Shown here: positions 1-64,000 of the stretch, one piece after another
How the letters are laid out: every line of letters begins with the position of its first letter
Position numbering within the stretch: the stretch's first letter is position 1
NCBI RefSeq assembly: GCF_004010195.1
Contig: NC_057721.1
Span: 39,696,194-39,760,193 of the forward strand
DNA: 64,000 nucleotides
Origin: Chiloscyllium plagiosum
Taxonomy: Eukaryota
Direction: 5' to 3'
Notes under the pieces: model-generated
What the model saw: only the letters and a program-made list of their open reading frames with translations
Databases searched by the model: none
Told to the model about the DNA's origin: nothing
Made by a program: the position numbers and the translations under genes

Positions 1-155
1 AGATTGATAAATTCTTAATCTTGCAAGGAATTTAAGTATACAGGGAGAGTGTGGGTAAGTGGCATTGAGACACCCATCTGCCATGATTGAATGGCGGAGT
101 GGACTCAATGGGCTGAATGGCCTTACTTCCACTCCTATTTCTTATGGTCTTAAGA
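1..155 (+). mobile_element. CR1 LINE 3' end
   Basis: GGACTCAATGGGCTGAATGGCCTTACTTCCACTCCTATTTCTTATGGTCTTA is a CR1 3' UTR stem-loop plus tail. Confidence 0.7.
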
Positions 156-239
156 CTCAAAATGCCGATTATTTTGTGAAATATCTTGCCTCAGTCCCTA
201 AACATGGATCCCAACCTTCCAGTCACTTGCCATTTCATT

Positions 240-485
240 CTACCATCTTGGTTTCTTGCTCTTTGTAACCATTACTACTCCTTTTGTCTTTTGTTCTAGG
301 ATTTCATTACCTTTGATGTTTGAGCTCCCTTTTTGTTCAATGTGTCCTATCCCTCTTTCAGTAGAATAGAAGCCATCACATTTCCACATTTCTGAAAAAG
401 TGTCATATGGAAACCTTCATTGTTTCTCTCTCCATAGATGCTGCCAGACCTGCTGAGTTTCTTTCACATTTTGTGTTTTTGCCTT
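240..485 (+). mobile_element. Penelope-like element 3'/pLTR fragment
   Basis: CTCTCCATAGATGCTGCCAGACCTGCTGAGTTTC motif, shared with the other PLE termini in this window. Confidence 0.55.
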
Positions 486-799
486 CCAATGTCTCATTCT
501 TCTGTGTCAACTCAGGAAGACTCTGTACTAAATCACTGACAGTAGCCTACCCTTTGACTGCAAATCTTTTGCATTGGTGATATGTCAAACATCCTCTCAT
601 TTCTGAAATTTACGCTATTGCCCTCAGCAAGTGGAAAGTGCCACCTAAATTTATATTTGGATTAAAGGGACAGTGGTAGTGTGGATACGACGTTAGCTCA
701 GAGACAGAAAAAAGAACTCTGGCACGAATCATTGGAGGGAAATGGACACAGTTGTTTGTAGGGAATGGTATTAGAACCACCACTACTTTTGATATATAC

Positions 800-2660
800 A
801 TTAATGACCAGGGTATGCATGCATGCAAACCTGGGCAGAAAATTTAAAATTCTGCACAAGAATCAAAAATTAGAGATGTAGTAAACATAATGGACTTTAG
901 GAGGTCATAAACCGTGAAACAGACTGATAGAATTTCAATGTAGAGAAGTACAAAGTGATACATTTTGGCAGGAAGAATGAAAAGATGCAATGTAAGCTAA
1001 AGGTCATAAGTTTGAACCAGGTGTAGAACAACAATACTGGGTTGGGGAGGGGGTATTATGTAAACACATTTTTGAATGTGGCAGAAGTAGTTGAAGCAGC
1101 TGCTCAGACAGCAAATAGAATTCTTGGATTTACTAAATTTACAGTGAAGAAAAAAGCAATAGTATTTCACAAAATATTTCTAAAACATTGATCAAGCTTC
1201 AGCTGGAGTAATGCTTTTAATTTGGAGTCTTTAAGAAGCCTGTTAAGACACTGGAAGATTGAATAGAATACTACCAGGAATGAGGAGTTTTGATCATGTG
1301 GAAAGACTAAGAGAATCTGCAAGTTCACAAAGGGTTTTGATAGAGTAACTAAGAAGTTGCTTCCAATGGCAGAAAACTGGTAGCTAGTGAATTCAGATTT
1401 ACAGTGATTGGCAAAAGAAGCAGAGATAACTCAAGAAAAAAAATTTAGACAAAAAAAAGCTGTTGTGATCTGGAATGCACTGCCTGAAAGTGTGGCCGAA
1501 GCAGACTCAAAATTAATTTTCAAAATGGAGTTGGTTTATCACTGAAAGGAAAACCATATTAGACTTTTGAGAAATAGTAGGGAGAGTGGGGTGAGTTGGA
1601 TATCTTGACTCAATATTCAGCACAGTTTGATGAGTCAAATGGCATCCTTATGTGCTATACCAGTAAAAATAAAAAGCAGTTTTGGAGAATTTAATGGGAT
1701 TGAACACTGACAAATCTGTGAGAAGCAATGATCCATATTTTAGAATGTTTAAAATGGTGACAATGGAGACAGTCTTTACATTGAAGATCATCTCACTGGT
1801 GGGAGACTATAGTAATTTGGTATAGAGATGGGAGAGTGGAGGCACAATTGAAGGTGAGCACAAATACTGTATAGAAGCAAAGCAGACTTGGTTGAGCGTA
1901 TATAATTAAATTAAGGCACAAAGGAACCTTTTAATACAAAGAATCTTGTTGGCAAGGCAGATGATTTGAGGCTGCTGATTACACATGAACATGCTACATC
2001 ATTGCTATCACAGAGACGTGCTTGATAGTGGGCAAGATGGCAGTTCGATACTCCAAAGCAGAGTGTCTTCAGGAAAGAGTGTAAAAGAGTAGGTGGTGGG
2101 ACAATATTGATGAAGATGTCAATTATGACAATAAGGAGGAATATCTTAGATGGTTCCTCAAGTAATGCCAAATAGGTAGAACTTAAAAAGAGAAAGGTGG
2201 TCATCATTTTGTCAGGAGCATATAATACACCCTAAACAGTCAGGGAGATACAGAAGGACAGATACATCAGCAAATTTCAGGGAAGTCTAATAATAAAAGG
2301 CATAACAACAGTCGGGGATTTCAACTTTCTCGATATTAAATGGAATAGACAACACGTGAAAGGCATGGAGGGGGCAGAATTTTACAGAAAAAAAGTGCCT
2401 CTTTTTCAGAGTTTTAGAAGGCAGCTAATAGAAAGTCTGACAAGGGAAGGTATGGTGTGGGCCTAAGTTTAGGGAACAAAGCCAGGAAAATGGTGCAAGT
2501 ATCAGTGGAAAGCATTTCAGTGATGGTATCCACAACTCAGTAAGATTTGAGGTAGTCATGAAAAAGGACAAAGATGAAGCAGAAATAATGGTTCTGAATT
2601 GGGGCAGGATGTTTTTAATATGATAATATGGAATTTGGCCAAAGTGGGCTAGGTGGAGCT
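800..2660 (+). mobile_element. Old CR1 fragments (3' RT/UTR about 800-1670; endonuclease region about 1900-2660)
   Basis: Degenerate CR1 ORF2 motifs (GGGGATTTCAACTT endonuclease GDFN; TGGAATGCACTGCCTGAAAG) and a CR1-type 3' end. Confidence 0.6.
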
Positions 2661-2669
2661 AGAGCAAAG

Positions 2670-3420
2670 AATAACACATCACAGGAACAACCCTCTTAAG
2701 CCTGCGCCGACACATGACGTCTTTCTAAACTAAAAGCGTTTTGCCTCTAAGTAGTCCATCTGTCTCTATTCTCTGACTATTCACATATCTGTCAATGTGC
2801 CTCTTAAACATTGCTGTTGTATCTGCTTCTACCACCTTCACAATCCAGGCATTTATCACCTGTATAAAGAAAGACTTGCCTCTCACATATCATCTAAACA
2901 TTCCTCCCTTTTACGTTGAACCTATGTTCCCTATTAATTGACATTTCTACTCTGGGGGGAAAAAAGACTCTGATGCTCCATGCCTTTCAATAAATTTTGT
3001 AAACATTTATCAGGTCACCCCTCAGTCTCCAATGTTCAAGTGAAAATCACCTAAGTTGACCCAATCTGTCCTCATAGCTAACACTCTCCAAACCACTCGA
3101 TATCCTGGTAAACATTTTCTGTACCCTCTCCAAAGCCTCTACACATCTTGCTCGTAATGGAGCCACCAGAACTGTATGCACATTCCAAATGTGGCTTAAT
3201 TAAAGTTCTATACAGCTACAACGTGACTTGCCAATTTTTATACTCTATGCTCCAACTGATGAAGGCAAGCATTCTTGACGACCTTATCCAGTTATGTTGC
3301 CACTTTCAGGGAACTGCGAACCTGTACATGTAGATCCTCTGTATGTTAATACCTCTAAGGGTTCTCCCATTTACCATATACTTCTTTCCTGCATTAAACC
3401 TTCCAAAATACATCATTCAA
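2670..3420 (-). mobile_element. CR1 LINE 3' portion
   Basis: AGGTCACCCCTCAGTCTCC...TCCTGGTAAAC...GGAGCCACCAGAACTG, the reverse complement of the CR1 ORF2 C-terminus. Confidence 0.7.
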
Positions 3421-4734
3421 CATCAGTCTTTAATTTTCTCCAACTAAGTAATGGAAATGGTCTCTTTCCGCATTGCAGGCATTCTATGATTCTAAATAAT
3501 CAGTCTTTGGTTTCTGCAACAATAGCACCCCATAGTCACAGATTCCATTCTTCCTATTAGACATTTTCTTCTGCTCAATGACACTGTTTAAAATTTTGCT
3601 ACTTTTTTGATTTGAGTTGAACTCTCAATCCTATATATTCTTTAAAAAAGACTGTTTAGTTCCACCTTTCTCCCAGCCTGTCTTAGCCCATTTTCCATTT
3701 AAAGTCTCATTAATTCCTTTTCTATTCTAGACTCAGTTATTGCAATGCTTTCACTGGCAGTTTGCAAAAATGTACCAGCCACGGTCCTGCAGAATGTGTT
3801 TATTTGCTGCTGTGCAATTTTTTTTTTTACAGTTTTTTTTTACAGTTTTGCAAGAAAAACTTTGCTTGGTTATCAGTGCAAGACACACAAGCAAAGGAAA
3901 TTTTGTATACAGATCGTATCAGTGCATATGTAAAAAACCTTGTATCGGGTTCTCCCCTAAAATAGCTCAGCTACAAGTAGAATTTGTCCAGATCTAAATT
4001 CATACCTAAAATTCATAAAATGACATTTCAACATCTCTCCACAGTTACCACTGGTAAATAAACTAAGTCAATCTGGTAAGTAGTCTAACTATAAAATTAT
4101 CAAATACTTCGACACATTTACACAAATGGGACCACTGTGATGCAGTTGAGTAAGAGCACCTCTGCTTCTGAGGACTGAGTTCAACTTGTGTTCTTGCATT
4201 GTTGAGATTTGGGTTCAAATTTAGTCCCTACTATAGGTCCCCTGTTTATCATGGTTGTAAAGCTTTTTTTGATACATGAATCTGGTAGTGCAAATCCAGT
4301 TTGCAGTATTTGTGGATTCAAAGCCCCAAATTGTTGCTAGTTCAGCAAAAGTCTTAAGATTTACTTTAGCACATAGAAAAATTGTGTTCTTTTGAGACTG
4401 ACATTATATTATGTAAGGTGACGTGAAATGAATTTTACTTGGCATGCGATTCTGTTATATTTGGCCTGAGAATACTTGATGCTGATACAGTGCCAAATTG
4501 CAAATTTATATCATTTTTCAGCATTAATAGCCCTCATCACGAGGAGTTTAAAACATTATGAATAGTTTGATTTTCAACATATGTGCATTCAGGACCTTCT
4601 AATTAATTATTGTGCTCAAGTCAATTTAAATACCAAGATCTCACCCTTAGATCGATATAAATTATTGATTCTAATGAATATACATCAGTTGGCCAAGTAA
4701 TAAATTTAAGATTAAATTTGGTGCTATAACAAAA

Positions 4735-4960
4735 TTTCTTCCCTAAGAGAGATTAGTGAACCAGATGGGTTTTTATAACAATTGACAGTGGTTACATGGC
4801 TGCCACTAAACCAGCATTTTTAAAACAAAATTCCAGGTTTCTTTTCTTTTGTTGAATTCTAATTTACCATCTGCCAAGATAGGATTCAACCTCTTGTCCA
4901 CAGAAAATTAGTCTGGGGTTTTGGATTACTAGTCGAGTGATATTACTACTAAGCCACCAC
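4735..4960 (-). mobile_element. Deu-SINE (SacSINE1-like) fragment
   Basis: Minus strand has a tRNA-like head followed by the Deu core AAAAACCCATCTGGTTCACTAAT...TTAGGGAAG. Confidence 0.65.
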
Positions 4961-5334
4961 ATCCCAAGAGCTAATAATGACTAAAAAAAATCTTTCAAAG
5001 TAAAACTGACCAACTTGACTTTCTGCAAGTTAAGTGCAGAAACAAACTGCATGAGGTTCATAACCTTTTACAAGATTCTATTTAAAACAACACAGATGCA
5101 AGAAATTTAAGTTAATTGTTAACAATCATCCTACAATATTCTGATTATGATGAGCGGTTCAAAGAAAGTCTCTGCAACATGTCAAAAATTAACTATATGA
5201 AGACAGCATGAAAAGTAATTTTATCTTTGCAGTACCATGCCTGTGAAAGGAGAGACAGTGAAATTTACACACACAAAGGCACATAATTTATGCAGTATGA
5301 AATGCCTTAAATAGAGAAACAAGTAGATACCTAC

Positions 5335-5352
5335 TTTCTGCAGCTAGCAGTC
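5335..5352 (-). CDS. CASK: CASK 18-nt microexon (exon 11 equivalent), (G)LLAAE(R)
   Basis: Minus strand cttactag|GACTGCTAGCTGCAGAAA|gtaggt. Frame-preserving phase-1/phase-1 exon that matches the known CASK ...PTSSGLLAAERAVSQ... peptide. Confidence 0.88.
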
Positions 5353-6254
5353 CTAGTAAGTGGGCAGCATTTGGGTAAATAACAAACATTAAGAGCTTTT
5401 CAAACTAGAAACACAGTTATGAGTGAACTCTCATTCATTTGAAACTGAAAATGAATTGGCTTAGGTCTTTGGTGAATCATTTCAGGTCTGAAGCCATTAC
5501 TTGTTAAACAGTGTAGGCCTTAGTCAAGTCTTGACCAATGCACCAGTCAAATGTGGCTAATTGGAAATTTAGAAATAAATTTTTGATTTCTGATTAGTAA
5601 ATTGAATATGAATAAGTGGACACCGCTGTTGGCTCTGAAATCTCTCTCTCTCTCTATATATATATATAGGCATGATATACACTTTTAAGATGTTAAGATG
5701 AAAAGCAAAATGAATACATCTCCTTTTTAAATCATTATAAATACATTACTTTCTTGGTTATTGCATGTTTATTAACTAAATATAGACATATGAAGCACAT
5801 TTACCCACATGGTTTAGTGTGGGTTCCCTAACTCTGAGTTAGAAGTACTGGGTTCAAGTTCCACCTGCACCATAGATGTGAATAGATTGATTAGAAAAAA
5901 AAACTGTGCAAGACATTTTCCACTAAAATTAGCATATATGGCCAAAAAACATTATCATCATAGACAAACTGTAGCTAATCTGAAATTTCAACTGGACAAT
6001 GTTGCTTTAAATCAATTTTCCCTTGGACATAATTTTAGTTGGCTTTTTAACCAATCTACTGACTGATCAGTTCCAAGAATAAAAGCTAAGTTATTTGTGT
6101 AAAGTTTACTCCATCAGAATGTGAATAAAGAGTTTAAATAAGAAGCAGCATTAATTTCACAGTGATTTTTACTTCCATATTTAAACTCTGACATTATAAG
6201 GTTAACTAAATGTATGGTTCACGTAAGACAGATTGTTTGTGCACTTCCATAATT

Positions 6255-6750
6255 GTATCAAAGCTGAAAGGGTTTAGAACAGATTTACAAGAGTGTTACC
6301 AGGGTTGGAGGATTTGAGGCAGAATAGGCTGGGACTATTTTCCCTGGAGCATCGGAGGCTGAGGGATGATCTTATGGAGGTTTATAAGATCATGAGGGGC
6401 ATGGAGAGAGTGAATAGCCATGGCCTTTCTCCCATGACAGAGGCATCCAAACTAGGGAACATTGGCTTAAGGTAAGAGGGGAAAGCTATAAAAAGGATCT
6501 ATGGGGCACCGTTTTCACATGGAGGGTGGTGCTTGTATGGAATGAGCTGCCAGGTGGTGGTGGTGGTGGAGGCTGGTACCATTACAATATTAAAAATGCA
6601 CCTGGATGGGTGCATGAATAGGAAGAGTTTAATGGAGTATGGGTCAAAGGCTGGAAAATGGGACTAAATTAATGTAGAATATCTAGTCAGCATGGACGAG
6701 ATGAACCAAAGGTTTGCTTCCCGTGCTGTACAATTCTATGACTCTATAAC
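6255..6750 (+). mobile_element. CR1 LINE 3' end
   Basis: ORF 6293 LGLFSLEHRRLRDDLMEVYKIM; ends CTATGACTCTAT. Confidence 0.85.
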
Positions 6751-7561
6751 AGTGTTCAAATGCTACCAAAGCCTTGGTGAAAATGCATCAGGCAACACTG
6801 AATGTCTGTCTTTGTATCAAGACTAGTATCAGTGACAATAAATGAAGTATGGATCAAATCAGATATGGGAAATAAGGGATGAGAAAAAAAAATTAACAGT
6901 TGTAACCTTTCAAGTCAAGTCATATATTGATAATTATTTTTACCCTTAGAATAGCATAATTATTGCTTTACAATCTCAAACAGGACATTTTAATTATTAC
7001 AACTGGAAATACAAAGGACTATTTGCCATTGAATTAATCAGAAGTTAAAATCATTGAAGTATACTTATAGGGATGGTCAAGCAAAATGGTACTATTTACA
7101 CATTTCTGTAAATGGAGAGTGATTCACTGCCAACTGTCATAGCATTTTCTCACACAGGTTCAAGTAACATTTTCAAAGCCTAAGTTAGTTTAGTGTGCAC
7201 TATTACTTAAATGTAAATTGCATGTACTCAGGAAGTAAAACAGCGATAACCATCAATTACAGATCACCAGATAAAATGCACTGAAACCACACGGGCAAAG
7301 AGGTTGCAAAAAGAGTACTGAGATCTGCATATATGTACTCAAATGGTGGTAACGAGTTTGAAAATTTGCGTTTTATATTTGCACATTTCAAATTGTAAAT
7401 TTGAAATTTGGAGAGTTTTACAAGTTAGCTCAACATTGTGAAGTGGAGTGAGAGGGGAAGACAGTATGTTGGAAGGGAGGGGGAAACATGGTACAGAGGG
7501 GAACAGGATATGTTGTGGCACATTGGGGGTAAGGGTTACCACAGCAGAGAGAGGGGGGGGG

Positions 7562-7927
7562 NNNNNNNNNNNNNNNNNNNNNNNNNNNNNNNNNNNNNNN
7601 NNNNNNNNNNNNNNNNNNNNNNNNNNNNNNNNNNNNNNNNNNNNNNNNNNNNNNNNNNNNNNNNNNNNNNNNNNNNNNNNNNNNNNNNNNNNNNNNNNNN
7701 NNNNNNNNNNNNNNNNNNNNNNNNNNNNNNNNNNNNNNNNNNNNNNNNNNNNNNNNNNNNNNNNNNNNNNNNNNNNNNNNNNNNNNNNNNNNNNNNNNNN
7801 NNNNNNNNNNNNNNNNNNNNNNNNNNNNNNNNNNNNNNNNNNNNNNNNNNNNNNNNNNNNNNNNNNNNNNNNNNNNNNNNNNNNNNNNNNNNNNNNNNNN
7901 NNNNNNNNNNNNNNNNNNNNNNNNNNN
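7562..7927. other. Assembly gap (366 N) flanked by G homopolymers
   Basis: N run with poly-G on both sides, inside a purine-rich region. Confidence 0.99.
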
Positions 7928-8327
7928 GGGGGGGGCATTGGACAGTGAAGGAGGAGAAAAGGGGGAAGAGTCTGAAGCAAACAGGAAGATATGAAGCTAT
8001 TTAAGGGGTAGAGGGGTCAGATGATGATGGTGAGGGTAGTGTGAGGTGTGAAGTGGATAGGTGCAAGGGATTAGAGACCAAGGGCAAGGAAATGGGATAG
8101 GAGGAGTTGAGAGAGAGGGGGAATAGATGAGAAATTGCGATGAGGAGCTGCGAAAGAGTTGTTCAAAACTGGAAGGTATCAATACTTAGGGCAATTATTT
8201 CAAGTTGAATACAGAAGGCAGAGTGACACCTCCAAAGGAGTGAGGAGTCTGTTGTTTGCTGACTTATTTGGCCTGGGAATTGTATAATTATCATTTTTTA
8301 TTATTGTTGAAGATAATGCTCTCATCA

Positions 8328-8588
<261 letters not shown>

Positions 8589-10032
8589 TTACGCTACTGC
8601 ATGACTCGAATGAGATAACAACCCAAATCAAGAAAGGATATGATTGGGCTAATATTTACACCTCTGTTGTCAATATCTAAGTTGATCAAAAAAAACTTAA
8701 CCTTTAGCATTGCTAGGTTTGAACTGATTTGGCACAAAGCAGCATTATTGTAGTCCTTGTGGCATTAAAAAGCAAAGAATAGCTACAATGATCTGATATA
8801 TCTGCTTTATTTTGAAGTAGATATGGAAGGTTCTATATCACAGCATATTTTAAAGTAGTCTCCGATTGAAAGATTGTCTAGAACATCCCAAAAAGCATAC
8901 AATTATATCTTCCACTTAACCTCAGCACCTGTCACTGAATTCTGGTAACACAATTGCAGCTCAAAGTCAACAAACTCACAAATAAAAAAAAAAGTTAAAA
9001 TAAGATTTTTTCACTGCGTGCATTATCTCATTTAACCACTTACCAGGTAGGTATTCTTTCTTCTCAAAGTTATTATCAAGTTAAAATTATAAGGTGGTAC
9101 TGAAACGTACAAAGTTGCACATCATTTAGCATTTACTACCTAGGATGGAGTTGATATTCTGGGTAATAATGGATTATAGTTCTGTCTACGCAGCAGCTAG
9201 TCAGAATTGTTAAACTTATGTCATTCTATTTCCAAACTAATAGTTGAAAAATAGCATAATAATTGGAAATTAAAACTAATCTGAATTAGAAATTAAAACA
9301 CAATAAAATGGGATAAAATTGGTCTGTACCATTTATTTTGAGTGTGAAGCTCACAATGCACAACCATCTAATGTCTGGTCAGAAGGAGACAGGCAACATG
9401 CAGACATTGTGCATTCATTTATCTGATTGTAGATGGAGCTGAGCATCTGCTGCACTGATGACTTTCTCTGCAGGGGCCAAACTGCATGCCATGCCTCTTT
9501 ATGGGAAGCAGTACAACAAGAGACTGTTGGTGAATATTACTGCTGCATTACTAAATGAGGAAAATGAAACATCAGCACAGAGACAATAGTCCATGGTCAT
9601 GGATGCACAGCTGAAAGCCCCAGATAGATGCCATATTTCTGCCAGGTCGAGGAGACCCTCAAAGGCCATGGTTAAAAGTTACTTGAAGCAGATGGCTAGA
9701 GAGGTCAGCACTACAAGAGTTTAATCACTTCAAATATGTGGTCAAGATCAGAGAATGCATCTTCACGTGCCATCTCCAATCCAATCCAATATCAGCCTGA
9801 CAGTTGAAACGGGTCATACACCCAAATCATCGGCAAACAACAGTTGATACTTGACATTCATTTACTGCATCTCAGTCTCAGCACCTACCACGGCTGTCAA
9901 CATCAGGTTAGCTCACTACACTGTAAAAGCTGCTGGTCATGATTAAGGCTTTCATTAAGTGCAAAAGATCTACAGGGCCTGTTAGGTTTTGTGTGGTAGA
10001 GGATAATGACTTTCTGGTTTAGCTAAAACAAA

Positions 10033-11160
10033 GTCATAGAGTCACAGTCATAGAGATGTACAGCACGGAAACAGACCCTTCGGTCCAAGTCATCCATGCT
10101 GACCAGATATCCCAACCTAATATAGTCACATTTGCCAGCACCTGGCCCATAGCCCTCTAAACCCTTCTGATTCATATACCCATCCAGATGCCTTTTAGAT
10201 GTTGCAACTGTACTAGCCTCCACCACTTCCTCTGGCAGCTCATTCCATACATGTATCACCCTCTGCGTGAAAAGGTTGCCTCTTAGGTCTTCTTTATATC
10301 TTTCCCTTCTCACCCTAAACCTGTGCCCTCTAGTTCTCGACTCCCCCACCAGAGGGAAAAGACTGTCCATTTATCCTATCCATGCCCCTCACGATTTTAT
10401 AAACCTCCATAAGGTCACCCCCTCAGCCTCCAAAGCTCCAGGGAAAATAGCCCTAGCCTATTCAACCTCTCCCTACAGCTCAAATCCTCCAACCCTGGCA
10501 ACATCCTTGTAAATCTTTTCTGAACCCTTTCCAGTTTCACAACATCTTTCCGAGAGGAAGGAGACCAGAATTGCATGCAATATTCCAAAAGTGGCCTAAC
10601 CAACATCCTGTACAGTCGCAACATGTCCTCCCAACTTCTATACTTAATGCTATGACCAATAAAGGAAAGCATACCAAACTCCTTCTTCACTATCCTATCT
10701 ATCTGCTACGAACCTGTACTCCAAGGTGTTTTTGTTCAGCCACACTTCCTAGGACCTTACCATTAACTGTATAGGTCCTGCTAAGATCTGCTTTCCCAAA
10801 ATCTCTTCTGGGGTAGAAGTGACTTGTAAAAGAAGGATGTACTCTGTTTTCTGCTTTGTTCCTGCCTGCCCTGACGTTTGACTCGCTTTTTTTCTCAACT
10901 GCACCAGTCTCAGATTGATCTCTTTCCTCAGCATCTCCATGGGTCCGACCCCCTCCATTTACTCGTTTAAATCCTCCCAAGCAGCTCTAGCAAATTTTCC
11001 TAACAGCATATATTAGTCCCCTTTCAATTCAGGTACAATTCATCCTTCTTACACAAGTCACTTCTATCCCAGAAGAGATTCCAATGATCCAAAAATGTGA
11101 ATCCTTCTCCCGTACACCAGTTCTTCAGCCACGCATTCATCTGCTCTATCCTCTTATTCT
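10033..11160 (-). mobile_element. CR1 LINE (3' ORF2/UTR joined to an upstream CR1-like piece)
   Basis: ORFs 10023- and 10415- (RPLLEYCMQFWSP...ERVQKRFTRMLPGL; WNELPEEVV). Tail reads GTCATAGA repeats on the plus strand. Confidence 0.88.
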
Positions 11161-11624
11161 TACGGTTTATTGCATGTTAGCAATTAGTTACAAGTTACAT
11201 CAATACAACAGACATTGTCAGAAACTTTGAGGAGGACCATAGATTCTGTCTCACTCCATTGAGATTCAAAGTTGCTTTGCCCACCAGTTAGCATGACATT
11301 ATAGTGGATGGTACTTATGACACTCCTCAGTATTAAGCTTTTCAGGTGTACTTACAACAATTCCTTTAAGCATTTTGGATTATTAGATTTATACATTTGA
11401 TTATATAATTACATTTATTTTTATCCCATCTTCCACCACATTTCTGACTTTACAAATTGAGGTGAAGTGGAGGATCCACTATCCTCTCAGAATGTTATAG
11501 GCTTGAAAAACTGGCAGTTAACTGGGTGGGAGGCCATTGGTTTTGAATTTTTCATGACAGTCTGAGGGGTGTAGATCAATACAATCTGGAAACCCTTCAA
11601 TCTCAATTATAGAATTCTTCAATC

Positions 11625-12800
11625 ATAAGTTCATAAGATATAGGAGCAGAATTAGACAATGGCCGACATTTCAAGAGTGTATGGATGCATTGCAACAATT
11701 GTTCACTCATGTCTGGCACAATAAAGTGAGAAAGGTGGCTCAACCATGTTTAACAAGGGAAATTAGGAGTGGTACACAGAAGGACACACAAATTGGCTGA
11801 GGGTTGGGAGCAATTTAATTTCAGCAAAGGAGCATAAAAGGATTGATTAAGAGGTGAAAAATACATTAAGTGGAAGCTTGCAGGGAATTTACAACTTTAC
11901 TGTAAAAGTTTTATTGGTATGTGTAAAAGAAAGACTAGCTAAGACAAATGTAAGTTCCTTTTAAAGGGGAAATTACAATGGGGACCAAAGATGGCAGATC
12001 AATTATTTATGTCCTTCTTTGTGAAGACAGAACCAATGTCCCAAAAATGTTGGGTTTGGTGACGGAGAGGAACTGAAGGAAATTAATATTAGTAGGGAAG
12101 TGATGTTGGGGAAATGATTGGATGAAAGGCTGACAAATCCCCTGGGCCTGATAATCTACATCCCAGACTGCTTAAGGAAGTGGGCCTAGAAACACTGGAT
12201 GCATTAGTGATCATCTTTCATGATTCTATAGATTCTGGAACAGTTCCTATGGATTGGTTTAGAGGACAGCTAACATAACTCCATTATTTAAAAAAAAAGA
12301 TCAAGAGTAAACAGGGAATTATAGACCAGTCAGCCTGATATCTCAAATGGGGAGAATGCTAGGGACTACTATAAAAGACTTACTGGTAGAAAAATCAAAA
12401 AGCAGTGAAGGGATCTGATAGAGTTAGCACTGAGTAACAAAAGGGAAATTATGCTAGACAAATCCACTGAAATTTTGAGAGGATATAACTAGAAAAGTTG
12501 ATGAGGGGATCCAGTGGACATGGCTTATTGAGACTTTTAGAAGACTTTTAGCAAAGTCCAATTTAAGAGATTAGCATCTGAAATCAAAGAACATGGGACT
12601 GCAGGTAGTGCACTGACATGGATAGAACTGGTTGGCAGATAGCAAATGAAGTGTAGGAATAAACAGGCCTGTTTTTTTGAGTGGCAGGCAGTGTCTAGTG
12701 GAGCACTCTAAGAATCAGAGCAAATACCCCAGCTCGAATGACATGGATGAGGGAACTAAATGTAATATTGCCAGGTTTGCAGAGGACACAAAGCTGGGTG
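11625..12800 (+). mobile_element. CR1 LINE RT region (decayed)
   Basis: AAATCCCCTGGGCCTGAT (KSPGPD), GGGAATTATAGACCAGTCAGC (GNYRPVS) and TTTGCAGAGGACACAAAGCT (FADDTK-like). Confidence 0.75.
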
Positions 12801-12809
12801 CTTCGATAA

Positions 12810-14390
12810 AGTGAGGCATACAAGTTACACTGCACAGGAGGTACGCAAAGCAAGATCAAATGAGCAAGATCAACACTATTTGAAGTTAGTGAGTCCATTC
12901 ATCAGTCTAATTACATCAGAGAAGAAGCTGTTCTTGAGCCTGCTGGTGCGCGTGTTCAAGCTTCTATATCTCTGTCTGATGGAAGAGTATTACTGAGGTG
13001 GGAAGTGTCTTTATCGATGTTGGCATCCTTTCTGTCTTAGCAAGAAGTGCATATAGAGTGATCGGAGGTTAGCTTCCATGATCGTCTGGGCACCCAGATA
13101 GTATGCTTTCTGAGGTGCATCTAAAAACGTTGGTGAGGATCCCGATGGTCAAATTTTCTTAGCCGCCTGAAGAGGAGGAATTGTTGTGCCTTCTTAACCA
13201 CTGCACCTACATGGAAAGTCCAGGACAGGTTATTGGTTATCGTCACTCCCAGGAACATCACACTCTCAACCTCCGCTTCACTGATGTAGACGTGGGAGTG
13301 TCCTCCTCCTTTCTTTCTGATGTCAATGATCAGTTCTTTTGTTTCGTCAACTTAGAGAAAGAGGTTGTTATCACTGCACCACAACAGCAAACCCTCTACC
13401 TCCTTTCTGTATTCAAGACAGAATTTAATATTTGTCCTACTGTGGTGGTGACATCGGCAAACAAATAGATGGCATTCGTTTGGAATTTGGCTACACAGTG
13501 TTGAGTATATTGTAGGGATCTCAAAATGCATTCTTGGGCGACTCCAGTGTTGAGGGCTATTGTGGAGGAGGTGCAGTTGTCTATCTTCACTGACTGCAGT
13601 TTTGGGGTCAGGAAGCTAAGGATATAGTTGCAGGGGGTGGAGCTGAAACCTAGGTCTCGGAGTTTTACGATTGGTCTGGTGGGGTTTATGGTGTTGAATG
13701 CAGACCTGTAGTTAATGAGTAGGAGTCTGACATAGATGTTCTTGTTGCCCAGACAGTCCAGGGATGAGTGCAGGGCTAGGGAAATGGCATCCGCTGTGAC
13801 CCTTTTACTTCGGTAGGCAAATTGCATGGGATCAAGGCAAGGTGGGAGGCTGTGTTGATGTGAGCCATGACCAGCCTGTTGAAGCACTTCATGATTAGGG
13901 AGGTCAGAGCCACTAGGGATGATGGCAGTCATCTTGAAGCAGGTGGGTACTTTGGCTTGGAGGAGGGAGAGGTTGAAGAAGTCAGTGAATACCTCTGCCA
14001 AGTGGTCCGCCCAAGAGCTATGTGGATGGTTAGGGACTCTGTCCAGGCCTGGCGCTTTCCTTGGGTTGACTCCCAGGAAGACAGAACTGATGTCTGCAAC
14101 AATGATGGAGAGAACTGGTGCATTCAGGGTAGGTGACATTGCACTGCTGTCATTCTACCTGAACTGAGCATAGAAAGCACTGAGTGAATCAGGGAGGGAT
14201 GTATTTTTGTCTGCTATCTTGCTTTGCTTCATGTTGTATCTTGTTATGTTGTGTAGGCCTTGCCACAGGCAGCGGGTGTCTGTATGGTTGGTTTGGGCCT
14301 CTAACTTGGTCTGGTACTGCCTCTCGGCCTCTCCGATGGCTTTTGGGAGGTCATAGCTGGATTTTCTGTATAGGTCTGGGTCATCGGACT
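12810..14390 (-). mobile_element. Rex1/Babar non-LTR retrotransposon (decayed)
   Basis: ORF 13396-: NPRKAPGLD...FNLSLLQAKVPTCFK...LDPMQFAYRS...DAISLALH...SAFNTI...LFAD, a Rex1-type RT. Confidence 0.85.
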
Positions 14391-14569
14391 TGAATGGTGC
14401 ACATTTGGTCTTGTATCTGACATAGCTATTTGATCATGAAGCTGTATCACACTCAGACTTAGATCAGTAATAGATTTGTCAACTGGCTTGAGTAGGCTAT
14501 ACTGTTTATTGGAACAGGATGGGTGGAGAGACGGGATGGTAAGTAAGCTTGTGAATGCCATGAATACTG

Positions 14570-15425
14570 GCCAGATAGTTGACAGTAAGGAAGGAGGTTT
14601 TATGTTACAGAAGGATATAGATGGATTGGTCAGATGAGCAGATCCATGGCAGATGATGAAGTTCAACCCTGAAAAGTGTGAAATGATATACTTTGGAAGG
14701 ACTAACAAGACAAGGAAGTACTCAATGGAGGATAAGAGACTATGAAGCTCACAGGAATGCAAGGATCTTGGGATGCTTGTTCACAGAGGTGGCAGGACAA
14801 GTTAATAGGGTAGCATACAGGACACTTGCCTTTATCAGTTGTGGCACTGATTGTAAGAGCAAGGAGGTTATTCTGGAGCTTTACAGGACTTTAGATAATC
14901 TGCAACTGGAGTACTGTGTGCAGTTCTAGTCACTGTACTAAAGGAAGGATGTGACTGCACTGGAGGGGATTCACCAGGATGTTGCATACAATAGAACAGT
15001 TTAGCTATGAAGAGAAACTGGATAAGCTTGAGTTATTTCCTTTGGAGCAGAGAAGACTGAGGGGAGACCTGAATGAGGTATACAAAAGTATGATGGACAT
15101 GGACAGAGTGGATACAAAGCAGCCATTCTCCTTAGTTGATGCGTCAATAACAAGGGGCCATAACTTTAGATGAAGTAGGAGGTTTAGAGGAGATTTAAGG
15201 AAATTGTTTTTCACCTAAAGGGTGGTGGGAATCTGGAATGCACTGCCTGGGTAGATAGAAGAGATTGGAAACCTCACAACCCTTAAAATGGATGAGCACT
15301 TAAAATGTCAGACATTCAAAGCCATGGGCTAAGTGCTTGAAAGTGGGATTAGTATAGATTGAGACTAATTCATTTTGCTAGTTCAGACTTGATGGACTTT
15401 TTCTGTACTGTATGATTCTCTGACA
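14570..15425 (+). mobile_element. CR1 LINE 3' end
   Basis: ORFs 14693 and 14979 (LEYCVQF; LEQRRLRGDLNEVYK); ends GTATGATTCT. Confidence 0.85.
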
Positions 15426-15539
15426 CCTAATCTCAATGTTTTCTGTTGTTTTAAAAAAAGTCTTGAGCCTGGAGAATCCCATATACAACTCATTTCTAAT
15501 AACCTTCAATCGGGTGGCTTGCTAGAGCCATTTAAAGGG

Positions 15540-15703
15540 ATAAGTCAGGCAGCATCCAAGGAGCAGGAAAGTCAATGATTCCTGATGAAGAGCTTTTGCC
15601 CGAGACATCAATTTTTTCTGCTCCTTGGATGCTGCCTGACCTGCTGTGCTTTTTCACTCTAATCTTGACTCTGATCTCCAGCATCTGCAGTCCTCTCTTT
15701 CGC
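15540..15703 (+). mobile_element. Penelope pLTR-derived fold-back insertion with 12-bp TSD
   Basis: GTCAGGCAGCATCCAAGGAGCAG...CTGCTCCTTGGATGCTGCCTGAC inverted arms; CCATTTAAAGGG at 15528-15539 and 15704-15715. Confidence 0.75.
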
Positions 15704-16634
15704 CCATTTAAAGGGGTAATTAAACGTCAGCCACACTGCTACCTGATGCATTTTGTATGGTATGATCTACTGTACAACATGCAAAACAACATTTTTCACT
15801 GTTTCTCGGTATATGTGACAACAAACAATCATTTCTGTGGCTTGAATAAAATTCCTAACGAAGCAAAGGTTCAGCAGCCAGTTTAGTAAAATTGACAGTC
15901 TGACAATCTTCAAACTGAAATTGACGAGTTGCAGCCCTGCCTACTCATTGGTCACTTTTTTCTGAGTGTGTGCTTTCATTGCCTGACAGTTGGTTTCAAC
16001 TTGGAAGTTAGTTTGCCTGCCTTTCAATTCACTTGCCTTCAGTTGGACTTCCCCACAGTTTTCCTTCATTGTAGTATGTTAGGCAGCACCTCTGCCAAGG
16101 ATCTCTGATGAGATGAGCAGCAACACCAGGTGCTCTCTCTTAACTGTGTGCTCTTCCACAAGTTAGAAGAGATGGACATAGAGGTCCAGCCCCAAGGAGG
16201 TAAAGCTCCTAACACAGGCTGCGGCGGAGGACCAGTTCTCATCTAACACCATCAATATATCCTGCTATTCATTTCTCTGTCATGTGATTATACAAGTTTT
16301 CCTTAAATGAATCTATGATAAAATTTAGAACTGTGCAGTGCTGATCTTAAGTTAGAGACAAAGAGATTATATTCATCATACAAACTCATTTCAAGAATGG
16401 TAAACACAATGTAGTGGCAGTGTGCCAAGATTCTATTCTGTATATGGAAAAATAGTGCACACTATTTCATACAAACTGTATATTTTCCATATACAGTATT
16501 CCCTAATTGCCACTGCTAATTTGGTAGTTTTAATAAAGTCGTTTTATAGTGTACAGCTTAAACAACAGACTTGTACCGTTATTTCTTCTCATTGTCAAAA
16601 TCTATAAACATAGTAACCAAGTGGTTAAAACATA

Positions 16635-17229
16635 GAAACATAGAACAATACAGTGCAGAACAGGCCCTTCGGCCCTCGATGTTGCGCCATCCTGTGAACT
16701 ATTCTCAGCTCGTTCCCCTACACTACCACAAAATCATCCATGTGCTTATCTAAGGATTGTTTAAATCTCCCTAATGTGGCTGAGTTGACTACATTAGCAG
16801 GTAGGGCATTCCACGCCCTTACCAGTCTCTGCGTAAAGAAACTAAATGAATGGACTAAATTTAGCAGAAATCTGAATGATTTTAAATGATTCCTAATAAA
16901 TAATGTTCTCTGGCTAGGCAGCTAACTAGATTTGTTCCTCTCTCATACTGGAATTAAAATCAATCTATATGCCTTCCATTAACCAGCTGTTTATCTGAGA
17001 TATCAATGAACCAGGTTTTCTCATCGATTTATAACATGCAGTTTTATGCTGACAGCAAAGAATGAGACTTTATAAATGACTGAACTAATATTTTCTTCCA
17101 CACTAAATAACTGTGCAACAGCAATTTCAGCTTTTTTTTTGTTCAGAACCTATTGTTTTAAATTATTTGCAATAGATTATATATCTAAATAAAATTAAAA
17201 TATAATATTTTGAAATGCAAAATTTAACG
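16635..17229 (-). repeat. Copy 1 of a 595-bp duplication (CR1 3' end plus unique AT-rich sequence)
   Basis: Nearly identical to 33982-34575. Confidence 0.95.
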
Positions 17230-17768
17230 CAAGTTTAACATTTGAACCATACTACTGTCCAAAACTGGATATACCTTACTGGTAGAACCTCAAGTTTAAA
17301 GTAAGACATCTACAAGCAAAGCAGGCCTAAAGGTTTGATAGCCCTGTTTAAAAAGTGACAGGCTATTGGCCTGCTCATACACACATGCTGCAAGAGTCCC
17401 ATATCATTGACTATGGAGTGGTAGTCACTGTGGTTGAGTCACCTAAATGCAATCCACCCCTCCCCCAGTGGTAACGTTTATGTTCCCAATTTAGTAATTT
17501 TTCTTCCAGCATGGCACTTCCACTTCCACTCTCATTTGATGCTGTCAACCAAAACAGACTCCGATTTAAACCTTCTTACTGCAGAGGTCCACACCAACTT
17601 TTATTTACAGAGAAACTCAAAATATACGAGACCAGACTGAATCATATTGCATATATTTGATGCATCCTCGTTCAACTGACATTTTTTAACCCTACATAAC
17701 CTGGAAAGAGTTTGCATATTGCTTTTCATAATTATAATTCAGCAATTTTCCTATAGGAACAACAAATA

Positions 17769-17976
17769 AACAACACCAGATTATAGTCCAACAGGTTTAT
17801 ATGGAAACATTAGCTTTGAGAGCACTATTCCTTCATCAGGTGGTTGTGGAGGTTAACATCATGCTCTCAGAATTCATGGTCCAGAAGCAAGTGCTTCCAA
17901 GTAAACCTGTTGGACTATAACCTGGTGTTGTGTGATTTTTAACTTTGTCCACCCCAGTCAAACACTGGCACCTCAT
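17769..17976. mobile_element. Palindromic Penelope-terminus mini-element with 12-bp TSD
   Basis: Arms ACAACACCAGATTATAGTCCAACAGGTTTA / TAAACCTGTTGGACTATAACCTGGTGTTGT; GAACAACAAATA at 17757-17768 and 17977-17988. Confidence 0.8.
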
Positions 17977-18857
17977 GAACAACAAATAGACTTTATATTT
18001 TCACCAAATCCTACAGCTGACCTGCTTTACAAAAATAATTTGTTTTCTATCAAAAAGAGCAATTTCCATATCTAGATTCTTGAAAGGATTGTGTACCTCA
18101 GTGATTAGTGTTCTTTTCCTAAGGAAAGCCCAACTGTTTCTACTTGCAGGTTTTAATACTCAGAAAAAGTAAAGATTAACTTTATTACAGAAGGAGGCAT
18201 TTCATATCAGGAAAGTTTGTCTGGAGTGTGTATTGCCGATGCATCTTTGCAAGTTAATAATGAAGACCAGTTTTGTGGAGGAAGTTATGTTATACATTCT
18301 TTCAGACAACAAGCAATGAAAAACATCACTATAACATTATGATGTTCATATTTTATCAGTGGTATACTTTGAGTCAGAACAATGTTGCAACATGTCCTGT
18401 CATGTGAGATTTTCTTTTCCTGTTTATGCACATTCCAGAACAAAATCAGCTGTGTCATGTGTACAATGCGCAACAAAACATGAACGTTGAATCTACAATG
18501 TCCTACACTTATGACACAGGAGTCAGCTGCTTTTAAAAAAAAGTATAGATGAGCAACTGTGTGTCTGCAATACCCCATGTTTTGACAATTATTACAGGCT
18601 TTCCAGCATTTCCTGCGAGGGGCTTGAGTTTTATGAAACCTCTGCAACAAGTACACAAAGTGTAGAGATGGCAGCATGGCCAAGCATGTTAGACACAGGA
18701 TTGAGGTTCTAGTGTCTACAGAGGCATGGCTTTGAATCCATCAAGTAAGAATTGTGCTAAGGGCTTGTCATTCAGATGCTTTGGTATCTTCGAAGAGATC
18801 TTGTGCAGTGGTAGCATCCCTGACCGTGGGGCCAGAATGTTTAGGTTTAAGAAAAAC

Positions 18858-20765
18858 AAAAGAACCATGGATGCTGGAAATCTGAAACAAAAACACATTG
18901 CTGGAAAATCTCAGTAGGTCTGGTAGCATCTGTGGAGAGAAATCAGAGCTAACATTTCAGATTGAGTGACTTATGGTAGTTAGGAAAAGGATAGTTTTTA
19001 TACAAAAAATGGGGTAGGGAAGGGCGGGGGCGCGGAGAGCAAACAATACACTGAGTTAGAGCCCCAAATGAGAAAAAAACTGTTGGACAGACAAAGGTGT
19101 GCTTAAAAGGTCAGTCTGGGGGAATGAATAGCTGTTAATGGGAATAACTGGTTAACAATGGGTAGTGAAAAGGTCCTGAAGAAGGGCTTATGCCCGAAAC
19201 GTCGATTCTCCTGTTCCCTGGATGCTGCCTGACCTGCTGCACTTTTCCAGCAACATATTTTCAGCTCTGATCTCCAGCATCTGCAGACCTCACTTTCTCC
19301 TTAACAATGGGTAGTGTTTGGTAGCAGCCTCTGTCATGACAATGCCTTGTGTTGGGATGGGGAAAAGCATGTGGAAAGGTACTGAAACCCTAAAATTGTT
19401 GAACTTGATACTAAATCTAGAAGGCTGCATGGTTCCCAAGTGGAAAATGAGATGCTGTAATTCCAGCTTGCGCTGAGCTTCACTACAGCACTGCAACAGG
19501 CCTCAGACAGAGCTGCTGGTCTCAGAAAACAAGGTGGTGGGTTGAAGTGGCAGACAACTGGAAGCTCAGTAATTTTGAAGTCTGAATGTAGATGTTCTGT
19601 GAAGCAATCACCCAAACTTCGTTTTCCCAATGTAGAGGAGACCACTTTGAGCAGTGAATACGGCAGACTAAATTGAGTAAAGTGCAGGTAAAGTGCTACT
19701 TAAGCTGGAAGATGTGTTTGGGACCTTGGATAGTGAGGAGGAGGAAGTAAACAGGCACGTATTACAGCTGCTGCAATTGCAGGGAAAAGTGCAGTGGGGG
19801 TATGGGGACATGTTGAGAGTGAAGGAGGAGTCGACCAGGGTGTCCTAGAGAGAACGGTCCCTGTGGAAGGCTGACAAGGGAGGGGAGGGGAATAGGGAGG
19901 GGAGGGGAATATGGAGGGGAGGGGAATACATGTCAGTTGCTGGCATCTTGTTGGAAGTTAAGGAAATGAAGGCTAACGAATGTCTGTATGAGGATGCTGG
20001 TGGGATGGTAGGCAAGGACAAGGATGACACTATCGCTGTTGTGGAAGAGATGATAAGGGATGTGGGCTGAAGTGCTTTGAGATGGGTCGGACCTGGCTGA
20101 GGGCCCTGTCAACCAGATTTGGGGAATCTTGGGATTCCTTGGTTGAGGAAGAAGGTGGGCATTTCAGAGGCTCCCTTATTGAAAGTTGGCATCATCAGAA
20201 CAGATATGATGGAGATAGAAGAATTGGGAGAATGGAATGGAGTCTCGACAGAAAGCAAGGTGTGAGAATGTACAGTCAAGGTCACTGCAAGAATCAGTTG
20301 ATTTGCAGTGGGTATTGGTGGCCAGACTATTCCTAGAAATGGAAACAGAGATGTCAAGGAAGGGAAGGGAGAAGCCAGACCAGGTGAAGGTGGAGTGGAA
20401 TGGAAATTGGAAACAAAATAGATAAACACTTCCAATTCTGGATGAAAGTGGGATGCAATGCCAATAATGTAATCGATGTACCAGAAAAAGAATTGTGGTT
20501 GGGGTCTGGAGTAGGACTGGAACAAGGAATGTTCCATGTGCCCCACAAAGAGACAGGCATAACTGGGGCCGATGCAGGTACTCACGGCTACCCCCTTTGA
20601 CCTGCAGGAAGTGAGAGGAGTTAAAAGGGAAGTTGTTCAAGGTTAGGACGAGCTCAGCCAGGTGGAGGAGGGTAGCGGCTGAGGGGGGCAGTTCAGGCCA
20701 TTTTTTTTTCAGGAAGAGGAGAACCCCAAGACCATCCTGATGGGGATGGACGTACAAAGGGATTC
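18858..20765 (-). mobile_element. Penelope-like element (RT and GIY-YIG region, decayed)
   Basis: ORFs 20176-/20109-: LAELVLTLNNF...HFLQ, GPSYACLFVG, YIDY (YIDD-like). ORF 19334- has an endonuclease C-terminal region. pLTR motif at 18860-18960. Confidence 0.85.
19168..19300 (+). mobile_element. Young Penelope pLTR fragment nested in the older PLE, 16-bp TSD
   Basis: TTAACAATGGGTAGTG at 19152-19167 and 19301-19316. Contains CTGAAGAAGGGCTTATGCCCGAAAC. Confidence 0.85.
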
Positions 20766-20767
20766 TG

Positions 20768-21010
20768 TACGAAAAAGCTGTCCCTCAGATCCCTTTTAAA
20801 CCTTTCCCCGCTCATCTTAAACTGATCCCCTTTAGTTTGGACTCTCTTACCTTGAAGAAAAGGCCTGGACTATTCACCCTATCTCTGCCCCTCATGATTT
20901 TATAAACTTCTATAAAGTCACTCCTTAGCCTCTGATGCTCCAGGGAAAATATTCTATTCAGCCTCTTTCTATAGCTTAAACCCTGTAACGCTGTCAACAT
21001 CCTTGTAAAT
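20768..21010 (-). mobile_element. CR1 fragment
   Basis: ORF 20812-: FSLEHQRLRSDFIEVYKIMRG. Confidence 0.8.
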
Positions 21011-22377
21011 CTAAAGTTAATTTGCGAACAGCTACTAAGCCAAATATTACCTACAGGTTTGAGAATGTAATCACTAATTCTTTTAACACCCAGTCAGCTG
21101 TCTGATCTAGAATATGCATTAGATTATAATATTAAATATACTAACAGCACAATATTTGTTCTTCGATGTTATTGACAAAACAGCTTAAATCCTCCACCCG
21201 ATTATATTTTTTGGTTGCAGTTAAGGTTAAATTGTAAGACCTATTTTCAAAACTCATTCGTTAATACAGGTGTGGATTGACAAAGCATAAAATGGAAGAA
21301 TAAAACAATTATCATTATTTTTAATCCTGAGTTGCCTTGACACAACAGTAATTAGTTTTCTTTCTAAACTACAGCAGTTATGTTGAGAATGTGCTCTCAT
21401 GTTTAATATTTTTACACTAAATATTTTTAAAAGGTCATTTGTGAGAAACATGGCACTTTTGAAATCTTACTTGTCAAACCTATGTCACATAACTGTTGAA
21501 TACATTAAACAATAAAATTTGCAATACTTTGTTCAAAAACATATATAGCTACAACAACTACCTACTTTATGATTGATAGTTTAAGTAAAACCATCAGTTA
21601 GATGTTGAGCTTATAAAAATAACTCAAATTACTCAGTAAGCTCCTCAATCAAAACTAAACAGGAAAAATAAACCAATAAAACGCATATTTTATTTGCTAA
21701 ATTATTTTAATTGTCATATTATTTCCTCAACCGCCACATGAAGGTAAAGCATACAATTTATAATATGTAAACATCAAAACAGATTCATATTTTGATCCCT
21801 TCCTAAGAATGGCGGTCTTCATCTGGATTTTCCTTCTTTATTTTTTGGTTGGCTTCACATACAGCAACTCTCTAGTCCTGTTCATGTCTCTAAAAGGATG
21901 AATATGCTTCAAGGCAACAGCATCAAGAGCAAAGAAAGCATTGCAGCTGTACCATATCCACAAAAAGCATCACCTACGACTATAATGGGAGCAAACAGTT
22001 TACTGTGGACATGTGCATCATCCATTTTACTGTAAAGGGGCACTGAAATCAGGAGACTTAGCAAGAATCATTTTCTATCCTTCCATGGAATCATAAATAC
22101 AGGGATGACAACTTTATGACTTGCCACTGTGGTTACCGTTTGATACTACTTTGGTTATAGTTCTTACTAATCTTCTGCTGGCTGCAAGTGCAATTTCATC
22201 TTATAATATAGCTTCTTCCTATACTATACTGGTCTCATGTTTTGAGGTTACTCCTGTTCTTCTTGGCTGGTCCCATAATGCTCCTTGATCACAGAAGTGA
22301 CATTGTGCTGTCAAATCTCTGAACCTCTCTCCAACTCTTAAACATCACTTTACTCACTTCAATCAGTTATTAGCAAA

Positions 22378-24330
22378 TCATAGAAAGATAGAAAATAGGA
22401 GCAGAAATACACCATTCAGACCTTTGAGCCTGCTCATTGACCGTCCAACTCAATAGCCTGTTTTTGTTTCTCCTTGATCCCTTTAGTCCCAACAGCTATA
22501 TCCAACTTTTTCTTTAAAATATATATTAGCCTCCACTGCTTTCTGTGGTAACGAATTCCTGGCTCACCACTCTTTTGGTGGAGGAATTTCTCTTCATCTC
22601 AACATTAAATGGTTTGCCCTGTATCCTTAGACTGTGGCCCCGGATTTCAACTCCCTAATCATTGAGAACATCCTTCTTGCATCTACCCAGTATAGACCTG
22701 ACAGAATTTTATAGGTTTCTAGGAGAAGTTCTCCCTCATACTTCTGAACTCCAGCAAATGTAACCATAACCGATGCAACCTCTCCTCACACTTCAGAACT
22801 GTCACCCCAGGAATAAGTCTGAGAAATCTCTCCTGCATTCCTTCTATGGCAAGAACATCCTTCCTTTGAGAAGGAGACCAAAACTACATACAATATTTAA
22901 GCTAAAATTATAAAACACCAAGTTATAGTGAAACAGGTTTATTTGGAAGTACAAGCTTTCAGAGCGCAGCTCCTTCGTCTGGTAGATAGTGGGGACGGAT
23001 CATAGGACACAGAATTTATCTTAAAAGATCGAAGTGTCATACAACTGATGCGATGTATTGAACAAACCTCGATTGCTCTTAAGTTTTTAATCACTTAGAA
23101 TGGGGATGCAGGTTTTGATTGATTAATCTGTAAATCCCGGAACTTGAAGTCACATTCCCTAGATAACTTAAGGTTTTATCAGTATATGTAAAAAGAGTGA
23201 CATCTCAGCTCAGACAATGCATTAAACGTGGGAGATTTTCATCTGTCTGTACCCCAACTATGAATCAGACTAGTTCTATTTCCAAAATAGGAATTTATAA
23301 AACGTCACATGCACTGACTGCCTACAGATTGTGTGCTTTTTGAACAGGATAGAATGTATCTGCAAACGCAAATTCACCTCATAGACATGGGCATGCGCGC
23401 ACACACAAGTCTATGGGGTGAATTTGCATTTGCAGATATATTCTATTTTGTTCAAAAAGCACACAATCTGTAAGCAGTCAGCCGATGTGACATTTTATAA
23501 ATTCTTACTTTTGAAATAGAACCAGTCTGACTCAAGGTTAGGATACAGACTCTAACCTCACACCTTTAATGCATTGTCTGAACTGATACGTCATTTTTTT
23601 TTCACACAACCTTAAGTTATCTCGGGAATGTGACTTGAAAGAAGTTCTAGGATTTACATTTTATTGAATCGTAACCTGCACCTCCATTCTAAGTGACTAA
23701 AGACTTAAGAACAATCGAGGTTTGTTCAAGACATCGCATCAGTTGTATAACACTTTGATCTTTTACTATAAATTCTGTGTCCTATGATCCAGCCTCACTA
23801 GCCACCCAACGAAGGAGCAGCACTCCGAAAGCTTGTACTTTCAAATAAAACAGTTGGACTATAACTTGGTGTTGTGTGATTTTTAGCTTCATCCACTTCA
23901 GTCCAACACTGGTACCTCCACGTCATGACTACAATATTTAAAGTGTGGTCTTACCAAGGCCCTTTATAATTGCAACAAGGCATCCCTACTCCTGTATTCA
24001 AAGTCAATTGTTATGAAGGCCAATATATCATTTCCCTCCCTGATTGCCTGTTACACCTACATGCTTACTTTCAGTGACTGGCGTACAAGGACACTCAGGC
24101 CTTGCTGCAAATTTCCCTCAATTTATAGCTATTTAAATAAGAATCCGCCTCCTGCTTTTACCAAAATGGATAACGTCACATTTATCTATATTATACTGCA
24201 TCTGCCATAATTTTACGCACTCACTCACCTAGCTGATCTAAATGATAGTAAAACATCTCTATATCCTTCTCACAGTTCACCCTCCAACCCAACTTCGCAT
24301 ATCCGCAAGTTTGGAGATATCACATTTGAT
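22378..24330 (-). mobile_element. CR1 LINE interrupted by a palindromic insertion
   Basis: CR1 tail (CATAGAAAGATAGAA) at the left. The CR1 sequence GGAGACCAAAACTAC...resumes as GTGTGGTCTTACCAAGGCC after 23941. Confidence 0.8.
22901..23929. mobile_element. ~1 kb palindromic Penelope-derived element with 12-bp TSD
   Basis: Arms of about 480 bp are reverse complements about a centre near 23395. TACAATATTTAA at 22889-22900 and 23930-23941. Confidence 0.85.
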
Positions 24331-24477
24331 TTTGAACATATCTAGCAAGTTAAGACTAGCTAAATTTGAAACTTTAGTCAGGGAGTAAACAGGGATTTAT
24401 GTGGCCAATATGATGCAGGATGGTACTCTGCCTTCCAGGTGGTAGAACTGTTACAAGGCATTCATGTAGGTGAATTC

Positions 24478-25685
24478 ATACGATGTAGGAGCAGAATTAG
24501 GCCATTTGGACCATGGAGTCTGTGCTGCCATTTGATCATGGCTGATATGCTCCTCATCCCCATTTTCCTTCCTTCTTTACATATGCCTTCAACCCATTAC
24601 CAATTAAAAATCTGTCTAACTCCTCCTTAAATGTCCCAGCATCCACTGCACTTTTGGGTAGCAAATTCCACAGATTCCCAACCCTTTGGGAAAAGTAGTT
24701 TCGTCTCAACTGTGTTTTAAATTGCTACCCCTTATCCTAAGACTATGATCCCTCATCCAAGAATGCACCACAAGAGGAAGCATCCGCTCCACGTCTACTT
24801 TATCATCTTGAATATCTCAATTTGATCTCCCCTCATTTTTCTAAATTCCAGAGAACATAGGTCTAAACTATTCAATCTCTCTTCCTACGACTGAATCCCA
24901 CATCTCTGGGATCAATCTAGTGAACTTCCTCTGAACTGCATCCAATGCCACTATATCTTTCCTCAAACAAGGAGACCATAATACTCCAGGTGCAGTCTCA
25001 TCTATGCCTTACATTGTTGCAAGGCATTGATGAGACTGCACCTGGAGTAGGTGCAACAATATAAAGTTGCAACAATATTTCCTTACCTTATATTCTATTT
25101 CTTTTGGTCTAAAAGTCAACATTCCATTCACTTTCTATATTATTTGCTGTACATGCATGTTAGCTTTCCGTGACTCGTGAACGAGTACATCTCGATCCCT
25201 CTGCACTGGAGCACCCTGAAGAGTTGCCCCATTAACATAATAAGTCTCCTTCCCATTTTTTCAGCCCAAATGTATGACCTTGCACCTATCCACATTAAAC
25301 TTCATCTGCCACATTTTGGCCCACTCTCATAACCTAGTTACATCTCTTTGTAAGGTCCTTATTTCCTCTTTGCAATTTACCTTCCTGCCTATTTTTGTTC
25401 TGTCTGCAAACTTGGCTCTTGAGCCTTCTTTCCCTGTATCTAAGTTGTTAATGTAGATTATAAATAGCGGGGTCCAAGGACCGAACTCTATGGCACCCCA
25501 CTAGTTACATCTTGCCATCCTGAAAAAAACCCATTTATCCCGACACTCTGTCTTCTGTCCATCAGCCAAGCTAATAAATTATCCCAATCCCATATCATCC
25601 AACCTTGTGAATTAACCTTTTGTGCAGCATCTTATGAAATACCTTCTGAAGTCCAGATATATTACATCTACGTGATCCCCATTAT
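24478..25685 (-). mobile_element. CR1 LINE 3' portion
   Basis: GTAGGAGCAGAATTAGGCCATT 3' UTR; CATTAAACTTCATCTGCCA (WQMKFN) and TCTGCAAAC (FAD) on the minus strand. Confidence 0.8.
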
Positions 25686-26281
25686 CCGAAATTGTTTGAA
25701 CAGCCAGAAGATGTGGTCCAAACAGGAACAAATAACATGAGGAGGAAGAATTCTGCAATCAGAATTTAGGGAGCTGGGTGGAAAATTGGTAAGCAAGACC
25801 TCTACTAATCTCCAGGTTACTCCCATGTGTTTTGCAAGAGAGTACTCAAAAAGGAAGCTAAGACAAGTAAATGAGTAGCTGGAAAGATGGTGAAGGAGGG
25901 AGGGCGTTAGATTCCTGGGACACTATGTCTGGCTCTAGAGGTGATGGCACTGGTACAGGGCAGATGTGTTGCATCTGAATAGATTCAGAATGGAGTCCCT
26001 TGTGGGGCATTTTGATAGTGCCAAAAGGATGGTTTAACTACCTCAACAGGAATGTGGAAATCCGGAATGATTTTTAGAGAGCAATACAAGGGTTCATGAA
26101 ACACTGGGAGAGGCAGATAGCATCAGAAAACAGAATAGTAAATTAATAGGTGGACTCAAAGTAAGAAATAAAGAAATGAAGTTTAAGTTATGCTGTATGT
26201 TGTGAATAACATTGGAGAGTTACAGGCACAGATTGCCAGTTTGGATTAAGATATTGTGGCAAAAATGGACAGAGGGTTAGA

Positions 26282-27435
26282 GGAACATAGGAAACTGGGA
26301 ATTAGGAGTGGAATAGGCAATTCAACCCTTCAATCCCACTCTACCATTTAACAAGATCATAGCTGATCTGACCTTGGTCTCAATTCCACTTTAATCCCTG
26401 CATCCCATAAGCCTTTATCTTCTCTTTGATCAAAAAGATATCTATTTCTTTCTTGAATCTGTTAATTGATTCTGCTTCCACTGCACACTGGGGCAGTGAG
26501 TTCCACAAATTCAAAACCCTCAGAGAATTAGTTTCTCCTCATCTCAGTTTTGAATCTAATTTCTCTCACTCTATATCTATGAATTCTTATTCTAGATTGA
26601 ATAGATGCTCCTCCTTGAGGGACAATGTCCATCTTATCAATTCCCTTTTGCATATTACATAACTCGATCAGATCACCCCTCATTCTTTTGAACTCAGAGC
26701 ACAGGTCCAAGCTTTTCAATATTCCCAGTATGATAGCACTTTTATCCCTGCAATCAATCTGGTGAACCTTGTCTGAACTCGAGTGCCACCACATCCTTCC
26801 TCAAATAAGGAGACCAAAACTTGAGATGAGGTCTCATAACATTCTTAAGTAATTGTAATAACACTTCATTACTTTTATAATCCGGTCTGTTTGCAATAAA
26901 TGCCAAGATTTTATTTGCCTTTCTTATTATATGCTTGACTATATACCCACTTCCTGCGATTCATGCACAAGCACACCCAGGGACCTTGTCAAATGCCTTC
27001 TGAAAGTCTAGATATACCATATCTACTGGATTCCCATTATCCACCTTGTTGATTCATTCTCAAAGAAAGCAAGTTTGTCAACATGACTTGTCCTTCATGA
27101 AACTGTGTTGACAGTGGTGAATTAAGATAACTGAACACTTGGAAAAACAAAGCTCCTCTTTTATGATTGACTCCAGCAAACTGCCCACTAAAGAGGTAAA
27201 ACTAACAGGTCTGTAGTTTCTCAACTTTTAAATAAGAGTGTCACATTAGCATGTTAACAATGCACTGGCACCATTTCAGAATCCAGGGAATTTTGGAATA
27301 TCAAAACTAATGCATCCACTATTGCTGCTGCCATCTCCTTTAATAGTCTAGGGTGCAGGCCATCAAACGCACAGGATTTATCTGCTTTTAATCCCATCAG
27401 TTTACTTAATACCTTCTCCTTAGTTATAGTAATTT
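26282..27435 (-). mobile_element. Nested antisense CR1
   Basis: ORFs 26528- (RMRGDLIE) and 27254- (LKADKS...DGLHPRLLKE...IFQNSLDS). Confidence 0.8.
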
Positions 27436-28464
27436 CACCACGAAGGGCAGGACTGGGTGTTAAGTATTCCTGGTTAAATGTGTTCAGAAAAGATATAGAA
27501 GGAAGAAACAAAGGACAGGTGATGTATTTGGTTAATGAGAGCACTACAGCACTGGAAAAACAGCATAGATGATCCAGAGGGTTAAAGGACAGAATTGATT
27601 TAGTAAGTGTCCAGGATCAAAAAGGGTGCAACTACATTGCTCTGTGTAATCCATAATCTATTCACTAGTGGGGAGAATGCAGAGGAACAAATCTGCAAAG
27701 AAACAGGTACAAACATCATAGATTAATTACAATGGAGATTTCAATTACTTGAATATAGACTGGGATAGTGATAGGATAAAGAGAAGAGGCAAGCATTCTT
27801 AAACCTCATTCAGGAGGATTTCCTACAATAGTATCTGCCCAGTCCAACAAGAAAAGGAAGGACCATTAGACCTAGCTGTTCGCAATGAGGCAGACTAAGT
27901 AGATCAAGTGTCAGTGGGGGAACATCTAGGAGACAGCACTTATTGTATCATAACGTTTAGAATGTTGTAAATAGCAAAGAACAATCCACAGCACGACTAA
28001 TCAACTGGCAGACAACCAATGTCAATGGGGAAAGAATTAAGCTGGGCTGCATAAACTGGAACCAAAGCTTGGATGAACAAAAACTGCAGCTGACAATGGA
28101 CTATAATCAATGTAAAGGTACTGTCAAAGTACCTCTAAGATTAACAATCAAGTGGCAAATTATGGATTAATTTAAAACAGTCATCATGGATTTATGAAAT
28201 TAATTATGAAATTGCTGGCAATTTTTTTGATAGAGAGAGTTAATGAGGGCAATGTTATTGGGGTGTAAATGGACTTTCAAAAACCATTTGATACAGTGTC
28301 AAACAATAGCTCTATAAAGAAAGTTGTACCTCATGGAATAAAAGGGACAAGAGCAAGGCGGATACAAAATTGGCTGAGGGCTAGGAATCAATTAATGGGA
28401 ATTAATGAGAAGACAGGTTTGTAGTGAAGTTTTCCAGGTGTCAGTATTGGGACCTTAGTCTTTC

Positions 28465-28497
<33 letters not shown>

Positions 28498-28500
28498 ATA
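28465..28500. repeat. (TA)n microsatellite
   Basis: Direct reading of the sequence. A compound (TC)n(TA)n run also occurs at about 5641-5668. Confidence 0.9.
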
Positions 28501-29039
28501 CGTAAATGATTTAAATCTTGCTGTGCTGGGGAACAAATTCAATGTCTGTGGATAGTACAAGCTTGTGAACACACCAAAGACAATGTGGAACTTCAAAAGG
28601 ATTTTAGCAAGTTAGAGGAGGGAGTGGATGCATGGCAGATGAAGTTCAATGCAGTGAAGTGTGAGGTAATATATTTTGGTAAAACATGGGAGTAAAAAAT
28701 AAAGAGTGCTATTCTAAAGGTTGTGCAGTCATGTATTTGGCAGGGCAAGTAGCAAGAACTACAAAATATATTCTACACTTAATTAATATGGGCTGAGGGA
28801 ATAGAGTATGTTGAACTCATCCAGGACATGATCTAGACCTCAGCTAAGGTAGTGTGTATAGTTCTGGGTGCCTTTAGAAGGATGCAAATGCATTAGAGAG
28901 AGCATGAACAAGATTTATGAGAATGGTTTCAGGATGGAGTAACTTCAGTTATGAGGACAGATTGGAGAAGTTGGGATTGTGTTCCTTGGAGAGGAGAAGC
29001 GAGGAGGAGATTTGACAGAGGTTTTCAAAATCATGGGTG

Positions 29040-29990
29040 GGGGTGTCCTGGGCCCAACCATCTGAAGCTGCTTCGATGATATCCCCTCCATCACAAGGTC
29101 ATAAATGGGGATATTCAATGATGATTGTTCAGCACCATTCATGACTCCTCAGTCACTGAGCAGTTCATGTCCAAGTATACCAAAGACCTGACAGTATCTA
29201 AGTATGAGCTGATAAGCTGCAAGTGACATTTGTACTATAGGCGTGTCAGACAATGATAATCTTCATTGAGACTGAATCCAACAATCACTCCAGGATACTC
29301 AACGGCATTACAATAGTTGAGTTCCCCATTATTAATATCCTGGACATTACCACTGATCAGCAAGTGAACTGCTCCAGTCAGACAAATGCTGTGGCCACAA
29401 GAACAGGACAGTGGTAGCAAATAATAATTATGGGGAGGCGGGGAAGAAGAGGATGAGGAGGAAAAAGGAAAGAGCAACTTACTTCTGATTCTTCAAAGTC
29501 TGTCCACTATCTACAAGGTCCAGGACAGATGGAATACTTCCCACTTGCCTGGAAGAATGTAGTTCCAACCAATCAGGACAAGGCATCCTGTCTGACTTAC
29601 ACCTCATCCACCACCTATGCACAGTGGCTGCTGTGCATGCTATCGACAAGATGCATGGCAAACTCTCATAAAGACTCATTAGACAGCACCTTTCTAACCT
29701 ACAACTTCTACCCCTAAGACAAGGACAACAGATTCATGGGAGTATTACCACCTGAAGTTTCTATTCAAGGCACGCACCATTACAACTTGAAAATCTATCA
29801 CTGTTCCTTCCTTCTCACTGATTCAAGATCATGGAACTTCTTCCAAATAGCACTGTGCACATTCCGACATCATACAGACTGAAGTAGTTCAAGATGACAG
29901 GTGGCCACCACCTTCTCAATGGTATTCAGGGTTAGCAATAAATGCTGTTTTAGCCAGTACTTCTGCATCCTGTTATGAGTTCATTAAGTT
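29040..29990 (+). mobile_element. L2/CR1-clade LINE 3' portion (family distinct from the canonical CR1s)
   Basis: GGCCCAACCATC...CCACTATCTACAAGG...GATGGAATACTTCCCACTTGCCTGG...GCAATAAATGCTG tail. Same family as 39660-41785. Confidence 0.7.
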
Positions 29991-30569
29991 TGAAAAAAAA
30001 TGAAATGTACTTCTATGTCAACAAAGCACTCCCATTTCTGCTAGGAAATGGTTACTGGAACGACTTTAAGAGTTCGACAATCCTGCTACTAAAAATTAAA
30101 AACTAGCTGTCAGTCAAATATAAAATGAACCAGTTATGAAATCTGGATTTTTTTTCTTAGAAAATCCGTCATAAACACAAACCAGGAAGATTACACCCAA
30201 TCTTGCAATTATAGAAGGACTGCTCAGATTCAGAAATTTAGCTTTAACTATTTGACGAAACTCTAACCAGTAACTGTTTTAAAGAGGTAACCATCTCAAT
30301 CATAAACATGATGCCAATAACATTTATAAAGATTCTTTGTCAGTTAATGGCAAAGCACAGAAACATCCTTCCTGTCATTGCTGGCAAGCTCCAGATCCCC
30401 GATTGCTGCCCCAAGATCCTCTTCACAACTGAGGGAGATGGATTAGATTTCTTGAGTGATATCAAACATTTAAACTCCTGTCCAACTATTACAAACTTCA
30501 CCCCCTTCAATGCTCGAAAATCCTATACAGTTTCTTTCTCTTAAAATGCTGACAGTGCCAGAATTCAGT

Positions 30570-32625
30570 TGCGAGACTGTGGTGCTGGAAGATAAATGGG
30601 ATGGGGGTGGGGAAAGGTAGCTAAGAATGTGATAGGTAGATTAAAGCGAGGGAGAAGGTGGTAGGTTGGAAAGGAGGTGGAGTGGATAGATGGGAAAGGT
30701 GATGAACAGGTCAGGAGGGTGGTGCAGAGTTGGAGGCTTGGGACTGGGATAGTGTGGGGGGAGGGGAAATGAGGAAACTAGTGAAATCCACATTGATCTC
30801 GTCTGGTTGCAGGGTCCCAAGGAGGAATACGAGGCGTTCCTCCTCCAGGCATCGGATGGTAAGGGTTTGGTGATGGAGGTGGCCCAGAACCTGCATATCC
30901 TTGGCGGAGTGGGAGGGGGAGTTGAAGTATTCAGCCATGGGGCAGTGGGGTTGGTTGGTGCAGGTGTCCCAGATATGTTTTCTGAAATGATCTGCAAGTA
31001 GGCTTCCTGTCTTCCCGATGTAGGAGACCACATCGGGTGCAACAGATACAGTAGATGATATTGGAGGAGGTACAGGTAAATTTCTGTCAGATGTGGAAGG
31101 ATCCTTTGTGGCCTTGGACAGAGGTAAGGTGAGGGGAGTGGTGTGGGTGCAGGTTTTGCACTTCCCGTGATGGCAGGGGTAGGTACCGGGAGTGGGATAG
31201 TGGGGTGTGTGTGCGCGTGTGTGTGTCTGACGAGGGAGTCGCGGAGGGAATGGTCTTTCCAGAACACTGATTGGGGTGGGGAGAGAAAAATACATCTGGT
31301 AGTGGGGTCTGTTGGTAGGTGTGGAAGTTGCAGAGGATGATGCAATGTATGTGGAGATTGGTGGGGTGGAAGGTGAGGACCAAGAGGTTCTGTCCTGGTT
31401 GCATTGGGAGGGGTGGGGTTCAACGGCGGTGGTGCAGGAAGTGGATGAGATGCGCTGGAGGGCATCATCGACCACGTGGGAGGGGAAATTGTGATCTTAG
31501 AGGAGGCAGCCAACTGGGACCTTCTAAGGTGGAATTGGTCATCCTGGGAACAGATGCAGCAGAGGCGGAGGAATTGGGAATAAGGGATAGCATTTTTACA
31601 GTAGGTAGGGTGGGAGTCAGTGGGCTTCTAATAGATGTCCATGGTTAGTTGGTCGCCGGAGATGGAGAGGTCCAGGAAGGGGAAGGTGTCTGAGATGGTC
31701 CAGGTGAATTTGAGGTCAGGGTGAAAGGTGTTAGTGAAATTGATGAACTGTTCAACCTCCTCAGGGGAGTATGGGTTAGCGCCGATACGGTCATCACTGT
31801 AGCAGAGGAACATGCAGGGGGTGGTGTCAGTGTAACTGTGGAAGATGGACTGTTCACATACCTGACAAAGAGGCAGGCATAGCTTGATCCCATGCGGGTG
31901 CCCATGGCTACCTCTCTGGTTTGGAGAAAGTGGGAGGATTGGAAGGAGAAGTTGTTAAGCGTGAAGACCAGTTCAGCTAGGTGAATGAGGATATCAGTGG
32001 AAGAGTACTGGTTGTGACGACGTAAGAGGAAGAAACGGAGGGTTTGGAGGTCTTCGTTGTGGTGGATGGATGTGTATAGGGTCTGGATGCCCATGGTGAT
32101 GAAGAAGCATTGGGGTCTGGGGAAACAAAAGTCTTAGAGGAGGTGAAGGGTGTGGGTGGTCTCCCGAATGTAGATGGGGAGTTCCTGGACTAAGAGTGAC
32201 AGGATGCTGTCAAGGTATGCAGAGATGAGTTCAGTGGAACAGACCCAGGCTGAGACAATGGGTCAACTGGGGAAGTCAGGTTTGTGAATCTTCAGTAAGA
32301 GGTAGAATTGGGTGGTGTGGGGTTCACAGACAATGAGGTTAGAGGCAGGGGGTGGGAGATGCCCAGATGAGGTTGTGGATGGCCTGGGAATTGAAGGTTT
32401 GGTGATGGGAGATGAGGTTGTGGTCGACAGGGCAGTAGGAGGTGGTGTCTGCGAGTTGGTACCTGGTTTCAGTGGTTTAGAGGTTAGTATGCCAAACCAC
32501 CAAGTTTCCCTTTGTCTGCGAGTTTGATGGCGAGGTTGGGGTTGGAGTGGAGAGCTACGCATTGTGAGGACAGGAGGTTGGGTGGTGAAAGGGGTGGACA
32601 GGTTGAGGCAGTCGATGTCACGGCA
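30570..32625 (-). mobile_element. Penelope-like element (RT plus GIY-YIG endonuclease), decayed
   Basis: ORFs 31645- (LYTSI...AELVFTLNNFSF...VAMGTRMGSSYACLF), 31628- (FHPDLKFTW...FLDLSI) and 30711- (CKTC...YIGKTGSLLADHFRKH). Confidence 0.9.
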
Positions 32626-32629
32626 CCGT

Positions 32630-32985
32630 GACCTGTCTAACCCTCTCACTCACTCCAACCACCTGCCCTCACAATACGCAAACCTCCACTCCTACCCCAA
32701 ACTCACCATCAAAATTGCCCCATTGACCATGACCTCACCTCCCATCACCAAACCATCATCTCCCAGACCATCCACAACCCCATCACTCTGGAGATCTCCC
32801 ACCCACTGCCTGCAACCTCATTGTCCATGAATGCCACACTGCCCAATTCTACCTCCGACTGAAGATTCACAAACCTGACTTCCCTGGTCGACCCAATGTA
32901 CAACCCACTGCTCTTGTCCCACTGAACTCCTCTCCGCATACCTTGACATGTTCTGTCCCCCTTAGTCCACAAACTCTCCACCTAT
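32630..32985 (+). mobile_element. Inverted Penelope fragment adjoining the previous element
   Basis: 32721-32985 is the diverged reverse complement of 32165-32430 (e.g. CTGAAGATTCACAAACCTGACTTCCC). Confidence 0.8.
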
Positions 32986-33981
32986 GATATGAACATCATT
33001 GCACTGAAATAATAAATAAACCAAAGGATGAAAGAATGTGAAGATAACTAAGGTAATGAAGGATGCACATTAAGACTTTCAGAAAGGAGGAAAGAAGAGG
33101 GGAACTGTGGAACATGAAGTAGAAAATTCTGATCTGAAGTTATTAATCTTAATATGCAGAATGAAATAGGACTCCTGGTGTTGTTATTTAAATAGTACAT
33201 GAGGCCAAAGACTGAATAATCAGACTCCTAATAAGAGATAGAAGTGGCAAGCCACAAAGAGGTCTGAACTCCACTTAAAGACTAAATAGAGATGTTCCAC
33301 AAAGCACTCACCCAAACTACGTTGGTCTTATGCAGTCCCCTCTATGATGAGGAGGCCAAACGCAGATTGGGTAACCACTTTAATCTGCTGATTTTTTTCT
33401 TGCTTCAGTTTAATCTAAAAACACAAATTGGCAGTTTTAATCTAAACTAATGACCAGAGAGATCAGGAGTATATGATACTATCCAAAACAATAAGAACAA
33501 ACCCTAATGGGAAAAGTTCCTGATTTATCCCAAGGATGATCACAGTAATAAATTTTTGCTCGTTCATGGAAATAGACTTATACACCGGATGTTATGAAAC
33601 ATATTCAGACTGTCTGAATCATAATACTCACTGCTTCCTTTCTCATTGCTAATTCACTAACTTCACCTGAACATTACCTTGAATTTCCACACCATTTTGT
33701 ACAAGGAATAGTCTTGAAACAGGATATCAAAAATGCACTTTTAACTGTATTCCCAAATATGTAATGCACTATACAATAAAATATCCTCTAAGGACTGTAT
33801 CTTTTGAGTTCCTGAGAGCAACCCAAAAAGTCCATTGGTAACAGAATGAAGCATAAACAAAAGCTCAAAACAAAAACAAATACTTGGCTGAAATGTTTGA
33901 ACACTTTACTCTGTTTCTAACAAAGTTCCATGACGAGGACCTGTTATTACAAAATAGGGATAGTGTTTGAGACTACTGATT

Positions 33982-34575
33982 GAAACATAGAACAATACAG
34001 TGCAGAACAGGCCCTTCGGCCCTCGATGTTGCGCAATCCTGTGAATTATTCTCAGCTCGTTCCCCTACACTACCACAAAATCATCCATGTGCTTATCTAA
34101 GGATTGTTTAAATCTCCCTAATGTGGCTGAGTTGACTACATTAGCAGGTAGGGCATTCCACGCCCTTACCAGTCTCTGCGTAAAGAAACTAAATGAATGG
34201 ACTAAATTTAGCAGAAATCTGAATGATTTTAAATGATTCCTAATAAATTATGTTCTCTGGCTAGGCAGCTAACTAGATTTGTTCCTCTCTCATACTGGAA
34301 TTAAAATCAATCTATATGCCTTCCATTAACCAGCTGTTTATCTGAGATATCAATGAACCAGGTTTTCTCATCGATTTATAACATGCAGTTTTATGCTGAC
34401 AGCAAAGAATGAGACTTTATAAATGACTGAACTAATATTTTCTTCCACACTAAATAACTGTGCAACAGCAATTTCAGCTTTTTTTTGTTCAGAACCTATT
34501 GTTTTAAATTATTTGCAATAGATTATATATCTAAATAAAATTAAAATATAATATTTTGAAATGCAAAATTTAACG
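33982..34575 (-). repeat. Copy 2 of the 595-bp duplication
   Basis: About 3 substitutions and a 1-nt T-run difference versus 16635-17229. Confidence 0.95.
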
Positions 34576-35154
34576 AACATTACTTGACAAATTTGGGAAG
34601 GTATGATGGGGGAGGTGTATGGGTAGATGAATTGTAATTGCAGATTATTTCACATTTCATTAAATGGCCAGCTTTGCAGTTCATTGAAAGCTCAGATACT
34701 TTATTGCAGTTGTAGTCTAGCTCATTAAGTCAGTTTATAAATGTGACAAGTGAAAGCCCTGGAAAGTGGAATGACAAACCAGAAATTAAGATATGGACAG
34801 GGATGGAAAGGGATATCAAAATACAGGATAGAATTTATTAACTAAAGTTGCCGAATTTAAAGTCAAATTCAGAAGGCCGTAAAGCACCCAAGTGGAAAAT
34901 GAGGTGCTGCTGCTTCAGCTAGTGTTGGACTTCACTTGGAAATATGTGTAAACTGTTTATCATGGTTATGCTTTAATCAGTGTTCATCTTTGTTCTGTCA
35001 ATAGCACCTATTCTGGATCGATGGTGCAATCTTCTTTACAACCATTACCACTGCCATTGTCTTTGATCTTCAATTTCCCTTAAACTTTCCATGATTTAGC
35101 TTTCTTTTCAGCTTGCCTTAGTCCCCTAAACCTTTTTCAATACCAGATAACCCA

Positions 35155-35286
35155 TGCTGAAAATGTGTTGCTGGAAAAGCGCAGGTCAGGCAGCATCTAA
35201 GGAGCAGGAGAATCGATGTTTCGGGCATGAGCCCTTCTTCAGGAATGACTTTCCTCATTACTGAAGAAGGGCTCATGCCTGAAATA
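35155..35286. mobile_element. Penelope pLTR fragment with two head-to-head hammerhead-like cores
   Basis: GTTTCGGGCATGAGCCCTTCTTCAG (minus-strand core) followed by CTGAAGAAGGGCTCATGCCTGAAA (plus strand). Confidence 0.75.
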
Positions 35287-35402
35287 ACAGATTATCTTTT
35301 CAGTAGCTTATTGTTGTTGAGGGAACTAATTGAACATGCAACAATTGCCAGGTTTCCTACATTATAATAATGACCAGCCTTTAAAAATACTTGATTAAGG
35401 TG

Positions 35403-36945
35403 GAGTCATAGAGATGTACAGCATGGAAATAGACCTTTCGGTCCAACTCGTCCATGCAATCAGATATCCTAAGTTAATTCAGTCTGATTTGCTAGCATTT
35501 GGCCCATATCACTCTTCCTATTCTTATAGCCATCCAGATGCTTTTGAAATGTTGTAATTGTACCCACCTTCACCAGTTTCTCTGGCAACTCATTCTATGC
35601 ATGCACCACCCTCTGTGAAAAAGTTGCGTGTTAGTACAATTTTAAATCTTTCTGCATCTCATCTTAACCCTCTACTTTTGGACTCCCCGACCCCAGAGAA
35701 AAGACCTTGCCATTCACCCCATCATTGCCCCTCACGACTTTATAAACTTTTATAAGGTCACCCCTCAGCCTCCGTCACTGCAGGGAAAATAGCCCCAGCC
35801 AATTCAGCTTCTCCCTGTAGCTCAAACCCTCTAATCCTGGTAACATCCTTGTAAATTTTTTCTGAACCCTTTCAAGTGTCACAACATTTTTTTCTATAGC
35901 AGAATTGCCCGCAGTATTTCAAAAGTGGCCAAACCAATGTCCTGTACAGTCACAACATGGCCTCCCAACTCTTATACTCAATGCACTGATTAATAAAGGC
36001 AAGCGTACCAAACATCTTCTTCACTATCCTGTCTACCTGTGACTCCACTTTCAAGGAACTATGAACCTGCACTCCAAGGTCTCTTTATTTAGCAACAATC
36101 CCCAGGACCTTACCATTAAGATGTATAAGTCCTGCCCTGATTTGCCTTTCCAATATGCAGCACCTCACATTTATCTAAATTAAACTCCATCTGGGACTTC
36201 TCAGCCCATTGGCCCATCTAATCAAGATCCCATTGTACTATGTGTAACTTACTCAATTACACCTCCAATTTTGTGTCATCTGCAAACTTACTAATCATAC
36301 TTCCCATGTTCACATCCAAATCATTTATATATCCTTGTGGCACACAGTGGGCCACAGGCCTCCAGTCTGAAAAGCAACTCTCTTTCACTATCCTCTGTCT
36401 TTTACCTTCGAACCAGTTCTGTATCCATATGACTAGTTCTCCCTGTATTCCATGTGATCCAACCTTACCAACCAGTCTACCATGAGGAACCTTGTTGAAC
36501 GCCTTATGAAGTTCATACAGATTACATCCACCAGTCTGCCCTCAATCCTCTTCGTTACTTCTTCAAAAAACTCAATCAAGATTGTGAGACATGATTTCCC
36601 ATGCATGAAGCCATGTTGACTATCCTTAATCAGTCCTTGCCTTTCCAAATATATGTAAATCCTGTACCTCAAGATTCCCTCCAACAACTTGCCCACCACT
36701 GATGTCAGGCTCACAGGTCTATAGTTTCCTGGCTTTTCCTTACCATCTTTAAATAGTGGCACCATGTTAGCTAACTGCTAGTTTTCTGGCACCTTACTTG
36801 TGGCTATCCATGATACAAATATCTCAGCAAGGGGCCCAGCAATCACTCCCTTAGCTTCCCACAGAGTTCCAGGGTACACCTGGGGAGTTAATCACCTTTA
36901 TGCATTTTAAAATGCCCAGCATCTTCTCCTCTGTAATATGGGCTA
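35403..36945 (-). mobile_element. CR1 LINE (RT to 3' UTR)
   Basis: ORF 36433-: PGNYRPVSLTSVVGKLLE...QHGFMHGKSCLT. Same 3' UTR as the copy at 10033. Confidence 0.9.
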
Positions 36946-38049
36946 TTTGCTTTGCTTAAAATATGTGGCTACAAGAGCAAATTCTTGCTCAAAGCCTTGC
37001 AAATTTTCTGTGAAAACTCATGAATGCATAAAATTCAAAATATTGAAAAAGTTGCCTCATACACAATGAGAGACTAGATCTCAGGAGTTGCTTATCCAAT
37101 CTCAAATCTCTCTCCGATGACAAAGCTGGAACAGCTAGCAATGACATATTCTCTCTTTTTCCCCTGACGCGGCTCCTCCAGAGAGGGAATCCATTATCGG
37201 AGCAGCAGCAACAATGGGAGAAGGGAACATTCGTTCAGAGGAGCTGAAATAAGTTGCTGCATAAGGTAGTTTTATAATTCCAGCCCAAACATACACAGTA
37301 GGTTCTGCTATAGCTTATGTTTCTTCAATGTTAATTGGTTTTAACGCGATTGAAGAATTGACTGTTATTCATACAATGGAAATCTTCCTCATCTTTACTG
37401 GCTATAACGTGATTCTGACTCCATTAGTTTGCAATTCCATCTACCTGATTGCAATAAAATCCTGACGCTTGGATGTTAACAAAATCAAAATACATGTACA
37501 AAAATAATTGCATGTTGAAATCAAGTATAGCATCACAGACCAGCATTCCCTTCCAACCAACCCCAATTGTTGCTCGATTCACAAAAGTGTTCTATTGATA
37601 CGGTGTGCAAAAAAAACAGTGGTGAGAGAAATGAGGTGAGAGAGGTAGGAAGTGAGGAGGTGAGCAAGAGGGTTGGGTGAGATACGGTGAACTGAAGAGG
37701 TGAGAAGGAAGATGGCAAGTGAGTGAACCTGAGAGTGAAAGGGTCTTAGAGACAGATGAATGGAGGAAATAGATAAATATAACTTATTAACTCTTTCCCC
37801 TATATTAACAAATGTTGGCATTGAGGTGTTAACATCTTGGTATTCAATGTGCTAATATTGTGGAATGTTGGGAAATGTTATGTGACAAATTTTATCAGCC
37901 AAATGTAACCCAATCAGTTGGAGAATGCATGAAGTAAAATTGAGGGAATGCAGCTAAGCATTTTCTGACAGAAGATAAAAAAAGTCAAAGTGCATGTGAT
38001 TAAGAGTTTTCAATTGATGTCTCTTGGGAAGTTACAAATTAATACCATG

Positions 38050-38142
38050 ACCAAGAAGGGTTTTTGCCTGAAATGTCGATTTTCCTGTTCCTTGGATGAT
38101 GCCTGACCTGCTGTGCTTTTCCAGCACCACTCTAATCTAGAC
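38050..38142 (+). mobile_element. Penelope pLTR fragment
   Basis: GAAGGGTTTTTGCCTGAAATGTCG...GCCTGACCTGCTGTGCTTTTCCAGCA. Confidence 0.7.
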
Positions 38143-39659
38143 ACAAGAAATAAATCATTCAATGCTCCTTGACAGAGAATGATAACATGCCATAAAAATA
38201 AACAAATTAGGATACATCTAAGTCATGGAGACACATATCAGTACAGCTCAAAAGGAGGCCATTTTATCATTAAATCTGTTCTAGCTCTTTCAAAGAGCCA
38301 CCCAATTAGTCCTACAAATGGCTTTTCACCATGGCACTGCAATTCTTTTTATTTTTGAATATTTAGCAAATATCTCAAAGTAATAGCTTACATAAGCTTT
38401 CAGATGACTTGGTGTAATTTTTCCCATGTTAACTCTCATTGGTCTTCCAAGGATCTTAAATCCGTGTCTTCTGATGACCAAGCCTTCTACCATTAGAAAA
38501 AGGTTTCTCCTTATTTACTTTGTCCAAACTCTTCATGATTTTAAATAACTTTCTGGTACTGCAACTTTCGATATTACAACATGTAAATACACACTAGAAT
38601 AGGAATCTAGTAAATGAACTCAAACATGGGACAAGTTCCTCTTGGAAAAACCATTATATAACTCATTTGAACAATCAATAAGGAAGCTAATGAAACAGTG
38701 AATGTGTTCTAGTTGTGCCTGCTTCCTTCATGCCAGCTGTGCTCATTATTTTTGTTTCTATATTCTCAGCATCCATGAATGCCATAGCTTGATGCAATTA
38801 CTCATGAGTGATATATAAAGCTGCATCAGCCACACTAAGGTCTCCAGATGAATGTGTTGTACCATGATCAACTATCCAGAAATTAATTTCATCTTTTACT
38901 AACACTCAGAAACAATTCTAATGACCGTCTGGTTTCTGTTTCATTGCATCAAAAAGTTAGAATTTGAGATTAATCTGATCTTTCTTTATCATTGCATATT
39001 GGGATTGTTTTTAGAACCCAGAGAAGAAAATACCAAGGTACTAAGGAAAAATAATATCCCGAATATATGTGAAAAACAAAAAGCAGCTCTCAAACTAGGC
39101 AGTTCCTTTCCCTCAAATGCCATTGAAAAGGAAATGACTTTCGATTTGGGTTTTACCAACTGTAAAATATTTTAGATCATGCTATGACTATCAAAGGCAA
39201 TGTGCAAATGTAATTTCTTTCTCTTTTCTGAAGGAATTCAATTACATGGAGAGGTTGGAGAAGTTGGGGTAGTTCGCCTAAGAGCAAACAGGTTTATTTA
39301 CCAAGAATATTGCTGAAGAAACAAAGGAAACATGTTTTTTTTAAAACACTCAAAAGATTTGTCATTTACGTACTTCCAAGTTTTTTTTGAAAAGGGCGCA
39401 CCCATATATAAATGTATTTCTTTTGACCTTAAACCTAAGCACCGCAGATCTGTCACATTCAGTTGTGAGTGGTGATGAACAATTGAGCAACTCACTGGGG
39501 GAGAACGGTCCATAGATATCCACTGTCTCAGTGATGGGACAACACAGAAAATCAGCATAAAAGATAAGGTTGAAGCAATTGCAACAATTTTCAGCTAGAA
39601 GTGGAGTGAATGATCCATATTGGCCTCTCCTGGATGCCAGTCTTCTGTCAATTTGGTTC

Positions 39660-41785
39660 ATTAAGAAATGGTTGAAGGTTCTGAATATTGACAGGTTATG
39701 AACTTTGACACCATTCTGGCAATTGTACTGATGATGTGCTGTATAACTTGCATTCTCCTGGCACAGTTGCTCCAGTACAACTACAACAATGGCATCTATT
39801 CAGCAATGTGGAAAATTGCCCAGGTATGCCACATGCACAAAAAGCAGGACAAATCCAGCCTAGCTAATTGCCATCCTACCAGTCTACTCTCAATCATCAG
39901 TTAAGTGACAGAAGGAGTCATCACCGGTGCTATCAAGAAGAACTTGCTTAGCAACTTACGCATTCAGGATGTTTGGGTTCTTTCAAAATTGCTCAGCTTT
40001 GTACATTGGTTCAAACAGGCACAAAACAGCTGAATTCCAAGAGGTGACGCAAGGGTGACTGCCCTTGACATCACGGCTGCATTACAGTATGACATCAAGG
40101 AGGCCCAACAAAACTAAGGTCAAGGGGAATTCAGGGAAAACGCCTTCGCTGGTTGAAACTGCATCTAGCACAAAGGAAGCTGGCTGGTATTATTGTTGGA
40201 TGTCATTTTTCTCAGCTCCAGGCCATACCTGCAGGAATTCTTCAGAGCAAATGTTTTCTGAAGACTTGAAATTGATGTGATTTGATTTGATTTATTGCCA
40301 TGTGTATCTAAGTACAGTGAAAAGCTGTTTACGAGCAGTACAGGTAGATCATAGTAAGCAAGGACATACAGATCATAGGGTGTTTAAAAAAAAATCTTAA
40401 GAGTAAGGCATACAGGTTACACTGCACAGGATGTATGTGAGGCAAGATCACCATGAACAAGATTTACATTATTTGAAGTCACAGAGTCCATTCAGTCTAA
40501 TATCAGCAGGGAAGAAGCTGTTCTTGACCTTGCTGCGTGTTCATGCTTTGGTATCTTCTGCCTGACAGAAGACCCTGTAGGATGGGATGAGTCTTTGTTG
40601 AAGTTAGCAGCCTTTCTAAGGCAATGAGAGCTGTAAATGGAGTCCATAAATAGGAGCTTGGCTTATGTGTTGGCTTGGGCTGTGCACACAACCTTCTGTA
40701 GTTTCTTACAGTTCTGGGCACATTAGTTGCCATACTAGGCCATTAAGCACCCGGACATAATGGTTTCTATGGTGCAGCTGTAAATACTGGGCCTCCTGGC
40801 TCAAAGTAGGGGCATTACCAATGCTCCACAAGAGCCAAATATTCCTCATGATATTGTCCCAAACAGCTGCTTCATTAATGACTTTCCTTCCATCATAAGT
40901 GGGAGGTTTGCTCATTATTGAATAATGTTCAGCACCATTCGCAACTCTGCACATACTGAAGCAGTCCGTGTCCAAATGCAACAAGACCTGGATAAAATCC
41001 AGGCTTGGGCTGACAAGTGACAAATAACGTTCACATAAATGGCAGCAAATGATCACCTCCAACAAGACAGAACCAAATTATTGTTCCTTGATGTTCAAAG
41101 TCATTACCATTACTGAATTCTCCACTATCAACATCCTGGAGTTTAGCATTGACCACAGACTGAACTGGACTAGTCATATAAATATTCTGGCTTCAACAGT
41201 AGGTCAGAAATCGGAATCTTGCAGCGGGTAACTGTCAGGCAAAGCCTGTTCACCATCTACAAAGTGCAAGTCACAAATGTGAATGAATATGCTCTAGTCT
41301 GGATGAGTGTAATCCACCAACACTCAAGAATTTGACACCATTCATGGCAAAGCAGCTCACTTGATTACAGTTGCATCCACAGATATTCATTCCCTCCATC
41401 ATTGCATGCAATAGCAGCAATCTGTAAACTCTGTCCAAACTGCTCTGCAGAAATTCACCATGGCTCCTTAACATTTTATAAAAACACAACCACAACCACC
41501 TAGAAGGGAAAGGTCATCAAATCCATGGAAACACCACCCCCTACAAGTTTCTCTCCAGCCATTCACTATCCTGACTTGGAAGTATATTGCTATTTTTTTC
41601 ATTGTTGCTGGGCCAAAATTTTAGAAACTCTTTCCTAATAGCATTGAAGGTGGATATACACCAAACGGACTGTAATAGTTCAAGAAACCAGCTCAGTTCC
41701 ACCTTCTCATTGACAACTTAGAATGGTCAATACATTCTGGCCCAGCCAGCAATGTCCACATCCAATGAATGAATTTTTTAAAAAA
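39660..41785 (+). mobile_element. L2/CR1-clade LINE with a nested antisense Rex1 3' end (about 40276-40785)
   Basis: ORF 39698 (WKIAQV...HKKQDKSSLAN...SLLSIIS); tail CTGGCCCAGCCAGCAATGTCCACATCCAATGAATGAAT. The nested piece shares GGCATACAGGTTACACTGCACAGGA with 12815 and has a (TGATT)n tail. Confidence 0.75.
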
Positions 41786-42519
41786 GTCATGTTCCTGCAA
41801 ACTATTAGCGGCAGTTCAAACATTTATTTTAGTCATAGTAAATAGGCGTGGCTTAGAAGATATTTTTTAAAACTTGTTTTCATTTGCAATACTGTTCTTG
41901 CAAACAATTTTTTCTTTTTCAACCATTAAGACAAAACAAGCACACAATCACAAATGCTATTGTTCACAAGTAATTCTTTATATAAACAGTTCTTAGTAGA
42001 AATGTGCAAATAAATAAATTAAAATAAATGACCAATCTGAAATAAAAGCTTGATAATCCAATCTCCAGTTACTGGAACATGCAGCACAGAAAAGCCATAT
42101 GGCTTAACGACTCCAAACTGCTGCTTGTATTTTATTTGTGTTTTTGCCTGTCCTATCAAGCTTACTTTGATCTTTCTATTCCCTTTGCTCTTTGATATTT
42201 ATGTCATTTTCTTTTGAAACCGTCTAAGCCATTTATCTCAACACTTCCTATGATATTTAGTTTCACATTTCAACCCCTCTGAGAAGGGAAGTTTTTCCTT
42301 ATTACCCTAATGACTTTATTAATGATCATGTGCCTCAGACCAGTGATTTTGGATTTTTAAAAAAATTGCGTCCACATTCATAATTTAAAGAGGAATTCTT
42401 CTATTCTTTTTGAAAAGAAAAACAAATTTCTCAGATCCTTAAGAGGAGGAGGAAAATGTTCTTCTATCTTTAAACTCCTGTTTATGCACATATTTCACGC
42501 AGGGATTTTACAGACTTAC

Positions 42520-45430
42520 AGGAGAACATGTGAGTCAGGAGCACAATAGGCCACTCGGTCCTTGAGCCTGCTCTGTCCTTCAGTAATATCATGGCTAATT
42601 TGATTAGTTCTTTTCCCACCCAACCCTTTCACCCTCTTGCTCATCAAGGACCCATCTACTCCAGTTAAAATGATCAACTGCTTCTGCTTCCTTTTCAATT
42701 CCAAAGACTCATGACCTTCTATGAGGTTACAATTTCTATTAGCATTGTCTTAAGTGCTGACACCTTAGCTTGAAATAGTGACCCAATTCAATATTCTCCT
42801 GCAAAAGGAAAATTCTTATCACATATCCACCCTATTAAAGCCCTTCAGGACCTTGCATGTTTTCAAACAAGTTGCCTCAATCTTCTAAACTCCAGTAGAT
42901 ACAAGCTTTGACTATTTATTCGTTCCTCATAAGGCAGCCCACACATTCCAGGTTGAGTCTAGTAAACCTCTCTGAACTGTTTCCAACAATAACATTCTAT
43001 TAGCTTTCTTATTTTCAGAATACTTTTGTGAATCATGCACCAGGACTCTTCAGAAGTCTGCAATTTCTTGCCATTAACATAATATGGCTCATATTTATTT
43101 TTCTTGCTGAAATGGATGATTGCACATTTTTCCACATTACACTGCATTTGCAAGATCTTTGTCCACTTACTTAATCTATTGTGATGAAGGTTTATGATAT
43201 ATTATTACATGTAGTTCTGTTATAATGCACGTTTCATCAACATAAATTTGCTGTAACACTATTTACAAACTTGGGACGCTTCTTCTACAGCGCTAACTTT
43301 GAGAAGATGTCTGGCTGTAACACAATTACAGTACCAACACTTTAACCAATTTCTGAAGTATGAATCTTCTATAACATAGGGTTGCACAAGAATGCAACCA
43401 GCGCATTATAGAATAATTGTAGTATTATTTGGAAATTTTAGATTCTAAAGTGGACAGAACTATGTATAGTTTTAAGATTGATTAGCAGTTAAGAATGGAA
43501 GACATAGTTTCACATTCATTTTGGAGGAGTTCTGAGAGGTCACATGTTGTCTGGAAGTTTGGTTATATGCATTTAAATGAGGCTTTTAAAAAATACCATG
43601 AAGGTGAACACTTCAGTGCTTTAGAAAGGCTGCGTTTGCTGAACACTGACACATGGGCGCTATGTGCCACTTGGAATTGTGTGCACAGATTTCAGCTGGA
43701 GTTTTGGGAAATAGGGATGTGGTGTTGAATATGTCAAGGGTGGTAAAATGGGTGGGGAAGAAAAAGGAGAGATCAGAATGCAGGAGGTGGAAGGAGAGAT
43801 CAGGACAGTTGGGGAAGGTGACAAGGATGGCCCAGGAACTGGGGGAGCATGGAAAGGAGACAGAGTGGAGAGAGGCCTTCTGGCTCCTGTGTCCTTCTTA
43901 CTCTTAGGGTTCCTTACTACCCTGACCTGTGTCCAGCATCCCTCTCCCCACCCCTGAAGCTCACTTTAAAATTGCATGCACTTCCCTGTGCATGCACAAT
44001 AATGTCATCAATAAAAGAAGATAGCACTGTAATGCAGAGCTTTGGTCGCAACAAAACCAAATCCAGCTGTGACAACTGAACAAAGAACTTTAAAGAGGAA
44101 CCAGGGTGACAAGTACCTGTAAAATTTTGCTGAGGGTTAAAAATGGTTGAATTTTAATTTCTGGTATTTATAATAATATGAAATAATTATTGCAGATTTC
44201 TTTATTGTTGTGGGTAATAAACATATCGTCCTTTGTTAAAAGTTGATGCTCCATGACTGGGTACTGCTGAACAAGTTGCAGAAATAAAAAATATGAACTA
44301 TCAAGTCAGGTTTTACTCTGGGATCTGATTTGTCCAGTATTACCATCAGTTGGTAGCTTCATTATGTCCTCTTCAATTTCCTATTCTGCTATGTTTCTGT
44401 CATCAGCAATCATACCTTCAGTTCCTTCATTCAAGCAATTTCCATAAATAGCAAAACATTAAGGTTTCAACACTGATCCCTGTGGCACAGGAATGTATTA
44501 TATTTTGGCAACCAAATAAATGACACTTTTATACCTACTTTCTGTCAATTTTCTATCCATACTAATATTTTATCCCTATATTATTGTTTTCCACAATAAA
44601 CTTTGGTCTGGTACCTGTTCAAATATCTTCTGAGAACCCAAGTATAGTATATGTACGGGATCTTCTTTCACCCACAGCACGTTGCTTCCTCAAAGAACTC
44701 CAATTAATTGTCAAATACAATTTCCTTTTCATAAAACCATGCTAACTCTGATTGATTACATTGAACTTTCCTAGTTACTCTGCTTCAATATCTTCAATAA
44801 TAACTTCTAACATCTTCCCTTTGACAGGTGATAAGTTAACAGGACAGTAGGTTTTGCATTTTGTCGCCGTCCCCTTTTGAATAAAAGGAGTTGCATTTGT
44901 CACTTTCCATTTTAATGGAACTTTCCCTGAATATAGGCAACTTTTGAAAATTAAAACCAATACATCAATAATTTCACTAGCCAGACTCTAGAATGAAGTC
45001 TATCACAACATCGGGACACATCAGACTGTAATTCTAACTTTCAGTCCTTTTAACCCGACAATTGCAAATTTAAGTTTCTCCCCCAATTCCATTTCCTGAT
45101 TTACGGATTTTTCTGGGATTTTACCTGGATCTTCTGTAGTTAATATTGACAAAAACACCTGTTCAACTCATCTACCATCTCCTTATTTACCATTATTAAT
45201 TCACCAGAGTTATTTCCTGTATGATCAACGGTCACTTTAACTTTTTCCTTTTTGAATATCTAAAGTGTTTTTATATTTCTTTTTTGCTTTCTCTCCAACT
45301 CCTCTTTGTATTAATCCTTCAGTGAATATTCACTGCTTTTCATAGTCTGTCCAATCTTGTGACCTGCAACTGGATGTTTTTTCTTTAAGTCTGATACTAC
45401 ATGTAACATTTTTAGATAATCATATGCTAA
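42520..45430 (-). mobile_element. Decayed CR1 split by an LTR-like insertion (about 43180-44350) that itself contains a small TIR element (about 43207-43424)
   Basis: ORFs 42959- (MQCNVEKCAIIHF) and 44775- (WKVTNATP...PVNL). The insertion begins TGTGATG and contains AATAAA. Imperfect TIRs GTTCTGTTATAATGC/GCATTATAGAATAA. Confidence 0.55.
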
Positions 45431-46677
45431 TTTTATGCCTAGCTCCTCATCCTACTCATGCAGAATCTCTTCCCTTGTCCTGCCTCTATCATTAGTACCT
45501 ACATGGGCCACATCTTTTGGATAGTTGCCCTCCTATTGAAAACTTCTCTCTAGCTCTGAGGAGATATGATGAACCCTGGTGGCAGGCAGGCAACACGGAC
45601 TTCTAAATGTTCAAAATGTAGCTCTGGTTCAAAACAACTGGATATTTTTAATATCTCTGCAGGTTAAGAGGCTTTGATTATATATAAATAAAAGCATAGA
45701 ATTAAAATTACAGAGATGAATGGTGACATACATTTTAAACATAAAACATTGATTTTTTTTCATTGTGACAAGTTTGTGAAATGAAAATTTCATAATATAA
45801 AAGTGTGTCACAGTAGAAAAAAGTTTGTGTCTGGAAGTGCATTCCATATGCAAGACATGCATTATGTTTATTTAACAAGCTACCGCAGGCTCGATGGGCC
45901 AAATGGCCTCCTTCAGCACCATAATACTTCCGTGATTCTATGATTTAATAGCATATTGATAATACATTGTAGCCACCACCTATATACTTAAAAATCATTC
46001 AAAAATGTTAAAGCAAGTTGATCTTATGCATTCCTGCTGTTAATTATGCTTCTATTACTGCATGCTAATACTACTGTAGTCATTTAAATATCTTTCATTT
46101 ATAATTTTATGCAGTTTACAAGTCAGCATGCACACTTTCCTATCTTGTTTGTCCTATTTCTCACTCTTGTTCTGTTTATGAAAAGTTACAATTCAAAAGT
46201 CAACTTGTCTCTTTCTTGCACAGATTCTGCACAGGAACAGGAATTGGCTATTCAACTCTGAGTCAATTTAATTAGGTCATGGGTGATCCATACTTCAATT
46301 CCATTTACCTGCTATTGTATGATATTAAAAAAAAACTAATTGTTAACATTTTTAGCACACCAGTACACTCAGCTTTTTGGAGAACAGAATTCCAGATTTT
46401 CATTACACCTAGTGATCTGTAATTTAATTTTTGAATGACCAGCTATTTGTTTCCTGCTTTTGAAAATGTGCAATGTAATACCCCATTTTGCAGCCTTACA
46501 AATAGCATCAAGAGGAATCACTTTGGATGCTGGTCTGAGAAATGGGCACTACGCGTTCAGAAAATGCTTTAACTTTTCCCTGCCCGACAACATCAAAGAA
46601 AAAGTTAAGTTTTACCCAATCTAGAATGGGAACTGTGCATACATTAAGAAAATGAATAATTAATTTTTTGATCTTAC

Positions 46678-46761
46678 CTTCAATTTCCTTCTTGCATTAA
46701 ATTTCCTTAGCTGTTCCACAGTTTCTGGGAGATGAATTTTGTATGCGTAACGATCTCGTTC
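46678..46761 (-). CDS. CASK: CASK coding exon (exon 9 equivalent), autoinhibitory/calmodulin-binding-like segment
   Basis: cag|GAACGA...TTGAAG|gtaaga. 84 nt, [28 protein letters not shown]. Confidence 0.96.
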
Positions 46762-46997
46762 CTGAAATGTATTATGAATGATTTCAAACCTGAAGTATAT
46801 CACAATAAATAAATAAATAGTTCACAGCTAATTCCAATATCTTTAAGATTCTCTGCTAGTTACTCCAAGACAATACACTTCTGTCAGTCTTAATCTTTCT
46901 TCAGTTTATCAATGAAAGAGTGAAATAACATTCAAAACTCTGAAAACTAAGAGAAAACACTACTGTAAAGAATTGTTTCATATACCATATTGAAATA

Positions 46998-47470
46998 TTG
47001 AAAAATGTAGACCACTCGGTCTTTCAAGCTTGCTCCACTAGTCAGTATGTTCATGTCTGATCATCCAACTCTCACCCTTTGATCCATTTAGCCCGAACAG
47101 CTATACCTAACTCCTTCTTGAAACAGATAAATAGTGTTATACAAGTTGGAACCAGACCTTTTGATCCAACTCATCTGTGCTAACTGGAAATCCTGAAATG
47201 TTTTGGCTTCAACCTCTTTTTGTGGCAGGGAATTTACACAGGCTCTCCATTTTGTGTGTAAAGAAATTTCTCATTTCAGTCCTAAATGGTCAACCATGTA
47301 AGCTTAGACTGTGAACCATGGGTACTCTCCAGTCACCAGAAACACTCTTCCTGTGTTTATCCTATCCATTCTGTTTGCATTTTTCATGTTTCTGTGAGAT
47401 TCCCCCTCATTTTTCTGAATGCCAGTGAATACAGTCTTAAATATTGGCTCTGCCATCCCAGGAATGAGAC
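46998..47470 (-). mobile_element. CR1 3' fragments
   Basis: CR1 3' UTR-like start and GAGATTCCCCCTCATTTTTCTGAA (reverse of RMRGNL). Confidence 0.6.
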
Positions 47471-48275
47471 TGGCCATATTAGATAGTTAATAACAAGTAT
47501 CAAACACTAAGTCCTGATTTTAAGTTGTTCAGTTTGAATTCATTCTGCTTTAATATTACAGATATAGTAAGGCCTACATGTGCATTTAACATTAGGATTT
47601 TTGTTTTTCCATAGCTTCATGGCAGACCATGCAGTGTGTCATTTTGGAGCAACCCCTACTGCTCCCAACCCCCATCCCAATCCTCCTATTTCCTGACATC
47701 CTAATTCGCTCCACAATCTTCCTGCTCACAACCCTACCACCACCTTGACCCCCTCACGCACAGGTCCTCACATCCTTTGCTCTTGCTGCCTCTATCCTGT
47801 GCCTTTGCCCACTGAGAGTGCTTGAGAAAAGTAAGTGGTGAATGAGAGGGAGCAGGAGAAGCGGAAGCATGTGGGATGGAGAGTGGGAGTGCTGAATAGG
47901 AGAGTTGACAAGGGAAGCTTTGAGGAGCAGGAGGATCTGAGAGTCAGAGACAAGTACAAAGTGTTAGCATATAGTTTTAAAATTATAAATGTAGCAATTT
48001 ACAAATACATGGTCTTCTAATTTACATTTTTTAAAGATCAATGTCTAACAACGTAACTACAGCTTATATTGATAGTAATGGGAAAATCTGATTTGCTTCA
48101 TCTAAAATTGCATTTTTAAGAAATGCAATTACAGTGCTAAGTGAGGAATTACTATATTCTATTATTAAAATTATGCTAAATAGATCAATTGCAAATAATC
48201 TACCCATGCTAAAAAAAAGTACTTAAAAACTACCTTCCAAACACATCAATATGAATTCTACCTCCTACTTCATTA

Positions 48276-48461
<186 letters not shown>

Positions 48462-48773
48462 CTACATGAAAACAATTGAAAAACAGTCAAATGCATTGTA
48501 ACTGTAAAATTGCAATTTCCCATCTATTGCTTCCATTCAATAGTTATATAAATATGATTCTCAATTATATTGGTAAGATGTTAGCTAATCGAAAAGTTAG
48601 AGAAAGTTACTTTTCAGAGCTGCAGAAGTAACAATACATAGTTAAGAGAGAATAAGAATTCCTGGGCACAAAAATAATGAGCGTAATAATACACATGTTT
48701 AAGAGGGTATATGAAATATGTCTTATTTAAGAGGTTCGTTCAGATGTATAGGGTATATGGCAAGAGACAATTA

Positions 48774-49010
<237 letters not shown>

Positions 49011-49109
49011 TCACAACACAAATCTACTGGAAGCAACAGGTTCAGTTTCAGTCTGTAATCACACATATTGGTCAAAAATGGAAAATGAAGGGATATTGCA
49101 TAGCTAATA

Positions 49110-49225
49110 CTGCATGGTTCATTTGTGTCCTTTCAGGAAGGAAATCCACTATGCTTATCTCTTCTGGCTTACATGTGACACCCAGACCCACAGCATGGTG
49201 GTTGCTTTGTTTCTCCCCTCTGGGC
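49110..49225 (+). mobile_element. Deu-SINE core fragment
   Basis: TGGTTCATTTGTGTCCTTTCAGGAAGGAAATC...CTGGCTTACATGTGACACCCAGACCCACAGCA resembles the Deu domain. Confidence 0.6.
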
Positions 49226-49340
49226 AAGTAAAAACTTAGCCTGTGCATGAATAAAAAAAAACAGGAGTGCATTAAAACATGAGAGCTTTATTCAAAATTC
49301 TACTCTGCTACTTTTATCGTGACATTACCGTTTTGACTTT

Positions 49341-50006
49341 TGTTACAAAGTTGAAGGACAATGTTTAAAAACTTGTCCTTAAACATTTAGACTAAAATGT
49401 AATTTTGAATTATAGTACACATTTGCTGCACACTAGAAAACAGACAGGCAGGGAGGGCAAGACAATTAAGAACATTTGCCTTAACATTAGTGAATCTGTA
49501 TAAACAGGGCACCAAATGATAACATTCGTGGCTGCGCCTTTGTGATATTAATAACCACGTTTGATTCTGAACTTGAAACAAAACTCTGTATCAATTAACT
49601 TCTGTCCCGACTTACTGTCCATCACTTTTATGTCTAGTTCAGAACATGCAGTGCTTTTGTTAACTTTTTGTGTTTGTGACAGTACAGCCTTTGTAAACTT
49701 GCATATTAAGATAGTCTTTTTTAACTAGTACGACAGAGTAGCCTGCCAGGGCTCTTGAAGAGCTGATGTTCTACTTTCCTGGGTTATTAGAACCCAGTTC
49801 ATTTAGCTTATAGGTATCAGTGTTATGTTGTAACAGTGATGCTATTAGTAAATGAAGGGGATGATTAAAGTTAAGCTAAACTGTCTGAAAGAGTTTTTTT
49901 TAAATCCCAGACTACCAAAGGTATCATCTCCGGGATGAACTAAGAGAGGCTTACAGGTTGAGTCCAGAAGGAATTCCTTGCACCGTCTCAAATCTGTACT
50001 TTATCA
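49341..50006 (+). repeat. 5' LTR of the ERV
   Basis: Ends ...ACTTTATCA immediately before the PBS. Candidate TATA (TGTATAAA near 49497) and ATTAAA near 49864 followed by a T-rich stretch. The start is uncertain (TGTTACAAAG at 49341, or the homology limit at 49365). Confidence 0.8.
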
Positions 50007-50009
50007 ATT

Positions 50010-50027
50010 TGGCGCTGTGAGCAGGGT
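50010..50027 (+). promoter_or_regulatory. Retroviral primer-binding site, tRNA-Ser(CGA)-like
   Basis: TGGCGCTGTGAGCAGGGT lies 3 nt after the LTR-terminal CA and is complementary to the 3' end ...CTGCTCACAGCGCCA of vertebrate tRNA-Ser(CGA). A strong donor AAG|GTAAGA follows at 50108. Confidence 0.8.
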
Positions 50028-50523
50028 TCCAACAAGGGATACGTTTGAGTGAAACTGGAAGAGGAGCTTCACTTAAGGGTCGGACTTGAGACCAATGGGT
50101 CCACAAGGTAAGATTATACCTCGATTGCTCTCGGTCCGCATCTTTGTATGATGCTTCCTCTATTTCACTCTCATGGTACTCTGATGGGACCCTAAATGAG
50201 ATCGTTTAAATAAGTACTAAAAACAGAAACTGTCAGGGTTTCAGAATATCGAGAATGTTCATTAGTCTTGTTGTTTTCGTTGTCGGGTTGTTATCCTCTA
50301 AAATACTCGTATGTGTGTGCGTGCGTGTGTCTGTGTGTGGGAGAGTGGGACACAGACAGACGAACACTCAGCACTGATTCCCTGCTGCTTGCAGGAAGTT
50401 TAACCCTTTGAGATTCGGTTTGGATGCACATTTGCTTGTTGGTGAGTGAACGTTTGTGTTTTGTGGGGTTGGAGCCCCTGTAGATCAGTAATTTTGTGAA
50501 GATTTAAAGAAAGTAGGATAAAT

Positions 50524-52580
50524 ATGGATGCGACCCTAGATGGAAGACAAATGCCCCCTAACAGAAATAATAAGTTTGTATCCTAATTATGAGGAACAAT
50601 TAAGGAGAATATCGACTGCAGCTGCTCAACAGAATAAGCATTCGCCTCTAAGAGGCACACATGATTTAAATCTACTCATTAAAATTGAACAAGGGATTTG
50701 GGAAAAAAATAAAGCGAAGTAAGCAGAAAGAAGCCATATCAGCGTGGAAAAAAAGTAGCTAGGGAAAAATGGGAAAAACCCACGCAATCGTCATGGAGAC
50801 AAAACTGTTTTAAAGGGGAATTAGTCCATTAGCTGAGGAAGGATCTGAACCAAATTGGACGGAACTAAAATGCAAATGTGAAACACATGATTTAGAAGCA
50901 GAATTGGAATTGGTTAAGGAGAAAATAAAGAAAAGGAAAGCAAAGATTCAGAACCTACGCTGAAAGGTCAGGGGCCGTAAAGAAAAGGGAAACCGGTGAA
51001 TAAACAACAGACTGCAGTTGCAGCAGCGGAAGATGTGACTGACAACAAAGACTGTTCCTTATACCCCACTCTCCCTTCTCCCAAAGACCCATTACTAAAG
51101 AATCCTGATCCATCCACGGATGAGAAATGGGACACTGATTCGGAGGAGGAAATATTTTACGCCTCCCATCCTGTCAGCCGTCCTCCTCCGGTTCCCGCCT
51201 CCAAATTCACCCACAGTATGGCCAAGGTGAACACGCTTCATAAAACAAAAAGTTGCCTGAACCTCTCTCCCTAATCTGAGGACGAACATGCCAAGGCCTA
51301 TGCCCTTCCCCCAAGTGAATAAGGATTCGGCTTACCACGAACCCATTGCCCACCTCAATAGGAGTCAATTAAACTTAAAACGTGGAAGGAACAGTGAAGA
51401 GACTCCTTTGATTTCCACTGCCCCTGTACTAATAAGTCCCAAAGACATTGATGGATTGCAATCAAAGTTTCAGGACCTTAATATCAGTCCTTGCATTCAC
51501 CCTGATGTAGGAGAGCCAAAGAGAAATTTCCCAAATAGAAGAGTCCCTGACCCACAGGCCCTGAAACCAGGACAAACCCAATTTGTGGATCTCTATCAAC
51601 TATGGAAACCTCATGAACACTCAAGCATTATCAATAAGACTCCAGATTATGGCAAGAATCCTGAGGGATTTATTAATTACATTAATAGGACTAGGACCAT
51701 TTATAATGCTGCCTCCCAAGACCTATTTCAACTCATAGAATGCACCCTTTCCCCTGAAAAATGAGCTGAGTTCTTAGAAAGTTTACAATGTAATAATCAT
51801 GCCCAGCTTGTAGTCCAGCATGACACCGAACCTAACAGATCAGATTGGATTATTACCTATCTCTGCCAAGCAGTGCGTCGTGCAGTTGATGTGGGTAAAG
51901 TCTTAACATGTAAATCCAGCTCGGGCAGAGGGGCTGAGGAGTTCCTTGTCTGTTTTAAGGAATGCTATGGCGTTTACTCTGGTGATGCGAACTACCCACA
52001 AGCGCGATCACCCCAAATTAATGCCCTATGTATGACTGTCTTACCTGATCAGGTACAGAAAGCTATTAAAACCCACAACATCCACTGGCAAGATGCCGAG
52101 GTTGCACAATTCAGCCGAGAGGTTTGTTACTTCTGGGAACTAAAGGAAACCAACAGTAAGGCTACCATTGGCAAGGTCAAGACAGAAACTTGTCTAAACT
52201 ACAGGGGCTAAACCTAAACCCAGGATTCAAAATAGACCTTTCTGTCACAAGGCTATCAAATGGACCCTCATACTGTCATCCAGTATACCAGGACAGTAGC
52301 ACTGGTACCGTGTATTCACAACATCCCAATGGACCTTGGGGTGCTCCGATGTATTGTCCCCAATAGTCTATGATGCCCCTTACTCCCTATACATTCTCTC
52401 ACTACTCTTCACTGCCTCCCCACCCCCTAAGAGTCCCCCAACAATTACATGTTTGTTTCAATTGTAATCAACCAGGACATTAGTCCAAGAACTGCCCTTT
52501 CCCAAAGCAGCCCCCGATTGATCATGGGAGTGGAAGCAGCTGGCAACCCCTTGGTTATCCTACCCAGGGACCTCAGCTGG
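50524..52580 (+). pseudogene. gag: ERV gag (disrupted)
   Basis: Fragments in ORFs 50540, 50996 (LYPTLP late-domain-like motif), 51288 (p30-like PDYGKNPEGF...DLFQLI) and 51873 (MHR-like EEFLVCFKECYGVYSG). Zinc knuckle CFNCNQPGH*SKNC at 52454-52495. Confidence 0.85.
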
Positions 52581-54850
52581 TTGCCCCTTTTACATCACAA
52601 AACTTTTTTCTATGTTGACACCTGTGCGACAGCTGTTCTCGCCCAGCAATATGACTCCTCTTGGTGCTCTGTTGCCTATTATTCCACTAAATTTGACCCT
52701 GTTGCTCAGGTTATGCCTTCTTGCACCCAGATTCTCCCTGCCATCCATACTATGATAATGGCTGCCTCAAATATAATTTTATATCAAAATGTAGAAGTCT
52801 GTACGTCCCATTCTGTGGCATCCTTGCTTACCTCTAAACATATCAAACTTCACTGTGGCTCGTCTAAGTCACTATGAGATTTCATTACTTCAGAATCGGC
52901 TTCTCTCCTTTAAATACTGCTCTAACATTAACCCCGCTACATTCCTGCGGGAAGAACCTCTTGAATTACCTGACCCTCCCCATGATTGTGTTCTCATAAA
53001 CGACCTTGTTACTAAACCACATCCTGATCTTACAGATCAGGTTCTTGTTAACCCGAACCTTACACTTTATGTTGATGGTTCTTCTTCTATCTCTCCAGAG
53101 GGCAAACACATGGCAGGATATGCAACTGACGCTTTTTCCCATACAATAGAAGCTTGTTCTGTCGAACCATCCTGTTCCGCCCAACAAGCTGAACTCCTTG
53201 CTCTCACCTGTGCCTGCGTACTTGCTGAGGAAAATCAGCTAATATCTATAATGATTCCCGCTACGCTTTTGGATGTGCCCATGATTTTTGTCAACTCTAG
53301 CAGCAGCGTGGCTTCCTTACCTCACCAGTGTGGTGTAAAATTCCAAGCAGTGGAATGTGGTGAAACGGTTAAAAATTATGTCCCAATACATGTGTGAATC
53401 TAACCGGAATGGAGGTGTTGCTTAGTCCCGTGTGAATCTGTATGTAACCAGAATGGAATGTGTCCCCTATCCTCAATGCTGCCTATGTTGCTAATCTCTT
53501 CAGTGCTATTCAACTTCCCTCTCAATTGGCAATTATCTAATGTTCTGCTCACTCCTCTGATGCTCACGATGTCACAAAAGGCAATAATACCGCTGATGCG
53601 GCTGCTAAGAAAGCAATTTTTGAGCAAAACGACATGGTTACTCAAATGATGAATAGGAAACCAAAGGGAGACTCTCCCATTTCCTCTTCTGACACCCCGA
53701 CCATGCCTGACCTAGAGCAAATATGCCCATCAGGGGGACGCCTCTAATGAGGAAAGACAAAGATAGATGAACCATGGTTGTTGTGTAAATAGTTACAATA
53801 AGCTTTGGGTTACGCTGATTGGATAGGCATGTCTACCTACTCTAGTTGATTATGTTCATACGCATACGCACATAGGTAAGGAGGGAATGGTGGACAGAAT
53901 TCTCCAAACTTGGTGGAATCCCCACTTGCAAGAAAAAGCAAAACAAGCAGCTGCAAATTGCCTAATTTGTCAAAAGCATAATCCCAGGAAAGGAGTAAAG
54001 TGTCCACCAGGTGAAACTCCTTTGCCAAGTGCACCTTTTGATAATACCCAGTTAGATTTTATAGTTACCTAGATGCCATTGTTATAAGTATTGCTTAGTG
54101 ATAATCGATGCATTTAGTAAACAGATTGAAGCTTATCCCTGTACTGACTACATAGCAACAACTACTTGTAAAATTCTATTAAGGAAATCAAAAGCAGATA
54201 TGGAATACCAGTAACGGTCTCTTCCACCAATGGCCACCACTTCTGTGTGGAGCTAAACAAGGCACTTTGTAAGAGTTTGAATACGAATCAAAAATTCTAT
54301 TGTGCCAACCATCCCCAAGCAGTGGGAATTGTAGAAAAAGCCAATGGTACCTTAAAAGGTCAGCTAAGCAGGTTGATAGAAGAAACAGGCCTTAATTGGC
54401 TGCAAGTACTCCCAATTGCCCTTCTTAATATGAGAACCATGACACAGAAAAAGACGGGATTCTTGGCGGCTGAACCGATATATGGACAGCCCCTGAGGAC
54501 TCCCTGGTCTGCACCATTAACTGCCCAACACCCTGTTGATGTGCATGTCATGGCAGAAGAGATGCACAGGTACCTGATTAAGCTAACCAAAGCATAATAG
54601 TCTTATCATCAACAGGTCAAAGAAGCCGTTCAAATACCAGGGAAGGAAGAAGAAAGCGCTCCAACGTTTAAAGACATTAACCCTGGTGACTACGTACTAT
54701 TGAAAGACATTAATTGTGAAAAATTGGGCCCCGGCTGGAAAGGCCCTTATCAAGTTCTTTTGACAACTGAAACTGCAGTAAAGATAGAAGGACACTCAAC
54801 ATGGTCTACAAAGGACATTGCAAGCTTGTAACCCCCTCACAGTCTTAAGT
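52581..54850 (+). pseudogene. pol: ERV pol remnant: RT connection, RNase H, integrase (protease and RT core missing)
   Basis: ATAVLAQ...VAYYSTKFDPVA (connection); LYVDGSS...SAQQAELLAL (RNase H); HTHTH...CLIC, QLDFI, HPQAVGIVEKANGTLK and GPGWKGPYQVLLTT (integrase). Confidence 0.9.
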
Positions 54851-54859
54851 GTTAGTACT

Positions 54860-56270
54860 GATACAGGCATCCAATGAAAACCTAACCCAAGCACATGCGC
54901 CCAGATGTAACCAACCCATCTGTGATATCTCAGACTGGCTAAAACTCCAACGTGACTGTATAAATAAAACCCGTACTGATACCATTCGAAGTCATGAATG
55001 CAACTGTCCAGATGAAACTCATTTAAACTACTCACATTGTGTATCCAAACATAACTCTCGACCTTATTGTCATCCTCGCAACACTTATATGCCAGTCATC
55101 ATAACCTCATCCACTCCGTCAACCGAAAACCGTTACTTTGAAATGTTTGTCTGTTCCCCTCTCAAAATGAACCGCACAGATTGCGATATTGAGCACACAG
55201 TACCGAAATCACCAAACCCTAAGGCACCTATTGCCATGAGACTGACTACCTATACCTTCTCGACGGAATCCTCTCCTATCCAACCTACCGCCACTGACAG
55301 AAATATCTTTACATGTTTCCTGTATTCAGTAGCTACTGTAATTAACAAGACAAGCTGAAAAGGTGAAGAAAGACCAAAAATACTATGCACTCCCAATCCT
55401 CCATCTGTTACTAATGCTTTCTTTATTCAAGCTAATCCCCCTGATCCATGTATTATCTGCTCACTCTTCTATCATTCTGATGTACAGTGTATAAATAGGA
55501 CTCACCCACTTATGCAATCCCTCATTTGTGATGAAAAAACCTATTCGGTAGAAGAAGCACGCTACAGTGTGAAGTGCACTAACAAACCTAAAGGATTCAA
55601 TGTTGATGCTGTTCAGTTGATAGAATGGTGCATTGAAAGACTTTCCGGTACCCACAATATGGGACAAGTGAAATAAAACTACGTAAAAATATGATCAAAA
55701 TATCAAAAATATTATCTCCATCCATTAATACACTTGGACAACTGAACGTTTGATAGCACCCACTGTTTACAAGATTCTCCTCTCGCTCCTAGTGGACTAG
55801 TCATTCATTCACAGAAGTGCACCCTTGGAACTCCTTTTAGCCCTCACTGGCAATGCAAAAACAAAGCCTACCCATATTTACTCAATGCCTGTTACGGACA
55901 TTGTGCCCCAGTATACACCTTACCACTTTTTACCCTCCACCATGAAGTAACTGAAATAGATGGTGAATGGAACGCCCACCAACATATGAATCAATACAGA
56001 ACAAAAAGTACAGGAAAACAAAACGACTTACACAACTTCTTCCATCAACACAGCTGGTGGTCCAGGTTGCTCCGAGATCTTATTCCTGGCTGGGGTGTTG
56101 AGATGGCCCTAGATCAGATAAGTGACCTTGCGTATGACATCAAAAAACTTTCCAACTCAACTGCCCACGCTTTGAAGCTGGCAAACAAAGAGTTACAGGA
56201 GACCCAGATGGTGACGCTTCAGAATCAGCTAGTGCTAGATCCCCTCCTTGCTAAAGAAGGAGGCGCTTAA
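54860..56270 (+). pseudogene. env: ERV env remnant (Cys-rich SU and N-terminal TM), truncated at the immunosuppressive domain
   Basis: Cys-rich ORF 54849. ORF 55986 has a fusion-peptide-like LIPGWGV, a heptad region and LQNQLVLDPLLAKEGG (CKS-17-like). It stops before the CX6CC motif and membrane anchor. Confidence 0.85.
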
Positions 56271-56271
56271 T

Positions 56272-56906
56272 TGATAAAGTGCAGATTTGAGACAGGGAAT
56301 TCCCTATGAACTCAACCTGTAAGTCTCTTTTAGTTCATCCTGGAAATTGTACCTTTGGTAGTTTGGAATAAAAAATACTTACACACAGATTAGCTTAATT
56401 TTAATCATCCCTTTCATTTACGAATAGCATCACTGTTATAACATAACACTGATACCTATAAGCTAAATGAATTGGGTTCTAATAACCCAGGAGAGAAGAA
56501 CATCAACTCTTCAAGAGCCCTGGCAGGCTACTCCATTGTACCATCTCAAACAGACTATCATTATACACAAGTTTACAAAGGCTGTACTGTCACAAGCACA
56601 AAATGTTAACAAAAGCACTGCATGTTCTGAACTAAACAGGTAATAGGGAAGGACAGTAATTCAGGACAGAAGTTAATTGAAACAGAGTTTTGTTTCAAGT
56701 TCAGACTCAAATATTGTTATTCATTTCACAAAGGAACAGCCATGAATGTTATCACTTGGTGCCCTGTTTATACAGATTCACTGATGTTAAGGCAAATGTT
56801 CTTAATTGTCTTACCCTCCCTGCCTGTCTGTTTTCTAGTCTGCAGCAAATGTGTACTATAATTCAAAATTACATTGTAGTCTAAATGTTTATGGACAAGT
56901 TTTTAA
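56272..56906 (-). repeat. Second LTR copy in inverted orientation
   Basis: Reverse complement of 49365-50006 (ORFs 49387- and 56690+ give near-identical translations). About 17 mismatches in 240 nt aligned by eye. Confidence 0.92.
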
Positions 56907-57532
56907 GGCTATAAACGTTCTCAAAATGGATATCAGAGTTGGTTGCCGCATTGACCATTTGAATTTAACTAATCAGTTTAAATTATCGCCCAGGATACTA
57001 AATCCCAAACGAGTTCGAATTTATTGTTTTGCCAACATTGAACCAGACAGTCTGATGTTGGGGGTATGAAAATGCAGGCACTTTGAAAATTGTAGGCACA
57101 ATTGCCGTTGAAAGAGATCCAAGAAATCAGGAACACTCTCTATCAAAGGTGCCTCTTCATATAAAACATACACACAGTAAAAAGAAAGATGATGACCCAG
57201 GGAGATCTTCAGCCGGGAGAAGAAAGACATTGAAGATGACAGCCGCGTGTGGTTTTGAAATTAAGTTGATGTAATTTTAATACGCGTCTTATTGGAACAG
57301 TATATTGTTATAGAGTTGGAAGCAGGTAATAAGCAGTTAAGAGAAAGGGGGGCTCAGAATTGTGAATAGTTGTTTAATATTCACTTTTAGAGTTAAAGAA
57401 TAAATTGATGTTATTTTCTTTAAATAGTGGAATTTGGGAGTTCACTAATATATAAAACAGATTACAAGGCAAGGTGAGCTTTTCCGGGTGTTCGGCTTAG
57501 TTAACAGAAGGGTTCACTGACGTGTCGTAACA
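56907..57532 (+). mobile_element. Partial LTR-like sequence of an apparently different family
   Basis: AATAAA near 57399 and a terminus ...CGTGTCGTAACA typical of an LTR end. No similarity seen to the ERV LTR. Confidence 0.5.
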
Positions 57533-58174
57533 GGACTAAAGCATCTGTTAAAATAACAGGGGGGAGAAATTCTTTGGGAAAAATGTTGATGAATTAGAAT
57601 CCCACACTATAAATTCAACAGCTGGCTTTTTAACTTATATGAATTTACCCGATTTGTGATTATCTTAAGAGGATGTCAAATTTTTCTCTATCGATTGAAG
57701 AAAAATCTGGGACATGGTTTATTTGTATTAGAAGACAACTTTATAGTTTTATCAATTAAAATCTTGCAGTGAGAGCAATGAGAGAGCTAACAAGGGAGGT
57801 GGGAGCTGGGCAAGAGCCTACACTGGTGGGAGGAGTGGAGTGGGAACCCATAGGGGTGGTGGGAACAGAAAAAGAGTTGCAAGAGACAGTGGGATTGGGA
57901 AAGGAACTGAGGGGAGGAAGGATTGGTGGAATCCAAGAGAAGCAATGGATGTGACCTGGAAGCCACGAGAGATGGACAAAGAGTCTGGTCACTGGTCCAG
58001 TCACAGAAAAACAGGTAGACAATTTGTTGATAGACATTTTTTCTCATTATTGATAAAATACCTGAGTTTTGAAATATAATGATATGATTTAATAGAGAAA
58101 GTGTGAAAGACACCGCGTACAAGAAAAAGTGCGAGAGGGTGAAGGCGAACGAGATTACACGCAAGAAAGCGTGT

Positions 58175-58472
58175 GGGCGGCACGGTGGCACAGTGGTTAG
58201 CACTGCTGCCTCACAGCGGCAGAGACTCGGGTTCAATTCCCGCCTCAGGCAACCCCCGTGTCTGCGTGGGTTTTCTCCGGGTGCTCCGGTTTCCTCCCAC
58301 AGTCCAAAGATGTGCAGGTCAGGTGAATTGGCCATGCTAAATTGCCCGTAGAGTTAGGTAAGGGGTAAATGTAGGGGTATGGGTGGGTTGTGCTTCGACG
58401 GGGCGGTGTGGACTTGTTAGGCTGAAGGACCTGTTTCCACACTGTAAGTAATCTAATCTAATCTAAAAAAAA
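58175..58472 (+). mobile_element. HE1-type V-SINE (tRNA-derived)
   Basis: Head GGGCGGCACGGTGGCACAGTGGTTAGCACTGCTGCCTCACAGC with B box GGTTCAATTCC; V-domain GTGCTCCGGTTTCCTCCCACAGTCCAAAGATGTGCAGGT; (AATCT)n tail. CpGs retained, so probably young. Confidence 0.9.
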
Positions 58473-59698
58473 GCAAAGAAATGCGCAGGAAAGTGAGCAT
58501 GCGGGGGAGCTGGCGACAGGGAGCCAGCGACAGGGAATGGGCAAGAGGAAGCGCGAGATGGGGAGTGCGCGCGAGGGGGCGGGTGACCTGGAATGCGTGA
58601 GAGAGAGGGCGAGGGAGGAGGCTGGCGCCGGGGAACGGTCGACGTGGTGCGAAGCGTCAGGTGAGCCAGAGCGCGCTAGGGAGGGGACTGGCAACGGGGA
58701 GTGGGCGAACCGGAGCAGGCGAGGGAGTGGGCGGGGAGGCGGGCGAGGGGAAGGGCTGGCGGGCAACATGGAGCGGGTAACGGGGGTCTGGCGATGGAGG
58801 GGGAGACAATGGTGCATGTTTGCGACGGAGAGTTGGCGACAGGCAGCAGCCGGGCAATGGGGAGCGCGAGGAAGCCGGCAGGCGACGGGGAGTTGGCGAC
58901 AGGGAGCGGTCAAGACAGAGTCACCGAGGGAGTGCGAGCGCGCATGAAAGACAGACACCCAGTGTGTGTGAGTGCACGTGAGAGACAGACACCCAGGGTG
59001 TGAGCGCGTGTGCGAGAGACGTGCCGTGGGAGAGCACGCGTGCGTGAGAGACGCTCTGAAGGAGAGTGCTGCGAGATGCGCACCGAGGGAGAGCACACAC
59101 GAGCGAGACACATACAGAGGGAAAGCGCATGCAAGAGGAACACAGCGAGTAAGAGAGAGCACGAGAGAGGCACACTGGGGGAGAGAAAGCACAAGAGGGT
59201 TACGCCAAGCAAGGGAGAGACAGCACGTGCGAGAGAGACACTGAGGGAGACAGAGCATTTTGTGAATAGTCTAATTATGGAAATTTGTTGTTCCTTCCAT
59301 CTACTTTTGAAAAGACATCTCAAATGTACTCGAACCTTCCTGAGGTTGCAAGCTCTCCAATCAACAAAAGGTGACTTTGGGTCAGATTTCTCCTAATTGT
59401 GATTTTCTTACACATGGAGATTTCAATCTTAAAAACACTCTTTCTTGGTCTCTTTCTCTACTTGTGTGTTTTTCTCTCTCTGGCTCTGTGTATGTCTCTC
59501 TCTCTCTGTTGTTTTCTCTCTGTCTCGCGCTCGCTTGCTTGCTCTGCGTCCTGCACATGCTCATGCTGCGTGTCTCTCTCACACATTCTGTCTCTTGCGT
59601 GCTGCGTGTGTCTCGCACGCTTGCTTCCTTTCTTCCCGTCTCGCATGCTGGTTCTCACTCTCACCGTGTCTCTCTCGCTTGCTTTTTTCCCCCCTTCT

Positions 59699-59970
59699 GT
59701 GTCTCACTTGCTCTCTCCAGCACCCATTCTCGCCTTCTTTAGTGTGCATTTGTCCCCTCTCAATTTCATGCATACTCCAATTCTCTCTCTCCTTTTGTGA
59801 CTCAGTGTGTCTCCCTGTGTCTGCTTCTCCCTGGGTGTCTCACTTGCTCTCTCCAGCACCCATTCTCGCCTTCTTTACGGCGCATTTGTCCCCTCTCAAT
59901 TTCATGCATACTCCAATTCTCTCTCTCCCTTTGTGACTCAGTGTGTCTCCCGGTGTCTGCTTCTCCCTGG
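59699..59970 (+). repeat. Tandem duplication, 2 x 136 bp
   Basis: GTGTCTCACTTGCTCTCTCCAGCACCCATTCTCG...CTTCTCCCTGG at 59699-59834 and 59835-59970, with few mismatches. Confidence 0.9.
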
Positions 59971-60719
59971 CTTCCTCTGTCGCTTTCTCTGTCTCCCTTG
60001 CTCTGGCGCACATTTTTGCCTTCTCTTGCTGTGTCTGACTCATGCTGTGTGCACATCTCTCTCTTGCGCGCACTTGTGTCTTTCAAGGGAGAGAGGAGAC
60101 ACACTGAGGGAGACAGCTAGTGCGCATGTGACACATCGAAGGAGAGAGACAGCGTGTGAGAGACACACACATAGCGTGCGCAAGAGAATGTGGGTGAGAG
60201 ACACACTGAGGGAGAGGGAGTGGGTGCAGTGTGTATGTGTTTGTGTGTGAGACAGAGAGCCACACAGAGGGGAGGGGGAGGAAAACGCACGGGCCCAGAG
60301 ACAGAGAAAGAGAGTGTTTTTAAAATTGAAATCTCCATGTGTAAGAAAATTACAGCTAGCAGAAATGACCCAAAGTGGGAATCCTGGAAACACAGTTTGT
60401 TGAACGGGGAGCATGCAGCCTCAAGAAGGTTCGAGTACATTTGAGGAGATATCCTGGCAAAAGTAGATGGAAGGAACAACAATTTTCCTACAATTGGACC
60501 ATTCACAAAATACCCAAACGAAGAGACTACTCTTTCAAGTTTTGCTAAGTATCTAACTTGGGGGTACAAAACTAATGGTGTCGAAGAAAACTGGATTTAA
60601 GACATTCAGTTTAAAGTAGAAGAAAGAATATTCACTGTACTTTTAATATCTTTAACATAACTATCTATTTAAGGTAGAGTGTGGGTTTTATATTTCATTT
60701 TCTTTGATTTTTATGTATA

Positions 60720-61205
60720 ATAGAATCATGCAGTGCAAAAAGAGACCTTTCAGCCAGTCTGTACCACCAAAGCTACACCAAATCCCAATTTTCAGCACTT
60801 GGCCCACAGCCTTGAACGTTATGACACTGCAAGGACTTATCCATGCACTTTTTTCAAGGTTATTAGGTTATGCATCTCTACTATCCTCCCAGGTAGTGCA
60901 TTCCTGAACCCCACCACTCTGTGGATGAGAATGTTTCCGTCAATTCCCCTCTGCATCCTGCCTCACCTTAAAAGTGTGTTTCTTCATTACTCACCCCTCA
61001 ATTAATGGGATCAGCTGCTCTCCAGCGTTGGCAAGGTTAAATTTCACCTTCCACTGATCCGCCCATCTGATCAATCTGTTTATATTCTTCTGTAACCTGA
61101 GACCTTTTTCCTGTCAACCACTTGACCAATTTGTGTCATCTGCAAACTTATCTATCACCAATCCCCACATATTCATTTACATTGTTTATATATATCACGA
61201 ACAAT
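60720..61205 (-). mobile_element. CR1 fragments
   Basis: TAGAATCAT tail, CCCACCACTCTGTGGATGA and GTGTCATCTGCAAA (FADDT on the minus strand). Confidence 0.65.
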
Positions 61206-61740
61206 AGTAACATTATATTATTTTAAACCTGAAGCATTTGGAATAATTATTTTAACTAAATACCCGAGTTTCTGATTACATTTCTGGTTGATATCGAGAT
61301 CATTACATAGGAAGAAGTAGTCTTGTTACAAATGTGTAGGCCTTTAGTAAAACTAAATCTGGAGTACTGTGCATAGTGTCTATCAAAGGATATACTTGGC
61401 TTGAAGGGGAAACCAATTTCACTGGATTGGTTCCTGAGAGGAAAAGTTTGTCCTAAGATGAGAGGTTACATCTGCCCCATGGCCTTGACTTATTATACAC
61501 TAAGGAAGTTACTGTTGTAATATACATCAGTGCTGTGACACAGTGATATTCCAAATTCCAATTTAATTTCAAACTCACTGAGATATGAAAGTCTTAATGA
61601 AAAGTGATCAACCTACAAGATTAATTTTGCTTCTTTCTCCACAGAGGCTTCCAGTCCCAAATACTTTTTGTTTTAATTTCCAAACTTTCAACAGCTGCAG
61701 TACTTTTTTCTTCTAAAGACACAGAAGTAATGGATCTTAC

Positions 61741-61843
61741 CTCCAGCAACAAGCCCAGATTCTCCTAATTGAATGGCCACTCCAAATCCACCGAGTTTCA
61801 CAGGCGCTGAATTTTCCTTCGAAGCAAGTAACACACAATGTGG
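61741..61843 (-). CDS. CASK: CASK coding exon (human exon 6 equivalent), CaMK-like domain
   Basis: Minus strand cag|CCACATTGT...GCTGGAG|gtaag. 103 nt, translates [34 protein letters not shown](G), with the CASK-specific GFG in place of DFG. Not shown in this frame in the ORF track. Confidence 0.97.
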
Positions 61844-64000
61844 CTGCATGGGAAGGAAGACATTGAGTAACTTGTGTAAGAATAAAACTGCTATGGATAA
61901 AACTAAAACTGTCCATCTTTTGTAATTTATTAGAAGAAAAAGGTGAAACTACTGGAGTCAAAACTTTGACATACTTTATTGTACTGCTAATCTAAAGACA
62001 CATTGCAATTTGCAATTCATAGTCATTATTACAATCAAATTAAGCACAAGCGGAGCAGCTGTAATCTTAAATTTTGAAAAATGATATCAGTGTTTTTAGT
62101 GGTGTTACTCAGTCCAAATGCTGTATGCGTTAATGCTTAAAAATGGAGAAGTTGAGTTAGTCTGGGAACACACTTGTTCAGTGGTAATTCCATAGAATTC
62201 AGTATCAAAAATTTTCATTCTTTCAGTTAACTAACTCTCTGTATTCAGTACTGTCACTGAAAAGATGCTTCTATGCAAAATACCAGCACTTTTGACCATA
62301 TAATGTATGGCCATAGGAATACAAAGGAGTGTATGCTTATTATGTATATTTATGTATCACGTAAGTAAATATATAGTTCAAAAGAATACACAACGTCCGT
62401 CCTGAAACGGCACTGTCCATAAGTATATCCAAGATTTAATGAAAATGTTTAAAATATAAGCATCCAAGAACCTAATGAGCACTTAGACATGGAAACATCC
62501 AGTCCAGAACCACTTTGCCAATTACCTTTTTCACCCATTATCATTTAAAGAACTGAATGCTAAGCTCTGGAAACCAAGTCAACAGTGAAACATCATTCTG
62601 GGCTGTTTTCTTAAATGTAGAAAGTGTATATTAAAAAATTATGAGTGGGCATTTTCTTTTTAATATAAATCAAGGCTTGAGTCTAAAACCACCATTGGCT
62701 CCTGTTGTGGAATATCTTTTTACTTTAAACTAATTGTGTCAAGAATAAACTCCAATAACACATGTAACAAAACTTAGTTCTTTTGGCTCCTAAACAAAAA
62801 AGGGAAGTAGCACCCCAGACAATACATAACAAATAAGAAGCATTTTGCAATATTATATTGGTCTAGTTCCAACTATGTACTATACCCTGCAGTTGGCTGA
62901 TTAGCTCAATTTGTATTTTTAAGAAAACGTCTGCACCTGTTCTTTACATTTAAAATAACAGTTCAGAAACATGACACTGCACTGACATTGCATCACAAGA
63001 GTTTTTATTACAAAATCCAAATGGATCAATACAAATGAGATGCAATGTAAATAAAAGGTTAAATTTACCAATATAGTTCAAAACCTTACACATTGTAACC
63101 ATGTGGATGATGAATGATCTACAACAGGGTTGTCCAACATTTTGCATTTTGGAGGGGGGGGGGGCGTTGGCACAATCCATTTAATCCCTCACTTGCTGGC
63201 CCCGCCACCAAATAACATTCCAAAACTAAAATTATAATTTAAATGACTATTCAAAATTGCGAAGCAGCATAACCAACTAACAGCACTACTTGTTTTTCCC
63301 TTTCCCATAAGAAAAATGTCAATGCCTAAGCCTTCACCATCAGTAAAAGGGGTGGGAAATGAGGCAGAGATAAGAAGGTATGTGTAATGAATGCTGACCT
63401 TGGGTTTACTTGTGATTTGTCAGGCTGATGTTGTGCAGGATTAGGTGGCAGTGGATTGGTGTGTCCAGCTCAATTCAACTCATCCATTCACCAAAGCACA
63501 CACATCCCCTTTTCCCTGATCCTGCACTCACTTCTACTAGCTACTACATCCCTGTAACTAACATCTACCCACCAAATTTCCTTGATCCAGACACATTACT
63601 CACCCATCCTTCTAACCACTAACTTAGTCTCCATATATTCTCACACTACGTCACACACCCACTGCTCCAGTCACCCACCAAACCACAGCTCTCTCTAGTC
63701 ACCAACCTCGCTATCACTCTCCTAGAGTCACTCACTCCCCAACAAATGCCATCCCAACACCACCCACCTACCATACACGCACCTTTCCACTCACACACCC
63801 ACCGACCTAATTCCAGTAACTGCTTTGGCAAAAGAAAGTTTCCGGATTAATGTTGCAGCTAAGAATGCACGTCCCTTGGATCTCTGCAGCCAAATTGGGC
63901 ACCCTGATCAAATGACAAATCAGAGGTGCAGCAAGGCTAGCCAAGCAATGCAGCAAAGTGACGATCAATTCCAAAAAAAACCTAGGCAAAAAAATGGCCA

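Follow-up and report, generated by a model that had tools for sequence, protein, structure and literature searches.

How does a retrovirus come to end in an inverted LTR? The question is raised by an endogenous retrovirus (ERV) in a 64,000-nucleotide stretch of the Chiloscyllium plagiosum genome (the window), where one LTR leads into a PBS, gag, pol and env, and a second LTR of opposite orientation follows env directly (Table 1). A first-pass annotation had proposed either a one-off rearrangement or a retrovirus-derived unit that moved as a block into a TTAA site. The ERV lies antisense within a single intron of a kinase gene, which we take to be CASK-like from its downstream exon. The upstream exon and the one at 48.8-49.0 kb are collinear, and the host order is kept on both sides of the element.

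Table 1. Features of the element and its host locus; positions are those of the window.
Feature	Position	Strand	Basis and remarks
Host protein-kinase exon, downstream of the element-bearing intron	48771..49010	-	Pfam Pkinase (E 1e-14) and located motifs
TGTTAC-starting 24 nt	49341..49364	+	true retroviral LTR start or start of a different LTR
5' LTR, part common to the inverted copy	49365..50006	+	TTAA start, CA end (50005-06); blastn and global alignment
LTR-PBS spacer, 3 nt	50007..50009	+	sequence
PBS, TGG-starting	50010..50027	+	position and sequence; after CA and 3-nt spacer
gag, broken	50525..52480	+	capsid-like 51765-52208; zinc knuckle ~52451-52480; stops at 51762 and 52364
pol, broken, without protease and RT polymerase domain	52431..54831	+	RT connection, RNase H, integrase H2C2, core and MLV-type C-terminus; frames shift
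env, broken	54849..56268	+	ends in TM ectodomain after LAKEGGA; 4 stops in frame
GCGC, 4-nt match to PBS complement	56263..56266	+	exact register with inverted LTR; 2 mismatched bases before junction
Inverted LTR copy	56269..56906	-	spacer (3 nt) at inner end, TTAA at outer end
Separate LTR-like stretch	56907..57532	+	TATA-like 57160, AATAAA 57399, GTAACA end; CpG-rich compared with arm
Host kinase exon, upstream	61741..61843, ends approximate	-	six-frame motif search

The inverted pair was readily confirmed. Blastn aligned 49365-50009 with 56269-56906 at 578/653 identical positions, and global alignment of the same segments gave 575 identities in 636 positions, with 61 substitutions (K2P 0.10) and four indels (2, 2, 2 and 5 nt); the first 240 nt contained 16 mismatches, where about 17 had been claimed. 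The PBS-like site was also present behind the left LTR as described, following CA and a 3-nt spacer. We presume a resemblance to serine tRNA 3' ends, and no mention of its string was found in our literature search. Both absences reported by the first-pass annotation held as well, since blastn detected no direct 3' LTR in 46000-62000 and no purine run of at least 12 was seen on the minus strand of 56230-57800. The locus lacks the direct LTRs, and the PPT ahead of the 3' LTR, of a canonical provirus. An exact direct repeat of a 4-6 bp target site accompanied 9 of 1836 TG..CA pairs, about 7 being expected by chance, and none of these pairs bounds the arms.

Between the arms, remnants of gag, pol and env with retroviral domains were detected behind the PBS in the order previously noted. 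Judged by its domain markers, among them a p30-like capsid and an MLV-type integrase C-terminus, both of gamma type, the element is probably a decayed class I (gamma/epsilon-like) ERV with its RT polymerase domain deleted. The capsid-like stretch of gag matched the Atlas clusters Gag_p24_C (top, 0.94) and Gag_p30 (0.92-0.93), and the zinc knuckle matched zf-CCHC (E 0.002). In pol, Pfam matches comprised RT_RNaseH, RNase_H, Integrase_H2C2, rve and MLVIN_C (E 8e-11), and the best PDB matches, to residues ~354-454 of Gag-Pol/RT p80 chains, began only ~150 nt past the zinc knuckle. Both sets of matches show pol to have lost its protease and RT polymerase domain, which the annotation had not recorded. 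A search for long pol relatives via the integrase core yielded 321 candidates, none at E<=1e-5, and Rfam returned nothing beyond one match with E 0.94. The env remnant had 62 matches at E<=0.001, its close relatives being 60-81% identical, together with weak GP2 ectodomain matches. We compared it with the five closest of the 62 (P0001, P0002, P0003, P0005 and P0028), leaving out the other 57. Among these, a Hemiscyllium ocellatum gene model (P0001) bears integrase and env pieces of the same ERV family.

Only three of the five compared relatives (P0002, P0003 and P0005) align across the inner junction, and all three run on in env past this site. The TAA codon of the window at the junction is a Cys codon in each of them, and tblastn found no match to their C-terminal env parts near the element. 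The env tail is lost, and an inverted LTR copy stands in its place. The annotation had explained this join by an AATTG microhomology between env and LTR, a claim that failed, as 56269-73 is LTR spacer and LTR end, not env. The inner end of the right arm lies in PBS register. Since it consists of CA and the whole 3-nt spacer (3/3 bases), with the 4-nt PBS match GCGC in register on the env side, the template of the arm carried a PBS. A run as long, ending <=3 nt from the cut, occurs at 0.39% of 6168 internal positions, while a free duplex-energy test was less striking, with 3.9% of positions pairing as well. On these sequence features, the in-register match suggests that copying probably switched from env to an LTR that bore a PBS.

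Our best reading of the locus, which we place slightly short of an even chance, is that the 5' LTR was duplicated once, in inverted orientation, through such a switch, with the element's own LTR as the inferred template. A single class I provirus would have integrated antisense in the kinase intron, its decay coming later. A polymerase copying env would have slipped once, via a short imperfect match, onto the PBS adjoining the 5' LTR of the same provirus. After reading back through spacer, U5, R and U3, it would have left the LTR template at TTAA and joined downstream DNA. The outcome would be an inverted 5' LTR in place of the env tail, PPT and 3' LTR, and no second insertion is needed. Against this reading, the two bases between GCGC and the junction mismatch the PBS, so that the switch would have required either mismatched-end extension or two later substitutions. 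The likelier case is a switch in the chromosome, by replication or end-joining repair. Roughly a quarter of the explanation's weight goes to a switch made while the virus was being reverse-transcribed, with plus-strand strong-stop DNA as the acceptor; linear DNA with two U3 ends would then have entered the genome in one step, duplicating TTAA. This one-step variant is opposed by the AAACT that lies inside TTAA before the first TG, as against the TG..CA of integrase, at a provisional LTR 5' end. Under either timing, the rearranged unit would be dead and not a mobile element.

The divergence of the arms bears on their origin. Half of it amounts to 0.052 per copy, and interior decay estimated from 8 stops in 1115 codons is 0.057 (95% CI 0.024-0.112), a rough figure from hand-chosen segments. 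The arms thus appear as decayed as the interior, which matches the expectation for arms identical at formation. CpG sites number seven in the left arm only, one in the right only and none in common (p 0.07), transitions split 23:11 (p 0.058), and substitutions are patchy, with 6/160 in the outer part versus 55/476 in the inner part (change-point permutation p 0.06). This asymmetry and patchiness are a hint of two different parent copies.

At the outer ends, homology stops at TTAA (49365-68 and 56903-06) as the annotation had observed, but the two-sided symmetry it saw there is automatic. Because TTAA is palindromic, inverted homology that starts there must end there, and the two ends make a single coincidence, with p ~0.019 given 12 TTAA starts in the 645-nt arm; some 4-bp palindrome begins at 41 arm positions. 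The flanks do start with TGTTAC at 49341 and end with GTAACA at 57532. TGTTAC occurs 12 times in the window, and finding it within 40 nt has p ~0.007 for the exact hexamer, which was chosen post hoc; 49362 and 49374 are other TG candidates for the LTR start. On neither strand does 49341-49364 resemble 56907-57700 significantly, with 38/200 and 90/200 shuffles scoring equally. The stretch following the right arm contains 15 CpG versus 1 in that arm (Fisher p 2e-4), its CpG o/e of 0.73 lying in the top 1.6% of 624 windows, and had no protein matches. From this CpG content, the TATA-like and AATAAA motifs and the GTAACA end, it is plausibly a piece of a second, plus-strand LTR. The frame across the outer TTAA (56839-57066) had no relatives among proteins of 41-133 aa, and 56905-57066 gave only low-score Atlas matches. 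There is no target-site duplication around 49341/57532 (CTTT versus GGAC), and a displaced one (common GACT) was discarded, 64% of random 20-nt pairs sharing a 4-mer. One long minus-strand LTR (57532 to 56272) with its left copy deleted is disfavoured by the 18 nt after the left TGTTAC, which match nothing in the right flank, and by the sharp CpG difference.

A close rival to duplication of the LTR, although on the whole an unlikely one, starts from two tail-to-tail proviruses of the same family. Guided by microhomology, a deletion running from env in the first provirus to the PBS in the second would have collapsed the long inverted repeat, and the second LTR would have been cut back at its outer end by a further lesion or a neighbouring element. 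This would explain spacer and PBS register equally well; the family has other shark copies, as the Hemiscyllium ocellatum gene model attests, and the uneven CpG content and patchy divergence of the arms (p 0.06-0.07) would fit. Long inverted repeats promote asymmetric deletions, an established process. Two proviruses nevertheless require another insertion no more than a few kb away and an extra event at the outer end, and the arm divergence needs no pre-insertion difference. Nor is a minus-strand TG start seen where the homology stops; an LTR start at 56897 would supply one, at the cost of 9 nt of unexplained shared flank. We consider it improbable that integrase made the inner junction, either by autointegration with inversion or by insertion of a sister provirus backwards in env, followed by its reduction to a solo LTR and loss of the downstream env and 3' LTR. 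The junction does lie at an LTR end, where integrase joins, and autointegration yields inverted circles, with internal DNA joined to a processed 3' end (PMC5314604; papers with PMC numbers are cited for excerpts of their text). A processed end, however, would join at CA without the spacer, whereas the next three bases here are spacer (3/3) and misfit the relatives' codon, and beyond either arm there is no env remainder, PPT or duplicated target. Spacer and PBS register thus appear to argue against integrase-made junctions. Simple inversion of a 3' LTR was rejected, the spacer being at the inner end with no PPT ahead of the arm. The proposed one-off rearrangement is supported, without its autointegration form or its AATTG microhomology. 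Least credible of all is an assembly artefact, whether a fold-back read or a chimeric join. The evidence comes from a single assembly, and a 99.2% duplicate elsewhere in the window indicates that near-identical copies do occur here. Fold-back copies, however, are near-identical, so arms that differ by 10% with indels disfavour this origin; in addition, the sole N run is distant (7562-7927) and the host exons are collinear around the element.

The annotation's other proposal fared poorly. That a retroviral core with LTRs as TIRs was mobilised as a block at TTAA, by a Kolobok-like transposase in trans or as two-U3-end DNA, splitting a pre-existing LTR and leaving more loci in shark genomes, strikes us as very improbable. 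More doubtful still is a composite non-autonomous DNA transposon in which LTR-derived TIRs flank the retroviral core and which a transposase working in trans inserted whole into TTAA. Such a unit would account for homology that stops exactly at TTAA (p ~0.02), for the outer 160 nt being the best-conserved part of the arms, and for flanks that may derive from a single LTR split in two, given the nearby TGTTAC; Teratorn is a precedent of virus-transposon fusion (PMC5601938). The AA..TT termini inside TTAA also agree nominally with the Kolobok 5'-RR..YY-3' rule (PMC9587614), on two bases in an A-run that amount to one test, since the arms are inverted copies. Against these points, the termini read AAACTT and not the CCYT of piggyBac and Teratorn (PMC5601938), and the arms are plain LTR rather than transposon TIRs, Xenopus Kolobok ends starting with AG (PMC6004289). 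No transposase domain, including the piggyBac DDD transposase, was detected in 167 Pfam scans of reading frames from the unit and the window, which short or badly decayed remnants could escape. The supposed split LTR at 49341/57532 lacks a target-site duplication, the junction is not common to the relatives, and the arms have decayed to the same degree as the interior. As for DIRS1-like elements, Pfam revealed a DDE integrase instead of a tyrosine recombinase, and in a search for internal complementary regions the best matches to the outer ends were 10-11 nt long (E 0.09-0.34).

As a one-off, the locus would be the fossil trace of a switch onto a primer-binding site and matters little. It carries a caution, as LTR-pair dating and structure-based ERV finders expect direct repeats, so that such loci are missed or misread. 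If the switch took place during reverse transcription, the locus would be a germ-line case of retroviral DNA with two U3 ends becoming fixed, and if the junction recurs at several TTAA sites, it would represent an undescribed retrovirus/DNA-transposon composite.

A search of main-text literature, with few subscription journals among it, turned up a single ERV with inverted LTRs but no LTR-bounded TTAA composite; the excerpt of PMC8672886 contained nothing of relevance. Teratorn, a piggyBac-herpesvirus fusion (PMC5601938), and Kolobok/T2-MITE (PMC9587614, PMC6004289) are superficially alike in having viral cargo between inverted ends at TTAA, but Teratorn is marked by CCYT TIRs, its transposase and multiple insertions (PMC5601938), none of which was seen in the shark element. 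DIRS1-like elements likewise enclose gag and pol-derived sequence in inverted terminal repeats. Their ITRs of 66-316 bp, ICRs and tyrosine recombinase (PMC3266345) contrast with the DDE integrase, env, PBS and 640-bp arms found here. Class I ERVs of cartilaginous fish, such as CmiERV lineages II/III, share the LTR-PBS-gag-pol-env order, p30-like capsid, MLV-type integrase C-terminus and gamma-type TM heptad region (PMC4422223); our element differs in its inverted LTR and in lacking a direct 3' LTR, PPT, protease and RT polymerase. In HTLV-1c, inversions occur in 1.9% of proviruses and 4-10 bp microhomology at 31% of deletion junctions (PMC13427564). These defective proviruses, like autointegrants (PMC5314604), combine deletion or inversion with short junction homology and are ascribed to RT template switching or end joining. 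They are somatic and internal, however, whereas the shark case is germ-line and ancient and involves a whole LTR and a junction that is not a processed integrase end. In guppy, the foamy-like PrERV-1 bears an inverted LTR of unclear cause and is likewise a single fish ERV locus treated as a one-off rearrangement (PMC5210030). It belongs to another virus class and shows low LTR divergence, while the inverted LTR of the shark element includes the PBS spacer and stands in place of the env tail.

Self-blastn of 46000-62000 recovered the inverted LTR pair where the first-pass annotation had placed it (49365-50015 against 56906-56263, 578/653) and, as it had claimed, no direct LTR copy. When 49365-50009 was globally aligned to the complement of 56269-56906, 61 of 636 columns held substitutions (34 transitions and 27 transversions; K2P 0.103) and there were four small indels; the first 240 nt contained 16 mismatches, close to the first-pass count of about 17. 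The PBS that follows the left arm resembles, we assume, a serine tRNA. Kinase exons on either side are collinear, and the entire unit therefore lies antisense within a single intron of this gene, which we take to be CASK.

Coordinates of the inverted-LTR unit and of other features in the window
Feature	Position	Strand	Remark
Left arm (5' LTR copy)	49365-50009	+	CA at 50006, then 3-nt spacer, then TGG-starting PBS
Right arm (inverted LTR copy)	56269-56906	-	
Protease and RT polymerase domain lost	~52480-52620		
Identical 5-nt flanks of TG 49341 and CA 57737	49336-49340, 57738-57742		
Polypurine-tract-like purine runs, right flank	57339-57352, 57558-57569	+	
Kinase exons	~61.8 kb, ~48.9 kb	-	
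Palindrome	22899-23889		zero spacer, ~990 nt, arms 82% alike
12-nt direct repeat flanking palindrome	22889-22900, 23930-23941		
598-nt direct copy	16632-17229, 33979-34575		99.2% identity, 17.3 kb apart
Inverted pair	32171-32984		adjoins the long frames below
Long frames	30641-32133	-	no Pfam match
Inverted pair	59257-60511		encloses 136-nt tandem duplication

The interior is a class I ERV, long dead, in which a capsid-like stretch, zinc knuckle, RT connection, RNase H, three integrase parts (the MLV-type C-terminus being one of them) and env follow one another with frame shifts, the longest open stretch being 200 codons. Since only ~150 nt separate the zinc knuckle from the start of the RT connection match, and the plus-strand frames scanned between them gave no protease or RVT_1 match, roughly 1.4 kb of pro-pol is missing, a size inferred by taking the MLV layout as our yardstick. 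In its present form the unit cannot have been autonomous. Proteins matching its env do so at 60-81% identity, and integrase and env pieces in P0001, a Hemiscyllium ocellatum gene model, place the family outside the window. P0001 is annotated as a receptor-like protein; its last ~95 residues come from the family's integrase and env, and this tail probably arose as an artefact when the gene model ran over a related provirus.

At the inner junction, env extends to 56268. All three close relatives that cross this site, among 5 of 62 env matches compared, continue with Cys and then more env, and their downstream env parts had no match in the window near the unit. Because 56269-71 reads as the LTR-PBS spacer on the opposite strand and LTR runs from 56272 onward, the AATTG earlier read as env/LTR microhomology belongs wholly to the LTR side, and that reading falls. 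Positions 56263-66, two bases before the cut, match the PBS over four bases in the same register as the inverted LTR; an equally good in-register match occurs at 0.39% of 6168 internal positions, and an unconstrained duplex test was weaker (3.9%). From the spacer and the in-register match we infer that the template of the right arm was an LTR still joined to its PBS side, either a 5' LTR or an intermediate of reverse transcription.

Eight stops in 1115 codons correspond to ~0.057 substitutions per site (0.024-0.112; a rough figure), near half the arm divergence (0.052), and so fit arms that were identical at formation and have not moved since. The unit dates back tens of millions of years at the least: the rate assumed in PMC4422223 gives 234 My, and an assumed 1e-9 gives about 50 My.

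In the right flank, 56907-57532 holds 15 CpG against 1 in the adjoining right arm (p 2e-4), and its CpG content ranks in the top 1.6% among 624 windows. Its plus strand carries a TATA-like motif and AATAAA and ends in GTAACA, and by sequence the stretch resembles a piece of a distinct LTR more than an extension of U3. For a split LTR with 49341-49364 as its putative start, the target-site duplication expected at 49341/57532 is absent. None of the candidate LTR starts, TG at 49341, 49362 and 49374, could be paired with a CA so as to bracket the arms with a target-site duplication; exact flanking repeats occurred in 9 of 1836 TG..CA pairs against ~7 by chance. TG 49341 and CA 57737 share a 5-nt flank, within chance expectation; as a lead only, they would mark an alternative right end for a split LTR. 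Neither of the purine runs in the right flank has a recognisable LTR start immediately behind it.

Any mechanism has to be inferred from the inverted-LTR product and junction register, which are directly observed. The likeliest, which we favour tentatively, is that a polymerase engaged on env jumped to the element's own PBS and copied back through the LTR, and that the product was joined to downstream DNA at TTAA, with the env tail, PPT and 3' LTR lost. About a quarter of the weight we give this explanation goes to a variant in which the switch occurred during reverse transcription, yielding DNA with two U3 ends that inserted in one step; it would explain the TTAA and a split host LTR together, leaving five bases ahead of the first TG unaccounted for. 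Against copying from the element's own LTR stand uneven CpG retention (7 left only, 1 right only; p 0.07), a similar lean in transitions (23:11; p 0.058) and better conservation of the outer 160 nt (6/160 versus 55/476 substitutions; change-point p 0.06). These weak signals keep alive the collapse of two opposed proviruses, a close but less probable rival. Integrase-made junctions are improbable: a processed end would join at CA (PMC5314604), and the retained spacer argues against such an end.

The first-pass annotation had also raised a composite mobilised at TTAA. TTAA is present at both outer ends, but being palindromic it counts as one event rather than two independent occurrences, and with 12 TTAA starts in a 645-nt arm its probability is ~0.019. 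The termini directly inside it, AAACTT, differ from piggyBac's CCYT (PMC5601938), nominally fit Kolobok's RR..YY (PMC9587614) and do not resemble the Xenopus Kolobok ends listed in PMC6004289, which begin with AG. In all, 167 Pfam scans of frames of the unit and window (two stretches scanned twice) gave no match to a transposase or tyrosine recombinase domain, nor was an internal complementary region, as defined in PMC3266345, found in the unit. We regard such mobilisation as very improbable. Least credible is an assembly artefact: a fold-back origin of the pair is unlikely because the arms are 10% apart, and the sole N run in the window is 41 kb distant.

Among the other repeats, the palindrome looks like a fold-back retro-insertion with target-site duplication, presumably Penelope-like, and the 598-nt direct copy is a very recent duplication or an assembly duplicate. 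The two further inverted pairs have arms of ~270 nt, 77-80% alike; neither has TTAA at its ends.

Taken together, this is a defective ERV that has been rearranged; it is real and uncommon, and most probably unique and inert. No report of an LTR-bounded TTAA composite was found in the literature searched, which lay outside most subscription journals and supplements. Inversions and microhomology junctions are known from a minority of defective HTLV-1c proviruses (PMC13427564), and an inverted LTR is shared by the shark locus with a guppy ERV, a single unexplained case (PMC5210030).
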